The notes under the pieces: generated by a model
What the model saw: only the letters and a program-made list of their open reading frames with translations
Databases searched by the model: none
What the model was told of the DNA's origin: nothing
Shown: positions 1 through 64,000 of the stretch, piece after piece
How the letters are laid out: the number at the start of each line of letters is the position of its first letter
Numbering within the stretch: position 1 is the stretch's first letter
Program-made: the position numbers and the translations under genes
NCBI GenBank assembly: GCA_038058635.1
Contig: JBBUAP010000004.1
Coordinates: 31,196-95,195 of the forward strand
DNA length: 64,000 bases
Reading direction: 5' to 3'
Origin: Patescibacteria group bacterium
Lineage (GTDB): Bacteria; Patescibacteriota; UBA1384; 2-12-FULL-50-11

Positions 1-536
1 CCGCCTTAACCGGCCATCTGGTGCTGACGACGCTCCACACTAACGACGCCGCCGGCGCTCTGCCCCGATTGATTAATATGGGCGTCGAACCGTTCTTAAT
101 TACCTCATCGCTGAACGCCGTTATCGGTCAACGCTTGGTCCGAAAAATCTGCGACAAATGTCGGGAGAAAGCCACTATTCCTCACACCCTACTGGAAACT
201 ATCAAGCAGGAGCTATCAACCCTGCCCTCGGGCCAGATGAAAGATATCAACCCCGATCAACTAATTTTCTACCACGGCAAGGGCTGTAGCGAGTGCAATA
301 ATGGCTACTCTGGCCGACTGGGTATTTTCGAAGTTCTGCAAATGTCGAGTCGGGTTGAAGAGTTAGCGGTCAAAAAAGCCCCGACCTCCGAGATTAAAAA
401 GGCCGCCATCGCCGACGGCATGATTACGATGATTCAAGACGGGCTTCTGAAGGCCTTGAAAGGCATCACCACTGTCGATGAAGTTATGCGTGTCACCACC
501 ACCCACACCAAAGAGCTGCCGGAAGTAGAAGCATGA
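1..536 (+). CDS. pilB: Type IV pilus assembly ATPase PilB/GspE, C-terminal portion (5' end lies outside the window)
   Basis: The frame is open from the window edge. The translation ...[30 protein letters not shown]...CxxC...GKGCSEC... matches the GspE/PilB C-terminal domain and its tetracysteine motif. Confidence 0.85.
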
Positions 537-697
537 TAAAAATTACTAAATTACTAAATGGAAAACAAACTACCGCAATTCTGTAACTACGAACGAAGTG
601 AGGAGCGAGCGAAGCGACATTCCGCCAATTCTACCAAGACGATTTGGCTGACAACGTAGTTTGAGTGTAGTATCTATATATAGGAGGGAGGGGACAC

Positions 698-1765
698 ATG
701 GCTGAAGCAATGACAACTGAGATGAAGCACCTGCTCGATCTAGCGATCGAGAAGGGGGCGAGTGACCTGCATATTACTGTCGGTGTTCAGCCGATGATTC
801 GAGTTGACGGCAAGCTATTTCCGGCGCCCGACACTGTGGCCACCACCGCCGAAACGGCCGAGCGATTGCTAATGAGTATTATGACCGCCGAGCAAGTTGA
901 GCGGCTTCATCAACGGCGCGAATTAGACTTCTCGTTTGGTTATCAAAAAACTCGTTTTCGAACTAACGCTTTTTACCAAAAGGGCAATATCGGCGCCGCT
1001 TTGCGTTTAATTCCAGTCCTAATTAAGTCGATGGAGGAGTTGGGTGTCCCGCCAATTCTCGAGCGCTTTACCGAGCCCAGCCAGGGCTTTGTCGTCATCA
1101 CCGGTCCAACCGGTCACGGTAAATCGACGACGCTGGCGGCCTTAATCGAATCAATCAACCTCAAGCGAGCCGATCATATTATTACGATCGAAGATCCGAT
1201 CGAGTATGTTTTTGAGCACAAGAAATCGATTATCGTTCAACGAGAAGTCGGCTCCGATACCAATTCCTTTTCCCGCGCCCTGCGATCAGCCCTGCGCGAA
1301 GACCCTAATGTTATCCTGGTCGGTGAAATGCGCGATCTTGAAACGATCGAGGCGGCCCTGACCTTGGCCGAAACTGGGCATTTAGTCTTTACGACCTTGC
1401 ACACTAATTCTGCCGCCCAGACCGCCGATCGTATGATTGATGTTTTCCCACCACACCAACAACAGCAGGTACGAATGCAGTTGGCCAATGTTTTGCTCGG
1501 CGTTATCTCCCAGCGCTTACTGCCGCGAGTTCAGGGCGGGCGTGTGCTGGCCACGGAAATAATGGTCGCCAACTCAGCCGTTCGCAATACGATTCGCGAG
1601 GGAAAAACCCATCAGTTACCCAACATCATCCAAACTTCGGCTTCCGAAGGCATGATTGCTCTGGACAAAGTCTTAGCCGAGCTTGTTTCTCGTGGTGAAA
1701 TTACGATCGATGTCGCTCTCCAGTGGGCCCTCGACCCCAAAGCATTTAAGATGATGGTTTATTAA
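698..1765 (+). CDS. pilT: Twitching-motility / pilus retraction ATPase PilT
   Basis: 355 aa with Walker A GPTGHGKSTT, Asp box, Walker B and His box (TLHTNSAAQT) typical of PilT; the start at 698 follows a GGAGGGAGG RBS. Confidence 0.9.
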   Translation: MAEAMTTEMKHLLDLAIEKGASDLHITVGVQPMIRVDGKLFPAPDTVATTAETAERLLMSIMTAEQVERLHQRRELDFSFGYQKTRFRTNAFYQKGNIGAALRLIPVLIKSMEELGVPPILERFTEPSQGFVVITGPTGHGKSTTLAALIESINLKRADHIITIEDPIEYVFEHKKSIIVQREVGSDTNSFSRALRSALREDPNVILVGEMRDLETIEAALTLAETGHLVFTTLHTNSAAQTADRMIDVFPPHQQQQVRMQLANVLLGVISQRLLPRVQGGRVLATEIMVANSAVRNTIREGKTHQLPNIIQTSASEGMIALDKVLAELVSRGEITIDVALQWALDPKAFKMMVY

Positions 1766-1864
1766 TGGAAAACTCAAAACTCAAAACTCAAAGCTCAAAG
1801 CTACAGCTCAAAACTCAAAACTTTTTAGTTTCTAGTTATAGTTTTGACTTTTACCTTTTGACTT
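1766..1864. repeat. Tandem AACTCAAA octamer repeats followed by their imperfect reverse complement (long imperfect palindrome)
   Basis: aaaactcaaaactcaaaactcaaagctcaaagctacagctcaaaactcaaaac is followed by gttttgacttttaccttttgacttttgagtt; the arms are near reverse complements of each other. Confidence 0.8.
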
Positions 1865-2953
1865 TTGAGTTACCACCCAATGGCTAAAACCGACTCTCTA
1901 TTCACCTCTCTCTTCGTTCGGGTTAATCACAAAGACCGAGCGTTTCTGGCTCGCCAGCTGGCAGTAATGTTGGAGTCCGGACTGCCAATCACCCAAGCGA
2001 TTCGCTCGTTAATCGAGCAGACCAAGAACCCGTTAATGGAAGAGGTTCTCCAGGTCGTTTTGGTGGACTTAGAGAACGGCTTAAAATTTTCCGTCGCTAT
2101 CAAAAAACATCCTCAGGTTTTCAACGACGTCTTTGTCTCGGTCATTGCTTCCGGTGAAGTGACCGGTCAGCTCGATGTCGTTGCCAACTTGCTGGCCGAC
2201 GAGCTGGAGCGCGATCAGGGTTTCCGAAGCCGAGTCATCGGCGCGTTGTTGTACCCGGCCTTCATCATCATGGCGATGATTGTCGTCGGGATCATTATGG
2301 TCACTAAGATCGTCCCGGCGCTGGAGTTGGTTTTCAAGGAAGCCAACGCCACCTTGCCCTGGACGACCCTGACTGTCATCGCCATCACCAACAGCTTGAT
2401 TTACTACTGGTATGTTTATATTATCGTCATCGTCGGCGGTATTTTTGGTTTGTCGCGCTATCTAGCAACCGTCGACGGTCGACGAAACTCCAACGGCCTC
2501 CTGCTCAAAATCCCGGCCTTCGGGACGATGTTACGCAATATGGAAATGGCTCGCTTCACCCGCATTTTTGGCTTGATGATGCAGGCCGGCGTGCCAATAA
2601 TTCAAGCCCTCGATTCTGTCGCCATGGTTTTGGATAATGTTTTGTACAAGGAATCGCTCAATGTTGTCGCTCGCAATGTCGAGCGCGGCTCACCGATTGC
2701 CCAGTCCTTACAGCGCGACAATTTGTTTCCCGCTACCGTCACCCAAATGATCGCCGTTGGCGAACAGACCGGCAAACTCGAGCAGGTTTTACATAAGCTA
2801 GCTAACTATTACGAAGAGGAAACTAACCAATCAATTAAAAATATTACCGCCTTGACCGAACCGGTCATCTTCATCATCGTCGGTCTCGGTGTCGCTTTTC
2901 TCGTCTTTTCAATCATCGTCCCGATCTACAACCTAGCATCGGTGATAAAGTAA
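1865..2953 (+). CDS. pilC: Type IV pilus platform protein PilC (GspF family)
   Basis: 362 aa polytopic membrane protein with two T2SSF-like repeats (GEVTGQLD..., GEQTGKLEQVL) and the conserved GspF/PilC architecture. Confidence 0.85.
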   Translation: MSYHPMAKTDSLFTSLFVRVNHKDRAFLARQLAVMLESGLPITQAIRSLIEQTKNPLMEEVLQVVLVDLENGLKFSVAIKKHPQVFNDVFVSVIASGEVTGQLDVVANLLADELERDQGFRSRVIGALLYPAFIIMAMIVVGIIMVTKIVPALELVFKEANATLPWTTLTVIAITNSLIYYWYVYIIVIVGGIFGLSRYLATVDGRRNSNGLLLKIPAFGTMLRNMEMARFTRIFGLMMQAGVPIIQALDSVAMVLDNVLYKESLNVVARNVERGSPIAQSLQRDNLFPATVTQMIAVGEQTGKLEQVLHKLANYYEEETNQSIKNITALTEPVIFIIVGLGVAFLVFSIIVPIYNLASVIK

Positions 2954-3152
2954 TGTCAGGAATTACGAAATAACTCGATCCTATTTTAGTAACTTCGAAA
3001 GAAGTGAAAAGCGAGCGTTAGCGACATTCAGTAATTTTTCCCTCTCTTTGCCTCGACTCGCTTGACAAGATTCTAGACACAGTTAATAGTGGTATTAATG
3101 GCTTTCACCAGTCTTAAGACGAGAGGGGTGGTCGACGAAGGTCCAAATGATG

Positions 3153-3170
3153 GGCAAGCGAAAGCTTGCC
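3153..3170 (+). promoter_or_regulatory. 5' UTR stem-loop with GAAA tetraloop upstream of the major pilin gene
   Basis: ggcaagc-gaaa-gcttgcc forms a perfect 7 bp stem about 75 nt upstream of a strong AGGAGG RBS. Confidence 0.4.
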
Positions 3171-3243
3171 ATGACAGGCGTTCGCTTGCCGCGATGTTAA
3201 TTACGCAGCGGCATGCACGCTCATCATTAGAAATAGGAGGAAA

Positions 3244-3804
3244 ATGATAAAAACATTACAAAAAAGAGCTTTTACGCTCATCGAACTCTTGGTGGTTATT
3301 GCCATCATCGGTATCTTGGCTTCGCTTATTATCGTCTCGCTGTCAGGCGCACGTGGTAAAGCCCAGGACACACAACGCAAAAACAATGCTCGAAATTTGG
3401 ATAGTGCCCTATCTCAGCACTATGTCGATAAGTCTGGCTATCCATCGGACGCGGGTTCTGCCGCAGCGAATGGCGCAACTGCAGATGGTGGTAGCGCAAC
3501 CTGTGCTGCTCCTTTGGTAGCTAGCCTAGTAGGTGCTTACTTGACATCCGGTACCGCTTGTGACGAGTTGAGTACTAGCGCAACCGCTGTTTCTCGATAT
3601 GCAACATCTGCAAACACGAGTGGCCTAGCAAGTTACTACTCGCTAGGTTGGGGTCTAGCGGCTACAGCTGATTCTACAGTCACGGTTGGCAACGGTGTTT
3701 ATACCACAGCCGATGGATCGCTTAACCTACCACAGGTGGACTTCACAATTGCGAGTCCCTGGGCTGATGCCCAACTAGTCTTCGTTGTTTACGGTCCGCA
3801 GTAG
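3244..3804 (+). CDS. pilA: Type IV (major) pilin, class III signal peptide
   Basis: MIKTLQKRA|FTLIELLVVIAIIGILA: prepilin leader plus the invariant E5 hydrophobic helix; strong RBS; followed by a strong terminator. Confidence 0.8.
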   Translation: MIKTLQKRAFTLIELLVVIAIIGILASLIIVSLSGARGKAQDTQRKNNARNLDSALSQHYVDKSGYPSDAGSAAANGATADGGSATCAAPLVASLVGAYLTSGTACDELSTSATAVSRYATSANTSGLASYYSLGWGLAATADSTVTVGNGVYTTADGSLNLPQVDFTIASPWADAQLVFVVYGPQ

Positions 3805-3883
3805 TCGGCTAAAAGCCTCGTATCCCTCAACGACAAGCGTCTCGGGATAAAAATCTCACTCAAAAGAGAAGAGGATGAAAAAC

Positions 3884-3912
3884 CCGCCCTCCCGGGCGGG
3901 TTTTTCTTGATT
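3884..3912 (+). terminator. Rho-independent terminator after the pilin gene
   Basis: aaaaacccgccc-tccc-gggcgggtttttcttg: a GC hairpin followed by a T-tract. Confidence 0.75.
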
Positions 3913-3941
3913 CTTGAATCTTAAATCTATACGCTAATTCT

Positions 3942-4730
3942 ATGGTGGGGGTGGTGATTGCCTTTATTTTTGGGCTGGCTTACGGCTCGTTTCTGAATGT
4001 CGTTATTTTGCGTTTTGATGATTGGCGGTCGATCGCTAAAGACCGTTCACACTGCCCTAATTGCAAAACTCAACTGTCCTGGTGGGATTTAGTGCCGTTA
4101 TTTAGTTTTGCCTACCTGCAGGGAAAGTGCCGCTACTGCCACAAACCAATTTCTTGGCGGTATCCAATCGTTGAGCTAGCAACCGCCGTTTTGGTGGCAG
4201 CCGGCTATTATTTATTATTCAACAGCCAAGTATTAACGCATTGGCATTCAACGATTGGTCTAGCAGCTCTAGTCGTGGCCATTGGAGCGATGATAACTAT
4301 CTTTGTTCACGATTTGACAGAAATGATGGTGCCGGACTTGATGTCAAACCTACTGCTGGTCGCGACCGTAATTTATGCCCTGGTAGTTCATTACGATCCG
4401 CTCGGCTTGCTCTTTAGCGCTATGGTGGGCTTCTTGCCGATTCTTCTGTTGGTCATACCCAGCCGCGGCACCTTGATGGGGGAGGGGGATATCAAAATCG
4501 CCGGAGCCCTAGCGATACTAGCTGGCTGGCCAAATGCGGTGGCGTTTATGATAATCACCTTCTTACTCGGTGGAATATTTGGTGCAATCGCGCTGGCAAC
4601 CAAGCGCGTCAAGATGAAAACCGCCGTCCCGTTTGGCCCATTTCTAATTTCGGCCGCCATAATAATCTTGTTTTGGGGCGACGCCATCACTAACTGGTAC
4701 CTAGGAACGATAGGATATGGATACTACTAG
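3942..4730 (+). CDS. pilD: Prepilin peptidase (A24 family) PilD
   Basis: 262 aa; the N-terminal Zn-binding CPNC...CRYC motif and multi-TM peptidase A24 core with conserved Asp residues are present. Confidence 0.9.
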   Translation: MVGVVIAFIFGLAYGSFLNVVILRFDDWRSIAKDRSHCPNCKTQLSWWDLVPLFSFAYLQGKCRYCHKPISWRYPIVELATAVLVAAGYYLLFNSQVLTHWHSTIGLAALVVAIGAMITIFVHDLTEMMVPDLMSNLLLVATVIYALVVHYDPLGLLFSAMVGFLPILLLVIPSRGTLMGEGDIKIAGALAILAGWPNAVAFMIITFLLGGIFGAIALATKRVKMKTAVPFGPFLISAAIIILFWGDAITNWYLGTIGYGYY

Positions 4731-4800
4731 ATGAATTTCAAATTTCTAACTCTGAATGCAATGAAGAGCGAGCGAAGCAACATTTCTAATTACTAATGAA

Positions 4801-5592
4801 ATGATTAAATATCAAATTTGGGCATTCAAGAATTCAATTAGAAATTGGAAATTTGGCATTAGAAATTTACAGCCAGCTTTCACTCTTATCGAACTGCTCA
4901 TAGTCATCGCGATTATTGCTATTCTAATTGGTGTGTTGGTTCCGAGTATGAGTCGAGGTTTGTCCGGTAATCGACTGGCTAGCGATGTCGAAGTACTGCG
5001 GGCCAAAATCGAAGAAACTCGGCTACTGGCTGGTTCAACTCAGACAAACGACGAGGACATTTTGGTCGGTTCGGAGGTTCCCGGGACTGATCGCGTTGGC
5101 TATTACGGAATCTTAATTCCGGGTTCTGATATCATTAGAGACCCTCAATACGCTCCTCCATTTTATGCTATCGTTCGTCTTTCTGATCCATTTACTTTCA
5201 GGAGCGATCCCGGATATTGCAGTGGAAATCAAGCATTAACCGACGCTATCAACAATAATATGGGAAGCGGTACTTGCCTGATTGAAAAAGTCGAGCTTAC
5301 CAAGGGAGTGACATATAAAGATTTCTCTACCTATAATATCCATGCCAAACTGATCGCATTCAAAGTCCCTACTCAGCAAGTTTCTGAAATATACTGCCCA
5401 GGACCCTGTGGCGGGAATGGTAATGTTTATACTCTTCTTGAACCACCGCTCTTTCTTCAGCGCGGCGAAAATAACTTGCCAGTCAACCCGCCTAGCAATA
5501 CTTACTTCAAGCTAAAGTACAACGACAAAACCGCCACTATCGAAATCGAGCCCTACACAGGCAAACTAGTAGTAGTATATAGTGATATTTAG
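4801..5592 (+). CDS. Minor pilin / pseudopilin (prepilin-type N-terminus)
   Basis: Leader ...RNLQPA|FTLIELLIVIAIIAILIG carries the class III signal; the rest has no recognisable globular family. Confidence 0.7.
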   Translation: MIKYQIWAFKNSIRNWKFGIRNLQPAFTLIELLIVIAIIAILIGVLVPSMSRGLSGNRLASDVEVLRAKIEETRLLAGSTQTNDEDILVGSEVPGTDRVGYYGILIPGSDIIRDPQYAPPFYAIVRLSDPFTFRSDPGYCSGNQALTDAINNNMGSGTCLIEKVELTKGVTYKDFSTYNIHAKLIAFKVPTQQVSEIYCPGPCGGNGNVYTLLEPPLFLQRGENNLPVNPPSNTYFKLKYNDKTATIEIEPYTGKLVVVYSDI

Positions 5593-6309
5593 ATGCTAAA
5601 GAGGGGCTTCTCACTGCTCGAGACACTGATTGCCACTGGGGTCTTAATCGTGGTGATATTGGGCGTAACCTCACTTTCCAACTCGCTGATTGCCGGTACA
5701 GTGGTCAGCGCAGATAAGACCATCATCAACCGCTGGGCCTCGGAAGGTATCGAGCTGACGCAGAAAATCCGCGACGATACGATACTTGATGATTCCACCT
5801 CGCCAAATTGGTTTGAGCAAGCCATCGCCGAAAACGGCGACGGTTACGGGTGGTTCAAACTAAGCACAACCGATAGTAAAACCTGGAGCATTACGCGGGT
5901 AACTGGTGACTATAACAAAGCAATTGCGACCGACTTCATCAAAGATTCTATCAGCGAAAAACTGACGAGCGATACGACCACTGGCTACCGGCTTATCTGT
6001 GTTGAGGCAGTTGGAGCTAAAGACTCAAGGGCTAATGATGATTTCTTTTGTAATACTACCGATACCCAGAGGGTTCGTGATGGCGTCCGAACCGATCCCA
6101 ACGCTACTAATTGTCAAAACGGGGATCTCTACTGTCAGATGACTTTTGAAAGCGTTAATAAAAACCGCCTAACTTCGTTGGACAAAAAAATAATTCCTTC
6201 TGGAAACGCCGTTAAAATCCGTTCAGTTGTCGTCTGGCAAGACAAAGATCAATTCCGATCAAGCTCCATGGCAACTTTGATTACTAATTGGAAGGGATAT
6301 GAACAGTAG
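5593..6309 (+). CDS. Minor pilin / pseudopilin
   Basis: MLKRG|FSLLETLIATGVLIVVILG is a classical G-1/F+1/E+5 prepilin N-terminus; its start abuts the stop of the previous gene. Confidence 0.7.
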   Translation: MLKRGFSLLETLIATGVLIVVILGVTSLSNSLIAGTVVSADKTIINRWASEGIELTQKIRDDTILDDSTSPNWFEQAIAENGDGYGWFKLSTTDSKTWSITRVTGDYNKAIATDFIKDSISEKLTSDTTTGYRLICVEAVGAKDSRANDDFFCNTTDTQRVRDGVRTDPNATNCQNGDLYCQMTFESVNKNRLTSLDKKIIPSGNAVKIRSVVVWQDKDQFRSSSMATLITNWKGYEQ

Positions 6310-7120
6310 CGGAGCTACTGTTCTTTCTCACCCGAAGTTCGAAATGAGCAATAAAATGACGAATCACGAATCACCAATCACGAATCAGATACCATTTCGT
6401 TTTTCGTTACTTCGAGGCGGAGCCGAGAAGCGAGCGTCAGCGACATACAATATTCGTTATTCAAATTTCCGCGCTTCGCGTGGCTACACTCTGATTGAGA
6501 TGCTGATTTCGGTGACGATATTTTCAGGATTGCTCATCATCGTGCTCGGGACCGTTGCTTCATCGAGTAGCTCATCAGCCAAGGTTAGTCTGCTGCGTGA
6601 TAAAAGCCAAGCTGCCCGATCACTGATTGACCAAATTTCGAACGACCTGCGCTATGTCGACCTAACAGCTAATCTTAATAACGAAGACCAAGGATTTCTA
6701 ATCGATAGATCGGCTCGAACCAGCTTGACCATGGCCTTACTACTGCCGGGTAAAGACAAGGACACCGGCTTGATTAGAAAGGAATATAAAATCGAACAAC
6801 AGTTCAACAATCGCCTGACACTCACATTAAAAGAAGGCCGAGGTTGTAAGCGAGCTGGCTACCTTGCATTTAGTGCCTGTGACCAAGAATCCGAAAAGAC
6901 CGACCTACTGTCGAGCGCCTATACTCTCGGTCAGGAAACTGGGTTTTCGTCAGAGTTGAGCGGTCTGAATGTATTGGAAGCCGAACAACAGACTCCGCCG
7001 ATTTCGCCGTTTGTCTCGATGACATTTTCGCTCAAGCCCGTTGGACTAACCACTAGCTGCAGTTTAGATCCGGGAACTTGCTACAAAGTTTCAACGACAG
7101 TTAATATGGCTTCAAAATGA
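6299..7120 (+). CDS. Minor pilin / pseudopilin (true start uncertain; mature protein begins about 6485 at G|YTLIEM)
   Basis: ...RASRG|YTLIEMLISVTIFSGLLIIVLG prepilin motif; the in-frame ATG codons upstream of it imply a 43-62 aa leader, and that leader overlaps a conserved intergenic repeat element (6407-6447). Confidence 0.6.
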   Translation: MNSSGATVLSHPKFEMSNKMTNHESPITNQIPFRFSLLRGGAEKRASATYNIRYSNFRASRGYTLIEMLISVTIFSGLLIIVLGTVASSSSSSAKVSLLRDKSQAARSLIDQISNDLRYVDLTANLNNEDQGFLIDRSARTSLTMALLLPGKDKDTGLIRKEYKIEQQFNNRLTLTLKEGRGCKRAGYLAFSACDQESEKTDLLSSAYTLGQETGFSSELSGLNVLEAEQQTPPISPFVSMTFSLKPVGLTTSCSLDPGTCYKVSTTVNMASK

Positions 7121-7212
7121 TGAATAAATATCTACGCGGCAGTAGTTTGGTTTTGGTCGTCGTTGTCATGGCGGGCATAATGTCGATCGACTTTAGTGAG
7201 GGAGAGCTATGA
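7117..7212 (+). CDS. Micro-ORF (31 aa) encoding a PilX-N-like signal-anchor peptide; duplicate of the N-terminus of the next gene
   Basis: MMNKYLRGSSLVLVVVVMAGIMSIDFSEGEL; it shares GSSLVLVVVVMAGI with the downstream protein while differing at about 10 synonymous codon positions; ATGA overlaps at both ends. Confidence 0.3.
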   Translation: MMNKYLRGSSLVLVVVVMAGIMSIDFSEGEL

Positions 7213-8144
7213 ACCGGCCATCTAAAATTGGCAGTAGCTTAGTCCTTGTGGTGGTAGTGATGGCCGGGATTATTATTGTCGTCTTTGGTGCCAGCCGTTT
7301 GACGCTGGTGCAATACAACCAAGCCAATCGTGACGAAGATAATGTCTTTGCCCTGTACGCCGCCAAAGCCGGCATCGAAGACGGCTTACTGCGTTACCGC
7401 TATAACCGCAACGCCGAAACTACCGACACCAAAGTTGCTCGCTATAATTTGACCACCGGCACCAGCGCCGGCGAAGTTGCCGAAGGTTCTAAGACTCTTA
7501 ACTTTACTAAACCAACAGACCAGTATTACGACATGAAACTCAACTTTCGCGTTCAATCTCTGGGTGATTTTGACTTTAGCCCCGATCCATTTAGCGTAAC
7601 TCCCAAACCGATTCTTGCCAAGGATGATTTTCTAGAGATTTCTGGCTTCGAGGAAAAATCTAGTCTCTATTATCTAAGAGTAGCATTTAAATTCTATGAA
7701 CCTGTGACTCATGCCGCTTGTTCAAATCCCAATGCCTTAGTCCAAATCCAGCGGGTAGTAGAGGGGATTAGTAACCCCTACGAACAGATAACCGCTAAGC
7801 CGACTAACGATCGTTACGACTCTTTAGGAAGCTCTAATATTGAAGTCAACCTCATTAATCCATCTCGACTGGCAACGACATTTCGTGTTAGACCATATTA
7901 TTGCGATGTTGCTTACGCCATTGCGACAACCACAGATATTAATGGGCGGGGTGTCGACAATGACGGTAAAAAGACAAGTGACGCCGGCTTACTCTTTGGT
8001 GGTCTCAAATCTTACATCACCTCAACCGGCTACTACGGTGAGGCCAAGCGCACCTTGATCGGCGAGATCGACCGCATCTCCGGTCAACTGATCAGTATCT
8101 ACGACTTCAATCTCTATTCCGGCGAAGGCAATATCCGCCCATAG
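7209..8144 (+). CDS. PilX-like minor pilin (type IV pilus assembly protein PilX N-terminal domain)
   Basis: MNRPSKIGSSLVLVVVVMAGIIIVVFG resembles the PilX_N motif (xRGSALVVSLI...); the 311 aa C-terminal part is unassigned. Confidence 0.65.
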   Translation: MNRPSKIGSSLVLVVVVMAGIIIVVFGASRLTLVQYNQANRDEDNVFALYAAKAGIEDGLLRYRYNRNAETTDTKVARYNLTTGTSAGEVAEGSKTLNFTKPTDQYYDMKLNFRVQSLGDFDFSPDPFSVTPKPILAKDDFLEISGFEEKSSLYYLRVAFKFYEPVTHAACSNPNALVQIQRVVEGISNPYEQITAKPTNDRYDSLGSSNIEVNLINPSRLATTFRVRPYYCDVAYAIATTTDINGRGVDNDGKKTSDAGLLFGGLKSYITSTGYYGEAKRTLIGEIDRISGQLISIYDFNLYSGEGNIRP

Positions 8145-8219
8145 GGGAAAAGATTCAAGATTTAAGAATAATCCATCGATTCTTCTTGATTCTATATTCC
8201 TAATTCTCTATTCTACAAT

Positions 8220-8642
8220 TTGATAATGAATCAAATTGTAATTCACACCGACGGGGCGTCGCGCGGTAATCCAGGAGCGGCGGCGATTGCTTTTGTTATC
8301 GACGGCTTGCCCAGTGGCGCTCTCGAATATAAAAAAGCGATCGGAATCTACTCGAACAATCAGGCCGAATATCGAGCTATGCTTTCGGCGCTAGAAAAAT
8401 TGGTCGAGCTGGAGATTAAAGATTCCGAGATCGATTTTCTGGCCGATTCCGAGCTAATGATTAAACAAATCAAGGGCGAATATCGGGTGAAAGACGCTAA
8501 TCTTCGACCGCTCTACGATCAGGCTATGGGTCATTTCGCCACTCTCAAAGCTGGCGGTAACGAACTGCAATTCACCGCCATTCGTCGCGAGCGCAACACC
8601 AGAGCCGACCGACTGGCAAATATTGCTTTGGACGAGGCGTGA
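8220..8642 (+). CDS. rnhA: Ribonuclease H (RNase HI family)
   Basis: IHTDGASRGNPGAAAIAFVI...NNQAEYRAML...ADRLAN shows the RNase H DEDD-type catalytic motifs. Confidence 0.85.
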   Translation: MIMNQIVIHTDGASRGNPGAAAIAFVIDGLPSGALEYKKAIGIYSNNQAEYRAMLSALEKLVELEIKDSEIDFLADSELMIKQIKGEYRVKDANLRPLYDQAMGHFATLKAGGNELQFTAIRRERNTRADRLANIALDEA

Positions 8643-9757
8643 TGTTTCGTCGTTTTTTGTCCGCGCCGATCGATTGGGTGACGATAATTATTCCGACCAT
8701 CCTCACCGTCACCGGCATCATTACTATTTACACCATCACTTTTGCCCAAGAAAAATCTGGTCTAGCCACTAGCCAGATTATTTTTGCCCTAATTGGCTTA
8801 GTGACGATGGTCGTGGCGATGTTTTCTGATTATCGCCATCTGCGCTCGTTTGCCAACATTCTTTACGCCCTAGGCGTAATCATGCTAATTCTATTAGTCC
8901 CGCCGTTAGCCGCCAAAATACCGTTTACCCTCAAAATATTCGGCGCTTATCGCTGGCTAGATCTGGGTTTCTTCCAGCTCCAGCCTGGCGAAATATTTAA
9001 ACTAATCGCCGCAATTTTTGGTGCCAAAATCTTGACTCAACATATCGGCTTGATCGACTGGAAAAAGACACTGGTCTACATTCTTTTTAGCGCTGTCCCA
9101 ATATTGCTCGTTCTTTCCCAGCCAGATCTGGGAACAGCTTCAGTTATCCTGGTTGTCTTTGCCGCCTGCTTTTTAGCCGCCCGTCCATCAGGTCGGATTG
9201 TGACGACAATCCTGACTGTGTTTATCATCTCCTTGCCGCTGATTTGGGCCAATCTCCGGCCATATCAACAAAGTAGGGTCGAAACTCTACTCAACCCCGC
9301 CAGCGATCCGCAGGGACAGGGCTACAATGTCCGCCAATCATTGATTGCCATCGGTTCGGGCGGGCTGACTGGCCGAGGTTTCGGTCAGGGTTCACAGACA
9401 GTTCTAAACTTTTTGCCAGTGGCCCATACCGACTTTGTCTTCTCTGGTTTTGCCGAAGCAACCGGATTTGTCGGCTCGATAGTCATCATTTTCCTCTATA
9501 TGCTGCTTATCTACCGAGCTATCAATATCGCCAGTATCTCGACTGACAAGTTCGGCCAGTTGCTAGCCATAGCTATTGCGGCCAAACTTCTCTTTCAAGT
9601 GACGGTTCATATCGGTATGAATCTCGGGCTATTACCGGTGACAGGCATTCCATTGCCATTTATGTCGGGCGGTGGCACCTCGCTCATTATCGATTTACTA
9701 TGTATCGGCATCTTGCAAAGCATCCACATCCGCCATAAGAGAACAGGACTAGGGTAA
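8639..9757 (+). CDS. ftsW: SEDS-family peptidoglycan polymerase FtsW/RodA
   Basis: 372 aa 10-TM protein with conserved SEDS motifs (GQGSQTVLNFLPVAHTDFVFS, PLPFMSGGGTSL). Confidence 0.85.
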   Translation: MMFRRFLSAPIDWVTIIIPTILTVTGIITIYTITFAQEKSGLATSQIIFALIGLVTMVVAMFSDYRHLRSFANILYALGVIMLILLVPPLAAKIPFTLKIFGAYRWLDLGFFQLQPGEIFKLIAAIFGAKILTQHIGLIDWKKTLVYILFSAVPILLVLSQPDLGTASVILVVFAACFLAARPSGRIVTTILTVFIISLPLIWANLRPYQQSRVETLLNPASDPQGQGYNVRQSLIAIGSGGLTGRGFGQGSQTVLNFLPVAHTDFVFSGFAEATGFVGSIVIIFLYMLLIYRAINIASISTDKFGQLLAIAIAAKLLFQVTVHIGMNLGLLPVTGIPLPFMSGGGTSLIIDLLCIGILQSIHIRHKRTGLG

Positions 9758-9783
9758 TTAATTACTTTTGACTTTTGACCTTT

Positions 9784-9803
9784 GTCGCTTCGCTCGCTTC
9801 TCC
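9784..9803 (-). repeat. Copy of the conserved intergenic element (core GAGAAGCGAGCGAAGCGAC) in reverse orientation
   Basis: Plus strand reads gtcgcttcgctcgcttctccc, the reverse complement of the core seen at 601, 3010, 4767 and 6430; flanked by TTTTGAC tandem repeats. Confidence 0.7.
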
Positions 9804-9888
9804 CTTTGGTCGCAGTGAGTTTTGACTTACTTTTGCCGTTGACCCCAACAGAGAATTAAGCTACACTAGCTTCTGTTAATATATATAC

Positions 9889-10305
9889 ATGGAGTCAATA
9901 ATCGCGATCGTTAGTCTCGGTGGTAAACAACATCTTGTCTCGCAAGGCGCTAAGGTCGTGGTCAACAAATTAGATTCCGTTGAAGGTGAAATCCTTAATT
10001 TACCCGATATGTTGAGCGACCGAACTGTTCAGGTTAAGGTAATGTCTCATCAGCTGGGTAAAAAGGTTAACGGCCTGAAATTCAAAGCCAAGACCCGTTA
10101 TTTTAAACGCTACGGCCATCGCCAGCAAGAAACAACCGTTGAGGTTATTTCTCTTGATGCCACCGTCCAGAAGCCCAAAGTTAAACCAGTGGCTAAGTCA
10201 GTCAATCCGCCAGCCGTCCCTTCTAGCGGAACCGAAAATAAAACCGCCACCAAGAAACCAGCAACGAAGAAACTAGTCACTGCCAAGAAAGTTGTCGATG
10301 CCTAG
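9889..10305 (+). CDS. rplU: 50S ribosomal protein L21 with a Lys/Pro-rich C-terminal extension
   Basis: IAIVSLGGKQHLVSQGAKVVVNKLD...KFKAKTRYFKRYGHRQQETTVEV aligns with the L21 core; about 40 aa of low-complexity tail. Confidence 0.85.
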   Translation: MESIIAIVSLGGKQHLVSQGAKVVVNKLDSVEGEILNLPDMLSDRTVQVKVMSHQLGKKVNGLKFKAKTRYFKRYGHRQQETTVEVISLDATVQKPKVKPVAKSVNPPAVPSSGTENKTATKKPATKKLVTAKKVVDA

Positions 10306-10495
10306 ACTTAGACTGCCGGTGGTGCCGTTTTTGGGGTCTGTTGTCGACGAAGGCAAGAAAGTCGTTTGGCCAACTCGAGATGTCGTTATTCGTCATACCT
10401 TGATGGTCATTATTTCGGTTGCCATCGCCACTCTGATTTACGCCTCGCTTGATTTTGGTTTACAGAAGCTGGTGATTTTAGCGCTTAAAAACTGA
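10292..10495 (+). CDS. secE: Preprotein translocase subunit SecE
   Basis: 67 aa single-TM protein (VVWPTRDVVIRHTLMVIISVAIATLIYASLDFGLQKLV) sitting in the conserved position upstream of nusG. Confidence 0.8.
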   Translation: MSMPRLRLPVVPFLGSVVDEGKKVVWPTRDVVIRHTLMVIISVAIATLIYASLDFGLQKLVILALKN

Positions 10496-11148
10496 TGTCT
10501 AAAAAACCCGATAAAGTAGTCGAGCTGGACGAAGAACTAGACACAACACCAGAAGTCAATCCGCCAGATTTGTCGGTTGACGGAGGAGCAGATGAGCCGA
10601 CCACCACCAGCACTCGCCAAGCCGATACCGCTGGATGGTATGTAATCCACACCTACGCTGGCTACGAAGACCAGGTGGCGGAGAATATTTTACAGCGGGC
10701 GTCCAATTTAAAACTTCAAGATTTTATTTTTGAGGTAATCGTGCCAAAAGAAAAGCAAGTCGAGATCAAAAATGGCAAGCGCAAAACCATCGAGAAGCGC
10801 AGCTTTCCCGGGTATGTCTTTGTTAATATGGTTGTCACCGACGAGTCGTGGTATGTGGTTCGCAATACGCCCAGCGTCACTGGTTTTCTTGGCTCCGGTG
10901 TTCGACCAACGGCGATTCCCGAATCGGAAGTAGCGCAAATCAAGGCCCGAATGGCCCGAGACGAGCCAGAGCATGTCGTCGACCTAAAGTTGGACGATTT
11001 GGTCCGAATTTCTGACGGCCCACTTAAGGGCTACGAAGGCAAAATTACCGACGTCGACCCAGTCAAGGGCAAAATAAAAGTATCTGTTTCAATGTTTGGT
11101 CGCGAAACACCAGTTAATCTGGATTTTCTACAAGTTAAAAAAATGTAA
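10495..11148 (+). CDS. nusG: Transcription termination/antitermination factor NusG (with acidic N-terminal extension)
   Basis: NGN domain ([18 protein letters not shown]) and C-terminal KOW ([23 protein letters not shown]). Confidence 0.9.
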
Positions 11149-11150
11149 AT

Positions 11151-11576
11151 ATGGCAAAAAAAATTAAAACAATAGTTAAGTTACAAGCTCCGGCCGGTAA
11201 AGCCACTCCAGCGCCACCAGTTGGTACCGCTCTTGGGCCCCACGGCATTGCGCTGATGGATTTTGTCACCCAGTTCAACGAGCTAACTCGTCCGATGGGC
11301 GACACTGTCGTGCCAGTAGAGGTTACGATCTACGAAGACCGAACCTTCAGCTTCATCACCAAAACCCCGCCAGCCGCCAATCAGCTCCTGAAAGCGGCCG
11401 GTTTAGAAAAGGGTTCACAAACACCGAAGAAAGAAAAAGTCGGCAAAGTGTCTCGCGACCAAGTGCGGGCCATCGCTGAAAACAAAATGGACGACCTCAA
11501 CGCCCGCACGATCGAACAAGCCGTCAAGATTATCGAAGGTACCGCAAGGTCTATGGGTATTGAGGTAGAGAAGTAA
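11151..11576 (+). CDS. rplK: 50S ribosomal protein L11
   Basis: [39 protein letters not shown] matches the L11 N-terminal signature. Confidence 0.95.
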
Positions 11577-11607
11577 AATCAGCGTTCTACACAGAAGGAC
11601 TAAAAAA

Positions 11608-11632
11608 GGAGGCCGGGCGATGCCCGGCCTCC
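11608..11632 (-). terminator. Rho-independent terminator for the minus-strand membrane-protein gene
   Basis: ggaggccggg-cgatg-cccggcctcc is a perfect 10 bp stem, flanked by A6 on the plus strand (U-tract on the minus strand). Confidence 0.7.
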
Positions 11633-11648
11633 TGGGCCGAATAGTGAA

Positions 11649-12836
11649 TCAGGTGATCTCGATCCTCGGACAGGCGAGTCCCTTGATGGCGAGGAGTAGC
11701 GACCAACAGAGCCTTAGGGCGCTCCAACAAAGCCAGAGGGCATCCTTAGCCGCTTGCGCAAGCCAGTTCGGTTTTGGTATTGGGGGTGGTTGACGTACAC
11801 CCATTGTCGCAGGAGTATCTGCCGTTTCTCCCAGCCCTGTAGCAACAGGTACTTCAGCCCGTTCCTCTTTCTGTCGAAAGTCGTCCGACCACCACCAAAG
11901 CACGAGAATGGCAAGGAGTCCAAAGAACACGGTCAAGAGTCCTTGGATAGGTACTGAACTCAAGTAGACGGTCGATGAAATGGCACCGCCGGCGCCAACA
12001 CCGAACAACGCCAGGTCCACTCCGTTGGGGCTCTCTATCTTTTTCTTGCTGTCGAAAAGGCGGAGAAAGCCGGCAAAAAGCATGAATGCTACCGCGCATG
12101 CAATCATGATTCCTAGCCAACCGGCGCCAACCACCATCACGGGGGTGAATGTTACCGAAACCCACCAGATGCCGTAGACCGCGGCGAGCACAAGAAGTAA
12201 TAGTCCGGGGGAGCGTGGAGTGTTGCCCCAGTACTTCATCCTCTTGTGTCTGTTCTTGATTTCAAAGTCCTCCATGGCATCAAGCCAGACCAAGAACGGG
12301 TTGGAACCGTTATAGAGGAAAAACCCTAGTGCGATGACCACATTTACCACTGCGCCAACCCCAACTAGCACCCCACCGAACAGTATGGCGCCGCCGATTG
12401 ACCAAGAGGCTTTGCATAAGGAACGGCCACCCAGATCCCAATCTCTCGACAACGCAGTTGCTTCTGCTATTCGATAAATCAGGCTGTTATGTCTGATTCC
12501 CAGGGCACCATTTTTGTAGCTGATGTCTTGCGAACACACCAGCATAGTCCCTAACATAAAGACACTACTGACCGCAACGATCAGTGCGGCAACTCCCCAC
12601 GAATCAGCCCAATGACTAGCTGGGACTATTGCCACCGCTTGCCATAAAGTGAATAGGTATACGCCGCTGGCAAGAACCAGAAGGGGCTTGCTTAGTGTTT
12701 TGACGAGCTTGGTTCGCGATAGCGCGCCCAAGACGATGGCGATGCCGGCCATGACGCCGAGCCAAAGCAGCGCATCTCCCAAGCTGGGGTAGCGCACGAT
12801 TGCGGATCTCCAAACATTTTCCATCTTCATCTCCAA
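11649..12836 (-). CDS. Hypothetical polytopic membrane protein (395 aa), inserted between rplK and the expected rplA position
   Basis: Long ORF with more than 8 hydrophobic segments and Trp-rich helices; no recognisable family; own terminator. Confidence 0.5.
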   Translation of the reverse strand: MEMKMENVWRSAIVRYPSLGDALLWLGVMAGIAIVLGALSRTKLVKTLSKPLLVLASGVYLFTLWQAVAIVPASHWADSWGVAALIVAVSSVFMLGTMLVCSQDISYKNGALGIRHNSLIYRIAEATALSRDWDLGGRSLCKASWSIGGAILFGGVLVGVGAVVNVVIALGFFLYNGSNPFLVWLDAMEDFEIKNRHKRMKYWGNTPRSPGLLLLVLAAVYGIWWVSVTFTPVMVVGAGWLGIMIACAVAFMLFAGFLRLFDSKKKIESPNGVDLALFGVGAGGAISSTVYLSSVPIQGLLTVFFGLLAILVLWWWSDDFRQKEERAEVPVATGLGETADTPATMGVRQPPPIPKPNWLAQAAKDALWLCWSALRLCWSLLLAIKGLACPRIEIT

Positions 12837-13080
12837 TTTGTTGAGCTTTTTAGGGCTGACGAACTATGGCAGAGTTTACCCGACGACCGCAGGAATGTCA
12901 ACAACTTTCGCCCCGTTTACGCTAGCACCACCTTTCCAGGTTACGGAAAAAGCCACCGCTTACGCAGTGGCCTTTCCCTTAACCTCCCAAATGCTATCAA
13001 CCTCCTGAAGAATTATGCGCGACCAATTATATGAGGCCGCGGGCGATTGCTATTTCGAAGTTTTGAAAATTTAACATAAA

Positions 13081-14178
13081 ATGGACGTGATGTCAATGAA
13101 AAAACACTGGTTTTTAGATTCTTCCGTCGATGAGATTTTGGCCATCTCGATGGTTGAGCCGCTCGGGCCGGTTTCTTGGCAGAAACTCTACCGAAACTTT
13201 GCGGGCTTGAAGGAGGTATTGGCGGCCGGTTCACACCTACTGATAAAAGCCGGTCTCAACCCTAACCAGGCCGAAGCACTGCGAGATCGTCCCAAGAATG
13301 TTGAAGCCGCCAAGCGCCTACTGGCAAGCAAGAAAACTGAGATTCTAACAATTGATTCACCCGACTATCCAGCGTTACTTAAAGAAATCAACGATCCGCC
13401 GTTATGGCTATTCTGCCGCGGCAATATAAAAGTTTTCAAAGAGACCTGCCTGACTGTCGTCGGCACCCGCAAGCCGTCCAGCTATGCCCTATTGGCCGCG
13501 GAGAAGCTTTTACCAGAAGAATTGGTATCACAGCTCTGTCTGGTTTCTGGGTTGGCCTACGGCGTCGACAAGAAGGTGCACCAACTGGCCTTGAAATACA
13601 ATGCGCCGACAATTGCTGTATTAGCTGGCGGACTCGATTCAATTTACCCAGCCGATCATCATCGATTAGCCGAACAGATCGTTGCGTCCGGTGGATTGCT
13701 AATCACCGAATACCCACCTTTGTCTCGACCGCGTCCGGCCAAATTTCCGATTCGTAATCGTATCATTGCCGGCTTATCAAAAGTAACCATCGTTCTGGAA
13801 GCTGCCATTCGCTCCGGCTCGCTAACCACCGCCAAAGCCGCCTTAGACTATAATCGGGAAGTTATGGCCGTGCCGAGCGAAATCACTCGACGCCACGCCG
13901 ACGGCACTAATTTTCTCATCAAGCAAGGCGCGACTTTACTCGATGATCCGAATCAACTCTACGAAATTCTTGGTCTCAAACCCAAGAGAGCTAGCGATAC
14001 GCTTGACGAACCAGCGCACAAGCTTCTACACTTACTAGCCAAGGAAGCGCTAGATGTTGACCGAATTGCCGTCTTGACCAAGCAGTCAATTCCAGAGATT
14101 CTATGGATACTGACTGAGTTGGAACTGGTAGGACAAATTTACCAGCCAAAACCAGGGTTCTACGAAGCAAAGAAGTAG
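13081..14178 (+). CDS. dprA: DNA processing protein DprA (Smf)
   Basis: Rossmann-like DprA core (VVGTRKPSSYALLAAEKLL...GLAYGVDKKVHQLAL...VLAGGLDSIYPADH...GSLTTAKAALDYNREVMAVP). Confidence 0.85.
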   Translation: MDVMSMKKHWFLDSSVDEILAISMVEPLGPVSWQKLYRNFAGLKEVLAAGSHLLIKAGLNPNQAEALRDRPKNVEAAKRLLASKKTEILTIDSPDYPALLKEINDPPLWLFCRGNIKVFKETCLTVVGTRKPSSYALLAAEKLLPEELVSQLCLVSGLAYGVDKKVHQLALKYNAPTIAVLAGGLDSIYPADHHRLAEQIVASGGLLITEYPPLSRPRPAKFPIRNRIIAGLSKVTIVLEAAIRSGSLTTAKAALDYNREVMAVPSEITRRHADGTNFLIKQGATLLDDPNQLYEILGLKPKRASDTLDEPAHKLLHLLAKEALDVDRIAVLTKQSIPEILWILTELELVGQIYQPKPGFYEAKK

Positions 14179-14200
14179 AGTTACGATTTACGATTTAAGA

Positions 14201-16441
14201 ATGAAGAAATTAGTTATTGTTGAGTCGCCCGCCAAAGCCAAGACAATTGGCCAGTATTTGGGGAGCGATTTTACTGTCCGGGCCTCGTACGGTCATGTTC
14301 GAGACTTACCGGTCAAGAAACTTGGCATCGATCCAGCCAAACATTTCGAAGTCGATTATGTGCCGATTGTTAGAGCCAAAAAGGTTTTGACGGAACTAAA
14401 AACCCTTCTCAAGACTTCTACCGAACTCTATCTCGCAACCGACTTTGATCGAGAAGGGGAAGCCATTGCTTGGCATCTGACGGAGCTGTTAAAGCCGAAA
14501 ATGCCGATTCACCGGATTACTTTCCACGAAATTACCAAGCCAGCCATTGAAAATGCCCTCAAGCACCCGCGCAGTATCGACGCCAAATTAGTTGACGCCC
14601 AGCAAGCCCGAAGAATTCTAGACCGCCTGGTTGGCTACAAACTTTCGCCATTTCTTTGGAAAAAAGTTTATCGCGGCTTGTCGGCTGGTCGCGTGCAATC
14701 CGTTGCCGTCCGCCTTATTGTTGAGCGCGAACGGGAGATTGCCGCTTTCAAATCCGTCGAATCTTGGACTCTTGACGCTATTTTAAAAAGTAAAGAAGGC
14801 GATTTTGCCGCTTATCTAGCCAAAGAGGGGACAACGGCCAAATTGGAATTGGCAGACGCGAAAGCGATTGATGGTCTCAAGAAAAAACTCGAAAAATCCA
14901 AACTCGAAGTCGAAAAAATTGAATCGAGCGATTCTCAACTCAAACCCCAAGCCCCGCTAATTACCTCAACCCTTCAGCAAGCCGCGGCGCGAGTTTTACA
15001 TTTTTCAGCCAAAAAAACGATGAAGATCGCCCAGGATTTGTACGAGGGCGTTGATGTCGAGGGCAAAGGCTCGGTCGCCTTAATCACCTATATGCGTACC
15101 GATTCTTTTCAGATGTCGGATCTGGCCAAGAAACAGGCCGAAGCTTTAATTGCTAAGAATTACGGTGCCAAATACCTGCCCGACCGACCAAATATGTTTT
15201 CCAAGAAAGTTCGGGGCGCCCAAGAAGCTCACGAAGCGATTCGCCCGACCGACTTTGCCATTCGACCCGACGAAATCAAAGGTCACCTAACAAAAGATCA
15301 TTACAACCTTTATAACCTGATCTGGTCGCAAGCTATGGGCTCGCTAATGGCACCAGCCCAAGTTAAAACCATCACCGCCTCCATTCACTCTGACGCCGGT
15401 ATACTAATCGGCCGCGGCCGCGAACTGGTCTTCGACGGCTTTATGAAGCTTGTGCCAGATGTCGAAGAAAACTTTGTTCAATTGCCGAAATTGGCCGAAA
15501 AAGATGCGGTCACGCTCAAGAAACTCGATTCCGTCCAGCATTTCACTGAACCACCAGCTCGTTACTCTGAAGCATCGCTCGTTCGCGAGTTAGAAAAGCG
15601 GGGGATCGGCCGACCGTCGACCTACGCTCCGATTATGTCGACAATTGTTGACCGCGGTTATGTCACTAAACTAGCCAGTCGTTTTACGCCAACAGAAGTG
15701 GCGGGAATTGTCGTCGATCTGTTAGTCGAGCATTTTCCCGACATCGTTGATTACAATTTTACCGCCGAGATGGAAGACAAGCTCGACGATATCGCCGAGG
15801 GCAAGAGAGAACTCGAACCGGTTTTAGAGGAGTTTTACACTCCATTTGCCAAGCTCTTGGCCGAAAAAGAAAAATCGGTTGATAAAAAAGCCATTGTCGA
15901 AGAAGCGACGGACAAAAAGTGTCCCGACTGTGGCAAGCCCGTCGTGCTGAAGCTTGGTCGTTACGGCAAGTTTTACTCCTGTAGCGGTTTTCCCGACTGT
16001 AAGTACACGGCGCCGTATTTGGACGATAAATTTACTAAAGACGAAGAGAAGGAGATCGCCGAGGAAGTCAAGGAAAATTGCGCCAAGTGCGGTGGCAAAA
16101 TGGCCATCAAACAAGGCCGGTTCGGGACATTTCTGGCTTGTACTAATTATCCGAAATGTAAATTCACCAAAGCAATTGTGATTGGTTCGAGCGTACCGTG
16201 CCCGAACTGCGGCAAGGAATTGATTCGCCGTAACACCCGCCGGGGCAAAGTTTTCTGGGGCTGTTCTGGTTACCCCGACTGTAAAACTGCCTACTGGGAC
16301 GAGCCGCTAGCTGAAAAGTGTCCAAAATGCAGCAATCTGATGGTCAACAAAAAATCCGGCCCGGCCTGCAGCCAGTGCGACTACAAAAAGGACAAGGAAG
16401 ACGAGCCAGCCGAAGTCAAGACAGAGGTCTCGGACAAATAG
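14201..16441 (+). CDS. topA: DNA topoisomerase I with C-terminal zinc-ribbon repeats
   Basis: Toprim start (MKKLVIVESPAKAKTI), active-site Tyr region, and four C4 zinc ribbons (CPDCGKP...CSGFPDC etc.) at the C-terminus. Confidence 0.95.
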   Translation: MKKLVIVESPAKAKTIGQYLGSDFTVRASYGHVRDLPVKKLGIDPAKHFEVDYVPIVRAKKVLTELKTLLKTSTELYLATDFDREGEAIAWHLTELLKPKMPIHRITFHEITKPAIENALKHPRSIDAKLVDAQQARRILDRLVGYKLSPFLWKKVYRGLSAGRVQSVAVRLIVEREREIAAFKSVESWTLDAILKSKEGDFAAYLAKEGTTAKLELADAKAIDGLKKKLEKSKLEVEKIESSDSQLKPQAPLITSTLQQAAARVLHFSAKKTMKIAQDLYEGVDVEGKGSVALITYMRTDSFQMSDLAKKQAEALIAKNYGAKYLPDRPNMFSKKVRGAQEAHEAIRPTDFAIRPDEIKGHLTKDHYNLYNLIWSQAMGSLMAPAQVKTITASIHSDAGILIGRGRELVFDGFMKLVPDVEENFVQLPKLAEKDAVTLKKLDSVQHFTEPPARYSEASLVRELEKRGIGRPSTYAPIMSTIVDRGYVTKLASRFTPTEVAGIVVDLLVEHFPDIVDYNFTAEMEDKLDDIAEGKRELEPVLEEFYTPFAKLLAEKEKSVDKKAIVEEATDKKCPDCGKPVVLKLGRYGKFYSCSGFPDCKYTAPYLDDKFTKDEEKEIAEEVKENCAKCGGKMAIKQGRFGTFLACTNYPKCKFTKAIVIGSSVPCPNCGKELIRRNTRRGKVFWGCSGYPDCKTAYWDEPLAEKCPKCSNLMVNKKSGPACSQCDYKKDKEDEPAEVKTEVSDK

Positions 16442-16461
16442 CCGCAACATGCTATTAATGA

Positions 16462-16902
16462 GTGGAAGCAATGATTAAGGTTGTTAATAAAGTTATGATG
16501 TTTATCTATCGCGTTCACGACGGCGAGAAGCAGTTTTATATGCTTAGTCGACCGAATATTCCAGCAAAGGATAGCGTTGTTCCGACAGGCCATATTGGTG
16601 ATGTCATTGCCGGAGAGAAGTCGATGGATGCAGCTGTCCGTGAGCTTGAAGAAGAGCTTGGTGCCGAGCCACTCTCAATCAGGGAGTTGGATTATAAAGT
16701 TGAAACACTTTTAAATATGGGAAGAATTCGCTCGCTTGAACAGGCTTTCATTATAGAGGTCGCAGATCAAGACTACCCATTTCTCGAATACGAGGGCGTT
16801 GATCATTCGTGGCAAAGTCTAAATGAATTAGAGAAGTTACTGACGTACGAATCGCAGTTTTCTGCAGTAACCGAAATTAGGTTGGCACTTGGCACTAAAT
16901 GA
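16462..16902 (+). CDS. NUDIX hydrolase
   Basis: Nudix box GEKSMDAAVRELEEELG. Confidence 0.7.
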   Translation: MEAMIKVVNKVMMFIYRVHDGEKQFYMLSRPNIPAKDSVVPTGHIGDVIAGEKSMDAAVRELEEELGAEPLSIRELDYKVETLLNMGRIRSLEQAFIIEVADQDYPFLEYEGVDHSWQSLNELEKLLTYESQFSAVTEIRLALGTK

Positions 16903-17531
16903 AAAACATTTTACCCCGCTCGGTCGAAGCTATGTCGAGTTTACTCTCGACTCTGCCGAGTATCGGGCCGAAAACCGCCAATCGCTTAACTTTCTTTTTA
17001 CTTGGTCGCCAAGAAGGGGAGTTAGATGAATTTGGTCAGGCATTTATTAACCTTAAAAAGAATCTTGTTACTTGCTCCAGGTGTTTCTTAATTGCCGAAA
17101 CCGATCCTTGTATTATCTGTCAGGACAAGCAACGAGTGCAGGACAAGTTGGTCGTTGTTGAAGAGCCGTTAGATGTCTTAGCGCTCGAAAAAGCTCATTT
17201 CGACGGGCTGTACCATGTTATCGGCGGCCAGATTTCGCCGATTAATAATGTTTCACCGGACGATCTAAAGATTAAAGAATTACTGTTGCGTCTGGAAACC
17301 GGCCAATTCAAGGAGGTAATCTTAGCGATGGATACCGTTCTGGAGGGTGAAGCAACCGCTCTATATATCGACGATCAAATAAGTCGAGGTCAAAAAGAGA
17401 ACAAGTTTAAGGGGGTTAGAGTGACCAGAATCGCCCGGGGTTTACCGGTTGGGGGAGACCTGGAATACGCCGACGAGCTGACACTAGCCCGAGCTCTTGA
17501 AGGTCGCCACTCATATTTGAGTAAAAATTAA
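16899..17531 (+). CDS. recR: Recombination protein RecR
   Basis: HhH (LPSIGPKTANRLTFFLL), C4 zinc finger (CSRCFLIAETDPCIIC) and Toprim domain. Confidence 0.9.
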   Translation: MKNILPRSVEAMSSLLSTLPSIGPKTANRLTFFLLGRQEGELDEFGQAFINLKKNLVTCSRCFLIAETDPCIICQDKQRVQDKLVVVEEPLDVLALEKAHFDGLYHVIGGQISPINNVSPDDLKIKELLLRLETGQFKEVILAMDTVLEGEATALYIDDQISRGQKENKFKGVRVTRIARGLPVGGDLEYADELTLARALEGRHSYLSKN

Positions 17532-17571
17532 AGTGTTGCGCTAACGATCAAAAGAAATTACAGTATTTAAA

Positions 17572-17850
17572 ATGTCTCAACCAAACACCATCGTTGACGA
17601 ACAGTACATCTGCGATGAATGCGGCTACACCAGCCCGGTCGCTAACGAACGCTGTCCGGATTGCGGATCAATGATGAGCGCCCTTCACGACGAAAAACCA
17701 AAAGCCAAGGTTCTTGACGGCGAAAGTGAAGAAGTACTAGCGGAAGAAGGCATGGACTCTGAAGCCCCAAAATCGCTTGAAACTCTCCAGAACGAAGAAC
17801 AAGAAGAATCCGACAAAGAGTACCAAAACGATACTTACGGAAACGAGTGA
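17572..17850 (+). CDS. Small zinc-ribbon protein with acidic tail (hypothetical)
   Basis: CDECGYTSPVANERCPDCG zinc ribbon followed by a Glu-rich C-terminus. Confidence 0.4.
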   Translation: MSQPNTIVDEQYICDECGYTSPVANERCPDCGSMMSALHDEKPKAKVLDGESEEVLAEEGMDSEAPKSLETLQNEEQEESDKEYQNDTYGNE

Positions 17851-17875
17851 GGCGAGACAATTGCGCTGGAACACT

Positions 17876-17925
17876 CTGACTCACCGTATATAGTATAGTG
17901 TATACGGTAAGTCAGGGTGAGTTAC
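17876..17925 (+). promoter_or_regulatory. Alternative (mutually exclusive) hairpins in the cysS 5' region
   Basis: ctgactcaccgtata/tatacggtaagtcag forms a 15-17 bp stem; the overlapping actcacc/ggtgagt offers an alternative pairing. Confidence 0.35.
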
Positions 17926-17997
17926 TAATGTGGTCGTCTACATAACCGATCAACTGCAGACTTTCATATACAGACTGAATAGGGTAAAAAGAGAGTA

Positions 17998-19332
17998 ATG
18001 CTTCAGATTTACAACACTCTTTCCGGTAAGAAGGAAAAGTTTAAGTCGATTAAGCCCAAGAAAGTTGGCATGTATGTTTGTGGTCCAACGGTTTACGACT
18101 ACGGTCATGTTGGTCACGCCCGAACCTATCTAACTTTCGACCTCCTCAACCGATTCTTAGAATATCTTGGCTATAAGGTTAATTATGTTCAAAACATCAC
18201 TGACGTTGGGAACCTAGTAGGGGACGCTGAAACAGGTACAGATAAGATCAAGAAGAAGGCCCAGGAGACTGGCGAGAGTATTGGCGATATTGTGCGACAT
18301 TATACCGAGGCACACCTGGAAGATCTGAAATCCCTCAATATTCTCGAACCAAGCAATTCACCTAAAGCATCAGAGCATATCGCTGATATAATAAAATATA
18401 TCAAGGAGCTAATTACGCTTGGTTACGCCTATGTTACCGACGAGGGTAATGTCTACTTCAGCGTTAATAAAAAACCAGATTACGGCAAATTAAGCCACCG
18501 CGGACTCGCCGAAATTCTTACCGGCACTAGGGTTGAATCAGCCAAAGATAAGCGAATTGTGGCCGATTTTGCCCTTTGGAAAGCCGCTCCAACCGGAGCG
18601 ACAGAAATGGTTTGGGACTCACCCTGGGGTAAGGGATTCCCTGGATGGCACATCGAGTGCTCGGTTATGAGCCAGAAATACTTGGGCGATACTTTTGATA
18701 TTCACGGTTCAGCCGTCGAGCATGTCTTCCCGCATCACGAGAACGAGATCGCTCAAGCCGAGGCCAAAACCGACCAACCTCTGGCTAATTACTGGATTCA
18801 CTCGGGGATGCTGACAGTAAATGGGCGCAAGATGAGCAAATCGCTCAGTAACACCGTTCGTGTAACCGACGCCCTCAAGGACTATTCTGCTAATGAAATC
18901 CGTTTGGCCTTTTTCCAAACACCATACCGCCAACCGTTTGATTACACCCGAGAATCGATGACTCAAGGGATAGCACTCCGCTCCAAACTCTTCAGCGCTT
19001 ACATGGTTGCGAAGGTCGGAGGAGACGAGGAGCAGTTTACAGGTATAATTGACGCAATATCCGACGACCTCGATACTCATCGAGCCCTAGACTTGTGGTC
19101 GGAGTACGCCAAGGATTTAAGCCGAGAGCAGTTCGAGAAACTGTTTGACATCTTTGGATTAAAGTTCGTGGCGATCGAAGATAATCCTCAAGCCAAGAAA
19201 CTCACTGACGAACGGCAAGAAGCCAGAACCAGCAGAGACTTCCTCACTGCCGACAACCGCCGGACAGAAATCGAGCAATTGGGTTACGAGGTAGAAGACA
19301 CCGATTCTGGCTCGCGCTACATTCCGAGATAG
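17998..19332 (+). CDS. cysS: Cysteinyl-tRNA synthetase
   Basis: HIGH motif (HVGHARTY), CysRS zinc-binding residues and KMSKS (RKMSKSLSN). Confidence 0.95.
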   Translation: MLQIYNTLSGKKEKFKSIKPKKVGMYVCGPTVYDYGHVGHARTYLTFDLLNRFLEYLGYKVNYVQNITDVGNLVGDAETGTDKIKKKAQETGESIGDIVRHYTEAHLEDLKSLNILEPSNSPKASEHIADIIKYIKELITLGYAYVTDEGNVYFSVNKKPDYGKLSHRGLAEILTGTRVESAKDKRIVADFALWKAAPTGATEMVWDSPWGKGFPGWHIECSVMSQKYLGDTFDIHGSAVEHVFPHHENEIAQAEAKTDQPLANYWIHSGMLTVNGRKMSKSLSNTVRVTDALKDYSANEIRLAFFQTPYRQPFDYTRESMTQGIALRSKLFSAYMVAKVGGDEEQFTGIIDAISDDLDTHRALDLWSEYAKDLSREQFEKLFDIFGLKFVAIEDNPQAKKLTDERQEARTSRDFLTADNRRTEIEQLGYEVEDTDSGSRYIPR

Positions 19333-19356
19333 TATATATTTATTACCTGAAAACTA

Positions 19357-19385
19357 TTGACTTCCTTATATAATTAAGGTATATT
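19357..19385 (+). promoter_or_regulatory. Sigma70-like promoter (TTGACT-17-TATATT)
   Basis: The -35 is TTGACT, the spacer is 17 nt (tccttatataattaagg) and the -10 is TATATT, upstream of a GC-rich structured leader. Confidence 0.5.
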
Positions 19386-19426
19386 CTCACCGTACGTTAA
19401 GCGACCGAAATTCGTCGGCGCCGTCT

Positions 19427-19515
19427 CGGCTGGGATTTGGGAGAGCCGTCACATGAGTTGCCCTCGGGCTTCTCGACGGTTTCCCTCCTTCCCTTTTCCT
19501 GGCTGAGACGGCGCT
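19427..19515 (+). ncRNA. Structured GC-rich 5' leader element (unknown class) closed by a 10 bp stem
   Basis: gcgccgtctc ... gagacggcgc encloses about 65 nt that include a polypyrimidine tract tttccctccttcccttttcc (anti-SD-like). Confidence 0.35.
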
Positions 19516-19589
19516 GATGAACGCATTCGCTTGACGCGTTTGTTTACATCAACGACTACGATATGAGCCCCGCAAGGGGCGAGGTGGAT

Positions 19590-20513
19590 ATGAGAAAAGT
19601 ACTATGGATCATCGTCGCCCTGTTGGTTGCCACTCAGGCATTCGCGGGGCGATACAAGAAAACCTGGGAGGATGTCGGCCAAGTCTCCGTCGCGCTTTTC
19701 GACGACGAAGACGGGCACCAGAAGATCCTCTTCCGAGGATTACCAATGACAGCTGACCGGACACCAGGTCCCGCAGTCATGCGGTTCAACGGTGTCAACA
19801 TCGCTCAATGGAATGCGCCGACTTACGAATTCGAGTTCGATGTCGACGCCGGGTTCATCCCCGCTCTGCAGGGCAACCCAAGAAAGGGTGGCGAGTTGGT
19901 GATTCCGTGGCTGAAGAGCGACGCGAATCAGAAAGTCGATTTACGGCGGCTTGCCGTTGGCAAGAATACCGTCGAGATTTACTTTCTGTCTAAGGACGGT
20001 AACGGCAAACTGGACCGAAACCGAAGCGCTGCGCCAGCAACGCAATTTATCCTTGAGGAGACAGACCCGCCTCCAGCGGCCAATACCGCGAAAGGTGAAG
20101 TCTTGTCCACTACCCAGCTCGAAGCTGCGATCAAGCAGTCCTACGAGCAGGGAGCGAGTGAGGGCAAAGCCGCTGCCGCGCAAGAGCGCGAACAGCTGCT
20201 AGTTGAGTTGAAGAAGGCAACAGACGAGCTCAACGAGCTCCGTCGGCAAGTTGCCTTGAATACTCAGCCGAGAACAATGCCTTTGGGGCAGCGCTACCTA
20301 CCAATCAAATGCCAACTGCGGCAGGAGGATTGGCCCAAACTGGGTGATGAAATGGAATTGGTGGATTCGGCCGGAAGGTCGGTTGCCAAGGCCAAAGTAG
20401 TCGAGACTGTTCACGGGATCGGTCGATACTGGATCTCGGTGACCGTTCCGGTCGACTTCGACCCGGCTGGTCACACTGTACGGCGGCCGAACGGCCGCAA
20501 GGAGAATAGGTAA
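19590..20513 (+). CDS. Secreted hypothetical protein with C-terminal coiled coil (ORF opens at 19563; probable start at the second Met)
   Basis: Signal peptide MRKVLWIIVALLVATQAFAG begins at the second Met, which follows a GAGGTGG RBS; the coiled-coil-like segment is EQLLVELKKATDELNELRRQVAL. Confidence 0.5.
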   Translation: MRKVLWIIVALLVATQAFAGRYKKTWEDVGQVSVALFDDEDGHQKILFRGLPMTADRTPGPAVMRFNGVNIAQWNAPTYEFEFDVDAGFIPALQGNPRKGGELVIPWLKSDANQKVDLRRLAVGKNTVEIYFLSKDGNGKLDRNRSAAPATQFILEETDPPPAANTAKGEVLSTTQLEAAIKQSYEQGASEGKAAAAQEREQLLVELKKATDELNELRRQVALNTQPRTMPLGQRYLPIKCQLRQEDWPKLGDEMELVDSAGRSVAKAKVVETVHGIGRYWISVTVPVDFDPAGHTVRRPNGRKENR

Positions 20514-20517
20514 GGAC

Positions 20518-21483
20518 ATGAAACTCCTGAAAGTTTTACTCGCGGCTTTGGCCGCGAGTCTCGTCATTCCGGTCTTTGCTCAGAACGAAGGCGAGTACCT
20601 GGATCTATCCAAGGACCAGTTCGTAGCTGGGGGTATGACCTCAAGCGGGATCGCCAATGAGCTCTTGCCGGCTTTTGCTGGCTATGCTCCGAAGGAGAAG
20701 GCCGACGAGGTGATCTCGTTTGCCTTCAACTACGATATCCCGAAGCTTCAACTAGCTTTTCGGGATTCGAAAGGGAAGGTGCACACTCGCACCGGCAAGC
20801 TCGCCAAAGGCGAGAAGCTCATTTCGACGGTCAACTCCAAAACTCGCCAAGGTGGCATTTGGTTGGTTGACGCGACTGTGCGTTGGGCGCAGCATTGCGG
20901 TAACCCGCTGCCGTCACCCTTCCGGGTGACGCTCTGGATCCCGGACTGGTCGCAAGACCGGATCGTCGTCCAGAGAGTGGAAATACTGAAACCATATGCT
21001 GTCACGGTCCGTGAAAATGTCATCGTTCAGCAACTGATTCCAACCCTCGGCAATGTGGAGCTCAACCTGCCGCCGGTGGAGCGCGGCCGGTACAAGCTGA
21101 CGGTCGTTGGAAACGAGGGCGCAGGACATCGCTGGGAGTATGTGAAGTCCTTCTGGGACAACTTCCTAGACTTCCTGCGCGTTGCCGCTTTCCCGATCGG
21201 ACAACTCGTTCGTCGGGCGGACAACCTATCCATCAACACCTCCTCGCAAGGAGGAGCGGGTGGCAATGGTTATGGTGCAGCGGCAGCGGCTGCTTCATCC
21301 TCGTCTTCGTCGTCCTCGACGTCGGCGACGCCAACCTCCGCAGCCGGTACTTCTGGCTCTGGCGGATCGTCTGCTGGCGGCGCTGCTGGCGGAGGCGGCA
21401 ACGACACGACAGGAACCGGTTCGGGCGGAATGCCTGAATTGGTTCTCTTCTTTGAGCGGACTTGGTTGCAAGTCGCAGCCTAG
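20518..21483 (+). CDS. Secreted hypothetical protein with Gly/Ser/Ala-rich C-terminal region
   Basis: Signal peptide MKLLKVLLAALAASLVIPVFAQ; low-complexity tail [31 protein letters not shown]... Confidence 0.5.
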   Translation: MKLLKVLLAALAASLVIPVFAQNEGEYLDLSKDQFVAGGMTSSGIANELLPAFAGYAPKEKADEVISFAFNYDIPKLQLAFRDSKGKVHTRTGKLAKGEKLISTVNSKTRQGGIWLVDATVRWAQHCGNPLPSPFRVTLWIPDWSQDRIVVQRVEILKPYAVTVRENVIVQQLIPTLGNVELNLPPVERGRYKLTVVGNEGAGHRWEYVKSFWDNFLDFLRVAAFPIGQLVRRADNLSINTSSQGGAGGNGYGAAAAAASSSSSSSSTSATPTSAAGTSGSGGSSAGGAAGGGGNDTTGTGSGGMPELVLFFERTWLQVAA

Positions 21484-21494
21484 TTCGCTATCCT

Positions 21495-21526
21495 GGCCAA
21501 ATCACACAGCGCTGTGTGATTTGGCC
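21495..21526. promoter_or_regulatory. Perfect 32 bp palindrome between the surface-protein genes
   Basis: GGCCAAATCACACAGCGCTGTGTGATTTGGCC has perfect dyad symmetry; it could be an operator or an intercistronic hairpin. Confidence 0.5.
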
Positions 21527-21594
21527 TCATCCCATGCCTAACTAATGGTCGATTGGTTGGGAATGTAGATGAATATAAGTAAAGGAGAATAATA

Positions 21595-22203
21595 ATGAAT
21601 AAAGTAATTATTTCAATTCTTGGAGTTATTGTCGCAACTGGCTTTGCCGGAACGGTGTTTGCCGCTTCGACAAGCTCAAGTTCTACAAGCTCAACCAGCT
21701 CTTCTGTCGTCGTTTCTAACGGTAACGGTGGTGCTGCCGCTTCGAGTGGTGCATCAGGCGCTGCTTCAGCTTCATCCGGTAACGGTGCCTCTAGTGCATC
21801 TGCTGCTAGCTCTTCGAGTTCAGCTGCGGTTGCCAATGGTGCCGCGGCTAGCTCCGGTTCTGCCGGCTCTAGCTCAAGTGGATCAAGCTCGGGTTCCAGC
21901 GCTTCTAGCGCCGCCAGCTCTTCAGCTTCTGCGGGTGGCAAAACAATTGTCGCCTCAGACAAGAAGGACTGTCCTAGCGCTTCAGCCAGTGCTGCCGCCG
22001 CTGCTTCTAGCTCTTCAGCTAGTTCAGCTGCTGCCGCCAAAGCTGCTTGCTCCACTACTGCCAAGGTTGTTACAACCAAGTCAGTAAAAAGCCTGCCTGC
22101 AACCGGTGCCGAAACGGCCCTGTTGCCAGGTGCTATGGCTATGTTTGCCCTTGCGGCTCGACGCTTCGCGTTGGCCAAAAAGGAAGCAAGTCTCTTGGCC
22201 TAA
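21595..22203 (+). CDS. LPXTG-anchored Ser/Ala-rich cell-surface protein (sortase substrate)
   Basis: Signal peptide MNKVIISILGVIVATGFAGTVFA; the C-terminus carries LPATG, a hydrophobic stretch (AETALLPGAMAMFALAA) and a basic tail (RRFALAKK). Confidence 0.6.
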   Translation: MNKVIISILGVIVATGFAGTVFAASTSSSSTSSTSSSVVVSNGNGGAAASSGASGAASASSGNGASSASAASSSSSAAVANGAAASSGSAGSSSSGSSSGSSASSAASSSASAGGKTIVASDKKDCPSASASAAAAASSSSASSAAAAKAACSTTAKVVTTKSVKSLPATGAETALLPGAMAMFALAARRFALAKKEASLLA

Positions 22204-22248
22204 CCGCTAAGAGTTGTCGAAAGGCTTCGGCCTCAAGACAAAGAAAAT

Positions 22249-22274
22249 GACCTCGCAAGAGGTCTTTTTCTTTT
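22249..22274 (+). terminator. Rho-independent terminator after the surface-protein operon
   Basis: gacctcgcaagaggtc followed by tttttctttt. Confidence 0.75.
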
Positions 22275-22314
22275 GACTCAAGATTTTTTGTTGGTTAACG
22301 GATACAATAGATAC

Positions 22315-23304
22315 ATGAGCAATCAGGAACGGAAAGCGGAGTTGGCCGAAACTTTACGGATTGACGAAAAGTCAGCGCGGATTAAACACATCGAGGCCGA
22401 AATGGCGACGCCGTCTTTTTGGCAGGAACACCAGCGAGCGGCCAAGCTAACCCAAGAGTTGAAGCATCTGCAGGACTTTGTGGCGGAATTTGAGCTAGCC
22501 GAGACAGATGCAGAGTTAGAAAAGCTGGAAACTGAGGCTTTTTTCTCCGGCGATCACGACGATTCTTCTTGTTTTGTCGGCATTCATTCCGGCTCGGGTG
22601 GCGTCGATGCCCAAGATTGGGCGGAGATGTTGGCTCGGATGTACACTCGCTACGGCGAAAGAGCCGACTACAAAGTCACCCTACTCGATCAAGCCGACGG
22701 TGAGGAGGCGGGAATCAAAAGCGCGACCCTACTAATCGAAGGGTTCAGAGCATATGGCAAGCTCAAAGCCGAGAACGGTGTTCATCGATTAGTCCGGATT
22801 AGTCCGTTTGATGCTGCCAAAGCCAGGCACACTTCGTTTGCCCTGGTCGAGGTCGTCCCCGAAGTGGCGGACGCCAGAGAGATTGAAATCAAGCCCGAGG
22901 AGATTCGAATAGATGTTTACCGTGCTGGTGGACACGGCGGTCAGGGCGTTAACACCACCGACTCGGCGGTCCGAATCACCCACTTACCCACCAAAATTGT
23001 TGTTACCTGTCAAAACGAGCGTAGCCAATTGCAAAATAAGGCTCAAGCGCTTAAGATTCTTCAGGGGAAGCTTCAGTTACTAGACGATGAGAAGAGACGC
23101 ATCGCCAACCAAAATCATAAGGGCGAGCCGGTTCTGGCCAGCTGGGGCAATCAGATTCGTTCATATATTCTTCAGCCATACCAGATGGTTAAGGATCTGC
23201 GGAGTGGCTACGAGACCTCCGGCGTTGACGATATTCTTGACGGACACTTAGAGAACATAATTGAAGCAAATATAAAATACTTCGCTAATTTAAAGAAAGG
23301 ATAA
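22315..23304 (+). CDS. prfB: Peptide chain release factor 2 (no programmed frameshift evident)
   Basis: SPF tripeptide (RISPFDAAK), GGQ motif (GGHGGQGVNTTDSAVRITHLPT); the ORF is continuous from the ATG at 22315 (TTG at 22273). Confidence 0.9.
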   Translation: MSNQERKAELAETLRIDEKSARIKHIEAEMATPSFWQEHQRAAKLTQELKHLQDFVAEFELAETDAELEKLETEAFFSGDHDDSSCFVGIHSGSGGVDAQDWAEMLARMYTRYGERADYKVTLLDQADGEEAGIKSATLLIEGFRAYGKLKAENGVHRLVRISPFDAAKARHTSFALVEVVPEVADAREIEIKPEEIRIDVYRAGGHGGQGVNTTDSAVRITHLPTKIVVTCQNERSQLQNKAQALKILQGKLQLLDDEKRRIANQNHKGEPVLASWGNQIRSYILQPYQMVKDLRSGYETSGVDDILDGHLENIIEANIKYFANLKKG

Positions 23305-23306
23305 AC

Positions 23307-23618
23307 ATGGAACTACCAAAATTTGGACAAATGAAGGATATGTATTCTCTGGCCAAGAAAGCCAAGCAGATGCAAAAGGAACTCAAAGACCTTGAGGTTG
23401 AGGGTAAGTCGGCTAACGGCGAAGTAACGGTTGTGGTCAGTGGAGAAATGAAAATCGTCTCAATTGATATTAGTGAGCATATGCTAGAGCCCAGCAAGAA
23501 AAGAGAGCTGGAAGATATCATCAAAGAAACAGTTGCGAAAGCTCTGGCAACTGCGCAAAGCGAGTCGGCGGCTCGAATGCAACCGCTACTTAAGGATATG
23601 AACTTCCCGGGAATGTAA
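23307..23618 (+). CDS. ybaB: Nucleoid-associated protein YbaB/EbfC
   Basis: 103 aa; MQKELKDLEVEGKSANGEVTVVVSGEMKIVSIDIS matches the YbaB family. Confidence 0.85.
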   Translation: MELPKFGQMKDMYSLAKKAKQMQKELKDLEVEGKSANGEVTVVVSGEMKIVSIDISEHMLEPSKKRELEDIIKETVAKALATAQSESAARMQPLLKDMNFPGM

Positions 23619-23644
23619 GGGTAGCTCAAAAGTTAAAAGTCAAA

Positions 23645-23977
23645 ATGTCAGACTCGAATGTAAAAATCGTAATTACTGTCCCAACAACACACGCCGAAGT
23701 TGTTAGGAAAGCAATGGGTGATGCCGGTGCAGGAAAGATCGGCAAGTACGAGCACTGCACTTTTTCGTCTAAGGGTATAGGTAGATTTTTTCCAACGGCA
23801 GCAGCTAGTCCTAAAATTGGTTCCGTCGGAAAAATAGAGGCAGTTGAAGAAGAAAGAATTGAGACGGTCTGCCCCCGAGACAGTCTAGACTCTGTTATTA
23901 AGGCAATTAAAAGTGCCCATCCTTACGAGGAACTGGCCTTAGATGTCTACCCGCTTTTAGAGATGGAGAAGTCATGA
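23645..23977 (+). CDS. Small PII-like protein, Nif3/YqfO C-terminal-domain-like (tentative)
   Basis: C-terminal ...AHPYEELALDVYPLL resembles the Nif3-family C-terminal motif; 110 aa. Confidence 0.35.
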   Translation: MSDSNVKIVITVPTTHAEVVRKAMGDAGAGKIGKYEHCTFSSKGIGRFFPTAAASPKIGSVGKIEAVEEERIETVCPRDSLDSVIKAIKSAHPYEELALDVYPLLEMEKS

Positions 23978-24537
23978 TCCTCGTTGTTGGTTTAGGGAAT
24001 CCTGGGCAGAAATACGATAAGAACAGGCACAATCTGGGATTTTTAACGATCGGCGCGTTGGCCAAGAGATCGGAGCTTCAATTAAACGAAGACAAGTATA
24101 TACCAGCCGAGGCGGCCAAAAGTGACGACTTTCAGTTGATTGCCCCCCTAACATATGTCAACGAATCTGGTACTGCCGTGGCGAAGGTTCAGAAAAAGCA
24201 CAATATTGACCTCAGCGACATCTGGGTTGTCCACGATGACACCGAGATTCCGTTTGGAGAAGTTCGGGTCAAGCGGGGAGGCACTAGCGGTGGCCACAAC
24301 GGTATCAAATCTATTGACCAAGCGATCGGTCCGGATTATTGGCGGATCCGGGTTGGTGTTGGGCGTCCAGAAAATACGAACATCGACTTGGCCGACTATG
24401 TTTTGAGCGATTTTACGCCAGAAGAAGCGGGAGTGCTGCCGTTAATTATTGACCGAGTTGCCGATTTCCTGGTACAATCTCTCAAAGACAAGCAATTACA
24501 AGTAACAACATTCAATGGCACGACCAAAAACAATTAA
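23974..24537 (+). CDS. pth: Peptidyl-tRNA hydrolase
   Basis: MILVVGLGNPGQKYDKNRHNLGF...VVHDD...GGHNGIKS is the canonical Pth sequence. Confidence 0.9.
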   Translation: MILVVGLGNPGQKYDKNRHNLGFLTIGALAKRSELQLNEDKYIPAEAAKSDDFQLIAPLTYVNESGTAVAKVQKKHNIDLSDIWVVHDDTEIPFGEVRVKRGGTSGGHNGIKSIDQAIGPDYWRIRVGVGRPENTNIDLADYVLSDFTPEEAGVLPLIIDRVADFLVQSLKDKQLQVTTFNGTTKNN

Positions 24538-25465
24538 TCAACCAGTCGAGGAAGAGAAGCTAGCGGAGGCCGAGGCAGAAATTATGCCTCATCATTCAGC
24601 CGAGGCCAGTTTTGATGAGTCAGCTGGCAATGTCGACGAAGAAGCAGAAAAGGAGACAGCGGTTGAAGAAGGGGCTGATCTAGATCAAGCCATACCGGCC
24701 GAAGTAGCGGCCATTCATGTCGGCAACGAATCGGCCAGTGCGTTAAACAAGGCCGAGCCATCAAAACTGGAACGGAAAAAAGAGGCCAAGGCCGAGCGTC
24801 AGGCCGCTAAAAGCGAGAAGATCGCCGCTACCAAAGAAGTTGAGAGCAAGAGCCGCCGCTCCAAGAAATACCTCGCCGCCCGCGCCAAAGTCGAACCAGG
24901 GAAACTTTACCAACTCGCCGAAGCTCTGACTTTAGTTAAAGAACTATCAATGTCCAAATTCGACGGTTCTGTTGAAATTCACCTTCGTTTAAATAAGAAA
25001 AAAGCTAAGGGTTCAACCGAATCGAGCCGCGGCGTTGTCCACTTGCCTCACGGTACTGGCAAGGAAAAGAAAGTCGTCGTCTTGGACGAAAAGATGATCG
25101 ACGAGATCGCCAAGACCAAAAAAATGGATTTTGATATCTGTATCGCTTCACCGGAGTTGATGCCGAAAGTGGCGAAAATCGCCAAGATCTTGGGTCCAAA
25201 AGGTAAAATGCCCGACCCTAAATCCGGCACCGTTACTAACGATCCGAAAAAAGTGATGGAGGAAATTAAGAGCGGCAAGACTGAATATCGTGTTGACGCC
25301 AGCAACATCGTTCACCAAATCATCGGCAAGGTTTCCTGGGAAGATGCTAAACTGGCCGATAACGCTAAAGTCGTCATGGCAATCTATCCGAAATCCCGCC
25401 TCAACAGTGCTTTTATCACTGCTTCAATCGCCCCATCAATCCCGCTCGATCTAAGCAAGTTCTAA
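24515..25465 (+). CDS. rplA: 50S ribosomal protein L1 with ~110 aa N-terminal acidic/lysine-rich extension
   Basis: The canonical L1 core starts near KKYLAARAKVEPGKLYQLAEALTLVKELSMSKFDGSVEIHLRL; the start overlaps the pth 3' end. Confidence 0.9.
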   Translation: MARPKTINQPVEEEKLAEAEAEIMPHHSAEASFDESAGNVDEEAEKETAVEEGADLDQAIPAEVAAIHVGNESASALNKAEPSKLERKKEAKAERQAAKSEKIAATKEVESKSRRSKKYLAARAKVEPGKLYQLAEALTLVKELSMSKFDGSVEIHLRLNKKKAKGSTESSRGVVHLPHGTGKEKKVVVLDEKMIDEIAKTKKMDFDICIASPELMPKVAKIAKILGPKGKMPDPKSGTVTNDPKKVMEEIKSGKTEYRVDASNIVHQIIGKVSWEDAKLADNAKVVMAIYPKSRLNSAFITASIAPSIPLDLSKF

Positions 25466-25468
25466 CTA

Positions 25469-26002
25469 ATGGTACAAAGATTGGTCGCGCCAATCGGCTT
25501 TCTCATCGGCCTAGTAGCGCTAGCTTTTGTCATGCAAACGCTGGGAAACTCATCGCCAACCAATAAACCCCTAGTGGGTCCGGAGCTATTAAAACAATTT
25601 GAGATTGTCGAGATAGCCCCTCCGGCAGCAACTGTCACCGACGAAGACAGTAAAAAAGTTGATTTATCAACGCTTTTTTTCAAACCAACTCTAGTGACTT
25701 TCTGGAGCGTTAACTGCGGCGAATGCGATACCGGTTTGCCAGTGCTAGATAATTTTGCCAAAAGTCAGAGTCAAGTCGCGGTGATATTGATTGATACCAA
25801 AGACGAACCAAAAGACGCCGAGGAAAAACTTACCTCACTTAATGTGACGACTGGTACTTATTACGATACCGACGGCTCGACCTTCCAGAGCTGGGAGGCA
25901 ACGATGCCTGCGTCCTACTTTGTCATTAACGGCAAAATTAAATACTATTTTCCCGGCCGAGTTAGCCAGGAACACCTCGACGCCTTGTTGACGGTTCAAT
26001 AA
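25469..26002 (+). CDS. TlpA/ResA-like thiol-disulfide oxidoreductase (secreted thioredoxin-fold)
   Basis: N-terminal TM/signal segment; the redox motif is WSVNCGECD. Confidence 0.7.
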   Translation: MVQRLVAPIGFLIGLVALAFVMQTLGNSSPTNKPLVGPELLKQFEIVEIAPPAATVTDEDSKKVDLSTLFFKPTLVTFWSVNCGECDTGLPVLDNFAKSQSQVAVILIDTKDEPKDAEEKLTSLNVTTGTYYDTDGSTFQSWEATMPASYFVINGKIKYYFPGRVSQEHLDALLTVQ

Positions 26003-26060
26003 AAAAAGCCGCCAAGCCCGCGGATGCGGAACGAGGCGGCAGCAAGTTTGGGTTTTTCCT
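26003..26060. terminator. Bidirectional terminator hairpin between convergent genes
   Basis: A7-gccgcc...cccgcggatgcggaa...ggcggc-...gggttttt serves the plus gene ending at 26002 and the minus gene ending at 26068. Confidence 0.5.
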
Positions 26061-26067
26061 TGGTGAG

Positions 26068-26412
26068 TCAGTTTGCACAGATTTCTATGTTATCCCTCCA
26101 GTTTGCAATCCGGTAACTACCAGCCCTTTCGAAGGTTACACCGAGCAAATCTGAAAGAAGATCAGACAGCTCGTACTGCCACTTATTAGCAGAATCGCGA
26201 GTCATCTGAAAGTGAATGGCGAAGCTTCCAAATGTTCCGTTCACTTCGATATGCACCTCGTGGATGTTATTCCCGAGTTCGGAGGGCTTGTTGAACCGAT
26301 TGAATTGTTCGCGTAGTTCGTAAAGTGCAGAGAGCCAGCCCTTCGGCTGTATGTCGACAAGGACCGGATTTTCGTACAGTGCGATCGTCGCGTCTAATGC
26401 CGTAACTCGCAA
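26068..26412 (-). CDS. Hypothetical protein (114 aa), no recognisable family
   Basis: Clean ORF on the opposite strand to the flanking ribosomal genes, with its own upstream region. Confidence 0.4.
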   Translation of the reverse strand: MRVTALDATIALYENPVLVDIQPKGWLSALYELREQFNRFNKPSELGNNIHEVHIEVNGTFGSFAIHFQMTRDSANKWQYELSDLLSDLLGVTFERAGSYRIANWRDNIEICAN

Positions 26413-26516
26413 AATTTGCCTCCTGTGCGAAATTCGCTTGGAGCAATACTACCATCTTCGAGAGAGAAGGTCAACCCCCTTCTACCCCGAGCTGTCGAGT
26501 GGGCTGAGGGTAAATA

Positions 26517-26555
26517 AAAAAGCCGCGCCAGAGGCAGATGCCCGGGCGCGGGAAG
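26517..26555 (-). terminator. Rho-independent terminator for the 26566..26982 minus-strand gene
   Basis: Plus strand reads aaaaaagccgcgcc-agaggcagatgcccgg-gcgcgg: a hairpin plus a U-tract when read on the minus strand. Confidence 0.5.
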
Positions 26556-26565
26556 GCAGGAAGGT

Positions 26566-26982
26566 TCAGAATCTGATTGTAACCCCTCCCTTTATTGTCA
26601 GAATTACACCAAACGTCGGATCGTCCATGACAAAAAAACTTGGATACGTACCGAAGTCGTTGGTACGCCCACGGTAGAACGGGATTTCGAGAGATTGGGT
26701 GCCTACCTCGCACAGCTTCTGAACGCAAGTTAAGTGAGCTTTAGCTGCGAGAGCGCTCACAACCTTTTCGACGTCCTCACTATCACGACAGATGATTGTC
26801 AGCATGTCATCTTCCGGTAATCCGAAGTCGATGGCCATAATCTCCCGTTGAAGATCTTGGTCGAAACTCACAGTGTTGTGAAGATAGTGAACGAGCAGTA
26901 TAAGATCGGCTTGCATCTTTAAATACTTCCGTGAAATCTCTCCGACTTTCGCTGCCCGATTGAGGAGCATCTTTACCATCAT
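26566..26982 (-). CDS. Hypothetical protein (138 aa), no recognisable family
   Basis: Clean ORF; paired with 26068..26412 as a two-gene minus-strand insertion between rplA and rplJ. Confidence 0.4.
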   Translation of the reverse strand: MMVKMLLNRAAKVGEISRKYLKMQADLILLVHYLHNTVSFDQDLQREIMAIDFGLPEDDMLTIICRDSEDVEKVVSALAAKAHLTCVQKLCEVGTQSLEIPFYRGRTNDFGTYPSFFVMDDPTFGVILTIKGGVTIRF

Positions 26983-27077
26983 TTGCCTCCGCGCTAGCCG
27001 TAGCTAGTTATGGAGAGATTATAGCTTTCCAAGCATCTGTAATCAATCCCTGTTTACCCTGAGCAAAGTCGAATGGG

Positions 27078-27106
27078 TTGACGTATTTTTTAAATAGTGG
27101 CATAAT
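27078..27106 (+). promoter_or_regulatory. Sigma70-like promoter for rplJ-rplL (TTGACG-17-CATAAT)
   Basis: ttgacg tattttttaaatagtgg cataat, about 175 nt upstream of rplJ. Confidence 0.55.
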
Positions 27107-27281
27107 CATTAAGTCCAAAGACAGTAGGTGACCTCTGCCAGCAGGCGGAACAAGTCGTAAGTCCTACCGAGGCAAGAACCAAAAATGCCGGTCTTTGACG
27201 CGGCTATTTCATTTTCAAATGAAATTTGTCACTTGAAACATAAATCAGCCTTTAGTTTTGGAACTTTAGACTTAAACAATA
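27107..27281 (+). ncRNA. rplJ 5' UTR, candidate ribosomal protein L10 leader (autoregulatory) element
   Basis: A ~175 nt untranslated leader directly upstream of rplJ, where the L10(L12)4-binding leader is found in many bacteria; the structure was not verified here. Confidence 0.3.
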
Positions 27282-28091
27282 ATGCCTATCTTAAGAGCCC
27301 AAAAAGAAGACCTAGTCGCCAAACTAACAGAGGAGTTGCAAAACTCTCGTATTGCTTTGGTCTTTGCTTACACCGCCCTAAATATGAAGGCCAACGACAC
27401 CCTGCGCACTCGCGCTTTTGAGGGCGGCGCCAAAGTAAAAATGATCTCCAACACTTTGCTCGCCATCATTTTGAAAAACATTGGCAAAGAATTGGAGATT
27501 CCGCAAAAGACCTTGGCTTTGGCCTACGGTTTTGAGGACGAAGTAATCGCCGCCAAAACCTTAGTGGAATTTGCCAAAGAAACTGAAACGCTGGAAGTAT
27601 TGGGTGGCTGGGTTGATGGCAATTTCTTTGACGCCTCGCAAATCAAAACTCTGGCAACTTTGCCAAACAAAGAAACCCTGCAAGCACAATTGGTTGGTCG
27701 CCTAAACGGTTTGATTGGTGGTTTGGCATATTCTTTGAACTTCCCAATTCAGAAGCTGGCCTTTGTGATTGAGGCAGTCAAGTCGGCTAGCGGTGAGCCA
27801 GTTGCGGCTGAAGCGCCAGAAACATCAGAGAAACCAGCTGACGAGCCAGTTACAGAAGCTGCTGAAGAATCCTTCGACCCCGCTGGAAACAGTGAGATTG
27901 TCGAATCTGCTCAGGATAAACCAACTGCAGAAACGGAACTAGTCGACACTCCTACCGAGCCTGCCGAAGAGAAGGCAGAGGAGTCAGACTCGTCCGACGA
28001 CCAGTCCGTCGAAGCTTCAGCGGAGGAAGAGGTAGTGGCGAAGTCGGAAGAAGTCCAAGAAGAAAGCAAAGAAGAAATAAAAGAAAGTTAA
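27282..28091 (+). CDS. rplJ: 50S ribosomal protein L10 with long acidic C-terminal extension
   Basis: MPILRAQKEDLVAKLTEELQNSRIALVFAYTALNMKANDTLRTRA is the L10 core; about 100 aa of Glu/Ser-rich tail. Confidence 0.9.
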   Translation: MPILRAQKEDLVAKLTEELQNSRIALVFAYTALNMKANDTLRTRAFEGGAKVKMISNTLLAIILKNIGKELEIPQKTLALAYGFEDEVIAAKTLVEFAKETETLEVLGGWVDGNFFDASQIKTLATLPNKETLQAQLVGRLNGLIGGLAYSLNFPIQKLAFVIEAVKSASGEPVAAEAPETSEKPADEPVTEAAEESFDPAGNSEIVESAQDKPTAETELVDTPTEPAEEKAEESDSSDDQSVEASAEEEVVAKSEEVQEESKEEIKES

Positions 28092-28103
28092 GAAAGGAAA
28101 TAA

Positions 28104-28484
28104 ATGGCAGAAAAAGTTGAAAAATTATTAGAACAGATTTCCGAGCTATCCGTAATGGAACTCTCGGAATTGGTTAAGGGTGTGGAAGAGAAGTTTGGTG
28201 TGAGCGCGATGCCAGTTATGGCTGCAGGTGCTGCTCCAGCCGCCGGCGGAGCCGCCGAAGCCGCCGAAGAGAAGTCGGAATACAATGTTGTCCTGACCGC
28301 CTCTGGCGAGCAAAAGATCGCCGTCATTAAGGCCGTCCGTGAAATCAAACAAGACTTAGGTCTTAAAGAAGCTAAGGATCTCGTTGACGCCGCTCCAAAA
28401 GAACTCGGTATCATGAAGAAGGCCGACGCTGAAGAAGCCAAGAAAAAGCTTGAAGAAGCCGGCGCAACGGTTGAACTAAAATAA
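28104..28484 (+). CDS. rplL: 50S ribosomal protein L7/L12
   Basis: N-terminal dimerisation helix, Ala/Gly-rich hinge, CTD ...[32 protein letters not shown]... Confidence 0.95.
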
Positions 28485-28508
28485 ATTAGTCTCTAGTTTA
28501 GAAACGCA

Positions 28509-28534
28509 GAAACCGCCTTTCCGGGCGGTTTTTG
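28509..28534 (+). terminator. Rho-independent terminator after rplL
   Basis: aaaccgcc-tttcc-gggcggttttt. Confidence 0.6.
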
Positions 28535-28547
28535 CTACACTAAACTA

Positions 28548-29330
28548 ATGGACGAAACGCAAACAAAACTTAAAAAACTGCGCACATTCAACCGGGTGAT
28601 GTTTTTCTTACATGCGGCGCAAGGCGTGGCAATTCTACTCTTGAGCACCAACTTCACAGTACCCGTCAATGCTAGCTATCTGACATTTGATGTCGCAACA
28701 CAATCGCTCCTGCCGGCCTCGAGCGAACTATTTCGAATGTCGCTCGCCTGGCTTGTGGCGGCGTTTTTCTTTATCTCGGCTTTTGCCCACCTTTCGATCG
28801 CCACCTACTACAACAAAAACTACAATGCCAATCTCCTGCGCGGCCTGAACAAAGCTCGTTGGTGGGAGTACTCGATCTCAGCGTCGATAATGCTGATCGC
28901 CATCGCCATGCTGGTGGGAATATATGATTTCGGTACCTTAGTGCTGATATTTGGCCTCGGCGCGGCGATGAATATGATGGGCCTGATGATGGAAACGCAC
29001 AATTTGGGTGTGCTCGAGCGCGGCGACAAGCCGAATTGGCTAGCATTCAAACTCGGCTCGTTTGCTGGAGTAATTCCGTGGCTAATAATTGCCTTGGGTT
29101 TTTACTGGAGCAGCCGATTTAGCGGCGCTCAACCACCAACATTCGTTTACTGGATTTACGTTTCAATCTTCGTTTTCTTCAACTGCTTTGCGATTAATAT
29201 GTTCCTGCAGTACAAGCAAATCGGCCGTTGGCGCGACTACCTCTACGGCGAGCGAGCGTTTATTATCTTAAGCTTGGTCGCCAAGTCTTTATTGGCCTGG
29301 CAGGTTTTTGCCGGAACACTCCGGCCGTAA
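28548..29330 (+). CDS. Heliorhodopsin (inverted-topology microbial rhodopsin)
   Basis: 260 aa 7-TM protein; it aligns with heliorhodopsin 48C12 across FNR...HxxQ, RWWEYxxSASxM (counterion Glu) and IGRWRDY...LSLVAKSLLAWQV (Schiff-base Lys in TM7). Confidence 0.85.
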   Translation: MDETQTKLKKLRTFNRVMFFLHAAQGVAILLLSTNFTVPVNASYLTFDVATQSLLPASSELFRMSLAWLVAAFFFISAFAHLSIATYYNKNYNANLLRGLNKARWWEYSISASIMLIAIAMLVGIYDFGTLVLIFGLGAAMNMMGLMMETHNLGVLERGDKPNWLAFKLGSFAGVIPWLIIALGFYWSSRFSGAQPPTFVYWIYVSIFVFFNCFAINMFLQYKQIGRWRDYLYGERAFIILSLVAKSLLAWQVFAGTLRP

Positions 29331-29399
29331 GGCTGGAAGGACTATTCACTAGGTGGGGTAAATAGAGCTGTGCTGTCGAAGTTTTGATATTCTATTCAA

Positions 29400-29921
29400 A
29401 TGACTGAGACGATTGTGTTTGGTGGCGGATGCTTCTGGTGCACCGAGGCGATTTTTAAAATGCTCAAGGGGGTGGAATCGGTCGAGCCGGGTTATGCTGG
29501 CGGGACGACAGATAATCCGAGCTATCAGACTATTGGCGATCACGCCGAAGTGGTCAAGGTCGAATTCGATCCAGCGAAAATTGAATTTTCTGATTTGCTC
29601 ACAGTCTTTTTTGCGACGCACGACCCCACAACGCCTAACCAGCAGGGCGCGGATATTGGCTCGCAGTACCGATCACTCATATTATTCACAACGCTCGAGC
29701 AGGAAACCGACGCCCGGAAATTTATTGACGAGCTGAACGACTCGTCGGAATTTGGCGAGCCGATTGTCACCGAAATTAAGCCGCTAGAAAAGTTCTATCC
29801 GGCCGAAGCCGAACATCCCGGCTATTATCAACGCAACCAAAACACCGGCTACTGCCAGGTGGTCATTAATCCTAAGCTGCAAAAAGTCAAATCCAAATTC
29901 TCGCAACTGCTGGCCGAGTAA
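29400..29921 (+). CDS. msrA: Peptide methionine sulfoxide reductase MsrA
   Basis: Active-site GCFWC (FGGGCFWCTEAIF) plus the MsrA core. Confidence 0.9.
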   Translation: MTETIVFGGGCFWCTEAIFKMLKGVESVEPGYAGGTTDNPSYQTIGDHAEVVKVEFDPAKIEFSDLLTVFFATHDPTTPNQQGADIGSQYRSLILFTTLEQETDARKFIDELNDSSEFGEPIVTEIKPLEKFYPAEAEHPGYYQRNQNTGYCQVVINPKLQKVKSKFSQLLAE

Positions 29922-29976
29922 TAAGCGTATTTCTGCGGAAGTCACCGGAACGAGTAAATTTTGTTACGATAAATAA

Positions 29977-30801
29977 ATGAAAAAGATTTGGTGGATTGTA
30001 ATAGCGTTCGTCGTTTTAGTGGTGCTCTTTTTGATCGGCGGAGAGGTGTATAAACGACAAACCAATCCTCAAACAGCAACCAGCAGTACCGAAAATGGTG
30101 AAGCGCCGACAATCACGGCGAATTTTGTTGATCTGGATAAGATTGCCGCAATTACTAAATTTCGCAGTTGTCAGGGGCACATCGTCGTCCCGCAAGACGG
30201 TTCAGAAACCAGAAGTAATATGAAGCACTATCTTTATCTTAAAAAAGAATCCACCTCGGCTCGGCGACTAGTGAAATTGTACGCGCCGTTCGATGGATTT
30301 GTCAGCGACATCTATAAAGGCGACGAAGATTTTAGTGATCGTGATCCGGCTTCGCGGGACCTGACCGTAAGCAAGTCCAAGGGCCTCGGCGCTCGCAGTG
30401 ATTGGGGTTTTTCCTTTTTGCACATTGAGCCGCTCGATGGCCTGAAAGAAGGTAACGCAGTTAAGGCGGGAGAACTGCTTGGCTATGTCTCTCTCGAGCT
30501 AATCCCACCGTATTATGCCTTTGACGTTGTCTATGCCAAGATGGGGTCATTCCCCAAGAAAATCGACAAGTGGAACAGCCCGTACGCCGCTCTGGAATCG
30601 GCCTTTGCTCATATGGACAGCGATACCCTAGCCAAGTTTTCTGTTTTTGACGTCGATTCAGCTGACGACTTTGCCATTACTAAAGCAACCCGTGACGCCG
30701 CACCGTGCCAGTACGGCCCCGATGGCCGACAGTTCAACCAAGAGCGAGATGAGAATTGGTACAATGATTGGGTGGGCGACATAAACGATGCGGTAAACTA
30801 G
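29977..30801 (+). CDS. Membrane-anchored hypothetical protein, divergent LytM/M23-like domain (paralog A)
   Basis: N-terminal signal anchor MKKIWWIVIAFVVLVVLFLIGG; degenerate M23-like motifs (GHIVVPQDG, APFDGFV, LHIEPL...VKAGELLGYV). Confidence 0.45.
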   Translation: MKKIWWIVIAFVVLVVLFLIGGEVYKRQTNPQTATSSTENGEAPTITANFVDLDKIAAITKFRSCQGHIVVPQDGSETRSNMKHYLYLKKESTSARRLVKLYAPFDGFVSDIYKGDEDFSDRDPASRDLTVSKSKGLGARSDWGFSFLHIEPLDGLKEGNAVKAGELLGYVSLELIPPYYAFDVVYAKMGSFPKKIDKWNSPYAALESAFAHMDSDTLAKFSVFDVDSADDFAITKATRDAAPCQYGPDGRQFNQERDENWYNDWVGDINDAVN

Positions 30802-30807
30802 GAGACC

Positions 30808-32019
30808 ATGAAAAAGATTTGGTGGATTGTAATTGGGGTTGTGGTGGTTATAGTAATCATTAGTGGAGTGGTCTGGAGCAAATCACGAAGCCAACAAAAT
30901 GGTTCAAGGGTTAACGTTCCTTCGGCTGATAGTGGCCAGAGCCAAAAAGACAGTATTGCGGTTGCGGCCGGTAAAATGCTAACTAACAACAACTGCAAGG
31001 GCGAGGGGCCGGGCGTGCTAACTCGCTTGCCGATGGACGAGCCGGATTACGCTATGATTCTGCCTTACGGATTAATGGTTGGCGGTCATGTTACCCCCAT
31101 TGATCATCAATACTTTTCGCCGACGATCTTCAATTCGCCGCGCGACACCTATCCGGTTTACGCTATGGCCGATTCGAAGATAGTCGACATCCAACCCCGT
31201 ACAAACGAACGAGGAACGGAATATCGCTTTGTTTTCACGATGACCTGTACTTTTCAGTACTACTACGACTTGGTAACGAGTTTGACGCCGGAACTGAAAA
31301 CCGCCGTCGACAGTCGCCAGTTCAATATTGATGTTAAGGCAGGGGATTTGGTCGGACGAATTGGCGGCCAAACTTTGGATTTTGCAGTCTGGGACACCAC
31401 CAAGCCATTGAAAAATTTCGTTAACCCGAAGAGTTACGAAAGCGAAATCTGGAAAATCTACACCGCCGATCCGCTCGATTACTATACGCCCGAGATTAAA
31501 GTAAAAGCATTAGCGAAATACATTCGTACCACCGCTCCATTATCTGGCCGGATTGACTACGACATTGACGGCAAATTGATCGGCAGCTGGTTTTTGAAAG
31601 ACTCGGGCGGTTATGCCGGGCCAGGCGGAGGCAGCGAAGGTTACTGGGCGGGGCATTTAGCGATTGCGCCGGAGTATATCGACAATTCAGCAACAGTAAT
31701 TTCATTTGGGAGTTGGAACGGTGGCGAAGCCAAACAATTCACTGCCAAGAACCCGATTGACCCTGCTACTGTCGGTGTGGCGTCGGCGCTAACAAAATAC
31801 GAACTTTACGTGTCGCGCTACTACAAGCCCGACGGACAGATGTGGGACAATATGAAATTAGCCCACGACCTAAAATTGAAGATAAGTGAAAGTGAGCTTG
31901 GTGGCTGTGTCTTATTCCAGCTCACCAGCGCTCGCGAGTTGAGAGTGGAACAATTCGCCAAGAAAAAATGTACCGCAGTGGCTGGGTTTAGCGGTCAGGA
32001 AAAAACCTACGAACGCTAG
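30808..32019 (+). CDS. Membrane-anchored hypothetical protein, divergent LytM/M23-like domain (paralog B)
   Basis: Same N-terminus MKKIWWIVI (the first 26 nt are identical to paralog A); GGHVTPIDHQ, YAMADSKIVDI, VKAGDLVGRIGG. Confidence 0.45.
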   Translation: MKKIWWIVIGVVVVIVIISGVVWSKSRSQQNGSRVNVPSADSGQSQKDSIAVAAGKMLTNNNCKGEGPGVLTRLPMDEPDYAMILPYGLMVGGHVTPIDHQYFSPTIFNSPRDTYPVYAMADSKIVDIQPRTNERGTEYRFVFTMTCTFQYYYDLVTSLTPELKTAVDSRQFNIDVKAGDLVGRIGGQTLDFAVWDTTKPLKNFVNPKSYESEIWKIYTADPLDYYTPEIKVKALAKYIRTTAPLSGRIDYDIDGKLIGSWFLKDSGGYAGPGGGSEGYWAGHLAIAPEYIDNSATVISFGSWNGGEAKQFTAKNPIDPATVGVASALTKYELYVSRYYKPDGQMWDNMKLAHDLKLKISESELGGCVLFQLTSARELRVEQFAKKKCTAVAGFSGQEKTYER

Positions 32020-32033
32020 TATGTACAAAAGAG

Positions 32034-32117
32034 ATGAGTGATATCAGTAATATCAATTTATTCTGGTTCGCCTTGGTGGCGGTGTTGCTTTTCGCTCTTT
32101 ACATGCGGGGGCGATAA
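32034..32117 (+). CDS. Micro-ORF, 27 aa hydrophobic (single-TM) peptide (speculative)
   Basis: MSDISNINLFWFALVAVLLFALYMRGR; weak RBS; lies between two convincing genes. Confidence 0.2.
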   Translation: MSDISNINLFWFALVAVLLFALYMRGR

Positions 32118-32156
32118 AGTTAAAACAATAGATAGAATAGAAGGGAGGTGAATACA

Positions 32157-32321
32157 ATGGACAAACATTACGCTTGCCCAGGTGGTTGCGGTGGCTCGGC
32201 GATAGACGAGAAAGCTTGCGATACCGAGGGTTGTGAAAAAAACGGTGAAATGATGAAGGAGTGCGACTGCCACGACAACGAGCACGCTCAAGTCATGGAA
32301 CCAACCGGCGAAATCGCCTAA
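32157..32321 (+). CDS. Small Cys/His-rich acidic protein (54 aa), putative metal-binding
   Basis: MDKHYACPGGCGGSAIDEKACDTEGCEKNGEMMKECDCHDNEHAQVMEPTGEIA; excellent RBS AAGGGAGGTG 7 nt upstream; it falls below the 60 aa ORF cutoff. Confidence 0.45.
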   Translation: MDKHYACPGGCGGSAIDEKACDTEGCEKNGEMMKECDCHDNEHAQVMEPTGEIA

Positions 32322-32364
32322 GGCGCTCCTGTACGCTCGAGGGTGTTACTGGTAAGATTTAAAT

Positions 32365-32889
32365 ATGTCTGAAAAATCACAGACGATTCTTTTTTTGGTT
32401 CGTCATGGCCAGACCGATCACGGTTACAGCCAACAAGCCAATCTTGATAGTCAGCGACAGCTGACACTACTTGGTCGCGAACAGTCTGTCGCCGTCGGGC
32501 GATACTTGGCGGAATTTCAGCCAACAGCAATTTACTCCAGCCCGCTCGATCGTTGCCGCGATATGGCCGATATAATCCGGACCGAAGTGGGTTTAAAAGA
32601 CGACCTAGTGATTACTAAACAATTATCTGAGATTTACTCTACCGAACCGCGCCAAGAAGCAGGGGAGAGGGGAGAGTCAATTTTTGAAACTGTCTTGCGA
32701 GACCATCGGGGCGAGCAGGTGGTCGCCGTTACCCATCAATACATCATCGGCTACGTTATCGCCGAATATTTGGGAGTTGGGTTTCGAGATGTCCCTTGCG
32801 ATTTTGCCGATATTTATCGCCTGGTCTTTGCCGACGACACACTGGTCGAAGCCACCAGACTCCAGCCAGCACAGGCTATCAATAACTGA
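32365..32889 (+). CDS. Histidine phosphatase family protein (phosphoglycerate-mutase-like)
   Basis: The LVRHGQTDH catalytic RHG motif is at the N-terminus. Confidence 0.7.
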   Translation: MSEKSQTILFLVRHGQTDHGYSQQANLDSQRQLTLLGREQSVAVGRYLAEFQPTAIYSSPLDRCRDMADIIRTEVGLKDDLVITKQLSEIYSTEPRQEAGERGESIFETVLRDHRGEQVVAVTHQYIIGYVIAEYLGVGFRDVPCDFADIYRLVFADDTLVEATRLQPAQAINN

Positions 32890-32939
32890 AAATTATGCGC
32901 CCAAGCGTAATTTTCACAACACCCCTGTGGGTAGCGTGC

Positions 32940-34185
<1,246 letters not shown>

Positions 34186-34212
34186 CAACTCAACTTCTGG
34201 TATATTTAACTG

Positions 34213-34524
34213 ATGGTGGAGAGGGGAAAGCGGCCAGAGTTCCAAACAGGGGCGCCCGAAATAAAAGTGGCACCGGAATTTCCGGGGGACGATAGCTCTT
34301 CTAGTTTCGAACACAATCCGGCTGGTTTACCGTCTGCCACTCCTGAAATTACACCGGCTCCATCAGTATCCTCTCCAGAATCGAGATTACCATCTGACGG
34401 AGAGCCTGTGATTCATAGCCACGACCAGACGGTGGGTTTTGAGGAAATTCCTAAAGGTGAAAATACGCTGCGTGACCAAGATACGGTCGACGCAGTGTTT
34501 GAAAGGGAAGCAAGAAGTCAATGA
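34213..34524 (+). CDS. Small Pro/Ser-rich disordered protein (hypothetical), translationally coupled to the next gene
   Basis: 103 aa low-complexity protein; ATGA overlap with the downstream ATPase gene; no obvious SD, so the call is tentative. Confidence 0.35.
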   Translation: MVERGKRPEFQTGAPEIKVAPEFPGDDSSSSFEHNPAGLPSATPEITPAPSVSSPESRLPSDGEPVIHSHDQTVGFEEIPKGENTLRDQDTVDAVFEREARSQ

Positions 34525-36962
34525 GTGACTTTCTGCCGACCTATCTTATCTACACCATCTTAGCCGCGATTGTCATCCTGCCGTTGGCGCTAATGTGGTT
34601 TTTCCGTTATTGGCAGAAAAAGGATGCGCTAGGCGATGTTAACTCTTTAGTTTGTCTATTGGTGTCGCTGCCGAAAGAAGCGACCATCGATCCGCACGCC
34701 GCCAACGAACCCGTCAAAGACTTCAAGGGTTTGATTGCGCCGACAGAACAATTTTACTCGGCGCTAACAACAATAATTCACCAGCGTCATTTTATCGACT
34801 GGCTTTTTAGCACCCCCGCTCACATTAGCTTTGAAATCTATTCAGTCGGTGGCGTGATTTCGTTTGGAATTATCTGTCCAAAGCGGATTCGAACGATCGT
34901 TGAACGACAGGTTCACAGTTTTTTCCACAATGCTCAAATAGTCATTGGTGTCCCACCGAAGGTCTTCACTAGCGAACAAGAACATGTCTCGGGCGTTGTA
35001 TTCGAACAAGGTAAGAACTTTGTCCTCCCCCTCAAGACCTATCAGTATCTTGAGGCTGATCCGCTTAATACTCTAACGACAGCGCTGACCAAATTGCAGG
35101 GCTCGGGCGCCGCTACAATTCAAATGCTGATTCGGCCGATTAGCGACAATTGGCGGATGCACACTGGTATTGCCAGCGGCCATGTTGTCGCAAATAAAAT
35201 GCACCTCGTTAACCGGACTGGTACTGCTCGAGTTCTTGGTACCATTGGTGAAGCAATAAAAACCTCCCCACCGACAGAAATCTCAAAGCAAACCCAGCGC
35301 TCGCCAGCGCAAGAGGAGTTGCTAAAAGCCCTTCAAGAAAAAGGCAATAAAACTGGCTTCGAAACTATCATTCGAGTGCTGGCAACTGGCGACACTCCGA
35401 CGGCAGCCGAAGAAAACACCAAGGCATTGATTAGCTCCTTTTCCCAGTTTTACTCACCGCAATTAAATAGTCTGAAATACCGCCAGATCGAACAAAAACG
35501 AATTTCACGCGATTATCTGCTCCGACTGTTTTCCGGCGCGCCAAAGATGATTTTGAATGTCGAGGAGTTGGCTAGTATTTATCACTTCCCAAATCGTTTC
35601 AGCGAAGTCCCGGGGATGAAATGGGTCTTGGCCAAAACTTTGCCATCACCACCAAACTTGCCCAAAGAGGGAGTGGTCATTGGCGAAAGTAATTATCGAG
35701 GCGAAAAAAATCTAGTTCGACTTCAGGACGAAGACCGCCGTCGTCATATCTTTATGATTGGCAAAACTGGTACTGGTAAGACGACGCTCTTTGAGATGAT
35801 GATCGAGCAGGATATGCATAACGGCAAAGGGCTTTGCTTTATCGATCCACTTGGCGACGCCATCGAGTCGCTATTAAAGAAAGTGCCGACGCACCGGGCT
35901 AATGATGTGATTGTGTTTGACCCGTCCGATATCAAATTTCCACTTGGCTTAAATCTACTTGAATACACCAAACCCGAAGAAAAAGACTTCTTAATTCAGG
36001 AAGTAATCGAGATATTCTACAAACTGTTCGACCCGAACCGGACTGGTATCGTTGGACCCCAGTGGGAGCATTGGGCGCGCAATGCCGCCCTGACGGTGAT
36101 GAGTCGCCCCGAAGGAGGGAGCTTAATCGATTTGCCCCGTCTTTTTACCGACGACGCTTTCCGAGAGGAATCAGTTTCGTTTGTCAGAGACCCGGTTGTC
36201 AAAGCCTTCTGGGAGCAACAGCTAGCCAAAACGGCCGACTTTCACAAATCGGAGATGTATAACTATTTCATCTCTAAGTTTGGCCGATTTATGACCAACG
36301 ATTTGATGCGTAATATTATCGGACAAACCAAAAGCTCTTTTGACCTAAGGGAATTGATGGATTCCGGCAAGATTTTGTTCGTCAACCTCGCCAAAGGTAA
36401 AATTGGCGAGATTAACTCAAATCTATTGGGCTTAATTTTGGTTTCAAAAATCCAAGTCGCGGCTTTCAGTCGGGCAGATACGCCCGAAGAACAGCGGAAA
36501 GATTTCTATCTTTATGTCGATGAGTTTCAGAACTTTACAACCGATACTTTCGCGACGATATTGGCCGAAGCTCGCAAATATCGCCTCAATCTTAATGTCA
36601 CCAATCAGTATTTCGCCCAACTGACCGAACATATTCGTGACGCCGTTATTGGTAATGTGGGAACACTAATTTCCTATCGTATCGGTGCTGAGGACGGCGA
36701 GTATTTAGTCAAAGAAATGCCCGGACTAACGGCCGAAGACCTGACTAACCTTGATCGGTTCCAGGCATATGTTAAACTTCTAATCGATCTGACTCCAAGC
36801 AAGCCGTTCTCGCTTTCGGGTATCAAAAGTGCCAACCCTGGTTCAGTTGAGATGTCCGATTGGCTCAAAAAGTCCACCCGGGCTAAATATACCAAGCAAC
36901 CAGTTGTCTTTGCCCCGATTGCTAAACCAGCAGAATCACCAGTAACCACCCCAAAACCATGA
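34521..36962 (+). CDS. Single-TM membrane protein with C-terminal FtsK/HerA-superfamily P-loop ATPase domain, VirD4/TrwB (type IV coupling protein)-like (paralog 1, 813 aa)
   Basis: N-terminal TM helix; ~400 aa unassigned domain; Walker A FMIGKTGTGKTT; Walker B-like FYLYVDEFQNF; Arg finger-like ARKYRLNLNVTNQ; homologous along its length to the next gene. Confidence 0.6.
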   Translation: MSDFLPTYLIYTILAAIVILPLALMWFFRYWQKKDALGDVNSLVCLLVSLPKEATIDPHAANEPVKDFKGLIAPTEQFYSALTTIIHQRHFIDWLFSTPAHISFEIYSVGGVISFGIICPKRIRTIVERQVHSFFHNAQIVIGVPPKVFTSEQEHVSGVVFEQGKNFVLPLKTYQYLEADPLNTLTTALTKLQGSGAATIQMLIRPISDNWRMHTGIASGHVVANKMHLVNRTGTARVLGTIGEAIKTSPPTEISKQTQRSPAQEELLKALQEKGNKTGFETIIRVLATGDTPTAAEENTKALISSFSQFYSPQLNSLKYRQIEQKRISRDYLLRLFSGAPKMILNVEELASIYHFPNRFSEVPGMKWVLAKTLPSPPNLPKEGVVIGESNYRGEKNLVRLQDEDRRRHIFMIGKTGTGKTTLFEMMIEQDMHNGKGLCFIDPLGDAIESLLKKVPTHRANDVIVFDPSDIKFPLGLNLLEYTKPEEKDFLIQEVIEIFYKLFDPNRTGIVGPQWEHWARNAALTVMSRPEGGSLIDLPRLFTDDAFREESVSFVRDPVVKAFWEQQLAKTADFHKSEMYNYFISKFGRFMTNDLMRNIIGQTKSSFDLRELMDSGKILFVNLAKGKIGEINSNLLGLILVSKIQVAAFSRADTPEEQRKDFYLYVDEFQNFTTDTFATILAEARKYRLNLNVTNQYFAQLTEHIRDAVIGNVGTLISYRIGAEDGEYLVKEMPGLTAEDLTNLDRFQAYVKLLIDLTPSKPFSLSGIKSANPGSVEMSDWLKKSTRAKYTKQPVVFAPIAKPAESPVTTPKP

Positions 36963-39900
36963 ATGTAGCGTTAATCAACCTAATCTTCACCGGCCTCTTT
37001 CTATTCGGGGCAACAATGTTGTGGTATCGGGCCAACAAATTTCGCAAGAAAATAAATTGGGAGGAGCCAGGCGCTTACAGCTTACTTTGCATTTCCGTGC
37101 CGAAAAACAACGAACGAACTCCCCAAGCGGCCGAGCAAATGTTTGCGGCCATGCACGGCATTTTCCGCTCTAGCGCCCAGCAACAGGCCCACCTTAGTTT
37201 TGAGATTGTTTCCAAAGCCCACGCCATCAATTTTTACACCTACGTGCCGACGGATTTGCGAGACTTCGTCTCGAGTCAAATTTTCGCTCAATATCCTACT
37301 GTCGAAATCAGGGAAATCGCGCCTGACGATGACTACACGACCTTAACCGACGAGAAACATATTGCCGCTACTGAACTTGATTTGAAAAAACCGACCGCTT
37401 TTCCGATTAAAACTTTTCAAAACTTTGAAGTTGATCCGCTCTCATCGATTGCTGGCGCTCTCTCCTCGGTCAATGAACAGGAGGAGGTTTGGGTACAGGT
37501 ACTGATCAGACCAATCGATGACGACTGGCAGGACTTGGGTAAAACCGAGGTTAAAAAGCTGAAAGATGGCTTCAAGTCGTTGGGTTTGAGGCAATTACTA
37601 AAAGCCGAGCTAAAGACCATGCTTTTCGATCTGACCAAGCACGCCCTAACAGGTCCACCTCCCGAAGAGAAGAAAAAAGACGACAAGAAAAAGGACGAGA
37701 AAGACACGCCGGAGTCGGCAGCGATTAAGGCGATCGAAGAGAAAATTACTAAACTCGGTTTCGCCACCAACATTCGAATTTTAGCGGCTGGTAGCGACGA
37801 GTATTCGGCTCGGGCTAAACTAGAACAGGTGGTCGGTGCTTTCAAACAATTCAATACTATCAACCTTAACGCCTTTATAGCTAAAGACATTACCAGCGAT
37901 CGGGCCGCTCATGAACTTTTTACGAGTAGAGTTTTTGGAGAGCACACCATGATTTTTAATATCACCGAACTGGCCTCAGTTTATCACTACCCATCGGAAA
38001 CAGTGGCGACCCCGACGATTGCCTGGGCGGGTTCAAAAAAGGGCGAACCACCAGCCAATCTGCCACTAGAAAATGTCGTGCCGGCCGACGAGCTAACAGT
38101 GTTTGGCCAGACTAACTTCCGTAGTCAGGTAAAGAGGTTTGGTATCAAAAGGAAAGATCGTCGCTTGCATATGTACATTATCGGTAAAACCGGCACCGGT
38201 AAATCGACGCTGATGGAGAATATGATTATCGACGATATTAATGAAGGCAGGGGAATGGCCGTAGTCGATCCACACGGTTCGCTCATTCAACATGTACTAG
38301 AATTTATCCCCGAAAACAGAATTCAGGATGTGATCTATTTTAACCCAGCCGATCACGAACACCCCGTCGGGTTCAATTTATTAGAAAATGTCGATCCCGA
38401 ACAGAAGAATATTGTTGCCTCCGGAGTAATCGGCATTATGGAGAAGATTTTCGGCGAAGTCTCTTGGGGCCCGCGATTGGAGTACATTTTGCGCAATGTT
38501 ATTTTAGCGCTTTTAGAATACCCAAACTCTACTTTCATGGGCATTATGAGAATATTGACCGACAACGCTTACCGACGACTGGTCGTCAACGAAGTCAAAG
38601 ATCCGGTCATTCGCGACTTCTTCATTAACGAGTTTGAGAAGTACGAGCCAAAGTTTCGAACTGAAGCGATCGCCCCGATTCAAAATAAGGTCGGCCAGTT
38701 TCTATCGGCCTCAACGATTCGCAACATTGTCGGCCAGCCTAAATCGACTATTGATATCCGCCGCATTATGGACGAGGGCAAAATACTCTTAGCTGACTTA
38801 TCGATCGGTAAGATCGGGGAAGACAACTCCGCCCTACTTGGCTCGATGTTGATTACCAAAATTCAGTTGGCGGCGATGGGGCGAGTCGATACGGCTGAAA
38901 GTGAACGGCGCGATTTTTACTTGTATGTTGATGAGTTTCAGAACTTTGCGACCGAATCGTTTGCGACTATTCTGTCGGAAGCCCGCAAGTACCGTCTCAA
39001 TCTGGCGATGGCCAACCAATATACGGCCCAAATGCCGGAAGCCGTTTCTAATGCCGTCTTTGGCAATGTCGGGACGATGATCAGCTTCCGCGTTGGGGCG
39101 CAAGATGCCGACACCTTGGTTAAAGAGTACGAGCCAGTCTTTGACGCTAATGACTTAGTTAATCTAGATAACTTCCAGATATACCTAAAGATGGCCATCG
39201 ACGGCGTGACTGTACCGGCCTTTTCGGCTGGTACATTGCCACCACGTACGGAGAAAACTCATCTTGTCGATCAAATCATTGCCAACAGTCGTCTGATGTA
39301 CTCACGACCGGTTGAGGAGGTAGAAGATTACATCACCGAATGGTCAACACCGATAAATTTGTCAGACCCTTCGAAGCAACCGATACCTCAACCCTACGAA
39401 GAACTGAAGACAAAGCCCAACGCCTTCGAGAAAGATAAAGCTCGCTCTCCAATCATCGGAGTAGAAGAGCAATCTAGTCCCCAGCCCCTAGCTCCTAGTC
39501 CCGACGAAGTAGGGGAGAGCGAAGAAAAAAAGGAAGCCGAAAAGGCGCCAAAAGTATTTGAGGAAGAGGGGACTGAAGCGACGAAAGCGGCCAAGACAGA
39601 GCCGGGTCGGGTGGAATTACCAAGAGGCATCAAGACCGAAATTATCAAAGACAGATTCGATCGACAGTGGTATGCGGTGACGGAAGAGGGCAAGATTCAA
39701 GGACCAGGATTAAAGAGTCAAGAGTTAAGTGATAATACTTCAGATGAGTCCAGTGTCCAGTCCCCAGTTCCTAGTCCCACTGAAAGTGGGGGAGAGAGGC
39801 AAGCCGAAGAAGAGTCTAGTTCTCAGTCCCTAGCTCCTAGTTCCACCGAAAGTGGGGGAGCAGAAGTCGTAGAAAATACAGAGCCTCCGGTCCAGAGTGG

Positions 39901-40042
39901 GGGAGAGGCGACCGAAAAAGACCAATTGATTAGCTGGGATGATATTGAGCAGCTTGATATCCAAGCACCAATTGAGCCAGTTAGCGAGCCAGTTCAAAGC
40001 AGTCCCGATCAGGGCCTGACGCCCTTGGACGAAATCCGTTAA
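36959..40042 (+). CDS. Single-TM membrane protein with VirD4/TrwB/FtsK-like P-loop ATPase domain and long acidic repeat-containing C-terminal tail (paralog 2, 1027 aa)
   Basis: TM helix MNVALINLIFTGLFLFGATMLWY; Walker A MYIIGKTGTGKST; Walker B FYLYVDEFQNF; ARKYRLNLAMANQ; ~250 aa Glu/Ser/Pro-rich tail with three ~60 nt repeats. Confidence 0.6.
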   Translation: MNVALINLIFTGLFLFGATMLWYRANKFRKKINWEEPGAYSLLCISVPKNNERTPQAAEQMFAAMHGIFRSSAQQQAHLSFEIVSKAHAINFYTYVPTDLRDFVSSQIFAQYPTVEIREIAPDDDYTTLTDEKHIAATELDLKKPTAFPIKTFQNFEVDPLSSIAGALSSVNEQEEVWVQVLIRPIDDDWQDLGKTEVKKLKDGFKSLGLRQLLKAELKTMLFDLTKHALTGPPPEEKKKDDKKKDEKDTPESAAIKAIEEKITKLGFATNIRILAAGSDEYSARAKLEQVVGAFKQFNTINLNAFIAKDITSDRAAHELFTSRVFGEHTMIFNITELASVYHYPSETVATPTIAWAGSKKGEPPANLPLENVVPADELTVFGQTNFRSQVKRFGIKRKDRRLHMYIIGKTGTGKSTLMENMIIDDINEGRGMAVVDPHGSLIQHVLEFIPENRIQDVIYFNPADHEHPVGFNLLENVDPEQKNIVASGVIGIMEKIFGEVSWGPRLEYILRNVILALLEYPNSTFMGIMRILTDNAYRRLVVNEVKDPVIRDFFINEFEKYEPKFRTEAIAPIQNKVGQFLSASTIRNIVGQPKSTIDIRRIMDEGKILLADLSIGKIGEDNSALLGSMLITKIQLAAMGRVDTAESERRDFYLYVDEFQNFATESFATILSEARKYRLNLAMANQYTAQMPEAVSNAVFGNVGTMISFRVGAQDADTLVKEYEPVFDANDLVNLDNFQIYLKMAIDGVTVPAFSAGTLPPRTEKTHLVDQIIANSRLMYSRPVEEVEDYITEWSTPINLSDPSKQPIPQPYEELKTKPNAFEKDKARSPIIGVEEQSSPQPLAPSPDEVGESEEKKEAEKAPKVFEEEGTEATKAAKTEPGRVELPRGIKTEIIKDRFDRQWYAVTEEGKIQGPGLKSQELSDNTSDESSVQSPVPSPTESGGERQAEEESSSQSLAPSSTESGGAEVVENTEPPVQSGGEATEKDQLISWDDIEQLDIQAPIEPVSEPVQSSPDQGLTPLDEIR
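39473..39915 (+). repeat. Three-plus imperfect ~60-66 bp tandem-like repeats inside the 3' end of the paralog-2 CDS
   Basis: Repeated peptide SSxQ(S/P)LAPS(P/S)TESGGE..EE at 39473-39526, 39748-39813, 39814-39873 (partial copy at 39883-39915). Confidence 0.7.
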
Positions 40043-40300
40043 AAACCCGTCCCCTCTCCAAGGGGAGAATTGTCAAATTTTTTAAATTTGTTTGGTAATT
40101 CCCCCACCTAGCCCCGGGGGAGAGTAGAGTGAAATTTACTGAAATTGACCCCATCTTGGCTACCTCTCTCGAAAGTCGTTTTTAGGCCAATTCCCCTGTT
40201 TCTAAATTTCTTGACGCACAAGATACATTGTACGTCAAAGATTATCTACCACCTCTTTACTTACTCTTTGGCTCTTGTATAATATTTCGAGAGGTGTTGA

Positions 40301-40495
40301 ATGTCAGACGTCTCTCACTCCAATATCGGCCTCCTCTTTATCTGTCCTGCATGTAATCACACAAACTTAGGTTTTGGCCTGGAACCTTATCAGTGTAAGG
40401 AATGTGGTCGGGAGTTCGAGTACATATCTGATACACTCGAGCTCATCGGTCAAGTCCGAAAGAAGATCGAAGAAGAACAGGAACAAGGGCAGTGA
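40301..40495 (+). CDS. Small zinc-ribbon protein with acidic C-terminus (hypothetical)
   Basis: CPACNH...CKECG ribbon; extended -10 TGTATAAT and GAGAGGTG RBS upstream. Confidence 0.45.
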   Translation: MSDVSHSNIGLLFICPACNHTNLGFGLEPYQCKECGREFEYISDTLELIGQVRKKIEEEQEQGQ

Positions 40496-40646
40496 CCGCA
40501 AGGAAACTGCCCTTAGCATATACTCCACACCTGTCAAAACACACTTTACGGTCAAATCTGCGTTTTAAGCGACGCAATTGTTTTTGATGATTAGTTCATC
40601 GTCCAACCGTCAAAAATTACACCCGACAATGCCGATGACGGCGAAC

Positions 40647-41570
40647 TTACAGCCGTGGATGCTGGCGACTAATGCGGTTTTGCCACACGGCCAATAATGG
40701 CGTGGCGGTGAAGATCGACGAGTAAGTTCCGATCGCAATTCCAACTAACAGCGTGACGACAAACCCTCGAATACTCTCGCCGCCCATAATCGTTAAGGCA
40801 GTTAGGGTAATGACGACCGTCAAGCTGGTCGCAATCGATCGGTTTAAGGTTTGACCGAGCGACATGTCGGCAATTGTTTCAAAACCAAGTGATTCACCTT
40901 TATGTCTGGCTAGATTCTCGCGAATTCGATCGAAGACAACGATGGTATCATGAACCGAGAAACCCATGACCGTCAACAAGGCAGTGATAAACGAAGCGTC
41001 AACTTCAAAGTGGAAAAAATGGGCCAGGATCGAGAAAACCCCGACCGTTATAACTAAATCATGCAGTAGGGCGATGACGGCCACGACCCCAAAACGCCAA
41101 GATGAGACGGGGTAAGTTACCGCTCTGAACGAGTACGCGAGGTAAAGTACGATAAATACCGAGGCCAAAAAGACGGCGATAATCGCTTTGCGGGTTAAGT
41201 CTCGACTAACGCTCGGGCCGACCAGTTGGTATTGGCGCTCTGTCACTGTCCCGAAGTCCTCGCCGGCTTTCTTGAGAATCTCCTGGTGATCGGCGTCAGT
41301 AATAGGAAGCATTCGCAGAGTCAGAACTGATTGGTCGGTTTTAGTGACCACTAACCCGTTGACGCCTGGATAACTGGCAACTTTTTCTCGAAGTTGGTTT
41401 TCGTCAACTGGTTGCTCAAAGCTCAAGTCCAACTGGGCCCCGCCCTTGAAATCAATCCCGAGCGGTAATTTCCAAATTCCCAAGAATGCTAGGCCGATCA
41501 CAAATAAAGCTATTGAGATTACGAACCATAGCTTCTTTTTCCGCCCTAGAAATGAGTAGTGTTCTGTCAT
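40647..41570 (-). CDS. secF: Protein translocase subunit SecF
   Basis: 307 aa; 6-TM SecF signature, immediately downstream of secD on the same strand. Confidence 0.9.
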   Translation of the reverse strand: MTEHYSFLGRKKKLWFVISIALFVIGLAFLGIWKLPLGIDFKGGAQLDLSFEQPVDENQLREKVASYPGVNGLVVTKTDQSVLTLRMLPITDADHQEILKKAGEDFGTVTERQYQLVGPSVSRDLTRKAIIAVFLASVFIVLYLAYSFRAVTYPVSSWRFGVVAVIALLHDLVITVGVFSILAHFFHFEVDASFITALLTVMGFSVHDTIVVFDRIRENLARHKGESLGFETIADMSLGQTLNRSIATSLTVVITLTALTIMGGESIRGFVVTLLVGIAIGTYSSIFTATPLLAVWQNRISRQHPRL

Positions 41571-42835
41571 CAGATTTTTTCTAACTGCCTCTCCCCTATC
41601 CTGAAAATTGTTAAAACTCGCAGGAACGCTCGGCTGGCGGTGATTGAGCTAAAGAGTGAGACAATCACACCGAGAGCGAGAGTAAAAGCGAATCCCCTGA
41701 CCGAACCGGTGGTGGTGTAGTAGAGAATAATACAGGTGATAATGGTTGAAGCGTTGGAGTCGCGAACCGAAGGCCAAGCCCGGCGGAAAGCTTCTTCTAG
41801 GGCAATCTTCAGGGTCTTCCCTTCTCTCAACTCCTCCCGCAACCTCTCAAATATTAGAATATTAGCGTCAACGGCCATACCAATCGATAGAATGAAACCA
41901 GCCATGCCGGCTAAGGTTAGGGTGACGGGAATGAGTTTAAAGAGCGCTAAGGTAATCAGGGCGTAGCCGGTCAGGGCGAAGACCGCGATTAGCCCGGCCA
42001 GGCGGTAATTGAAAACCATGAATAACATGACCAGCACCAAACCAACGATACCGGCCACTAGAGATTTCTTGATCGAATCGACGCCAAGTGTTGCCCCAAC
42101 AGTGTGCTGTTCGATTAATTTGATCGGTACATCAAGCGCCCCGGCGTTGAGTAAGCTGACTAACTGCTTGACTTGCTCAATAGTGAACTGGCCAGTGATG
42201 ACGGCGTCGCCAGAATCGATTTGTTGTTGAACGGTTGGCGCCGACAGGACTTGATCGTCAAGGAAAATCGCCACCTGCTTGCCAACATTACGACCGGTAA
42301 TCTCGCTAAACAGTCGCTGTCCCTCTTCACTAAATTGCAGTCCAATTTGGGGGGCGTTGGTTGTTTGATCGAAACTAACCTGAGCTCTTTTTAGCTGCTT
42401 GCCATTGAGATTGGTCGGTAGCCATTTAATATCATTCTCAGTACTGGACGGGTCCAGCTCTTTGAAATCCAGTTGAGCAGTCTTACCGATCAGATCGATC
42501 GCCTGCTGAACATCTTTAATGCCCGGTAGTTCAACGACAACGGTGTTGGTCGTCCCCACTTTAGCGGGTTGAATTAACGGTTCGGAGACGCCTGTACTAT
42601 TCACTCGGCGTTCGATAACTTGCCGGGTCGATTCGATGGCGCCAGCTTTTTCGCTATCGGCGGTTTTGGAGAGGTCGAGTTCGTAGGCAAGACGAACTCC
42701 GCCTTGCAAATCGAGTCCTTGTCGGACTGGCAGGTCACGACCCAAAAACTCTTCTGTCTTTGGATATGAAATGTAACCAGATAAGCCGATAATCGCTACT
42801 ATTAATAATAGTCCGAACCAGAAACTCTTTCGCAT
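41570..42835 (-). CDS. secD: Protein translocase subunit SecD
   Basis: 421 aa; large periplasmic-type loop followed by the RND-like TM bundle (LGVDSIKKSLVAGIVGLVLVMLFM...). Confidence 0.9.
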   Translation of the reverse strand: MRKSFWFGLLLIVAIIGLSGYISYPKTEEFLGRDLPVRQGLDLQGGVRLAYELDLSKTADSEKAGAIESTRQVIERRVNSTGVSEPLIQPAKVGTTNTVVVELPGIKDVQQAIDLIGKTAQLDFKELDPSSTENDIKWLPTNLNGKQLKRAQVSFDQTTNAPQIGLQFSEEGQRLFSEITGRNVGKQVAIFLDDQVLSAPTVQQQIDSGDAVITGQFTIEQVKQLVSLLNAGALDVPIKLIEQHTVGATLGVDSIKKSLVAGIVGLVLVMLFMVFNYRLAGLIAVFALTGYALITLALFKLIPVTLTLAGMAGFILSIGMAVDANILIFERLREELREGKTLKIALEEAFRRAWPSVRDSNASTIITCIILYYTTTGSVRGFAFTLALGVIVSLFSSITASRAFLRVLTIFRIGERQLEKI

Positions 42836-42866
42836 TGCGTCATACTAACAGAGAAGTTTTGGCTTT

Positions 42867-43601
42867 TCAAGCAAGTTGGATTTTCAGAAGAATTAGGACA
42901 TTTTGGAGATCTTCTGGCAGTGGAGCTTGGTAAGTATTGGCATCCAGCTCAATCGAACTGGCGTGAAGAAATTGGCGAGTTAAGCCAAGATGTTCGGCTA
43001 AGTTGTCAGACAGTTTGCTGCCGTAAAGTTCATCACCGATTATTGGATGTCCGATTGACTGCAGGTGGACTCGGATTTGGTGCGTTCGGCCAGTAACCGG
43101 ACTACATTCTACCAAACTAACTTTCTCCCCTTCCCGCTCCCCTACCGCTAGACGCCTGTAGTTTGTGATGGCAGGACGAGATTTAGCGCTAGGTAATAAG
43201 GCGACGCGCATACGGTCATTACGGTTATCACGCTCAATAGAAAGCTCGACACTCCCCGCTTCTGGCGTCTCCCCTACCACCAAAGCGATGTAGGTTTTTT
43301 TGACCACTCTCCCCTGCCAGGACTTTTGTAAGTCTTCTTGGGCGAGTTTATTCTTGGCCCAAATCAAAACTCCTGAAGTCTCAACATCGAGTCGATGAAC
43401 GATGCCGAATCGGTCTAAGTCCTTTATCGCATATATGTGATAAACAGTATTGAGCCAGTCGCTGATTGATGGGTAATTTGGGTGTGGCTCAACCGAATAC
43501 CCAGCTGGTTTGTTGATGACAAAGTAATCGGCGTTCTCGGTAATTAGGGTGGGTAACATCTTACCTATTATATAATAAAGGAAGCCCCACCGCCGATCCA
43601 A
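42867..43601 (-). CDS. RluA-family pseudouridine synthase
   Basis: Catalytic motif HRLDVETSGVLIWAKNK. Confidence 0.85.
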   Translation of the reverse strand: MDRRWGFLYYIIGKMLPTLITENADYFVINKPAGYSVEPHPNYPSISDWLNTVYHIYAIKDLDRFGIVHRLDVETSGVLIWAKNKLAQEDLQKSWQGRVVKKTYIALVVGETPEAGSVELSIERDNRNDRMRVALLPSAKSRPAITNYRRLAVGEREGEKVSLVECSPVTGRTHQIRVHLQSIGHPIIGDELYGSKLSDNLAEHLGLTRQFLHASSIELDANTYQAPLPEDLQNVLILLKIQLA

Positions 43602-43824
43602 AGATCATTGGTGAGGCCGAGAACCGCTTCTCTCCAGCGCGCTGGAGACTAGAGCGGTCTTTCTAGACCAGGGCCCAATATAAACCATCCTGAACCGCTT
43701 ATAGCTCGAAGGACAGTGTTCTTGCGGATCTGGTTGCCCCGCACAGATACGAATACGTTAGCATATTCAGCAAACAGTGTCAATGCCCTTGGCCTAAATT
43801 TCAAAACCAGCTAAGCTGACTTCG

Positions 43825-46767
43825 ATGAAGAATCAGTCTTTTGCTCGCGAATTTGCCAAGTTGAATCCCGAGCAGAAACTAGCGGTGGAAACTATCGAAG
43901 GACCGGTGATGGTTTTGGCTGGTCCGGGTACAGGCAAAACCCAGGTCGTGGCGATGAGAATCGGCCAGATTTTATCTAAAAGTCACGCTAACGCGCGCAA
44001 CATCCTAGCGCTGACTTTTACCGAGGCTGGCGTCACCGCTCTGCGTCAACGGCTAATCGACATTATCGGACCCGATGCTTATCAGGTGACAGTGGCGACT
44101 TTTCACGGCTTTGCCAACGAGGTCATCAGCACTTTTCCCTATGCTTTCGAGCTACCAGCGACAACCAGTAATCTTGACGAGCTAGAAACTCACCAAATCG
44201 TCGACAAGATCGTCCGGGCTCTGCCAGGGCTAGATTTACTTCGTCCGGCTCGTGTCCCCAATCACCATGTGGGGGCAATTATATCAGCTATCAAAACTCT
44301 CAAACAGGAGGCGGTGACACCGTCCGAGCTTCAGAAACTCTCACTTGCCAAAATTGCTCCAAATTCTAAAACTAGCAAAATTGCCATCGAAGCGGCCGAA
44401 CGACAAAAAGCAGTCTTAAAAGAACTTGGGTTGGTATATCGGGCTTATCAAAAACATTTAGCCGAGCGTCAGCTGTACGACTACGAGGATATGATTATCT
44501 TTGTCAGCCGTTCATTGTCGACCAAACTGGAAATTAAACAGTACCTTCAGGAGCGCTATCAGTATATTTTGGTTGACGAGTACCAAGACACCAATAACGC
44601 CCAGAATGCTCTTATTGAAGCCCTGGCCGACTTCTTTGATAAGCCAAATCTCTTCGTGGTTGGCGACGACAAACAGGCAATTTACCGTTTTCAGGGTGCG
44701 TCGGTGGCAAATATGCTCCACTTTGCCAAGAAATATCCCGGCATCAAAACTATTGCTCTGAAAATTAACTACCGCAATCCCAAACTAATCATTGATACCG
44801 CCACTAAATTAATTACCAATAATCAACAACAGCTCTCGTCGTACCTGCAGATTGACACCGGTCTGAAGGCGGCTTCAACCTTAATTAGCCAGCCCCGACT
44901 GGTGACCTTCGCCACTCTCGATGCCCAATACGCCGGTATTACCGAACAATGCCTAGCTCGTATTAAAGAAGGGTCGGCTCCGAGCCAGATCGCTGTCATC
45001 TTGCGAACTAACCGCGAAGTACAGGAATTTCGCGCTGTCGCCCAAACGCTTGGGCTCTCAGTGGCCGGAGCGCCGCCAGCTAGCGGAGGCGCTGATCTGA
45101 TGGGCGAGCCGATTATTCGCGGACTCCTAAATATTCTTCGAGCTCTTAACGAGCCAAGCAACAGCTACCGGATTTTGGCCGCCCTTCCCTATCTCGAACA
45201 TGAGGTGACGGCAATTGAGGTTTCTGAAGCGCTCAATGGTCGTAGCACTAACCGTCCGCTTCTGGACGAGCTTCAGTCTCTTCGTCGTCTAACTGGAGTA
45301 AGCCAAGCTGCCGCTACCTTGCGGGGCTTAATCGTCCAACAAAAATCAGTAGGATTACTCGAACTACTAATGGTTATTATTGGAAAATGTTCTCTGACGA
45401 CGATTGGGGCTGAAAACCGGTCGATCGATCGCCTGGAGATAATTCACGCATTTCTCGATAAGTCTAAGCAACTGCTTGCTCGCCAGCCCGGTCTAAATAT
45501 CAAGGGATTAGTGGAGTACTTTCAGCTCCTGCAGGATTATAAAATCTCCATTCCGGTTAGCCGGGCGGAGAGCGAAACCGAGGGGGTTAAAGTTTCAACG
45601 GTACACGGCGTCAAAGGGTTGGAGTTTAGCACAGTTATTATGGCCAATGTCGGCGCCGATTCTTGGCATACGCGAGCTAACCGTTCGATTATCAAACTAC
45701 CGAGTTCAATTGCCGGAGTTAAAAATTGGCGGGAAGATCAGCTCGAAGACGAACGGCGATTGTTTTATGTTGGTATGACCCGCGCCAAGCAGGAACTGGT
45801 TCTGACCCAAAGTCGCTCGCGAGATAATGGTCTTGAAACTTTGCCAAGCCAATTCGTCACTGAAATTGATAGCGAGCTAAAAAAAGAAGCCGTTGCACTG
45901 ACCCCCAAAGCGACGGAAAAATTACTCAACGACCTACTCTTACCCAACCCGCCAACGATGCTGACTAAAAGACAGGATCAGTACATCAAAGAGAAGATCA
46001 CCACCTCCCCCTTCTCGTATACCCACTATCGTTCGTATCTCGTCTGCCCTCGACGATACTTACTGCGCAATGTTTTAAAACTTCCCGAGCCACCTAGCTT
46101 CGCCCTGCAGTACGGTTCAGCCGTTCATAAAGCATTCGAGCTCTACTTTAAGCAATACACTCAGACCAAGCAGAAACCTGGTAAGGATCGTCTGATTCTG
46201 GGCTTTGTCGAAGCGATTAAACGAGAGCTAACCGGCACTCAACTAACCCAAACGATGAAAAAGGGCACCGCCCTACTCTCTACTTACTTCGACCAAAAGT
46301 CAGCCGATTGGCTGATGCCGGTCGGCGTTGAGTATAGCTTTTACACCCACCACACCATGCTTGAAGATTTGTGGTTGACGGGTAAGTTTGATCGCATCGA
46401 CCCAATCGACCCGATTGCCCGAACAGTTCGGGTGATCGACTACAAGACCGGTTCCAAGCCCAAAACTCGCGGGCAAATCGAAGGCACAACCAAGGATTCG
46501 GACGGTGAGATTAAACAGCAGCTAACCTTCTATGCCCTGCTGGCCAAGCACGATCGCATCTTTCCTTTTAATGTTCGAGAGCTGGTTATTAGCTCGGTTG
46601 ACGACGCTGGCAAATTTACCGACGAGATCTTTACGGTTAGCGCCGACGAAATTATGGCATTAGAAAAAAGTATTTTAGCGACCTATAAAGAAATTGTCGC
46701 CCGGAAAGATTTTCCCCACCTCGGGGAATCGTACGAACGCGGCTGTGAGCTCTGCAGCTTGTTCTAA
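43825..46767 (+). CDS. UvrD/PcrA-like SF1 helicase fused to a C-terminal RecB-family PD-(D/E)xK nuclease domain
   Basis: N-terminal helicase motifs (LAGPGTGKTQV, VDEYQDTN); C-terminal nuclease motifs GKFDRID and VIDYKTGSKPK plus a terminal CxxC (RGCELCSLF). Confidence 0.8.
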   Translation: MKNQSFAREFAKLNPEQKLAVETIEGPVMVLAGPGTGKTQVVAMRIGQILSKSHANARNILALTFTEAGVTALRQRLIDIIGPDAYQVTVATFHGFANEVISTFPYAFELPATTSNLDELETHQIVDKIVRALPGLDLLRPARVPNHHVGAIISAIKTLKQEAVTPSELQKLSLAKIAPNSKTSKIAIEAAERQKAVLKELGLVYRAYQKHLAERQLYDYEDMIIFVSRSLSTKLEIKQYLQERYQYILVDEYQDTNNAQNALIEALADFFDKPNLFVVGDDKQAIYRFQGASVANMLHFAKKYPGIKTIALKINYRNPKLIIDTATKLITNNQQQLSSYLQIDTGLKAASTLISQPRLVTFATLDAQYAGITEQCLARIKEGSAPSQIAVILRTNREVQEFRAVAQTLGLSVAGAPPASGGADLMGEPIIRGLLNILRALNEPSNSYRILAALPYLEHEVTAIEVSEALNGRSTNRPLLDELQSLRRLTGVSQAAATLRGLIVQQKSVGLLELLMVIIGKCSLTTIGAENRSIDRLEIIHAFLDKSKQLLARQPGLNIKGLVEYFQLLQDYKISIPVSRAESETEGVKVSTVHGVKGLEFSTVIMANVGADSWHTRANRSIIKLPSSIAGVKNWREDQLEDERRLFYVGMTRAKQELVLTQSRSRDNGLETLPSQFVTEIDSELKKEAVALTPKATEKLLNDLLLPNPPTMLTKRQDQYIKEKITTSPFSYTHYRSYLVCPRRYLLRNVLKLPEPPSFALQYGSAVHKAFELYFKQYTQTKQKPGKDRLILGFVEAIKRELTGTQLTQTMKKGTALLSTYFDQKSADWLMPVGVEYSFYTHHTMLEDLWLTGKFDRIDPIDPIARTVRVIDYKTGSKPKTRGQIEGTTKDSDGEIKQQLTFYALLAKHDRIFPFNVRELVISSVDDAGKFTDEIFTVSADEIMALEKSILATYKEIVARKDFPHLGESYERGCELCSLF

Positions 46768-46775
46768 CAAAAGAT

Positions 46776-47066
46776 TCAGCCCACAGCTTGGTTGAGGGCG
46801 TTGACTAAAACGGTTTTGCTTTGAGCGCCAACAAAGGAGTTCAAGACCTGGCCCTTCTTTTCGATGATGTAGGTGGGCATGGCGCCAATCTGATACTGCT
46901 CAACCACTGCTTGACTAGAGGGTTCGTCAACATTAACTTTGACGACATTAACTTTGCCGGCAAATTCTTTTTCGATCTCCTCAACAATCGGGTGCATTAC
47001 CTTACACGGCCCGCACCAGGCGGCCCAAAAATCAAACATTGTGATTGCTTCATCTTTTTTAACCAT
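46776..47066 (-). CDS. trxA: Thioredoxin (ORF extends to 47192, but the probable start is the Met at 47066)
   Basis: WCGPC active site (FWAAWCGPCK); the longer ORF would overlap the upstream membrane-protein gene. Confidence 0.8.
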   Translation of the reverse strand: MVKKDEAITMFDFWAAWCGPCKVMHPIVEEIEKEFAGKVNVVKVNVDEPSSQAVVEQYQIGAMPTYIIEKKGQVLNSFVGAQSKTVLVNALNQAVG

Positions 47067-47082
47067 CTTGCTCCCCTCTAAT

Positions 47083-47634
47083 TTAGCTACCAGACTTACG
47101 TAACCAGCTTGAGAGGTTCTTGTCAAATTGTTGCATTTGCACTCTTTTTTCAGCCCAGGCGTACAGGCCGAAGATGCCGAGGGTGTAGCCAAGATCGCCG
47201 ACGAGCATGTTACGCAGGAACGGTAAGCCCATGGCGTACGATTCGATCAGTCCGGTGAGTGTGGGTGGATATAGACGACCCTCCAGCCAAACAGCAAAGT
47301 TAGTTACTAGGAAAAATATCAAAGCGTTGGCGGTGGCCAGCGCAATCAGCTTTTTGGTCGTGACCGATTGCTTCAGAAATCGCTCGGCTAAAAAGACGCT
47401 GAAAATAAAGGAGCCGTAAACGAACGGCATCAATGCGTGAAAGCCCAAAAATAAATCAGTCAGAAATAGAACCATCATCGGCGCCAAGTAGTTCCACGGG
47501 CGGGCTAGTTTAGCGCCGCCGAATAAGGCTGTTGCGCCGACCGGCGTCATATTACCAGGGTGCGGCAAAAGTCGAACGGCGATTGCGCCGATGCTGATGG
47601 CCAGGGCTGTCGGTTTTTTGAAGAGTTCTAGCAT
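47083..47634 (-). CDS. Small 5-6 TM membrane protein, putative vitamin/cobalamin uptake component (ECF S-component or BtuM-like), assigned from context only
   Basis: 183 aa hydrophobic protein between the PduO-type adenosyltransferase and thioredoxin genes in the nrdJ cluster; preceded by its own promoter and a ~150 nt leader. Confidence 0.3.
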   Translation of the reverse strand: MLELFKKPTALAISIGAIAVRLLPHPGNMTPVGATALFGGAKLARPWNYLAPMMVLFLTDLFLGFHALMPFVYGSFIFSVFLAERFLKQSVTTKKLIALATANALIFFLVTNFAVWLEGRLYPPTLTGLIESYAMGLPFLRNMLVGDLGYTLGIFGLYAWAEKRVQMQQFDKNLSSWLRKSGS

Positions 47635-47830
47635 CGGTCTCCCTAAAATATCTTAACTTAGCGCAAAAAGATAGAGTCCCGCTTTGGTATCATCGAGGTG
47701 GTTGTCGTTCGCACAGTGGTATCGAAAGAGATGGGAGGGGGCACACCCTTTCGACACCGCCGCACTAACGAGCTACCTGATTTAGTAACCCTCCTTAATG
47801 TTGGCATCAATGTATCATAAAAGTATATGT
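47635..47830 (-). promoter_or_regulatory. Promoter (TTGACT-17-TACATT on minus strand) plus ~150 nt structured leader of the membrane-protein gene; candidate riboswitch of unknown class
   Basis: Minus-strand leader contains gtcgaaagggtgtgccccctccc and ccactgtgcg (resembling the GCCACTG element of cobalamin riboswitches), but the full consensus was not found. Confidence 0.3.
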
Positions 47831-47833
47831 CAG

Positions 47834-48391
47834 TCAAGAGAGATTGTCGCCAATCTTCCAAATGATGTCAGGGCGGTTGGCAAGGAGATTTAGGTACCGG
47901 GCGCATTGGAAGAAGTAGTCGGATAAGCGGTTGAGGTAACGAGCGATTGGCTCCAACTGACCGGCATTTTCCAGTCGGTGAAAGGCTCGTTCAGCCTGCC
48001 TAATGCCAACTCGTGCCAAATGAATCGCCGATGCCGCTTGGCTGCCACCAGGCAGGATGAAATTTCTCAACTCTGGTAGTTGTTTGTCCCATTCGTCGAT
48101 CCGATGTTCTAACTTACAAGTTTGCTCATCGAGCGTTGCTAAAATTGGGGCGTCTATCGGCGACTCGGCGGCCAAACAGGCACCGACGGCTAGAAAAGTT
48201 GACTGAATCTCTTGTAGTTCGTCAATCAACTCGACTTCTTTCTGGTCAACCATACTGACAGCTTGTCCGATCAAAGCGTTAGTCTGATCTAGTCCGCCAA
48301 GGCACTCAAAGACACTGTCAGTCTTAAGAAGTCTCCTCTTTCCAGGTAGTCCAGTTTCTCCCTTATCCCCTTTTTTTGTGTAGATTGGCAT
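47834..48391 (-). CDS. PduO-type ATP:cob(I)alamin adenosyltransferase
   Basis: MPIYTKKGDKGETGLPGKRRLLKTDSVFECLGGLDQTNALIG matches the PduO/MMAB N-terminal signature. Confidence 0.85.
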   Translation of the reverse strand: MPIYTKKGDKGETGLPGKRRLLKTDSVFECLGGLDQTNALIGQAVSMVDQKEVELIDELQEIQSTFLAVGACLAAESPIDAPILATLDEQTCKLEHRIDEWDKQLPELRNFILPGGSQAASAIHLARVGIRQAERAFHRLENAGQLEPIARYLNRLSDYFFQCARYLNLLANRPDIIWKIGDNLS

Positions 48392-48400
48392 TAGTTAGGA

Positions 48401-48515
48401 ATAAGTCTGAAGTCTAATTTCTGAAGTCTGATTTAAGATTTAAGTATCAAGTCTCAATTACTTTGTACTTGCAATATATTACTTAAATTAGACTTCATCC
48501 TTGTCGCTTTAGACT
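48401..48515. repeat. Intergenic AAGTCT / AGACTT short repeats in both orientations (imperfect long palindrome)
   Basis: gaagtctaatttctgaagtctgatttaagatttaagtatcaagtctc ... ttagacttcatcc...tttagacttattt; same architecture as 1766-1864. Confidence 0.7.
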
Positions 48516-48518
48516 TAT

Positions 48519-51500
48519 TTAGCTGCAGCCCCCGGTAGTTGAGCCGCAGGATAGACAGGTGTAGCAAGTGCCGGTTTTGAAGGTTAACGAGCCACAGCTC
48601 GGGCAAGGCGGCGCATCGGTTTGCTGAAGTTTTCGCGCTGGGATTGTTTCGATTTCCTCCATTGGTGGCGCTACTGGAGGTGCGACAGCTTCTGGGGTGG
48701 CAGTCATGTCACCATTGGTTGGTTCGGACGACTTCGTTGGCACGGGTACGGCGCCAAAGTCGAGCTGCTCCTGGGAACTGGAAGTCTCGCCATCGGCCTT
48801 AATCCCCAGCTCGACCTGACCTTCGGGTGTTAAGAACTTGATGCCGAGGTAGCGAGCAATGTAGTCAATAATTGACTTGGCGATGCGAATTTGCGGGTTG
48901 GTGGTAAAGCCGTACGGTTCAAAGCGGCTGTTAGCAAATTGACGAACAACCATCGTCATCGGGACGCCGTATTGCAGGCCAATCGAAATTGATTTGGCGA
49001 AAGCGTCCATCAAGCCCGAAATAGTACTGCCCTGCTTGGCCATGGTGACGAAGATCTCGCCCGGGGTACCGTCATCAAACAACCCAACGGTTATATAGCC
49101 CTTGTGCCCCGAAATGCTGAATTTATGAGTGATTGATCGCCTTTCGTCCGGCATTCGGCGACGCTTGGGGGCGTAGACAATTTTCTCAACAACCGTCTCG
49201 ACCACTTCAGTTTTATTCTCGAGATCGTCCTTTTTGGTATTGAGCGGCTGGGAAAGTTTGGAGCCGTCGCGATACAAAGCCAGCGCTTTCAGCCCGAGCT
49301 TCCAAGATTGAAGATAAACTTCCTCGACATCCTCGATGGTCGCCTCGTTAGGCATATTAATCGTTTTAGAGATTGCGCCAGAGATGAATGGCTGGACGGC
49401 CGCCATCATTCGGACGTGAGCCAGTGGGGCGATAAAACGCTTTCCCGTTGGCCCGCAACGATTAGCGCAGTCAAAGACCGACAGGTGCTCGTCTTTAAGC
49501 TCGGGTGCGCCCTCAACCGTTTGGGTGCCACATATAATAGTGTTTGATCGGTCGATCTCTTCTTGGCTGAAGCCGAGTCGAGCCAGAAGGGAGAAGCTCG
49601 ACCGGATTTCTTCCGCTTCGGTGATCGCGAGGCGGGCAAAAATTTCCGAGCCCAACACCATACGGTTAAAGGAGAAGGTGATGTCAAACGAGCTTTGTAG
49701 AGTGGTTTCGACCTTGTCGATTTCGTCGGTGGTCAGGCCTTTTGCCGCTAGACTACTGCGATTAATCGGTGAAGAATCGACAAAGGCACCGGTTCCAACG
49801 GCGTAGTCGATGACTGCCTGTTGCTGCTGGCTGGTGTAGCCAAGATTCTTCAGGGCCTGTTTGACAGCAGTGTTAACGATTTTCATCGAGCCGCCGCCGG
49901 CCAATTTTTTGAACTTAACTAAAGCGAAGTCTGGCTCGACGCCGGTGGTGTCACAGTCCATTAACAGACCGATTGTGCCAGTAGGGGCAATTACTGTCGC
50001 CTGGCTATTGCGGTAGCCGAACTGCTCGCCCAGAGCGACGGCTTCGTCCCAATCCTGGTGGGCGGCGGTTAGCAAATCGGTGTGGTCGTAATTAGCACTA
50101 ATGGCGTACGCGGCTTGGCGATGCATTTTCATGACATTTAACATCGGGGCACGATTTTTGGTGAATCCTTCGAACGAACCCTTGACTGCCGCCATCTCCG
50201 CCGAAGTCTTGTAGGCATGGCCGGTCATAATCGCCGATAAAGTGCCAGCAATAACTAAGGCTTCCGGCGAGTCGTAGGCGATCCCTTTCAGCATCAATAA
50301 GGTGCCGAGGTTGGCAAATCCCAGTCCAAGCGGTCGGTAGTCGTGGCTGTTACGGGTGATCGGCTCGGTTGGGTAGCTCGAAAGATCGACCTCAATCTCC
50401 TGGGCGATAAACATAATCTTACAGGCATGGCGGTAGCCCTCGATGTCGAAGTTGCCCATCTCGTCGGCGAATTTGACAAGATTGATCGAGGCGAGATTAC
50501 ACGCACTGTCATCCAGGTGTAAATATTCGCTGCACGGGTTTGAAGCGTTAATCCGACCGGTATTAGGAACCGTGTGCCATTTGTTGATAGTAGTGTCGAA
50601 CTGCACTCCCGGGTCAGCGCACTGCCAGGCGGCGTTAGCAATAGCATCCATCAATTCTTTAGCGCGATAGGTTTTGTGGGGCTCGCCGTTAGAAACATAT
50701 CGGGTCGTCCATTCACCGTCGTTGGCGGCGGCTTCCATAAATTCGTCAGTAATGCGGACGGAGTTGTTGGAATTCTGGCCGGAAACGGTGTGGTAGGCCT
50801 CACCGTTGAAATCCGATGAATAGCCAGCGGCAATCAAAGCCATCACTTTTTTCTCTTCATTAAACTTCCAGTTAATGAAATCCTCAATTTCCGGGTGGGT
50901 CATGTCAACGACGACCATTTTGGCTGCTCGTCGAGTGGTGCCGCCAGATTTGACGGCGTCAGCGCCACGATCAAACACTCTCAAGAAGCTCATCATACCA
51001 CTCGATGTGCCGCCGCCGCTTAACCGCTCATATTTGCTGCGCAGGCGAGAGTAGTTAGCCCCGGTGCCAGAGCCAAACTTGAAGACGCGCGATTCGGTTT
51101 TAAGGAGGTTAAAAATGGCGTCGAGCGAATCCTCTACCGCTAAAATAAAGCAGGCCGAGCACTGGGGGTTGCGATAAGAATCTTTGGTTTCGAGCACTTT
51201 TTCTTGCTCAAAATCCCAGTAGAAACTGCCGCCAGAGCCGGCGATCTTATATTGATGATACAAACCGCAGTTGAACCAAACTGGCGAGTTAAAGGCGGCT
51301 TTCTGATAAGTCAGCAAATGGGTCAGCTCGTCCTCGAAAGTAACCCGATCTTCGTTCGAGGCAAAATAACCAAATTTCTCGCCAAAATCAGCGATAGTGT
51401 GAGCGATGCGGTAAACGGCCTGTTTTAAAGAAACCTCTCTCCCCTCTTTGGTCGGGACGCCGGCCTTGCGCAGATATTTATAAGCTAAAATATCGGTCGC

Positions 51501-51755
51501 TAATTGAGTCCAGGTTGTTGGGACTTCAACATCGGTAATTTGCGAGATAACATTTCCTTTTTCGTCAGAAATCGTGGTGGTTCGTTTGTCCCATTGGACG
51601 GTATCGAAAACAATCTCCCCTAGCTTGGTGTAACGACGAGCAACTTTTAGGCCAAGTTTCTTGGTCGAGTTCTTCTTTTCTGGCAATTCGGCCGAAATCT
51701 CAACGGGTTTTAAGGCGATCTCGCTTAGTAAGTTGTGTTTGTCTTTTTTGGCCAT
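48519..51755 (-). CDS. nrdJ: Class II (adenosylcobalamin-dependent) ribonucleotide reductase NrdJ
   Basis: 1078 aa; the RNR catalytic core motifs are conserved and the C-terminal Cys-rich tail is CPSCGS...CYTCLSCGS. Confidence 0.95.
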   Translation of the reverse strand: MAKKDKHNLLSEIALKPVEISAELPEKKNSTKKLGLKVARRYTKLGEIVFDTVQWDKRTTTISDEKGNVISQITDVEVPTTWTQLATDILAYKYLRKAGVPTKEGREVSLKQAVYRIAHTIADFGEKFGYFASNEDRVTFEDELTHLLTYQKAAFNSPVWFNCGLYHQYKIAGSGGSFYWDFEQEKVLETKDSYRNPQCSACFILAVEDSLDAIFNLLKTESRVFKFGSGTGANYSRLRSKYERLSGGGTSSGMMSFLRVFDRGADAVKSGGTTRRAAKMVVVDMTHPEIEDFINWKFNEEKKVMALIAAGYSSDFNGEAYHTVSGQNSNNSVRITDEFMEAAANDGEWTTRYVSNGEPHKTYRAKELMDAIANAAWQCADPGVQFDTTINKWHTVPNTGRINASNPCSEYLHLDDSACNLASINLVKFADEMGNFDIEGYRHACKIMFIAQEIEVDLSSYPTEPITRNSHDYRPLGLGFANLGTLLMLKGIAYDSPEALVIAGTLSAIMTGHAYKTSAEMAAVKGSFEGFTKNRAPMLNVMKMHRQAAYAISANYDHTDLLTAAHQDWDEAVALGEQFGYRNSQATVIAPTGTIGLLMDCDTTGVEPDFALVKFKKLAGGGSMKIVNTAVKQALKNLGYTSQQQQAVIDYAVGTGAFVDSSPINRSSLAAKGLTTDEIDKVETTLQSSFDITFSFNRMVLGSEIFARLAITEAEEIRSSFSLLARLGFSQEEIDRSNTIICGTQTVEGAPELKDEHLSVFDCANRCGPTGKRFIAPLAHVRMMAAVQPFISGAISKTINMPNEATIEDVEEVYLQSWKLGLKALALYRDGSKLSQPLNTKKDDLENKTEVVETVVEKIVYAPKRRRMPDERRSITHKFSISGHKGYITVGLFDDGTPGEIFVTMAKQGSTISGLMDAFAKSISIGLQYGVPMTMVVRQFANSRFEPYGFTTNPQIRIAKSIIDYIARYLGIKFLTPEGQVELGIKADGETSSSQEQLDFGAVPVPTKSSEPTNGDMTATPEAVAPPVAPPMEEIETIPARKLQQTDAPPCPSCGSLTFKTGTCYTCLSCGSTTGGCS

Positions 51756-51796
51756 TTATTACCCTCCTTTTTATTGCGCGGCAACTAGCAAACAGC

Positions 51797-51840
51797 TTTG
51801 TCGCTGGCGCTCGCTTCTCGTCAAAGACTCGAAGTCAGCA
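51797..51840 (-). repeat. Copy of the conserved intergenic element in the nrdJ 5' leader (same orientation as nrdJ)
   Basis: Minus strand reads tgacttcgagtctttgacGAGAAGCGAGCGccAGCGACAaagc, matching the element at 589-623, 2993-3029, 4754-4786 and 6407-6447. Confidence 0.7.
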
Positions 51841-52380
51841 ATCAGTCGGAACCTGTTTATCGAGCCGCAGAACTTCCCCAGACATCTACAGTACCACTCT
51901 TATCTAGTACCTTGTCAATAGCTAAAATTACGGGGTTTGTACGGGGTTTGTCTGGGCGCTTATTCTATCTCCCTCTGATAGAGATTATATGGGAAACCCG
52001 CCGCACAAGGCGACGGGTTCGAGTTCAGAAAGCAGTGCTTTCCTACACATTTCTAGTAACCAGCCTTAGAAATGTTGCCGATGGTAGGATCCAAGAAATT
52101 AGTGACACTCTACTAAACGCTTCCTTGGGTACCGTCTAGGATTGCTCGGCTAACGCATCCCCGGGGCTTTTCCAGGTGCCGCGATTCCAACTTGCTCTAA
52201 GAGATTTCCTCGCAGTGGAGGCCCTTCAAGAGTTTGTTGTCCGGGTTACCCATGCTGGCGGGCCGGCTATTAATAGAACAAAAGAAGTATACCTCAAACA
52301 CGACGAAAGTCAATGCTTTTCGCATGAAAAATTAGCCTTTAAACTTGCTTAAGACTTTAGTCTCCAGTCTTGGCCGAAAA

Positions 52381-53637
52381 TTACTGTCGTAACTTTCTCC
52401 GGATGAAACTCGGGACATCCAGCTCGTCTTCGTCGGCTGGCTCTTCTTTAAGCTCTGGTCGGTTGTGATTTTTGGTGACGAAGGTGTTGTCGTTCGACTC
52501 AAGTTCCATTGGGAAGGGGTTCTGCCCGTTGGCGCCAGGGGGAGAATACGGCTGTTGAGCCGGCGCTTGGCGACCAAAAAACGGAATACTCGAGGCGGCT
52601 GGGGTTTGGGGCAGGGACAGCGTCGCCCCAAAGCTACTCGGTTCTTCGCTGCCGAAACGACTTCTCTGCTTCGGCGCCGGTTTAGCGATCTCGTTTTCAA
52701 ACCCTGTCGCGATAACGGTCACTTTGATTTCACCGGACATCGATTCGTCAACGGTGGCGCCAAAGATAACATTAGCTTCGGGATCGGCCGCTTCGGTGAT
52801 GGCCTTGGAAACTTCTTCCACTTCGTACATCGTCATATCTGGCCCACCAGTGATGTTATAAAGAATGCCGCGGGCGCCGTCGATTGAAAGTTCCAGTAGC
52901 GGTGAATCAATGGCTTGACGAGCGGCTTCGATCGCTCGGCTTTCGCCAGCGGCGCGGCCAATTCCCATCAGAGCGCTACCAGCATCTTTCATAATCGTTC
53001 GGACATCAGCAAAGTCGACGTTGATAATCGCAGGGACGACAATAATCTCGGAGATACCCTGAACGCCTTGGCGCAAAATATCGTCGACGATGCCGAAAGC
53101 ATCGGTCATCGAAGTTTTCTTGTCGATCACCTGCAGTAAGCGATCGTTTGGAATAATAATTAAAGTGTCAACTTTTTCTCGCAGTTCCTCGATACCAAGT
53201 TCGGCGACTTTCTTACGGCGTAAGCCCTCAAAACTGAATGGTTTGGTTACCACCCCGACGGTCAAGGCCCCAAGCTCTTTAGCGATTTGAGCAATTAACG
53301 GCGCCGCGCCGGTACCGGTGCCACCACCCATACCCGCGGTGACGAAAACCATATTCGCTCCTTTAAGGACTTCGTAAATTTCGTCTTTGTTCTCTTCGGC
53401 CGATTTTCGGCCAACTTCAGTGTCGCTGCCGGCGCCTAAGCCTTGGGTCGACTCTTTGCCGATCTGAACTTTAATCGGCGCGGGGTTGCTAGAAAGGGCT
53501 TGGGCATCAGTATTGATGGCAATAAACTCGACGCCCCTAACTCGAGCGGCGATCATCCGCGCCACGGCGTTACCGCCGGAGCCGCCGATACCACAAACTT
53601 TAATACTGGCGAAGGTGTCGAGCGTGTCTTTGTTCAT
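52381..53637 (-). CDS. ftsZ: Cell division GTPase FtsZ
   Basis: Tubulin signature [10 protein letters not shown] and the N-terminal [10 protein letters not shown]. Confidence 0.95.
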
Positions 53638-53680
53638 TTATATAATATAGGGTTGTTATACTTAACTACCGTAGCTCGGA

Positions 53681-54922
53681 TTAACTACTAAAATTTCGTA
53701 GAATCCCACGAAATCGGTCAAACACCCCCCCCAATTTTCCGAAATCGTAACGTTCGCGTCCGTGTCCGGATTGATTCTCCTCCACTCCCCAAAGAACCAG
53801 CCCAACGGCGCAAGCGTAAATCGGATTGTCGAGCTTGTCAAGCAGGCCCGAAAATTGGGCAGTCGGAAAACCGACTGTGGCCGGTAGTCGGAGCTCTTTG
53901 CGGGCTAGCTCGGTTAGCCCTTCTATATCTGATCCGCCGCCAGTAAAGACCGCACCGGCAGGCAGGAGAGCGTCTTTGCCGATCGCCTGCAATTGCTCCC
54001 GAATTAGATGAAAGATTTCGGCGACGCGGGCTTCGATAATTTCAGAAATTTGTCGGCGCGAGACCTTTTCGTCTTCGGCGGGGTCAAGTGAAGCAAGATT
54101 AATTGTTTCTGACTCGCGAATTTTTTCTGGTAAAACTGTACCATATTTGGTCTTGATCGCTTCAGCAACATCTAAATTGGTTCGCAGGCCAATAGCGATA
54201 TCGTTGGTGATATGCATCGAGCCGACTGGCAGAGTCGCGCAGTGGATTAGTTCCCCCTCTTCGTAGACAGCAAAATCGGTTGTTCCGGCTCCGAGGTCGA
54301 TCACGACTACGCCGGAATCGCGTTGCTTCTTAGTCGTTAGGGCCTTCGAAGTTGCTAGAGGGGCGTAGACTAAGCCGTCAATCTGAATGCCGGCTTGTTC
54401 GATGGTTTTGATCAAATTTCGTAGTGCCGCCGAGGAAGCGCTGATAATGAGCGTGTCGACTTCCAGGCGAATTCCGTTCATTCCAATCGGGTCTCGAATT
54501 TCGTCTTGTCCGTCAACGGTAAAATGATGCGGGAAGGTGTGAATGAGCTCGCGGTTCTGGGGTAGGGCGATGGTTTTGGCGGCGTCGATTACCCGGCTGA
54601 CATCTTCGGCTTGAATTTCACCGTTGGGTCGGGCCACGGCCACGACTCCTTTGGCTGGTTGAGAGAGTATGTGCGAGCCGTTGATTGAAACGTAGGCGTG
54701 AGTAATTGGGAAACCAGACATTTTCTCGGCTTCCTCCAGAGCTTGTGAGAGGGCACTGACTGTTTCTTCGATATCAACTATCATCCCCCGCTTCATGCCG
54801 CTATGGGCAACGGCGGTGACGCCCATTAAAGATACTACGCCTTCGGCGACGCTACCGACACAGACGGCGATTTTCGACGCCCCAACATCAATGCCAACGA
54901 CAAGCGAGTCCTTCATGACCAA
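53681..54922 (-). CDS. ftsA: Cell division protein FtsA
   Basis: Actin-fold ATPase motifs (VGIDVGASKIAV, VIDLGAGTTDFAV). Confidence 0.95.
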   Translation of the reverse strand: MVMKDSLVVGIDVGASKIAVCVGSVAEGVVSLMGVTAVAHSGMKRGMIVDIEETVSALSQALEEAEKMSGFPITHAYVSINGSHILSQPAKGVVAVARPNGEIQAEDVSRVIDAAKTIALPQNRELIHTFPHHFTVDGQDEIRDPIGMNGIRLEVDTLIISASSAALRNLIKTIEQAGIQIDGLVYAPLATSKALTTKKQRDSGVVVIDLGAGTTDFAVYEEGELIHCATLPVGSMHITNDIAIGLRTNLDVAEAIKTKYGTVLPEKIRESETINLASLDPAEDEKVSRRQISEIIEARVAEIFHLIREQLQAIGKDALLPAGAVFTGGGSDIEGLTELARKELRLPATVGFPTAQFSGLLDKLDNPIYACAVGLVLWGVEENQSGHGRERYDFGKLGGVFDRFRGILRNFSS

Positions 54923-55043
54923 AACCTTTCAGGTTTTGAAGTCTGGGGCGTGGAATGGTTATTTAATAATCGCGGAGCGACACCACAATTGAGACCTGAG
55001 AGTTGAGACCTGAGACTTTCATCGATGACTCCCCTCCGATTTT

Positions 55044-55409
55044 TCATCGATGATGGTATCCCAGTAGGTGGAGCAGTCCGTGGCTGGAGAGCGTTTTTAG
55101 TTCGTCGATTAACTCGATGCCGGCCTCCGCGGCTTGTTTGGTGGCGGTTTCGACGGATATGGCAAGTGAACCAGTTAAACCCTTAACTTCGCCGTCATAC
55201 GGAAAGCTTAAAACATCAGTTGGTTCATTAATGCCAAAAAAGCGTTGTTTCAGTGTTTTTATCTCCTTGTCATCGACGATTGATATCTCAATCTCCACTC
55301 TACCAACCGTTTTCAGGCGTCGCAATACTTCGAGCAGATGTTGCTCGATCTCTTTAGTGTCAACGGTCGTTTTAGTGGTGTTCTGCCAGAGGATCTTCAG
55401 TTCAGCCAT
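55044..55409 (-). CDS. ybeY: rRNA maturation endoribonuclease YbeY
   Basis: TDVLSFP and the zinc-binding HGLLHLLGYHH motif. Confidence 0.8.
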   Translation of the reverse strand: MAELKILWQNTTKTTVDTKEIEQHLLEVLRRLKTVGRVEIEISIVDDKEIKTLKQRFFGINEPTDVLSFPYDGEVKGLTGSLAISVETATKQAAEAGIELIDELKTLSSHGLLHLLGYHHR

Positions 55410-55418
55410 GCCCGGCTC

Positions 55419-55865
55419 TTACCCGTTCTGAATTTTCTGACGAAGAATTTGGGAAACTAGAGTCATATCGGCCTGACCCTTCAGCTCGGCACTCAAGGCC
55501 CCCATCGCCAGGCCCATTTGGCTCATATCGGTCGGTTTGGCTTTGAGATATTTCTCGACGACTTCGATAACGGCCGCTTCGTCCATCTGTTCGGGGAGAT
55601 ATTTTTTCAAGAGCATCATTTCCTGATACTCTTTGTCGGCTAAATCAATCTTATCGATACCGCGGTAAATCGCTTCGGCTTCGACCCTTTTCTTAACCTC
55701 TCGCTGGATAATAGTCGTCACTTGCTGATCGTCGAGCGCCTTACCGGTGTCGATCTCGACGTTTTTAAGAATAGATTTCAAGAAACGCAAAGTTTCTTTG
55801 GTAAAGTCGTCACCGGATTTGAGGGCGGCTAAAAGGTCAGCTTCCAGAGTCGTCTGGAGGGCCAT
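55419..55865 (-). CDS. GatB/YqeY domain protein
   Basis: 148 aa helical protein with the YqeY pattern (LKSGDDFTKETLRFLKSILKNVEID); in the conserved position next to rpsU. Confidence 0.8.
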   Translation of the reverse strand: MALQTTLEADLLAALKSGDDFTKETLRFLKSILKNVEIDTGKALDDQQVTTIIQREVKKRVEAEAIYRGIDKIDLADKEYQEMMLLKKYLPEQMDEAAVIEVVEKYLKAKPTDMSQMGLAMGALSAELKGQADMTLVSQILRQKIQNG

Positions 55866-56062
55866 TAGAAGGTCCGGAAAGCTTTTCGGCGGACGGCGCG
55901 AGCTTGAGCGGACTGGCGGCGCTTGAAACGAGTTGGCTTTTTCTCGAAGAAACGACGTCGTTTTATCTCGGTCATGATTTCCGACTGTTGGACATCCCGA
56001 AAAAAGCGTCGCAAAACGACTTCGACGGGCATAGCTCTCTTTTCTTCGCTGTATTCAGCCAT
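55865..56062 (-). CDS. rpsU: 30S ribosomal protein S21
   Basis: MPVEVVLRRFFRDVQQSEIMTEIKRRRFFEKKPTRFKRR is similar to S21. Confidence 0.85.
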   Translation of the reverse strand: MAEYSEEKRAMPVEVVLRRFFRDVQQSEIMTEIKRRRFFEKKPTRFKRRQSAQARAVRRKAFRTF

Positions 56063-56145
56063 TAGTTTCTAAATTGTAGCAGGAAATACGGAATTAGTTA
56101 ATGGTTTTCGTGATTGAATCGCACTCTAATCACTAAGATAATGTG

Positions 56146-56592
56146 CTACATCCCCCAATCAAGCAACTCGGTGAATCGAATGTAATAACCATAAGGGTCG
56201 GCCATGCGAAAATCTTTCCAGGTCCTCGTATTGTCACTCTTCGCTAAGAGCTCTTGTACCACACTTTCACCTAATTTATGGGAGACTTCTTTATATAAGG
56301 TGCTAACTTCCTTAACGGGAATAGTTAGCTCAACGGCATAACCTCGCGGAGTATTCTTGTCAAACTGTTTAAAATACGACTGCTCATAAACCCGTTCATC
56401 GTCTCCGTAGAAATTTATCATAGTATCACCAAGCGGGTCCCGTCTTTGCATAACCATGTAGCCGGGATATTCTCCCTTAACATCTTCCGATATGATTTCA
56501 AAACCAAGCTTTGAATAAAAATCCTTAACCGGAGCAAACTCCGGCACATGAAGCTCAATAATTAAGTTATTTCGTACTAGCTGTTTCGACAT
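56146..56592 (-). CDS. Glyoxalase/bleomycin-resistance (VOC) family protein
   Basis: N-terminal HVPEFAPVKDFYSKLGFEI and the paired beta-alpha-beta-beta-beta module pattern. Confidence 0.7.
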   Translation of the reverse strand: MSKQLVRNNLIIELHVPEFAPVKDFYSKLGFEIISEDVKGEYPGYMVMQRRDPLGDTMINFYGDDERVYEQSYFKQFDKNTPRGYAVELTIPVKEVSTLYKEVSHKLGESVVQELLAKSDNTRTWKDFRMADPYGYYIRFTELLDWGM

Positions 56593-57149
56593 ATTTCAAT
56601 CCTACTCCTGAACCAGGAATTGTCGAGGGCTGTACGACGAGTCACCCACCCTCATTGTTCGATGAGCTGGGCTCGGTCGAACGTCAAAGGTGGGTTTCGT
56701 CAACTATCAGTTCGCCTGGTTTTACCAGGCTGAAGCGAGTTACTTTCAACCGAGATTAGCTGACCGCTTTTGCGGCCGCCAATCCATTAGTTCGGATTGC
56801 ATAGCACGAAAGGTTTTTGCCTTTCTCGTCGTTTCGTTTTTCACAATTCAATTCTCGTATCGTGGGTAAACGGGTTCTTTGAGGTCAGCTGGGTGTCCCG
56901 CAAATATTAGGAATTGGGAAGCTGGTTGCTCGGTGCGCAGCTTTGCTAAAAGCAAAGAGGCTGAAACAGTTTTTATTGTCACGTGATACAAATTCCGTCT
57001 GGAGGGACGAATCCCAATCACTAGAGAGTTGCAATCAAACAAGAAATCAATGGGACAGAGCCAGAGGCTCGTCCGTTAAAGGTACGCATAAGTCTTACTC
57101 CTATGATGGTTGTGGAGGAAAAGCTAGTAGCTGATTCCTCAGAGAACTT

Positions 57150-57185
57150 AATAGTTAGTAAAGTATATCATATCAGCCTCAAGAA
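57150..57185 (-). promoter_or_regulatory. Strong sigma70-like promoter on the minus strand (TTGACT-17-TATACT) at the head of a ~550 nt ORF-poor region
   Basis: Minus strand reads ccaTTGACTtcttgaggctgatatgaTATACTttac. Confidence 0.5.
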
Positions 57186-57261
57186 GTCAATGGATATATG
57201 GTTCGTAAAGAGCGTAGAAATAGAATGAGTGCCTTTTGTGATGATGCAATTTTCGGCTCAC

Positions 57262-57300
57262 CCCGATCATAAAAAAGTCGGCACACCCGATTGGGTGTAC
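57262..57300 (-). terminator. Rho-independent terminator for the KH-domain gene
   Basis: Minus strand reads ggtacacccaatcgggtgtgccgac followed by ttttttat. Confidence 0.6.
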
Positions 57301-57312
57301 CGATGACTACTC

Positions 57313-57591
57313 TCAGTTGAGGCTGATGCCGACAATCTTGACTCTGCTGACTTCAAGGATACTCGATAGTGTCGACACTATCCGACCACGTTCACCGATC
57401 CAACCGGCGAGATCGATTTGAGGCACTCTGAGGGTTGCGATCCCGTCCTCGGGATTAATCCTTAGGCTGTAAAGCCCTTGACCGTAATACTCCTCGAGCG
57501 CTCCAATCAGCCCGTCTTTAGATCGAGGGAATTCAATCATTCTCTCGAGCCAGCATGACCAAACCCTTACCCTAATTCCACCTCTAGCCAT
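57313..57591 (-). CDS. Small KH-domain (YlqC/KH_4-like) RNA-binding protein
   Basis: ...DGIATLRVPQIDLAGWIGERGRIVSTLSSILEVSRVKIVGI fits the KH GxxG pattern. Confidence 0.45.
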   Translation of the reverse strand: MARGGIRVRVWSCWLERMIEFPRSKDGLIGALEEYYGQGLYSLRINPEDGIATLRVPQIDLAGWIGERGRIVSTLSSILEVSRVKIVGISLN

Positions 57592-57792
57592 ACAGTAACC
57601 TCCTTCTGAGCTAGTCAGAAGTTGATAACGAAATTATAAAGGAAAGTTAGGAAAAGTCGAGTTCACTTTCTTCGGATTAGAAGTACCAATAAGAGGTAGG
57701 ACTTACCCATTTCAATTTTCTCCACCGATCGTTGGCGCGTCGTGTTTCCTTGAACTACTCCCTAAACGATGTAGGTCGAGTATAATTTTGGA

Positions 57793-58314
57793 ATGAATCT
57801 TTCAGAATTTAGAAATAACTATGTTAAAGGACTAAAGAAAACTACTCTAGGTATTATCCGGAACCCATCGGGAGAGGTTTGTTTGGCGATGAAGAAGCGC
57901 GGGTTCGGTGCCGGCAAGTGGAATTTCTCTGGCGGAAAAGTTCTGCCCGACGAAACACCCGAGCAATGTCTCGTCCGTGAGACAGAGGAAGAATTTGGGG
58001 TGAAGATTGGTAACCTTCGATCAGTCGGTATCCTCTATTTCTACTTTTCTGATGTGCCGTTAGAGAAAAACTGGAATCAGAAATGTTATGTTTTCGAAGC
58101 CGGAACTTGGGACGGAGAGCCGCAAGAGAGCGAGGAGATGCTCCCGAAGTGGTGGCGCCGAGACCGTATCCCCTACCAGGAAATGTGGCAGGAGGACAAA
58201 TCCTGGATCGAGCCTGCCCTCGACGGTCAGGTCTTAACCGGTCGCTTCCTCTTTACTTCAAAAGATGTTTGTTTGGAAAAAGCAATCGTAATAGGCAAAA
58301 TCATCGACGAGTGA
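57793..58314 (+). CDS. NUDIX hydrolase (MutT-like)
   Basis: Nudix box GGKVLPDETPEQCLVRETEEEFGV. Confidence 0.75.
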   Translation: MNLSEFRNNYVKGLKKTTLGIIRNPSGEVCLAMKKRGFGAGKWNFSGGKVLPDETPEQCLVRETEEEFGVKIGNLRSVGILYFYFSDVPLEKNWNQKCYVFEAGTWDGEPQESEEMLPKWWRRDRIPYQEMWQEDKSWIEPALDGQVLTGRFLFTSKDVCLEKAIVIGKIIDE

Positions 58315-58316
58315 AT

Positions 58317-58934
58317 TCAGCTTTTGCGCCAATTTTTGTCTAAGTCTTCTTCTGTGAGGCGAAAAATGGTTTCGTGATCCCCTGGTATGAGATCGTGGAG
58401 CTGGCAAAACTTTTTACCATATTCGAGCTTTTCTTTTTCTTTTGCTTCTTTTTCTTTTATAGTCTCTGGTGGAAAAGTGAAATCGGTATTAATGAGGTCG
58501 CAAGTATATTCCGGCCCAAAAATAAGACCGAGCGTCCAATGAGCTCGTTGACTCATTGGATAAATACTAACTAAAACTACCCGCTTCCAATTATTTGGAA
58601 TGAGTAAATCCTTTTTTATGAAATAGGCATTAGTGACAGTGGTGTACGAATCTTCCTCAAGCAAAGTCGCATTTTCTGGCAGTCCGAGACTTTGGGCGTA
58701 GTTTGCCATTGCCCTGGCTTCGGTGGTTGGAGGGGTGTAGTCGAGGGTGTAAGTCCACTTACCACTGAAGATTATTCTGTCGGACAGGCCGTCATTAAAA
58801 AGTTCCACAGCTTTCTCGACGGTAGATTTGGCGCTTTCAGAAGTTGACCCATCTTTATACACCCCCCTGCCCAAAACCAAAATCGCATCATACTTCATTC
58901 CCCGATTGTACCCATAAACGTAATTTTGAGCCAT
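58317..58934 (-). CDS. DUF218 (YdcF/SanA-like) domain protein
   Basis: AILVLGRGVYKDGSTSESAKSTVEKAVELFNDGLSDRIIFSG pattern. Confidence 0.6.
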   Translation of the reverse strand: MAQNYVYGYNRGMKYDAILVLGRGVYKDGSTSESAKSTVEKAVELFNDGLSDRIIFSGKWTYTLDYTPPTTEARAMANYAQSLGLPENATLLEEDSYTTVTNAYFIKKDLLIPNNWKRVVLVSIYPMSQRAHWTLGLIFGPEYTCDLINTDFTFPPETIKEKEAKEKEKLEYGKKFCQLHDLIPGDHETIFRLTEEDLDKNWRKS

Positions 58935-58976
58935 AAAAAATGGTCCGGAGAGCGGTCTCTCCGAACCTAGGGTTGG

Positions 58977-60254
58977 CTACGCCTGCGCGTAACGAGTGAC
59001 GACTTCCAAGATCTCCTTGGCTACACCCTCGTCGCGTAGTCGATCACGATGTTCGCGGTAGGTCGCGATATAGAATCGCGCGAACCTGCGACTAAGGTTG
59101 CGATCAGCTGACCACTGTTCTGGGTGAAGATCCTGGAGCGAAAATATACCCGCTCCGGTTAGGAAGTTGATGTTGTGCGGTGCAAATCTCCGCATTGGTG
59201 GTGCGGGTGTTGCCAGAATTGAATACTCCGGCAATGCAAGTAGATTCTCGATCTCACTCTCGAGCTTCCTTATTACGCGAATGTCGTGCATCTGTTTTTC
59301 GAAGAAGACTTCATCAGGGGCAGACATGTGGGTGATTGGGCTGCCACCGTTCCAGCTGATTCGGTGGAACAGATCCAGTTGTAGGACAATTGCCGGCCGC
59401 GGCTGATCCCGAACAAAGAGACGCTGATACTGTTGCTGAACGATCGGATTCTTAGCCTCTGCTAGTCGACTGTCGAGTTGGAAGTCGACCATCTCAACCA
59501 GCTGGGATTCTGTCAGTTCAGGATCGTGCCCCATCTGCCCGAGTAAGAGTGAGATCATTCTCTGCTCGAACCTCTCGCACGTCGCGACCCGCGGTTCGTA
59601 GTAAACCCGGTCGTACATCGTCCAGTAGTGATGGTTCAACATCAGAACTGGCTGGAAGATTTGAGCGTCAGCCACCAGTTTGTCTTCCAATAGGAAAACA
59701 GAGTTGATGAAAGTTGCTCTGTTGGGCATCCCACCAACACCAGTGTAGAGTGCGTCGCGCTCTAGATAGTCTAACTTTTCTACCCCAAGAGGAGTGTCGA
59801 AGATAGCAGCCGAATGCGGATGCTCTCGCTTGAGCAATAGGGCAATCTGCTCAGGGCGAGCACCGACCTTCACGATGGCCGACTCCATCTCATTGAGAAG
59901 CCGCAGGACGCGCTGGTCATGTGACTCGGCAACGATAGGGTCAGTCAAGTGAGACTTTGGTCCGTGTGCAACATCGTGAATTAAGGTCGCGACGGCCAGA
60001 TCGATCGCCTCCTGCGCGGTGATGAACCCTTGCTCTACCCAGAGCGTAGCGCGCTGGACCATAAGCCACCAAGAGCCAAATAGATGCTCGAGACGTTTAT
60101 GGAACGCGGCTGGAAACTTGACATGCGCCAATCCGAGCTGGTCGACAAATCTGCTTCTCTGAAAGATCGGGTGATCAACGACGGGTTTGATAGGGGTTAT
60201 GTCTATCGTCCCCGTGACTGGAACATAAATTTCCGTACGAGGACGGCCGTGCAT
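58977..60254 (-). CDS. HD-domain phosphohydrolase, dNTP triphosphohydrolase-like
   Basis: HD metal-binding motif LIHDVAHGPKSH; 425 aa. Confidence 0.65.
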   Translation of the reverse strand: MHGRPRTEIYVPVTGTIDITPIKPVVDHPIFQRSRFVDQLGLAHVKFPAAFHKRLEHLFGSWWLMVQRATLWVEQGFITAQEAIDLAVATLIHDVAHGPKSHLTDPIVAESHDQRVLRLLNEMESAIVKVGARPEQIALLLKREHPHSAAIFDTPLGVEKLDYLERDALYTGVGGMPNRATFINSVFLLEDKLVADAQIFQPVLMLNHHYWTMYDRVYYEPRVATCERFEQRMISLLLGQMGHDPELTESQLVEMVDFQLDSRLAEAKNPIVQQQYQRLFVRDQPRPAIVLQLDLFHRISWNGGSPITHMSAPDEVFFEKQMHDIRVIRKLESEIENLLALPEYSILATPAPPMRRFAPHNINFLTGAGIFSLQDLHPEQWSADRNLSRRFARFYIATYREHRDRLRDEGVAKEILEVVTRYAQA

Positions 60255-60342
60255 TTCGGAACCTCCTGTTAATTTTCGTCCCTAAGGACGGGTTCGACTG
60301 GAATGTAACTGGTCAGGAGAACAAATGCAAATCCTCTAGAAG

Positions 60343-60675
60343 TTAGTACATACTTTTCGAGGGAGCGCCGCCGAGGAGGTGCAAGTGGGCGTGGTTTATC
60401 TCTTGACCGGCGTGCTTGCCGACATTGAAAAGTAGTCGGTAGCCGGTTTCTTTGACGCCGAGAATTTGGGCCACCTCTTCTGAACCCAAAAACATATCAT
60501 GTAGTTCTTCGGCTCGTAGTTCTTCCGGTCGCTCAACATGGCGTTTCGGGACAATCAAAACATGTACCGGGGCTTTCGGGTGAGTATCTTTGAACGCCAT
60601 ATAGTGACTGGTCTCAATAACCTTTTCACAGGTTAACTCCCCGCTGATAATTTTGCAAAATAAACAATCTTCCAT
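60343..60675 (-). CDS. HIT-family nucleotide hydrolase
   Basis: Histidine triad HAHLHLLGG and N-terminal CLFCKII. Confidence 0.85.
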   Translation of the reverse strand: MEDCLFCKIISGELTCEKVIETSHYMAFKDTHPKAPVHVLIVPKRHVERPEELRAEELHDMFLGSEEVAQILGVKETGYRLLFNVGKHAGQEINHAHLHLLGGAPSKSMY

Positions 60676-60862
60676 TGACTAGATATTAGCACACTCTTGA
60701 AACGGTTTTTCATATTCCTGATTGCCAAAAGCGGTTAGCTGAAATGCTGGCGTAAACCATTGACATATACTTTGCCACCTGATAAGATACACAAACTTCC
60801 GCTGGGAAGCTTTTCCGTTAGTCGCCGGGTAACCGACGCTGGAAGTATAACCAGAGGATGCA

Positions 60863-61585
60863 TTGAAAAAAGTAATGAAAAAAACCTTGTTTGGCCGTTT
60901 GGCCAAACTTCAAGGGAGGATTCGTAAGTACCTGAAAAAATCGCGAGATACCAAACGCTTCATCTTAACGATGGTCGCCGTTTGGACCGTCATCCCCGCT
61001 CTGTCTGTTAACGCGGCCGGCAGTAATGTCGTCCCGGCTGAAGTCGTCGTTACTAATGTGACGATCGACCAGAACCTACAGATCGAGAAACCGAAATATA
61101 CTGTCGAAGTTCGCACTTCGCCTCGTCAAGTGGCCAAACAGGCTGCGGCGATCGAGGCTAATCGTGCCGCGACCCAAGCAGTGACAGTCAGTATCGCTTC
61201 AACCGAAACGACTGACCCCGGTATGGATGTTAAGCGTCAGTGGACTCAGAAAGCCGCTAGCACCTGGAACATCGACTGGAAGCTTCTAGAGGCTGTCTGG
61301 CAGGTAGAAACAGGCAAGACTTGGTATACAAGTCGTGGTTCGTCTGCCGGCGCTCGAGGACCTCTCCAGTTCATGCCGGGTACTTGGCGCGGTTACGCCC
61401 AAGACGGAAACGGTGACGGCGTTAAGAATGTTAATGACGCCCGAGATAGTCTGTTTGCCGCCGCTAAACTCTTAGCGGTCAACGGGGCCGCTTCAGGAAA
61501 TGTTGACGGAGCCTTGCTTCGCTACAACCATTCCCTGGCTTATGTGGCCCATGTCAAACGGATTGCCGCCTCAATCGGCGGCTAA
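60863..61585 (+). CDS. Membrane-anchored lytic transglycosylase (SLT-domain) protein
   Basis: N-terminal TM; catalytic-region pattern ...VETGKTWYTSRGSSAGARGPLQFMPGTWRGY... Confidence 0.65.
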   Translation: MKKVMKKTLFGRLAKLQGRIRKYLKKSRDTKRFILTMVAVWTVIPALSVNAAGSNVVPAEVVVTNVTIDQNLQIEKPKYTVEVRTSPRQVAKQAAAIEANRAATQAVTVSIASTETTDPGMDVKRQWTQKAASTWNIDWKLLEAVWQVETGKTWYTSRGSSAGARGPLQFMPGTWRGYAQDGNGDGVKNVNDARDSLFAAAKLLAVNGAASGNVDGALLRYNHSLAYVAHVKRIAASIGG

Positions 61586-61633
61586 ATCTCGCGGTTCAAA
61601 GCTTCTCGACTTCACTCGAAGTCAACAAAAAGT

Positions 61634-61656
61634 CCCGCCGAAAGGTGGGGCTTTTT
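61634..61656 (+). terminator. Terminator-like hairpin after the transglycosylase gene
   Basis: cccgcc-gaaa-ggtggg followed by gcttttt. Confidence 0.5.
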
Positions 61657-61681
61657 GTATTGAAAGATAGGGACGAAACCG

Positions 61682-61975
61682 TTGAACCTTCAGGAAGAAT
61701 ACGGTACTATTCCGCACATGAGTGACGAAAAGCAACAACTCGAAATCTCGGATCTCGTCGACCCGTTCCTTACGGAGAAAACTCGTCGGGCGGTAGCTAC
61801 CGCCTTTGGAGTTCCACATCTTGAGGGTGGGATGCGCACAAAGTTCTTTCGGACCCTTACTGTTGGCAAGATGCTTGAGCACATCCCAACCTACGACAAG
61901 TTCTGTGAAATTGCTCGCAAGAGAGGCCAACTCGGCCCCAAGACACTAAAGAAGGCACGCATCATCTACGAGTAG
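61682..61975 (+). CDS. Small helix-hairpin-helix (RNAP alpha-CTD-like) protein, hypothetical
   Basis: ISDLVDPFLTEKTRRAVATAFGVPHLEGGMRTKFFRTLTVGKMLEHIP fits an HhH DNA-binding module; a plus-strand terminator follows at 61997-62034. Confidence 0.35.
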   Translation: MNLQEEYGTIPHMSDEKQQLEISDLVDPFLTEKTRRAVATAFGVPHLEGGMRTKFFRTLTVGKMLEHIPTYDKFCEIARKRGQLGPKTLKKARIIYE

Positions 61976-61996
61976 AGCTCGTACGCCTCACTTCAC

Positions 61997-62034
61997 GCCC
62001 GCACGACCAGCAATGGTACGGCGGGCTTCTTTTT
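61997..62034 (+). terminator. Rho-independent terminator
   Basis: gcccgc...gcgggc followed by ttcttttt. Confidence 0.5.
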
Positions 62035-62043
62035 AAATAGGTG

Positions 62044-63132
62044 TTAAGCGCTCGGCGCAACTATCGAACCATCTTGGGGCAGGACTTCAATCCAGATTTG
62101 GCCGCGGTTGAGGGGGATTTCTGCGCCCTGGGAGTCGTAAAATCGGGTCCTTTCGAGCCGGGAAGCTTTTTTCCAGGTGCCATCGGTTCGAGTACCGTCA
62201 ACAAACACGCTCGCCGCGCCTGATCCAATAGTGGTCATTGTCCACTCCGATTCTTTACCGGTGCCGGCATACGGCGCGTTGGCCGAGTGTGCCACAGTCA
62301 TTGCGACAATCGTTTTAGCCTTAATTTGTTCGCTAGAAACCCGATCGTTATGCGCCGCATCGTTCATAACTCGAGCATAGGTGTTCGACACGGGATCGTG
62401 CGTCCAGATTGCTTGAAATTGAGTGGTTGAAAAATTGAGGGTTATCTTAGGAATTGAGCCGAAGGTTTTGGCGTCATCCTTAAATTTCCAACTCGGGGTT
62501 GAGTAAGTTTCCGGCCATTTTTTGTTACTCACTCCCAAATTATAAATTTTCGAAACATCGACAAATAAAGTGTGTTCACTGGCTATTCCGGCTTGAGGAA
62601 TTCGGACATAGGCGTCGTTGGAATGTGGGTAGTCTTTGATGCCATATGAGCTAATTCTTGCTAGTGCTGTCGGTGAGCCACCGGCGTGGGCGTAAAAAGC
62701 GTCGTACTCGCTTAGCCAATCGATAAAATACGATCGAGCCGACCGAACTGGCCCGGCCTTAGTTGGGTAGCTTTGAGAAAAAATACCCACAAAGCGAGTA
62801 ATTCCGCCTTCAGTAACGGCTTCGTAAACAATATCGGCGCCAGTTAGTCCGGCTTGCGGTCGAGCGTCAGGGGAATTTTCAATCATGACGGCGACCGGGT
62901 GGCGATTTGCAATATCCGAGGTCACGAGAACGCCGTTAGTTAGGCTGGACACCAGTGTTGAGGAGACCTTCTTTTTGGCGATAACCCCAGCCGTGGCGTC
63001 GTCAGGGGCGGGCTTAGTGATAAACCAGAAAACACTGGCAATGGCGATGACAAAAATGATTGGCGCAAATATCACAAAAAACTTTTTGTGATTAATGAAA
63101 AATAGCTTAAAACGACTTGTCTCCCCCTCCAT
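62044..63132 (-). CDS. DUF3048 (YerB-like) domain membrane-anchored protein
   Basis: RHPVAVMIENSPDARPQAGLTGADIVYEAVTEGGITRFVGIF...GPVRSARSYF matches DUF3048. Confidence 0.65.
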   Translation of the reverse strand: MEGETSRFKLFFINHKKFFVIFAPIIFVIAIASVFWFITKPAPDDATAGVIAKKKVSSTLVSSLTNGVLVTSDIANRHPVAVMIENSPDARPQAGLTGADIVYEAVTEGGITRFVGIFSQSYPTKAGPVRSARSYFIDWLSEYDAFYAHAGGSPTALARISSYGIKDYPHSNDAYVRIPQAGIASEHTLFVDVSKIYNLGVSNKKWPETYSTPSWKFKDDAKTFGSIPKITLNFSTTQFQAIWTHDPVSNTYARVMNDAAHNDRVSSEQIKAKTIVAMTVAHSANAPYAGTGKESEWTMTTIGSGAASVFVDGTRTDGTWKKASRLERTRFYDSQGAEIPLNRGQIWIEVLPQDGSIVAPSA

Positions 63133-63221
63133 TACTCCACGCTACCAGCAAATGTTTTTCATGCCAAGAGTAGTGACAATTGATGTAAAATGGAGTAGTA
63201 TTGGCTTCACGGAGGATACGA

Positions 63222-63475
63222 TGGACCTGAAAAAAATCAATTACGAGATTCCCAAAAACTACTCCGCATCTCCATGCGTGGTACTAGCGGAGGATGAGCA
63301 AGAGGTGCTTTTCGAAGGCCTGCTGCATCGCATCGAGGACATCGATGCCATCGAAGGAATGCACGGCGAGCCGGTTCGGCTCGAGAAAGACGGTCACTAC
63401 TTTGAGATCCCAGAGGAATGGCGGAATCGCTTCCCTCGGTTTCAGGGTGAACCACTCGAACCCACCTGCCGTTAG
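63222..63475 (+). CDS. Hypothetical small protein (84 aa from the Met after a GGAGG RBS)
   Basis: The ORF 63095..63475 has an internal Met at 63222 preceded by cacGGAGGatacg; no family assigned. Confidence 0.3.
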
Positions 63476-64000
63476 GCACTCTTCACCAGCCGTCGAGCAA
63501 GCTGCTCGGCGGCCTTTTTGTCGTCCTGATCGAGCTCGCTGTCTAACACCAGCTGTAGTAGATGTTCTTTGATTGGTTTAATCCACGCTCCAGCCGGTCG
63601 ATGAAACATCGCCATCAGTTCCTCGCCGTCGAGCGGGCTATGAATTTTGGCAATTTCGGCTTGCTTGTCTAATTCGATAATCCTCTCCTGCAAAACCGAG
63701 CGCATCTGTTTGTACTTCTCCATCTTACGCTGGTTAGCGCCGGTCGAATCGGCTTCGGCAAACAGAAATAAGTCATCAAGCGTCTCACCAGCATCACGGA
63801 CAAAGCGTCGGACCGCCCCGTCGGTCCATAAACCGTCATTATTAGGTATGCGTTGATGGAGATAGCAGAGCTTTGCAAGATAGTCGACAAATTCGTTGGC
63901 ATATTTTAACCGGCGCAAAATATCTTTGGCCAGCCGTGAACCAACTACCTCATGGCCCAAAAAGTGATACTCGCCACCAATTTTCTGACGAGTTAGGGGT
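63472..64000 (-). CDS. cca: CCA-adding enzyme / poly(A) polymerase family, C-terminal region (N-terminal part outside the window)
   Basis: The frame remains open to the window edge; ...RLKYANEFVDYLAKLCYLHQRI... is typical of the tRNA nucleotidyltransferase C-terminal domain. Confidence 0.65.
   Translation of the reverse strand, partial: PLTRQKIGGEYHFLGHEVVGSRLAKDILRRLKYANEFVDYLAKLCYLHQRIPNNDGLWTDGAVRRFVRDAGETLDDLFLFAEADSTGANQRKMEKYKQMRSVLQERIIELDKQAEIAKIHSPLDGEELMAMFHRPAGAWIKPIKEHLLQLVLDSELDQDDKKAAEQLARRLVKSA

Follow-up and report, generated by a model that had tools for sequence, protein, structure and literature searches.

A candidate polymorphic surface-protein locus of Saccharimonadales with a conserved leader RNA and a predicted sortase-anchored stalk

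Comparison of three consecutive genes (g1, g2 and g3) of a Patescibacteria group bacterium with about 24 related Saccharimonadales loci leads us to read them, with moderate confidence, as the type 1 allele of a polymorphic cell-surface cassette locus, in which a sortase-type stalk displays exchangeable secreted proteins. The genes lie between cysS and prfB in the 64-kb stretch of DNA that was analysed as a whole (the window), and synteny comparison of the related loci showed that the order cysS-(leader)-A-B-g3-prfB is kept across the clade, g1 and g2 being cassette genes A and B (Table 1). The conserved frame consists of the promoter, the leader, a hairpin after gene B, a second hairpin and g3. 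An earlier sequence-only reading had described a three-gene operon, and the ORF list places all three on the same strand; it overlooked that g1 and g2 are one of at least four cassette types interchangeable within this frame. Among 5.8 billion clusters, g1 and g2 each had about 12 homologue clusters, with all source-named hits from Patescibacteria or Saccharimonadales, and g1 was carried by only 4 of 185,579 species genomes. Judged by these searches, the locus is restricted to a narrow Saccharimonadales clade of ultrasmall Saccharibacteria.

Table 1 Features of the cassette locus, in positions of the window.
Feature	Position	Strand	Remark
Sigma-70-type promoter TTGACT-17-TATATT	19357-19385	+	Same-position element in relatives
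Rod-shaped leader RNA, 113 nt	19410-19522	+	Covariation
Small hairpin GCCCCGCAAGGGGC	19567-19580	+	Directly 5' of g1 Shine-Dalgarno GAGGTG (19581-19586)
g1 (cassette gene A, type 1)	19590-20513	+	307 aa
g2 (cassette gene B, type 1)	20518-21483	+	321 aa
Antisense shadow ORF of g3	21480-22178	-	232 aa, not a gene
Perfect 32-nt palindrome	21495-21526	+	14-bp RNA hairpin, 4-nt loop, right after g2 stop
Second hairpin, GUCGA-containing loop	21527-21571	+	Upstream of g3 Shine-Dalgarno; conserved
g3, anchor/stalk protein	21595-22203	+	202 aa
Bidirectional intrinsic terminator	22241-22272	.	A tract, stem GACCUC/GAGGUC, U tract

Clustering placed the first ORF after the leader in at least four families, and hhalign probabilities between cassette types were 18-35%; at the sequence level, the families of A and B, at least four in number, show no detectable homology to one another. 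The cassette types are intermixed on a neighbour-joining tree of cysS, and g3 is the last gene of the three with all four types. The switch point between cassette types is the 3' end of the leader, as seen between L032 (type 1) and L024 (provisionally type 3, with only 30 aa of gene A on the contig), which are 100% identical over 1,090 nt up to ...CTGAGACGGCGCT and only 50-70% identical beyond. Both are metagenome contigs, and an assembly chimera at a shared repeat could explain this breakpoint. Recombination between the leader and the anchor gene, both of them conserved, would swap the cassettes, and A and B would be the exposed parts under diversifying selection, plausibly proteins for host or surface recognition.

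The high GC3 of the cluster had been taken as a possible sign of horizontal acquisition. Set beside the window average of 0.53 (sd 0.05, maximum 0.653), the claim holds for g1 (0.646) and g2 (0.652) and fails for g3, whose value of 0.409 is the lowest in the window. Since the pattern of high A and B and low g3 recurs in each of the 11 related loci examined, independently of cassette type, and the locus is syntenic from cysS to prfB, the cassette GC3 is no mark of recent acquisition. The same data bear on the idea of a self-contained three-gene adhesin or fibril operon, received by recent horizontal transfer, in which g3 polymerises into an LPXTG-anchored Ser/Ala fibril. Such an operon would fit the GC3 of g1 and g2 (about 2.3 sd above the window mean), a low-complexity g3 with LPATG and the confinement of the homologues to a small clade, yet we consider it very unlikely: the GC3 pattern holds in 11/11 loci irrespective of flanking GC3, synteny is kept, g3 is at the opposite extreme of GC3, g1 and g2 can be replaced but g3 cannot, and neither a pilin motif nor a tandem-repeat architecture is seen in g3, nor a pilus-type sortase next to it.

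Just upstream of the cluster as first delimited lies a leader RNA that the sequence-only reading had overlooked. Transcription is predicted to start near 19392, downstream of a TTGACN-17-TAtatT element that 18 of 20 related loci have in the same place. The leader folds into a rod (MFE -74.9 kcal/mol, z = -9.0) with a basal helix of 25 bp, an interior of invariant strands (GUCUCGGCUGGGA-UUU-GGGAGAG and UUUCCCUCCUUCCCUUUUCCUGGCUGAGAC), in which a GGGAG:CUCCU pairing mimics a Shine-Dalgarno/anti-Shine-Dalgarno duplex, and apical helices that are variable in sequence and covarying. Across 20 aligned sequences, pairing holds in 97.4% of cells, and both sides have changed in 20 of the 43 pairs, a number matched by none of 500 shuffles, while slid controls gave at most 10 such pairs. 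The covariance model scored 126 bits on the plus strand against 38 bits on the minus strand and found one copy per locus. Leader DNA is 92-97% identical compared with 60-80% in the adjacent cysS, and the leader remains with gene A where other genes part it from cysS (L006, L013 and L014). The whole window gave no match to Rfam 15 at the gathering threshold; in a permissive Rfam search of the leader, the best hit, an miRNA model of no relevance here, reached 19 bits where the gathering score is 62. A check of an alternative pairing proposed for the expression platform of the leader gave it no support. That the leader is a new structured RNA is well supported, and it would act in cis as a regulatory or stabilising element, bound by a trans factor.

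Long structured 5' UTRs stabilise abundant surface-protein mRNAs (S-layer genes and ompA; 5' stem-loops and Stab-SD in Firmicutes), and by analogy the leader resembles them as a very stable stem-loop at the predicted 5' end with a Shine-Dalgarno-like GGGAG, which here, however, is paired within the rod. The near-invariance of loops and helices across lineages points to specific recognition and not to a generic stabilising hairpin. Polymorphic loci with a leader are also found among capsule and O-antigen clusters (JUMPStart/ops with RfaH), in the B. subtilis eps operon with its EAR RNA and among LoaP leaders. The likeness, again one of analogy, would lie in conserved flanks around non-homologous alleles and in a conserved leader ahead of an operon for surface components, whereas the cargo of our locus is proteins instead of polysaccharide enzymes and its leader is unlike EAR or any Rfam family.

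Downstream of the leader, the small hairpin before g1 carries compensatory variants in g1-type loci (L008, L013, L014 and L023) and is absent ahead of the other cassette types of the related loci. It also bears on the start of g1, for which the cluster start had been set at 19563: the ATG at 19563 has no Shine-Dalgarno sequence and overlaps this hairpin, whereas the ATG at 19590 follows GAGGTG after 3 nt and is where orthologues and public gene calls start, making it the likely start.

The proposed signal peptides of g1 and g2 are borne out by a lone hydrophobic stretch in each, at the N terminus and followed by an AxA-type cleavage site. Hydropathy showed no membrane or wall anchor and no C-terminal hydrophobic segment in either protein, LPXTG motifs were not found in them, and g2 starts 4 nt past the g1 stop; as judged from sequence, A and B are translationally coupled genes for anchor-free secreted proteins. 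In g1, the signal peptide is followed by a beta-sandwich of Ig/FN3-like type, a helix about 50 residues long and, at the C terminus, a small beta domain, and the predicted structure of g1 matched only the generic Ig/FN3 fold. In g2 it is followed by a beta-rich domain bearing an invariant CGNP motif, by a conserved helix and a GGAGG motif and, as the sequence-only reading had noticed, by a Gly/Ser/Ala low-complexity tail; the structure model of g2 is unreliable (pLDDT 38). An adhesive function is conjecture, because the g2 model failed and the g1 fold is only generic Ig/FN3.

Ig-like, Sec-secreted and CPR-restricted proteins have been described as Pam pili of Saccharibacteria and other CPR, whose operon is ATP synthase-linked and encodes PapD/FimC-like chaperones with C-terminal transmembrane helices and donor-strand-exchange pilins (bioRxiv 10.64898/2026.03.03.709456). 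Our locus shares with them CPR-restricted, Sec-secreted, Ig-like proteins that had no earlier annotation, are encoded in an operon and are proposed to serve in host contact. It is set apart from a Pam operon, by that description, through its cysS-prfB context, the lack of transmembrane segments in A and B and the merely generic Ig/FN3 fold of g1.

g3 combines a signal peptide, a Ser/Ala/Gly low-complexity region, two conserved Cys and an LPATG signal, with low-complexity sequence throughout its mature core and no globular domain. The predicted signal peptide agrees with the earlier claim (N terminus MNKVIISILGVIVATGFAGTVFA/AS, the slash marking the cleavage site; hydrophobic residues 1-25 and an AxA-like site, conserved in orthologues), while the estimate of about 70 percent Ser/Ala/Gly lies between the 65% of the whole protein and the 78% of the mature low-complexity core. 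The protein ends, as had been noted, in LPATG-AETALLPGAMAMFALAA-RRFALAKKEASLLA: LPATG (22093-22107) occupies residues 167-171 of 202, the hydrophobic segment residues 174-188 (mean Kyte-Doolittle hydropathy 1.74), and the basic tail has a net charge of +3. The elements that define a sorting signal are thus all present: a signal peptide, an LPXTG motif about 30-40 residues before the end of the protein, and then a hydrophobic segment with a positive tail. The motif was intact in every orthologue examined in the relaxed form LPx[T/A]G (LPATG, LPAAG, LPKAG, LPQAG), with invariant L, P and G and either T or A at position 4, so that the conservation asked of LPATG holds for the motif and not for the exact letters. 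The following AE..LLPG...F...R[RK]....[KR].EA is also conserved, the tail RRFALAKKEASLLA exceeds that of textbook sorting signals in both length and conservation, and the region is a local maximum of DNA identity. LPxAG variants occur in known sortase substrates of S. aureus, SasF and SasD carrying an LPXAG akin to that of the g3 orthologues (PMC3436756, PMC2629846). Taken together, a sortase-type sorting signal on the third protein, and with it the interpretation of the locus as a secreted or surface module, is supported by the sequence features.

The same C terminus could belong to a tail-anchored membrane protein that is no sortase substrate, with LPxxG-AE..LLPG and the KEAxLLA tail forming a transmembrane and cytoplasmic binding module for some other partner, such as a secretion or signalling component. 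Matches of g3 to Pfam Gram_pos_anchor (PF00746, E <= 1) and to NCBIfam LPXTG models (E <= 10) were absent, although this is weak negative evidence, since such short models are easily dropped by the speed filters of HMMER. The alternation of T and A at position 4 and the unusually conserved cytoplasmic tail would also suit a membrane protein, as would the rarity of the C terminus: among 1.84 billion representatives it had only 4 relatives, all of the g3 family, which speaks against a widely shared sorting signal. CPR sortases are, moreover, patchy outside Microgenomates (PMC6744442). We nevertheless regard both the membrane module and its other partner as unlikely, because four textbook signal elements stand in the right order and spacing, L, P and G are invariant, LPxAG is an accepted variant of the sortase motif (PMC3436756) and sortases with predicted sorted substrates have been reported in a TM7 genome (PMC3812714). 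The claim that no sortase lies in the window holds: a TLxTC motif scan found none in 64 kb, nor did tblastn with S. aureus SrtA (an approximate query sequence) or a Pfam scan of ten large window ORFs, and none was found in the fetched related loci. One sortase family is present in more than half of CPR genomes (PMC6744442), and in our preferred reading of g3 as the anchored stalk a sortase encoded elsewhere in the genome would cleave it at LPATG and link it to peptidoglycan.

Sortase-anchored LPXTG/LPXAG wall proteins of Gram-positive bacteria resemble g3 at both ends, with an N-terminal signal peptide and, at the C terminus, LPx[T/A]G, a hydrophobic segment and a basic tail, and have in common with it a Ser-rich spacer of low complexity; presumably the S. 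aureus Sdr/Clf proteins and Actinomyces oris GspA, with their low-complexity wall-spanning regions, are its counterparts. g3 differs in having no ligand-binding head domain, a length of only 202 aa and a long conserved cytoplasmic tail. Sortase pilins carry a pilin-motif Lys and an E-box in an Ig-like (CnaB/CnaA) fold next to a class C sortase, while here g3 has no globular domain, no sortase is adjacent and g1 and g2 have no LPXTG. Serine-rich repeat glycoproteins of the Fap1/GspB type are very large: they contain two regions of serine-rich dipeptide repeats, their signal peptide is long and atypical, and an accessory Sec system including glycosyltransferases is encoded next to them; g3, at 202 aa, has an ordinary signal peptide, weak short tandem repeats and cysS and prfB as neighbours.

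The long antisense shadow ORF of g3 is present as first described, and the signal peptide, Shine-Dalgarno sequence and conserved sorting signal in the plus frame argue against an antisense gene. In L003-L005, the public gene caller chose the antisense frame over g3. Two public short-read contigs stop within the palindrome after g2. The locus is systematically under-represented in public protein sets, as annotation frequently skips g3 or places it on the opposite strand and the palindrome is a frequent point of assembly breaks.

The palindrome itself is perfect, as had been seen, and is the longest perfect hairpin of the window (the runner-up has 13-bp arms), with a chance expectation of about 1.5e-5 by our own arithmetic; its RNA folds at -24.2 kcal/mol (z = -6.2). 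A hairpin after gene B occurs at every related locus, conserved in structure and not in sequence. The stem in the window is followed by UCAUCCCAUGCC and, as this holds no U tract, is probably not a canonical intrinsic terminator; the equivalent hairpins of L008, L021, L018 and L006 are followed by U-rich tracts. In the spacer between genes 2 and 3, for which the palindrome alone had been recorded, a conserved second hairpin precedes g3 (-18.2 kcal/mol, z = -3.8), showing compensatory changes in 8 of 18 pairs among 8 sequences, with the motif GTCGA in 12 of 12 spacers examined. The hairpin after B would set the ratio of A-B transcript to g3 transcript. The strong terminator after g3 was also confirmed, with its stem at 22249-22264 followed by TTTTTCTTTT.

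What may tie the cassette to the stalk is composition. In 11 of 11 loci, the tail of gene B is of the same type as the g3 stalk (Ser/Ala/Gly, Asn/Ser or Gln-rich), an agreement with a probability of 1 in 1,320 under independent type assignment, and in L006, L018 and L021 the within-genome alignment score of tail and stalk is the best of its row and column. Tail and stalk are only 68-80% identical in DNA and differ at synonymous positions, so the match does not stem from recent gene conversion. The g3 stalk would hold B by like-with-like association with its tail, and A probably via B; the match could also reflect a shared modification or shared spacer requirements. A different account would have A and B released as exoproteins that act on the host (for example as enzymes, toxins or nutrient scavengers), with g3 an unrelated neighbouring wall protein and the low-complexity segments no more than flexible spacers, perhaps glycosylated, with a composition set by local mutational bias. 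It draws on the signal peptides of A and B without any anchor, on the hairpin between B and g3, which is terminator-like in several loci, and on the absence of a detectable interaction domain in any of the proteins. We find it distinctly unlikely, given that the three-gene order with g3 last is common to four cassette types, that the B tail tracks the stalk in 11/11 loci, also for the Asn- and Gln-rich types, whose origins lie with different cassette families, that synonymous divergence of tail and stalk argues for protein-level selection, and that g3 alone has no functional domain. Anchored proteins that hold a secreted partner are known elsewhere, such as curli CsgB, which nucleates CsgA, and the anchoring scaffoldins of cellulosomes with their cohesin-dockerin pairs. 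To these, a g3 fixed to the envelope and a co-encoded B with a stalk-like tail would be a functional analogy, without sequence or fold relationship, the B-g3 interaction being suggested by composition.

Saccharibacteria and other Patescibacteria live attached to host bacteria, and the only host-recognition molecules known so far are type IV pili and, from a recent preprint, Pam pili. Because a conserved leader and anchor accompany secreted proteins that are wholly different between related strains, the locus is a candidate for host recognition: exposed proteins that differ completely among close relatives, apparently even among co-occurring strains, form the pattern expected of a determinant of host range or immune evasion. 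Going further, and with a low probability in our estimate, this could be a new modular display system of CPR episymbionts, in which a domain-less, peptidoglycan-anchored g3 stalk captures co-expressed secreted proteins via matching low-complexity segments (Ser/Ala, poly-Asn or poly-Gln), cassette exchange among strains by recombination between leader and anchor gene sets the host range, and the leader represents a new class of ligand- or protein-responsive RNA that controls display. Overall, the locus offers concrete candidate proteins for host recognition, and its leader RNA is an addition to a phylum with very few known regulatory RNAs.

Three ORFs, which we designate g1, g2 and g3, lie on one strand between cysS and prfB, and the gene order cysS ... 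g1-g2-g3-prfB recurs in every locus retrieved for relatives of g1 and g2. For g1, the ATG at 19590 is predicted as the preferred start over 19563, because it is preceded by a Shine-Dalgarno sequence (GAGGTG at 19581-19586) that has no equivalent at 19563, because the public gene calls begin there, and because its Met is the first residue in all g1 orthologues. Hydropathy analysis showed a single hydrophobic segment in each of g1 and g2, located at the N-terminus and followed by an AxA-type site, and two in g3, one N-terminal and one C-terminal (residues 174-188). Scans of the three proteins against Pfam, NCBIfam and PHROG returned zero matches. Six proteins taken from related loci with other first and second genes had no Pfam match either, and the structure prediction for g2 was unusable (pLDDT 38). 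Elsewhere in the window, a heliorhodopsin gene is located at 28548-29330 on the plus strand (Pfam PF18761, E = 2e-92), and two adjacent overlapping plus-strand genes at 34521-36962 and 36959-40042 code for large ATPases that resemble the type IV secretion coupling proteins VirD4/TrwB.

Features of the locus and of related contigs (window positions unless a contig is named)
Feature	Position	Strand	Remarks
cysS	17998-19332		upstream flank of the three ORFs
leader RNA	19410-19522	+	covariation, fold energy; promoter at 19357-19385
g1	start ATG 19590	+	307 aa in public gene calls
g2	20518-21483	+	start 4 nt past g1 stop
palindrome	21495-21526		32 nt, perfect; -24.2 kcal/mol, z = -6.2
second hairpin	21527-21571		between palindrome and g3 Shine-Dalgarno; conserved GUCGA loop
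g3	21595-22203	+	strong Shine-Dalgarno AAAGGAG
antisense ORF	21480-22178	-	232 aa
prfB	22273-23304		downstream flank of the three ORFs
antisense ORF called instead of g3	L003, 9848-10426	-	equivalents in L004, L005
contig L024	oriented 2020-3273		metagenome contig compared with L032
contig L032	oriented 1000-2260		metagenome contig compared with L024

The third protein carries the predicted anchor. Its Ser+Ala+Gly content is 65% overall and 78% in the mature core, and it ends in LPATG-AETALLPGAMAMFALAA-RRFALAKKEASLLA. Among the related Saccharimonadales loci (metagenome and public contigs, numbered with an L), the g3 orthologues share the same architecture, with LPATG in the window, L003 and L015, LPKAG in L006, L013 and L014, and LPAAG or LPQAG at others. 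The sorting signal, on whose conservation the sequence-only reading had staked its interpretation, is thus retained, with L, P and G invariant, position 4 being T or A, and the invariant pattern AE..LLPG...F...R[RK]....[KR].EA...A following directly. Among the sortase substrates of S. aureus, LPxAG is accepted as a variant motif (PMC3436756, PMC2629846). A TM7 genome is reported to encode sortases together with predicted sorted proteins (PMC3812714), and over half of CPR genomes contain a sortase family (PMC6744442). Sortase hunts in the 64 kb window, for which the absence of a sortase gene had already been stated, and in all fetched loci found none. Judged by its sequence, and leaving aside the presence of a sortase in its genome, g3 fits the definition of a sortase substrate except in recognition by the HMMs. 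Searching with its C-terminal 41 residues yielded four other carriers among 1.84 billion representatives, all of them g3 fragments, and a word-indexed search for this type of C-terminus gave zero candidates. Most orthologues of g3 retain two cysteines, located in the window protein at residues about 127 and 153, on either side of an Ala/Ser-rich stretch of ~25 residues (CPSASA...AAKAxC; alignment A3); a disulfide between them may close a loop in the stalk. A pilin and a serine-rich repeat glycoprotein were rejected as identities of g3, as was the Pam pilus operon for the locus.

Exact look-ups in the public protein collection found neither g3 nor its antisense ORF on record, and in L003-L005 the public gene caller took the antisense frame in place of the anchor gene. 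The window's antisense ORF shadows the Ser/Ala codons of g3. This long shadow ORF, the perfect palindrome between the second and third genes and the terminator after the cluster, all listed in the sequence-only reading, are present, and the terminator 3' of g3 is bidirectional. No other perfect hairpin of the 64 kb window is as long as the palindrome, which has no U tract. At every locus a strong GC-rich hairpin stands directly 3' of the stop of gene B (A and B being the first two genes at the related loci), its sequence not being conserved, and several of these hairpins are followed by U-rich tracts; the palindrome is, by this comparison, the local version of the post-B hairpin. It also appears to break de Bruijn assemblies: L001 and L002, the two public short-read contigs with an exact g2, stop 41 nt past the g2 stop, inside the palindrome at the equivalent of window position 21524. 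The second hairpin shows compensatory changes in 8 of 18 pairs (8 sequences), and its GTCGA motif occurs in all 12 related spacers examined. By inspection, the g2-g3 spacer holds no convincing conserved -35/-10 pair for a sigma-70 promoter of g3, and promoter-like sites on the plus strand of 19200-22500 occur only upstream of the leader, so that expression of g3 may come from read-through, or from processing of the operon's transcript.

The leader RNA was first seen in the cysS-g1 spacer alignment as a segment conserved far beyond the proteins. When metagenome contigs were scanned for the pattern of its 3' strand, 22 loci were recovered, of which 19 are real, the matches in L019, L026 and L030 being due to chance because the 5' arm is missing. 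Twenty distinct sequences share one rod fold, in which a basal helix of 25 bp is followed by an internal loop (3 nt/7 nt, with an invariant UCCCUUU), the GGGAG:CUCCU pairing, a bulge of 3 nt and, at the apex, helices that covary. In the alignment of these 20 sequences, paired cells make up 97.4%, and of the 43 pairs 20 are changed at both positions; none of 500 shuffles attained these values, and slid controls gave at most 10 such pairs. The window leader folds with -74.9 kcal/mol (z = -9.0), and under the covariance model plus-strand scores are 102-129 bits and minus-strand scores 28-42 bits. Each locus has one copy; the window has no second one by this model, and a weak match at 47703-47773 on the minus strand (18.6 bits, E = 0.13) is probably due to chance. 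The structured leader RNA is new, and an Rfam search with it gave zero matches.

A TTGACN-17-TAtatT promoter lies at a fixed distance 5' of the leader in 18 of 20 loci, which places the rod at the 5' end of the transcript. Every real leader locus that reaches far enough upstream has the leader downstream of cysS; in L006, L013 and L014 extra genes separate the two and the leader still stands directly 5' of gene A, showing that it is part of the cassette operon and not of cysS. Identity of the DNA peaks locally at the leader (92-97% versus 60-80% in cysS), making it the most conserved DNA of its neighbourhood. The invariant nucleotides of the leader, some paired and others not, include CCUCCUU, the anti-Shine-Dalgarno sequence, and would imply recognition by a factor acting in trans. 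Re-pairing of the basal helix's 3' strand with the downstream AUCAGCGAC, considered as a switch, found no support, since the duplex energies did not surpass those of shuffled controls (mean z about -0.5).

The distribution of g1 and g2 is narrow, with about 12 homologue clusters each (of 5.8 billion), source names, where given, that are all Patescibacteria or Saccharimonadales, and g1 in only 4 of 185,579 species-representative genomes; the homologues of the two genes share contigs. At several leader-bearing loci, tblastn found the g3 C-terminus and not g1 or g2. These loci share a common layout, in which the leader precedes two secreted proteins (one of 350-420 aa, then one of 210-310 aa that ends in a low-complexity tail), and the hairpin, the g3-type anchor and prfB come next. 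Clustering the first ORF 3' of the leader defines at least four families of cassettes: type 1 (10 loci, window included), type 2 (6 loci), type 3 (4 loci, probably also L024) and type 4 (L021, probably also L036). Profile-profile comparison between types gave probabilities of 18-35%, at which remote homology is neither shown nor excluded. The types are intermixed on the cysS neighbour-joining tree, and even among type 1 loci the divergence of g1 does not follow that of the flanking genes, identity in L003 being 85% for cysS, 94% for prfB and only 45% for g1, and in L008 63% for cysS and 55% for g1. The contigs L024 and L032 are 100% identical over 1,090 nt up to ...CTGAGACGGCGCT at the 3' base of the leader, beyond which identity falls to 50-70% and the first proteins differ; L032 is type 1, and L024, with only 30 aa of gene A on the contig, is provisionally type 3. 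This switch would be a recombination breakpoint between strains that co-occur, or else an assembly chimera at the shared segment.

The base composition bears on horizontal acquisition, which the sequence-only reading, having noted a GC3 of the cluster above that of its neighbours, had raised as a point to test. Such elevation is seen for g1 (0.646) and g2 (0.652) against 0.53 +/- 0.05 in 42 other ORFs of the window, but not for g3, whose GC3 of 0.409 is the lowest in the window and whose GC2 reaches 0.744 because of its Ser and Ala codons. Across the 11 loci with a full gene set (window, L003, L006, L013-L015, L017, L018, L021, L031 and L034), GC3 is 0.58-0.77 in A and B, 0.37-0.62 in the flanking cysS and prfB and 0.40-0.57 in g3, so that in each lineage A and B exceed the flanking housekeeping genes by 0.1-0.27, with a low value for g3 throughout. 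Since all 11 loci show this pattern, it is a trait of the cassette genes across the clade and not a mark of recent import. A shared cassette pool would fit the elevated GC3 of A and B, as would GC-biased gene conversion at a hot spot of recombination. The observation behind the sequence-only reading was essentially correct, and of its interpretation the surface module with a sortase-type anchor stands and horizontal acquisition does not; the leader RNA and the frame with exchangeable cargo lay outside or between the features that it listed.

A link between cassette and anchor is seen in their low-complexity regions, which are Ser/Ala/Gly in seven loci, Asn/Ser in L006, L018 and L034, which hold three different cassette types, and Gln-rich in L021. 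The B tail and the N-terminal stalk of g3 are of the same type in 11 out of 11 genomes, for which the chance under independent assignment is 1 in 1,320. In L006, L018 and L021 the alignment score of tail and stalk within the genome tops its own row and column, and in L006 and L018 the two are visibly one sequence, e.g., NNNSNSNS..VVNTGSGSA. Recent gene conversion as the source of this likeness is excluded by a DNA identity of only 68-80% over short stretches and by differences that are synonymous. Given that g3 is devoid of a globular domain, that A and B lack an anchor, and that tail and stalk match, the simplest reading, which we infer from these sequences, is that g3 would be a wall-linked stalk that holds B by like-with-like association and perhaps A through B. 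The matching tail and stalk resemble anchor-plus-cargo display systems, and the conserved leader and anchor on either side of non-homologous alleles are similar in arrangement to polymorphic capsule or O-antigen loci, both likenesses being functional analogies and not memberships. Together, these comparisons suggest that a conserved frame carries exchangeable secreted proteins.

Follow-up and report, generated by a model that had tools for sequence, protein, structure and literature searches.

A heliorhodopsin gene between rplL and msrA in a Patescibacteria bacterium, and the recurrence of methionine sulfoxide reductase genes beside heliorhodopsins

Results

A full-length heliorhodopsin gene lies between rplL and msrA

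The stretch of DNA analysed here (64 kb, hereafter the window) carries on its forward strand, to which all the features given below with coordinates belong, the gene rplL for ribosomal protein L7/L12 (28104..28484; PF16320 and PF00542, the N- and C-terminal domains of Ribosomal_L12), an open reading frame of 260 aa running from ATG to TAA (28548..29330) and msrA, which encodes a peptide-methionine (S)-S-oxide reductase (29400..29921; PF01625, 189.6 bits; TIGR00401, 162.7 bits). The central ORF starts 63 nt past the rplL stop codon and ends 69 nt ahead of msrA, in agreement with a preliminary description of this DNA, which had placed it directly 3′ of rplL and beside msrA. The MsrA protein has no signal peptide and its active-site motif, GCFWC, starts at residue 10. 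The following gene (29977..30801), given here as context only, encodes a membrane-anchored protein of 274 aa with no Pfam or NCBIfam match, a 33% identical relative of which sits 1.5 kb downstream of the heliorhodopsin gene of another locus (L081). Paralogy of the two uncharacterised downstream proteins was considered and rejected, as they have the N-terminus MKKIWWIVI in common but BLASTP gave no significant similarity. Further redox context is provided between rplA and rplJ by a TlpA/ResA-like, membrane-anchored thiol-disulfide oxidoreductase (25469..26002; Pfam), whose matches to Redoxin and AhpC-TSA are barely over the Pfam cut-offs and those to ResA, DsbE and TlpA far under the NCBIfam cut-offs.

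The central ORF was matched over the whole length of both heliorhodopsin (HeR) profiles, that is, Pfam PF18761 (309.1 bits against a cut-off of 26.7, E = 2.4e-92, model positions 1-242 of 242) and the NCBIfam equivalog NF038020 'HeR' (317.1 bits against a cut-off of 100, model positions 1-244 of 244), and the scan of these two collections matched no other family. A phmmer search of the PDB aligned it end to end with the heliorhodopsins TaHeR (6is6, E = 2.3e-72) and 48C12 (E = 4.5e-50). Identity as a type-1 microbial rhodopsin was rejected on four grounds: Pfam gave no Bac_rhodopsin match at E ≤ 0.01; TM7 reads SxxxK where type-1 proteins have DxxxK; Foldseek found a TM-score of only ~0.6, at 11-17% identity, to type-1 folds; and the loop charges point the opposite way from type-1 proteins, whose N-terminus lies outside. 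These results confirm that the ORF at 28548-29330 is a genuine, intact, full-length heliorhodopsin gene, with a family match far above chance. The heliorhodopsin call of the preliminary description is thus borne out by profiles, PDB match, fold, residues and charge topology; the protein is neither a type-1 rhodopsin nor some other 7-TM protein, and its Schiff-base lysine is present. Comparison with the 96% identical gene of locus L161 gave a dN/dS of 0.07 (dS 0.26), and the gene is therefore under strong purifying selection.

The signature residues of the family are all in place. The motif RWWEY in TM3 (codons 104-108, 28857..28871), which aligns with RWFEY of TaHeR, puts E107 (28866-28868) at the position of the Schiff-base counterion, and the motif SLVAK in TM7 (29271..29285), identical to that of TaHeR in the alignment, holds S242 and the retinal Schiff-base lysine K246 (29283-29285); both motifs quoted in the preliminary description, RWWEY with E107 and LSLVAKSLLAWQV with K246, could be located. 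Residues H22, H81, W105, E107, Y108, E149, S242 and K246 were invariant across 49 homologs, H22/H81 being the conserved His pair of heliorhodopsins. We take H23/H80 and S237/K241 to be the 48C12 counterparts of H22/H81 and S242/K246, and the single TM3 glutamate counterion of heliorhodopsins to be E107 in 48C12 and E108 in TaHeR. The AlphaFold (AF2) model (pLDDT 91.5, pTM 0.86) has seven helices and, in ECL1, a beta-hairpin of strands 37-48 and 53-65; Foldseek scored it at TM 0.92/0.95 against 6is6, 0.86-0.89 against 48C12 and, as said, far lower against type-1 rhodopsins. In the loops of the model, the N-terminus and ICL1-3 together hold 13 lysines and arginines (5+2+2+4), as against 3 (1+0+1+1) for ECL1-3 and the C-terminus, a distribution that by the positive-inside rule predicts the inverted topology, with the N-terminus in the cytoplasm and the C-terminus outside.

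The heliorhodopsin gene appears to have its own promoter

An intrinsic-terminator hairpin, GCAGAAACCGCCT-TTCC-GGGCGGTTTTTGC, consisting of a GC-rich stem followed by a T-run, was found by RNA folding after rplL (28506..28535). A consensus promoter/terminator scan had missed this element, which folds at -29.4 kcal/mol (z = -6.66; none of 200 shuffled sequences folded as well) and ends 12 nt ahead of the heliorhodopsin ATG. Around it, the minimum-free-energy structure contains an outer 8-bp inverted repeat, TAGTTTAG...CTAAACTA (28494..28547), whose 3′ arm is the final 8 nt ahead of the ATG. A putative extended -10 promoter, TGcTACACT (28533..28541), ends 6 nt ahead of the start codon, and no Shine-Dalgarno (SD) sequence was found upstream of the gene. 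The same arrangement recurs downstream, where a putative extended -10 element, TGaTATTCT (29385..29393), precedes the msrA ATG by 6 nt and TGtTACGAT (29962-29970) stands at the same distance from the start of the 274-aa protein gene, so that the layout TGnTAnnnT-N6-ATG is found at three consecutive genes. Of 46 genes in the window, 10 have a TAnnnT that ends exactly 6 nt ahead of their start codon (P about 3e-9), and the SD-less -10-N6-ATG layout is common to these three genes and to topA, secD and ftsZ; it also precedes the heliorhodopsin genes of loci L005 and L083. On these sequence patterns we infer that the heliorhodopsin mRNA is probably leaderless and transcribed from its own extended -10 promoter. 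Since neither Rfam (gathering threshold) nor ARAGORN found any RNA family or tRNA in the whole window, no riboswitch or leader is seen near the gene. The 69-nt spacer to msrA, both genes being on the same strand, holds no stable hairpin (z +0.9), and read-through from one gene into the other is therefore possible. A leaderless-type layout at about a fifth of the genes of the window is relevant to how genes are called and expressed in Candidate Phyla Radiation (CPR) bacteria.

The host is a Patescibacteria bacterium with a labile gene order

The relatives of TopA carry the names Berkelbacteria, Saccharimonadales or Patescibacteria, and the best 80 genome matches to the heliorhodopsin come mostly from Saccharibacteria, Dojkabacteria, WWE3 and Woykebacteria. 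Judged by these relatives, the organism is a Patescibacteria (CPR) bacterium, whose class may be Saccharimonadia or a Berkelbacteria-like one. The preliminary description had taken the heliorhodopsin as support for a monoderm cell plan, which is consistent with this placement, Patescibacteria being counted among the monoderm hosts of heliorhodopsins (PMC8612252), but is not independent evidence of such a plan. Sortase genes adjoin the heliorhodopsin gene in related loci, and no outer-membrane gene families were found among the 48 ORFs scanned in the 64-kb window.

A Pfam search of all 48 window ORFs of at least 150 aa returned no carotenoid/retinal (crt/blh) families, nor rpoB, rpoC, histidine kinase, response regulator, glutamine synthetase or photolyase. 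The remark in the preliminary description that the gene stands in place of rpoB we set aside as not meaningful, since the entire secE-nusG-rplKAJL cluster has been split in this DNA, with many unrelated genes between its pieces secE-nusG-rplK, rplA and rplJ-rplL. Nor does rpoB follow rplL in L005, L083 or L161, the three related loci that extend as far as that gene. The GC content is flat (0.47-0.50) over 22-36 kb of the window, which leaves a genomic island or recent transfer without compositional support.

Comparison with related loci disclosed a labile gene context. In L161 the heliorhodopsin gene is flanked on either side by inserted small genes, one of which, encoding 94 aa, lies between it and msrA; the 48 nt 5′ of msrA are conserved there despite this insertion. 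In L166, whose heliorhodopsin is 94% identical, neither rplL nor msrA lies beside it, and relatives at 73-79% identity have wholly different neighbours. A conserved rplL-heliorhodopsin-msrA operon was therefore rejected, the order being found only in L161 (with insertions) and gone in L166 and at 73-79% identity. A 49-nt repeat that occurs twice downstream of the heliorhodopsin gene in L166, a possible mark of a mobile element, is absent from the window and from the other loci.

Methionine sulfoxide reductase genes recur beside heliorhodopsins

We surveyed the neighbours of 168 heliorhodopsin loci, grouped at 70% identity into 46 lineages and covering 1.8 Mb of flanking DNA. In 9 of the 168 loci, which correspond to 5 of the 46 lineages, a same-strand msrA gene lay no more than 0.9 kb away. 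The five arrangements are all different and the heliorhodopsins are at most 57% identical between groups, which include a Thermoplasmatales archaeon and a lineage of 59% GC (L118) whose msrA overlaps the heliorhodopsin gene by 8 nt. All the msrA copies in the 1.8 Mb of flanks were within 0.9 kb of a heliorhodopsin gene (Fisher P 7e-6; 8e-5 without the seed lineage). In an unbiased ranking of neighbours msrA was the joint-top family and MsrB (PF01641), which is not homologous to MsrA, came fourth with 4 lineages. A cupin family is as recurrent as msrA, and the baseline for recurrent small neighbours is therefore not zero. No msr gene was present within 2.5 kb in 39 of the 46 lineages, and the other recurrent neighbours comprised a PD-(D/E)XK nuclease, a response regulator/histidine kinase, an ABC transporter, a Ser-hydrolase and an SDR-like protein. 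No fusion of MsrA with heliorhodopsin was detected, as a query joining the two sequences, run against 5.8 billion proteins, retrieved nothing but stand-alone heliorhodopsins of ~250-300 aa. Our literature search found no paper joining heliorhodopsin with MsrA or 'methionine sulfoxide reductase', and we regard the recurrence of Msr genes beside heliorhodopsins in several unrelated lineages as a mildly new point.

Discussion

We favour, as reasonably probable, the reading that this gene encodes a functional heliorhodopsin, which would sense light by means of scavenged retinal and be linked to the repair of photo-oxidative damage. From the conserved residues, the apoprotein would bind all-trans-retinal at K246, with E107 as the counterion, and the retinal would most likely be taken from cells nearby, a scavenging route already suggested for Saccharibacteria. 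By analogy with characterised bacterial and archaeal heliorhodopsins the protein would pump no ions and would instead serve as a light sensor with a slow photocycle, whose cytoplasmic face might modulate partner proteins; these expectations on pigment, photocycle and lack of transport are carried over from relatives at 37-49% identity. Among possible pathways, the gene context most favours the repair of photo-oxidised methionine by MsrA, and the connection might consist either of plain co-expression of functions needed in light or of a direct, light-dependent binding of MsrA, after the model of the glutamine synthetase, photolyase and ABC-transporter partners. The stronger form of this proposal, in which the lit heliorhodopsin binds or activates the adjoining MsrA (MsrB in some lineages) and so switches on repair in damaging light, we consider a long shot; if true, it would make Msr an eleventh partner class of heliorhodopsins, found in CPR bacteria, the 59%-GC lineage and TaHeR-like Thermoplasmatales archaea. 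The preliminary description had offered a link of msrA to light or oxidative stress as a speculation, and the recurrence of msrA together with msrB now lends it modest support.

The same gene context allows another account, which we judge possible but clearly less probable, namely that the heliorhodopsin is real and its adjacency to msrA and rplL an accident of a rearrangement-prone region, any partner being encoded elsewhere (a two-component system, glutamine synthetase, an ABC transporter or a hydrolase) or not existing at all. The change of context at 94-96% heliorhodopsin identity and its complete replacement at 73-79% are what such an accident would leave, most lineages have no msr neighbour, and msrA keeps its own promoter region; moreover, several of the other recurrent neighbours match published partner groups (PMC11109279). 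Chance adjacency has more difficulty with five msrA arrangements spread over bacteria and archaea and always on the heliorhodopsin strand, with the closeness of every msrA in the surveyed flanks, with the parallel recurrence of the non-homologous MsrB and with the 8-nt overlap in L118.

Two further alternatives concern the protein itself. A light-driven or light-gated ion transporter in the manner of viral V2HeR3 or of type-1 pumps, energising the CPR membrane, seems very unlikely, since the protein falls in the prokaryotic TaHeR-like clade (48-49% identity, TM 0.92-0.95) rather than in the viral clades and matches heliorhodopsin models but not Bac_rhodopsin. To our knowledge, no ion transport has been found in prokaryotic heliorhodopsins, a result reportedly due to Pushkarev and colleagues in 2018 and Shihoya and colleagues in 2019. 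What gives the transporter reading some appeal is that CPR cells have few routes to a proton gradient, type-1 rhodopsin pumps being employed by some of them (PMC9296517), and that one viral heliorhodopsin is cited as conducting protons in two papers (PMC11109279, PMC12873467). More improbable still is a silent or decaying remnant, perhaps never bound to retinal in an organism that does not synthesise it. The strong terminator ending 12 nt ahead of the ATG, the missing SD, where loci L161, L162 and L163 have AAGGAGG upstream of the gene, and the lack of retinal genes within the window could be taken that way; against it, the ORF is intact with all signature residues, a dN/dS of 0.07 was obtained at dS 0.26, and the same SD-less start layout serves the housekeeping genes topA, secD and ftsZ.

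The gene itself adds little, as heliorhodopsins with the exact SLVAK motif have already been catalogued in Patescibacteria. It does add to the cases in which a bacterium with a reduced genome, and probably an episymbiotic life, keeps a retinal photoreceptor under strong selection, probably without retinal synthesis; this agrees with the published suggestion that the chromophore is scavenged from hosts. Of greater use is what the neighbours suggest about function: the role of heliorhodopsins is still largely open, and the few functions known all came to light through a neighbouring gene. The recurrent, same-strand and tightly spaced MsrA, together with the non-homologous MsrB, offers a concrete hypothesis, open to an inexpensive test in the well-behaved TaHeR system, and a link to Msr would give molecular content to the proposal of a role in light-induced oxidative stress.

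Comparison with known systems

The best solved relative is TaHeR from the Thermoplasmatales archaeon SG8-52-1 (6is6, 7u55, 7clj), at 48-49% identity and an rmsd of 1.7 Å. Both proteins have the RWxEY counterion motif, SLVAK and the C-terminal AWQVFAGTLRP; the protein of the window differs in insertions of 4 and 5 residues in ICL2 and ECL3 and in its bacterial (CPR), not archaeal, host. Among the fetched loci the heliorhodopsin closest to TaHeR (71%) is that of L055, which has both msrA and msrB beside it; in this locus msrA is at 768-1232, msrB at 1264-1602 on the minus strand and the heliorhodopsin gene at 1755-2531. The founding member of the family, 48C12 (6su3, 6su4, 6uh3), which comes from an actinobacterial fosmid, has the same fold and key positions, including E107 and E149, but is only 37-38% identical.

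The survey of 1326 CPR genomes by Chiriac et al. (2022, Microbiome, PMC9166423) assigned 80 of its heliorhodopsins to Saccharimonadia and found SLVAK to be the most frequent motif in TM7. Because SLVAK heliorhodopsins are thus already published for Patescibacteria, the gene described here is not a new kind but adds to a known one. A role in easing light-induced oxidative stress has been proposed for CPR heliorhodopsins (PMC9166423; Bulzu et al. 2021, mSphere, PMC8612252), and redox genes are enriched in heliorhodopsin neighbourhoods (PMC8612252); these two papers name thioredoxin, peroxidase, catalase, glutaredoxin and peroxiredoxin, but not methionine sulfoxide reductases. No blh is present in Saccharibacteria, and retinal uptake by TaHeR-type proteins is fast (PMC9296517). 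The SacR proteins of Saccharibacteria are likewise CPR retinal proteins thought to use scavenged retinal, but, as type-1 rhodopsins of the Bac_rhodopsin family, a family that the protein of the window does not match, they have the opposite topology and pump protons outward with a DTS motif (PMC9296517).

Heliorhodopsins are known to bind and regulate partners, as in the pairs AbHeR-glutamine synthetase (PMC9529153), TfHeR-photolyase (PMC9769723) and OcHeR-OmrDE ABC transporter (PMC11109279). Unlike these, Msr lies outside the ten published operon-partner groups (PMC11109279), msrA has its own promoter-like element and the adjacency of the two genes is evolutionarily labile. Like them, msrA lies on the same strand beside the heliorhodopsin gene and serves a function needed in light; MsrA is cytoplasmic and would therefore be able to reach the cytoplasmic loops of the heliorhodopsin.

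Results

In silico, the ORF at 28548..29330 (+), which runs from ATG to TAA and encodes 260 aa, is a heliorhodopsin (HeR) on every count of family membership, as the preliminary description had proposed. It starts 63 nt past the stop codon of rplL (28104..28484, +; Ribosomal_L12 N- and C-terminal domains) and ends 69 nt before msrA (29400..29921, +; PF01625 189.6 bits, TIGR00401 162.7 bits). A Pfam search matched the entire 242-position model PF18761 (Heliorhodopsin; 309 bits, E 2.4e-92) and no other Pfam family, and the score against the NCBIfam equivalog NF038020 'HeR' was 317 bits vs a cut-off of 100. The best relatives among PDB sequences, aligned end to end, were the crystallised heliorhodopsin of Thermoplasmatales archaeon SG8-52-1 (TaHeR, 6is6; E 2.3e-72) and 48C12, the founding family member (E 4.5e-50). 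An AlphaFold2 model built with 49 homologs (mean pLDDT 91.5, pTM 0.86) predicted seven helices and, within the first outer loop, a long beta-hairpin. Superposed on TaHeR, it gave an rmsd of 1.7 A and a TM-score of 0.92/0.95; the TM-score was 0.86-0.89 for 48C12 and only ~0.6 for type-1 rhodopsins, with 11-17 % identity. The expected counterion Glu in RWWEY (28857-28871, +; codons 104-108) and TM7 Schiff-base Lys are present as E107 and as K246 within LSLVAKSLLAWQV. Among 49 aligned homologs, 58-96 % identical, H22, H81, W105, E107, Y108, E149, S242 and K246 were all invariant, a set that takes in the counterion, the SxxxK motif of the Schiff base and the His pair. The N-terminus and predicted cytoplasmic loops together carry 13 Lys and Arg residues vs 3 on the opposite side, a predicted charge distribution that is that of the inverted topology defining the family. 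Finally, comparison with a 96 % identical relative gave a dS of 0.26 and a dN/dS of 0.07, and therefore the gene is kept by selection.

This HeR is ordinary for its phylum and its novelty is low. HeRs have been published from 1326 CPR (Patescibacteria) genomes, 80 of these HeRs in Saccharimonadia, with SLVAK as the commonest TM7 motif and a proposed link to oxidative-stress mitigation (Chiriac et al. 2022, PMC9166423), and thus the window does not hold a new kind of gene. The best 80 HeR-bearing species genomes belonged mainly to Saccharibacteria/Saccharimonadales, plus Dojkabacteria, WWE3, Woykebacteria and Kerfeldbacteria, with a few from Thermoplasmata, Methanomassiliicoccales, Anaerolineae and Dormibacterota. 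The named relatives of TopA came from Candidatus Berkelbacteria, Saccharimonadales or 'Patescibacteria group' (66-68 % identity), and type IV pilus, class II ribonucleotide reductase and DUF6580 genes are also compatible with CPR, as are two large tandem VirD4/TraG/TrwB-like coupling-protein ATPases (34521-40042; 813 + 1027 aa, 4-nt overlap). The proposed support for a monoderm cell plan agrees with the published restriction of HeRs to monoderms (Bulzu et al. 2021, PMC8612252) and gives no independent evidence for it.

The HeR gene had been described as standing in place of rpoB, a wording that we abandon: it did not replace rpoB and is one interloper among many in a secE-nusG-rplKAJL-rpoBC cluster that is broken up across 9889-28484. 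The series secE (10292), nusG (10495) and rplK (11151), spanning 10292-11576, is followed by ~13 kb of unrelated genes (membrane protein, dprA, topA, recR, cysS, release factor, pth) before rplA (24515-25465). A TlpA-like redoxin gene and two minus-strand ORFs without family match (26068-26412 and 26566-26982) keep rplA apart from rplJ (27282-28091), after which comes rplL. Neither rpoB nor rpoC was found within the 64-kb window, and rplL has no rpoB after it in any of the three related loci that reach rplL (L005, L083 and L161; such handles denote HeR-bearing loci from other genomes). GC content is flat across the HeR region. Two ribosomal proteins of this cluster are unusually long: L1, called at 316 aa, of which only the C-terminal part matches the family model, and L10 (269 aa), whose family domain occupies residues 5-99 and is followed by an acidic Glu/Ala/Ser-rich C-terminal tail of ~100 residues; in L005, L10 has 174 aa.

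Gene context is strikingly labile among relatives. The locus with a 96 % identical HeR, L161, retains the order rplL, HeR, msrA, with insertions on both sides of HeR: towards rplL, a toxin-antitoxin pair that is weakly Phd/YefM-ParE-like (L161:232-742), and towards msrA, a 94-aa gene (L161:1843-2127). Neither rplL nor msrA was found beside the 94 % identical HeR of L166, which has a Ser-hydrolase-like gene upstream and a NUDIX-like gene downstream. The two loci have in common the HeR and 26 upstream nt including AAGGAGG, while their flanks differ; together with the insertions, this marks the HeR locus as a hotspot for rearrangement and for the insertion of small genes or segments. Among relatives at 73-79 %, HeR lies downstream of an rpsL-rpsG-fusA-tuf-rpsJ cluster and before a type I restriction-modification system (L162), adjoins a Ser-hydrolase gene and metK, with rplC ~5 kb downstream (L163), or has other, unrelated neighbours (L081, L164, L167). 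In the window, msrA is followed by genes for two membrane-anchored proteins without Pfam or NCBIfam match (29977-30801 and 30808-32019), which share the start MKKIWWIVI and show no significant similarity over the remainder (BLASTP E 0.57); the first of the two has a 33 % relative encoded 1.5 kb downstream of the L081 HeR.

We surveyed the neighbours of 168 HeR loci, equivalent to 46 lineages at 70 % HeR identity. A same-strand msrA lay <0.9 kb from HeR in nine loci. These represent five lineages, between which HeR identity does not exceed 57 %, and each lineage has an arrangement of its own. In the window and L161, msrA follows HeR. In the others it precedes HeR: directly, after an 18-nt gap, in L039; across an opposite-strand sortase gene in L054, L065 and L079; across msrB in the Thermoplasmatales archaeon of L055; and with an 8-nt overlap in L118 (with L116), a 59 %-GC lineage. 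When all neighbour families within 2.5 kb were ordered by number of HeR lineages, MsrA and cupin came joint first (five each) and MsrB, an enzyme non-homologous to MsrA with sister function, came fourth (four lineages; PF01641, 166.6 bits). The 1.8 Mb of flanks served as an internal control: no msrA copy found in them lies farther than 0.86 kb from HeR. Per-lineage probabilities, combined on the assumption of uniform placement and with lineage independence within Patescibacteria judged from arrangement and HeR divergence alone, gave P = 7e-6, or 8e-5 without the lineage of the window HeR.

Other small families recur beside HeR about as often as msr. A 129-aa Cupin_2 protein is encoded near HeR in the five cupin lineages (L001, L003, L034, L035, L086, L114; e.g. 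L001:12155-12544) and a 168-aa protein without Pfam match in eight loci (three lineages); the HeR partner groups published to date include neither. At L118:3783-6330 and in L116, a DUF523/DUF1722 gene (YbgA-like, 2-thiouracil desulfurase family) precedes the overlapping msrA-HeR pair; in E. coli, ybgA presumably adjoins the photolyase gene.

The rplL-HeR spacer folds into a hairpin of -29.4 kcal/mol (z -6.66; no shuffle equally stable), with a terminator core at 28506-28535 (+) composed of a GC stem, GCAGAAACCGCCT-TTCC-GGGCGGTTTTTGC, and a T-run. The T-run continues into a putative -10 element of HeR, TGcTACACT (28533-28541, +), which is separated from the ATG by exactly 6 nt. No Shine-Dalgarno (SD) sequence precedes the window HeR, and its relatives L161, L162 and L163 carry AAGGAGG. 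The same TGnTAnnnT-N6-ATG layout stands before msrA (29385-29393, +) and the gene after it (29962-29970, +), and upstream of HeR in L005 and L083. In the window, exactly 6 nt separate a TAnnnT hexamer, often preceded by TGn, from the start codon of 10 of 46 genes (3942, 14201 (topA), 28548, 29400, 29977, 32365, 57793 and 62044, and on the minus strand 41570 (secD) and 52381 (ftsZ)), vs ~0.74 expected per position (binomial P about 3e-9); an SD-like motif occurs in only ~17 of 47. We infer from this layout that an extended -10 promoter would produce a leaderless HeR mRNA, and its frequency suggests that leaderless transcripts may be widespread in this CPR genome. No description of widespread leaderless transcripts in Patescibacteria was found in the literature searched. 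An outer 8-bp inverted repeat (28494-28547; TAGTTTAG ... CTAAACTA) encloses the terminator. Its 3' arm is the final 8 nt preceding the HeR ATG and overlaps the -10 element by 2 nt, and in an rplL read-through transcript the pairing would extend as far as the start codon. Between HeR and msrA there is no stable hairpin (z +0.9), so transcription could continue from HeR into msrA; msrA also has its own promoter-like element, and its 48 upstream nt are conserved in L161.

Discussion

The heliorhodopsin gene of the window is complete and under selection, has a promoter-like element of its own and adjoins the gene for a cytoplasmic MsrA; the leaderless-type start layout and the recurrent Msr neighbourhood are the features worth carrying forward. 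By analogy with the family, the protein would use K246 to bind all-trans-retinal and E107 as the counterion, would transport no ions and would have a slow photocycle suited to signalling. The retinal would probably be scavenged, because no crt or blh genes lie within the 64-kb window and CPR relatives, the rhodopsin-bearing Saccharibacteria for which scavenging was proposed, are without blh (Jaffe et al. 2022, PMC9296517). At L039:220-2357 (Candidatus Saccharimonadales MAG JTS-AC220), two carotenoid-type genes lie upstream of msrA-HeR, with one further gene before msrA. One encodes an oxidoreductase of the FAD amine-oxidase family that resembles CrtI/CrtD (PF01593, 96.5 bits), the other a 'Carotenoid biosynthesis protein' (PF04240, 87 bits), and their presence beside HeR in a CPR genome bears on chromophore origin.

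The light signal may serve photo-oxidative protection; two-component and redox genes (thioredoxin, peroxidase, catalase) are enriched around HeRs (PMC8612252). The earlier suggestion that the msrA neighbour may hint at a light- or oxidative-stress-linked function is modestly favoured by the lineages in which MsrA or MsrB recurs, seven of 46 within 2.5 kb, but 39 of 46 have no nearby msr gene. The link could be mere co-location of functions needed in light, or direct binding. HeRs have been shown to bind glutamine synthetase, photolyase and an ABC transporter directly (PMC9529153, PMC9769723, PMC11109279). No protein in which MsrA is fused to HeR came up when such fusions were searched for; direct regulation of MsrA by HeR seems to us improbable. 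No paper joining heliorhodopsin with MsrA or 'methionine sulfoxide reductase' was found in the searchable literature, and the ten HeR operon-partner groups described with the OcHeR-OmrDE ABC transporter (2024 Nat Commun, PMC11109279) do not include Msr. In the uncultured Thermoplasmatales archaeon of L055:768-2531, msrB is divergently transcribed ~150 bp from the HeR start, with msrA upstream. This HeR is, among the loci, the nearest to TaHeR (71 % identity), and the locus would be a convenient system for examining a HeR-Msr link.

Follow-up and report, generated by a model that had tools for sequence, protein, structure and literature searches.

Genes A and B of the window (the whole 64,000-nt stretch of DNA that was analysed) encode paralogous single-TM P-loop ATPases of the TrwB/VirD4 type, in agreement with the original prediction. 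We read them as CPR-wide, membrane-anchored, ring-type ATPases that most likely act, with about an even chance of this being correct, as unlinked coupling or energising ATPases of the chromosomal CPR T4SS. A large part of bacterial diversity belongs to the CPR/Patescibacteria, which live off material drawn from the cells of their hosts; the T4SS they carry is essential, and it has neither a known substrate nor a recognised coupling protein. Published transposon data, which had not been linked to this family before, identify one paralog and its small partner as essential. The family combines a VirD4-type motor, assigned by sequence, with a VirB4-type front, suggested by predicted fold. This hybrid build leads to a concrete docking hypothesis, and the family bears on the kinship of the two signature T4SS ATPase families. 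The features of the locus are as follows:

34213–34524, + strand: small acidic Pro/Ser/Glu-rich disordered protein, 103 aa, pI 4.5, without a TM helix
34521–36962, + strand: gene A, A-type DUF8128 and T4CP-like ATPase, 813 aa
34530–34613, + strand: A, N-terminal TM helix, about residues 4–31 (Kyte-Doolittle), with RYWQKK after the helix
34647–35705, + strand: A, DUF8128 domain, residues ∼43–395, alpha/beta, VirB4-N-terminal-domain-like fold in the predicted structure
35565–35591, + strand: A, invariant ELASIYHFP motif inside the DUF8128 domain
35706–36890, + strand: A, TrwB/VirD4-type nucleotide-binding domain, residues ∼396–790
35760–35783, + strand: A, Walker A, GKTGTGKT, residues 414–421
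35979–36365, + strand: A, all-alpha insert between Walker A and Walker B
36516–36536, + strand: A, Walker B, VDEFQNF, residues 666–672
36570–36590, + strand: A, ARKYRLN, residues 684–690
36959–40042, + strand: gene B, B-type paralog with TM, DUF8128 and ATPase as in A plus a long tail, 1027 aa
38135–39328, + strand: B, ATPase domain
38183–38206, + strand: B, Walker A, GKTGTGKS, residues 409–416
38927–38947, + strand: B, Walker B, VDEFQNF, residues 657–663
38981–39001, + strand: B, ARKYRLN
39320–39364, + strand: B tail, conserved motif VEDYIxEWSxPINLS
39329–40039, + strand: B, acidic disordered tail, 237 aa, pI 4.3
39466–39518, 39742–39794 and 39808–39860, + strand: B tail, three 53-nt repeats
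39632–39679, + strand: B tail, conserved motif KxEIxKDRFxRxWYA
39926–39961, + strand: B tail, conserved motif LI[ST]W[DE]xAExLG
40016–40039, + strand: B tail, conserved C-terminal tip LxP[LI]DE[IL]
40050–40066, no strand assigned: GC-rich hairpin right after the B stop, then a T-rich stretch (+ strand), from a consensus scan only

The ORF positions given in the original prediction match exactly, and both ATGA overlaps are present, one between the stop of the small ORF and the start of gene A (...CAATGAGT...) and one between the stop of gene A and the start of gene B (...CCATGAAT...). Upstream of the gene B start there is no Shine-Dalgarno-like sequence. The earlier views that the preceding small protein is disordered and that A and B are translationally coupled in the window are both supported. 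The gene A product is 97% identical to P0001, and the gene B product is 100% identical to P0121, which comes from an NCBI Patescibacteria MAG. As proposed, A and B are homologous (BLASTP identity of 36% over ∼800 aa, E 1e-156), with 28% identity between the N-terminal domains and 45% between the ATPase halves. The hairpin at 40050–40066 is the probable end of the transcription unit, judging from the nucleotide sequence. The zinc-ribbon ORF at 40301 that had been listed with the two genes does exist (CxxC...CxxC), but its membership of the A/B unit does not hold, as it is preceded by the hairpin and a 258-nt gap and has a promoter-like site of its own; a homolog was sought in related loci and none was found, and the ORF was rejected as a component for lack of conservation.

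A Kyte-Doolittle scan detects one hydrophobic segment per protein, at about residues 1–31 of A and 1–23 of B, which bears out the assignment of a single TM helix to each. In the AF2 model of A, residues 4–41 form a long helix (pLDDT 90). An N-out/C-in orientation is predicted for A, and the bulk of both proteins is predicted to be cytoplasmic because basic residues follow the hydrophobic segment. The Walker A, Walker B and ARKYRLN motifs sit where they had been placed, and the ATPase motifs are kept in 237 orthologs (117 A-type and 120 B-type); by their motifs, both A and B are judged to be catalytically intact. A degenerate Walker A in A-type proteins was considered when a regular expression missed 88 of 120 A orthologs, and was rejected when the alignment revealed a mere T-to-V change (GKTGVGKT).

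The likeness to T4CPs was confirmed by a Pfam scan, in which A matched T4SS-DNA_transf with 32.8 bits (cut-off 20.1), and A and B matched TrwB_AAD_bind with 30.3 and 32.4 bits, respectively (cut-off 20.5). Comparison with R388 TrwB by hhalign gave 96.8% (E 2e-10). All FtsK_SpoIIIE, DUF87/HerA and VirB4-type models remained below cut-off, the VirB4-type models of Pfam and NCBIfam by a wide margin: FtsK_SpoIIIE (PF01580) scored 13.4 bits against a cut-off of 24, with no match to the gamma domain, P-loop_TraG scored 10.8 bits against 25.8, and TIGR00929 scored 12.5 bits against 643. In hhalign against TrwK the value was 1.3%, confined to the P-loop, and a sequence-level tie of the N-terminal domain to VirB4 was sought and not found.

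The N-terminal domain had been described as having no family. It very probably does have one, Pfam PF26449/DUF8128, together with a VirB4-N-terminal-domain-like predicted fold. PF26449 appears in the precomputed annotations of P0001, P0121 and syntenic genes, and the local Pfam scan was silent, presumably because the model is absent from the local library. A literature search for DUF8128 returned nothing. The resemblance of this domain to the VirB4 N-terminal domain is a feature of the predicted structure only. In seven loci, gene fission has occurred precisely at the domain boundary, in parallel with TrsD + VirB4. An alternative genetic code was rejected for the split B-type genes: their stops are TAA/TAG, single and located at the domain boundary, so they reflect gene fission and not UGA recoding.

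With the VirD4/TrwB/TraD T4CPs (R388 TrwB, PDB 1e9r), A and B share a TrwB-type motor, recognised by sequence, and an all-alpha insert. They differ from T4CPs in having one TM helix, where T4CPs usually have two, in carrying a ∼350-aa VirB4-like domain between anchor and motor, in being chromosomal, core and vertically inherited without linkage to relaxase or mating-pair genes, and in forming two old paralogs per lineage, one of them essential in Southlakia. The N-terminal domain is predicted to have a fold like that of VirB4/TrwK (PDB 7o42, 8rtd); the VirB4 comparison set includes fusions of VirB3 with VirB4 and, from monoderm systems, the split TrsD + VirB4. Unlike VirB4/TrwK, however, A and B lie outside T4SS clusters, and CPR genomes hold a separate bona fide VirB4 in their T4SS cluster. 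They also differ from HerA, as they have neither a HAS-barrel nor a NurA partner.

The family is not lineage-specific, as had been supposed, but occurs in at least 598 GTDB species and in all major CPR classes. In a published survey, 2,918 of 3,035 CPR genomes (96%) had T4CP homologues, and only 148 of the 5,713 T4CP homologues were near virB4. The notion that about two T4CPs per genome correspond to A plus B was rejected, since the published table gives 1–5 matches per genome with differing profile coverages; further T4CP subfamilies beyond A and B may exist. The gene order RF1-YbaB-Pth-L1-L10-L12-TGT-small ORF-A-B-SecFD recurs at 54–70% identity. This synteny, together with the breadth across CPR, places the A/B family in the core genome and supports its chromosomal, vertical inheritance. 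In an NJ tree (midpoint-rooted, without outgroup or support values), the A-like sequences together form the sister group of the B-type clade, and the A product belongs to this A-like group, as do Saccharibacteria proteins whose genes share synteny with the essential SEML1_0142. The tree and the reciprocal scores, along with the presence of both types in Woesebacteria, identify A and B by sequence as old paralogs. A recent tandem duplication, suggested by a first locus survey (one copy per locus elsewhere, with about equal scores to A and B), was ruled out by the tree, the stand-alone B-type loci and the reciprocal scores in favour of old paralogy and secondary juxtaposition. In most lineages, hundreds of genes separate the A-type from the B-type gene; besides the window, ATGA coupling occurs in L163, and the two are adjacent in L001–L004, L086, L089, L159 and others. 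In the lineage of the window, genes A and B were brought together secondarily and translationally coupled.

The A-type ortholog of Southlakia epibionticum, SEML1_0142, was tied to the family through gene-for-gene synteny with L072. In the published Tn-seq it is scored ES/ES/ES, with 114 input insertions and then 11/11/9, and SEML1_0141, the positional counterpart of the small ORF, is also essential (insertions falling from 9 to 0). The B-type gene, SEML1_0293, is scored NE and is dispensable. The T4SS cluster of this organism is essential and contains no recognisable coupling protein; deletion of comEC abolishes competence and leaves the cells viable. In Southlakia, the only genetically tractable species, the three SEML1 loci are the candidate genes. 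Quinonero-Coronel et al. 2025 (PMC12102498) treated the Patescibacteria 'T4CP homologues' as generic VirD4 homologues and cited only the non-essential Southlakia copy; the VirB4-like N-terminal fold predicted here, the A/B paralogy, the small partner ORF and the essentiality of the A-type are absent from that paper.

In line with the original prediction, A and B are not part of a canonical T4SS cluster or ICE: a scan of 54 window ORFs (the remaining ORFs are all <175 aa) detected no VirB4, VirB6, VirB8 or relaxase, and no relaxase or mating-pair-formation genes lie near A/B in the window or in ∼160 related loci. In the favoured T4SS role, A/B proteins would assemble, like TrwB, VirB4 and HerA, into hexamer-like rings on the inner membrane face, where ATP would power the passage of a macromolecular substrate across a membrane channel. 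The rings would thereby couple or energise the chromosomal CPR T4SS, whose own cluster has no recognisable coupling protein, with the VirB4-like domain as a putative docking module for VirB3/6/8-type membrane parts. This role is opposed by the lack of a physical or genetic tie to T4SS genes in the window or ∼160 related loci, by a one-TM topology and extra domain unlike those of every characterised T4CP, and by the missing VirB4-like signal in sequence (hhalign 1.3%); co-essentiality with the T4SS is a weak argument, many genes being essential. We also consider it possible, if quite unlikely, that the A-type ring and its small acidic partner form the essential cytoplasmic motor of a CPR-specific import, docked by way of the VirB4-like domain onto the inner-membrane complex of the T4SS and pulling in host nucleic acid (RNA/DNA) or other macromolecules. 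If so, this would be the energy source for host feeding by CPR, which are unable to synthesise nucleotides, and the architecture would be an intermediate between the VirB4 and VirD4 ATPases that has survived.

The main competing explanation, a serious though unlikely one, is a T4SS-independent translocase, in which A and/or B rings with a channel of their own would carry nucleic acid or protein into or out of the cell, RNA/DNA from the host being one example. Motors of the TrwB type both bind nucleic acid and translocate it, A/B genes are never near T4SS genes, the A-type is essential, CPR need host RNA/DNA because they cannot make nucleotides, and host RNA uptake has been reported for a CPR bacterium. 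VirB4 is reported in 80% of genomes against 96% for T4CP homologues, which favours independence from the T4SS and speaks against the T4SS role, but this gap is not decisive, as incomplete MAGs and multiple T4CP copies could yield the same figures. No conserved candidate channel gene adjoins A/B, however, a single TM helix per protein makes no pore alone, and the VirB4-like docking domain suggests T4SS-type partners. An obligate A3B3-type hetero-oligomer, with both paralogs in one mixed ring, is decidedly improbable: the coupling in the window and L163, the adjacency in other loci, the intact motifs of both proteins and their retention over long evolutionary time would fit it, but the two types are far apart in most lineages, only one of them is essential in Southlakia, and their tails and partner ORFs differ. 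The two-subunit machine implied by the original prediction is not supported, given this lack of linkage and unequal essentiality.

The suggested competence DNA-uptake motor, working with T4P, ComEC and DprA, is very unlikely. The window does contain a T4P cluster, dprA, topA and recR, stand-alone B-type genes occur within a few kb of dprA-topA, and the B-type is non-essential, like competence genes; but the proximity to dprA-topA is ordinary core synteny, linkage to T4P/ComEC does not recur in 160 loci, and the A-type ortholog is essential in Southlakia, in which comEC can be deleted. Largely refuted, and with hardly any probability left, is an FtsK/SpoIIIE-like chromosome-segregation translocase at the division site, for which the shared ATPase superfamily, the abutment of stand-alone B-type genes on the dcw cluster and the presence of ftsZ/ftsA and ftsW in the window would speak; unlike FtsK/SpoIIIE, A and B lack the alpha and gamma domains of FtsK as well as a 4TM region, and Southlakia has a separate, canonical FtsK. 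Least probable is the disfavoured reading as a conjugative-element remnant or an anti-phage defence ATPase (HerA/mad8-like). The T4CP Pfam matches, a PADLOC mad8 match of 61 bits and weak HerA matches in the ATPase half point that way, but housekeeping synteny is kept at 54–70% protein identity, no relaxase, integrase, tRNA or defence partners were found, and the composition is not atypical. Membership of a defence system was rejected, as the PADLOC matches are at the ATPase level only.

Under the T4SS role, the B tail and the small acidic protein might serve as adaptor or substrate-recruitment elements. In the close relatives L163, L164, L165 and L001, the small ORF is likewise open in the corresponding place (95–121 aa), with a common M[VLK]ERG start and an acidic helical C-end, and it is only ∼20–30% identical in relatives whose A is 78–89% identical. 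Most CPR loci have an analogous ORF of 100–200 aa at position -1; homology of these ORFs across classes was rejected, as it is detectable within Microgenomates only. TraD and DotL have tails with short partner-docking motifs, which the short conserved motifs of the B tail recall. The acidic tail and its three repeats were described correctly, but the repeats do not form a contiguous array: two are adjacent, with a 66-nt spacing, and the third lies 276 nt upstream.

ORF calling recovered the four reading frames of the region exactly where they had been proposed:

34213–34524, plus strand, small ORF, 103 aa
34521–36962, plus strand, gene A, 813 aa
36959–40042, plus strand, gene B, 1027 aa
40301–40495, plus strand, zinc-ribbon ORF (CxxC...CxxC), 64 aa, with a promoter-like site at 40256–40283

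The proposed ATGA overlaps were found at the small ORF/A and A/B junctions, and no Shine-Dalgarno-like sequence was found 5′ of the B start, so the arrangement fits translational coupling. A and B proved to be homologous across their entire common length (36% identity, E 1e-156), with 45% identity between the ATPase halves and 28% between the N-terminal domains. In each protein, the single TM helix of the original prediction corresponds to the sole hydrophobic segment, located at the extreme N-terminus and followed by basic residues, so the remainder is predicted to be cytoplasmic. The Walker A, Walker B, and ARKYRLN motifs are present at the expected positions and are conserved among 117 A-type and 120 B-type orthologs. 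In agreement with the proposed resemblance to VirD4/TrwB-type coupling proteins (T4CPs), both proteins scored above the cut-off for T4CP families in Pfam (A for T4SS-DNA_transf and TrwB_AAD_bind, B for TrwB_AAD_bind); their scores against FtsK, HerA, and VirB4 models were under the cut-off.

AF2 modelled A with confidence (pLDDT 90, pTM 0.81) as the TM helix, an alpha/beta domain (residues ∼43–395), and a RecA-type core into which eight helices (residues 487–615) are inserted between Walker A and B. Based on this model, A and B are predicted to be membrane-anchored fusions of a VirD4-type motor and a front domain of the VirB4 type, and the A/B family would thus be a T4CP-family motor bearing a VirB4-like domain. 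In seven metagenome loci (L102, L105, L106, L115, L117, L118, and L127) one in-frame TAA/TAG interrupts the B-type gene right after a conserved PPxNLP motif, and an ATG a few codons on opens a second ORF, so that the TM and DUF8128 parts are encoded apart from the ATPase. These splits are gene fissions, and their site supports the boundary between the N-terminal domain and the ATPase; TrsD and VirB4 of monoderm T4SSs follow the same logic of separation. The acidic tail of B is indeed present (237 aa, pI 4.3) and contains four conserved short motifs separated by variable acidic linkers, one of them an acidic-hydrophobic C-terminal tip. Its three predicted repeats exist as 53-nt copies, but only two are adjacent and the third lies 276 nt upstream. 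Tails of this kind mediate partner docking in TraD and DotL.

In five close relatives, the position of the 103-aa ORF is likewise occupied by an open frame (95–121 aa) with a common M[VLK]ERG start and an acidic helical C-terminal end; its identity is only ∼20–30% across relatives in which A is 78–89% identical. At most A-like loci throughout CPR, the same strand carries, 5′ of the A-like gene, an ORF of 100–200 aa with an N-terminal part rich in Pro/Glu/Gln/Ser and a short, helical C-terminal part. Homology of these ORFs was demonstrated by hhalign within Microgenomates (70–97%) and not between classes; the partner is therefore conserved in position and character, with phylum-wide homology unproven. 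The zinc-ribbon ORF, originally assigned to the unit, is excluded from it: no counterpart was found in any related locus, and the ORF has a separate promoter-like site and is preceded by a hairpin and a gap of 258 nt. Since it has no homolog in these loci, it could be either a genuine gene or a spurious ORF.

Database homologs of A and B number in the thousands, all with informative source names being Patescibacteria/CPR, and an NCBI Patescibacteria MAG encodes a protein with 100% identity to B. Precomputed Pfam annotation places DUF8128 (PF26449) at the homolog N-terminus. As the sole query, this domain retrieved 1,380 cluster representatives and was always located 40–100 residues from the N-terminus, in proteins with a full length of 800–1,400 aa. 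A scan of one genome per species detected the family in at least 598 GTDB species, including Microgenomates, Parcubacteria, Saccharibacteria, Peregrinibacteria, and Gracilibacteria lineages. A published survey reported 5,713 VirD4-type T4CP homologues in 2,918 of 3,035 CPR genomes, only 148 of them near virB4, and proposed their possible exaptation (Quinonero-Coronel et al. 2025, PMC12102498). Given this survey and the Pfam entry, the existence of the family was already known and annotated; what is new here is the connection of its architecture with essentiality. A few homolog genome records with non-CPR labels look like mis-binned contigs. Such titles occur in 16 of 80 related genome loci that carry the typical CPR gene version (e.g. 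L008, L015–L017, and L021–L023), 14 being 'uncultured Gammaproteobacteria' or 'Pseudomonadales', L055 'Nitrospirota', and L061 'Bathyarchaeia'; as those represented in the neighbor-joining (NJ) tree fall inside its CPR clades, these records are probably mislabelled or mis-binned.

The window contains housekeeping genes (a type IV pilus cluster, ftsW, L21, nusG, dprA, topA, recR, cysS, RF1, ybaB, pth, L1, L10, and L7/L12), with heliorhodopsin, msrA, and tgt upstream of the unit and secFD, rluD, an AddA-like helicase-nuclease, thioredoxin, class II RNR, ftsZ, and ftsA downstream. As predicted, no T4SS or relaxase genes were found among the 54 ORFs scanned, which include every ORF of at least 175 aa, nor were integrase genes; the window also has no tRNA genes and no composition anomaly. 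Relatives at 54–89% identity keep the core order RF1-YbaB-Pth-L1-L10-L12-TGT-small ORF-A-B and have SecF/SecD in opposite orientation, which marks the unit as vertically inherited and not as a mobile element. The A-B tandem is confined to the wider lineage of the window, with the variants A-177 aa-B (locus L002) and A-187 aa-sigma-like gene-B (locus L006); outside it, A-like genes stand alone. The conserved, unannotated protein of 177–187 aa encoded directly 3′ of A in some lineages (L002, 12599–13132; L006, 8481–9044; 48% mutual identity) has no counterpart at the A/B junction of the window. Stand-alone B-type genes have their own conserved context (dprA...topA, Sigma70_r4/HARE-HTH gene, B) facing the dcw cluster. 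The ∼350-aa Sigma70_r4 + HARE-HTH protein, annotated 'RpoS' and essential in Southlakia, is encoded immediately 5′ of B in 15 of 17 such loci (e.g. L092, 8807–9904; L006, 9068–10108; SEML1_0294) and is absent from the window; a regulatory tie to B is possible. In the NJ tree, the B-type sequences form a clade whose sister group comprises every A-like sequence. Divergent members of the B clade have much higher scores against B than against A; one of them belongs to Woesebacteria, a class in which A-like genes also occur. Together, this indicates that the two types are old paralogs, although the tree is distance-based and midpoint-rooted without an outgroup and falls short of proof. The adjacency of A and B in the window may reasonably be regarded as their secondary juxtaposition.

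Published Tn-seq data for Southlakia epibionticum (Wang et al. 2023, Table S1) show that the two types differ in essentiality. Insertions in the essential SEML1_0142 fell from 114 in input DNA to 11/11/9, and those in SEML1_0141 (139 aa), directly 5′ of it, from 9 to 0. SEML1_0293 ('T4SS DNA-binding domain-containing protein', 921 aa) was called NE, despite reads dropping through 5817, 2940, and 1372 while its neighbors stayed flat. The main text of that study discusses neither gene, and the survey mentions only a non-essential Southlakia T4CP copy (PMC12102498). SEML1_0138–0145 and locus L072 from Saccharibacteria correspond one-to-one, with matching gene lengths, strands, and Pfam content (YifB-type Mg-chelatase, two small ORFs, A-like gene, 192-aa ORF, DUF11 protein, and GyrB). 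L072 falls in the A-like clade, which places gene A and the essential SEML1_0142 in one ortholog group. Only length and context assign SEML1_0293 to the B-type, as it lies directly 3′ of the 349-aa 'RpoS' gene typical of stand-alone B-type genes.

The original observation is therefore confirmed, and its interpretation is supported in part. A and B would assemble as rings at the membrane and use ATP to move a macromolecule. In the most economical reading, to which we assign roughly even chances, they would serve the chromosomal T4SS of CPR as unlinked coupling/energising ATPases. The VirB4-like domain would then be a docking module, and the B tail and the small acidic protein would provide adaptor elements; the essential Southlakia T4SS cluster has no recognisable coupling protein. 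The main rival, a translocase independent of the T4SS and possibly acting on host nucleic acid, appears rather improbable. An obligate A3B3 ring is unlikely because A-type and B-type genes are unlinked and unequal in essentiality. The suggested link to competence was not supported, and a competence motor is disfavoured: in Southlakia the A-type gene is essential, and comEC deletion abolishes competence with viability unaffected. An FtsK-like role is disfavoured as well, and Southlakia encodes a complete, essential canonical FtsK. Roles as a mobile-element remnant or a defence ATPase are also disfavoured.

Several other features of the window (all plus strand) were noted. The heliorhodopsin gene (28548–29330, Pfam 309 bits) separates L7/L12 from msrA; in the related loci L001 and L002, L12 is followed directly by His_Phos/TGT, so heliorhodopsin looks like a lineage-specific insertion in the ribosomal-protein neighborhood. 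L1 (24515–25465, 316 aa) and L10 (27282–28091, 269 aa) are unusually long, and the 171–173 aa of L10 in L001 and L002 imply a ∼100-aa extension in the window's lineage. Two adjoining proteins without Pfam match (29977–30801, 274 aa; 30808–32019, 403 aa) share an N-terminal leader/TM 'MKKIWWIVI...' and may be secreted or anchored paralogs. A Cys/His-rich 57-aa ORF (32148–32321; CPGGCGG...CDTEGC...CDCHDNEH) is possibly a metal-binding peptide, and locus L163 has a 54-aa gene before His_Phos at the equivalent position. Two ORFs after cysS (19563–21483; 316 and 321 aa, without Pfam match) run into the most GC-rich segment of the window (20–22 kb, 0.565 versus ∼0.48), and L001 carries unannotated genes at the corresponding place.
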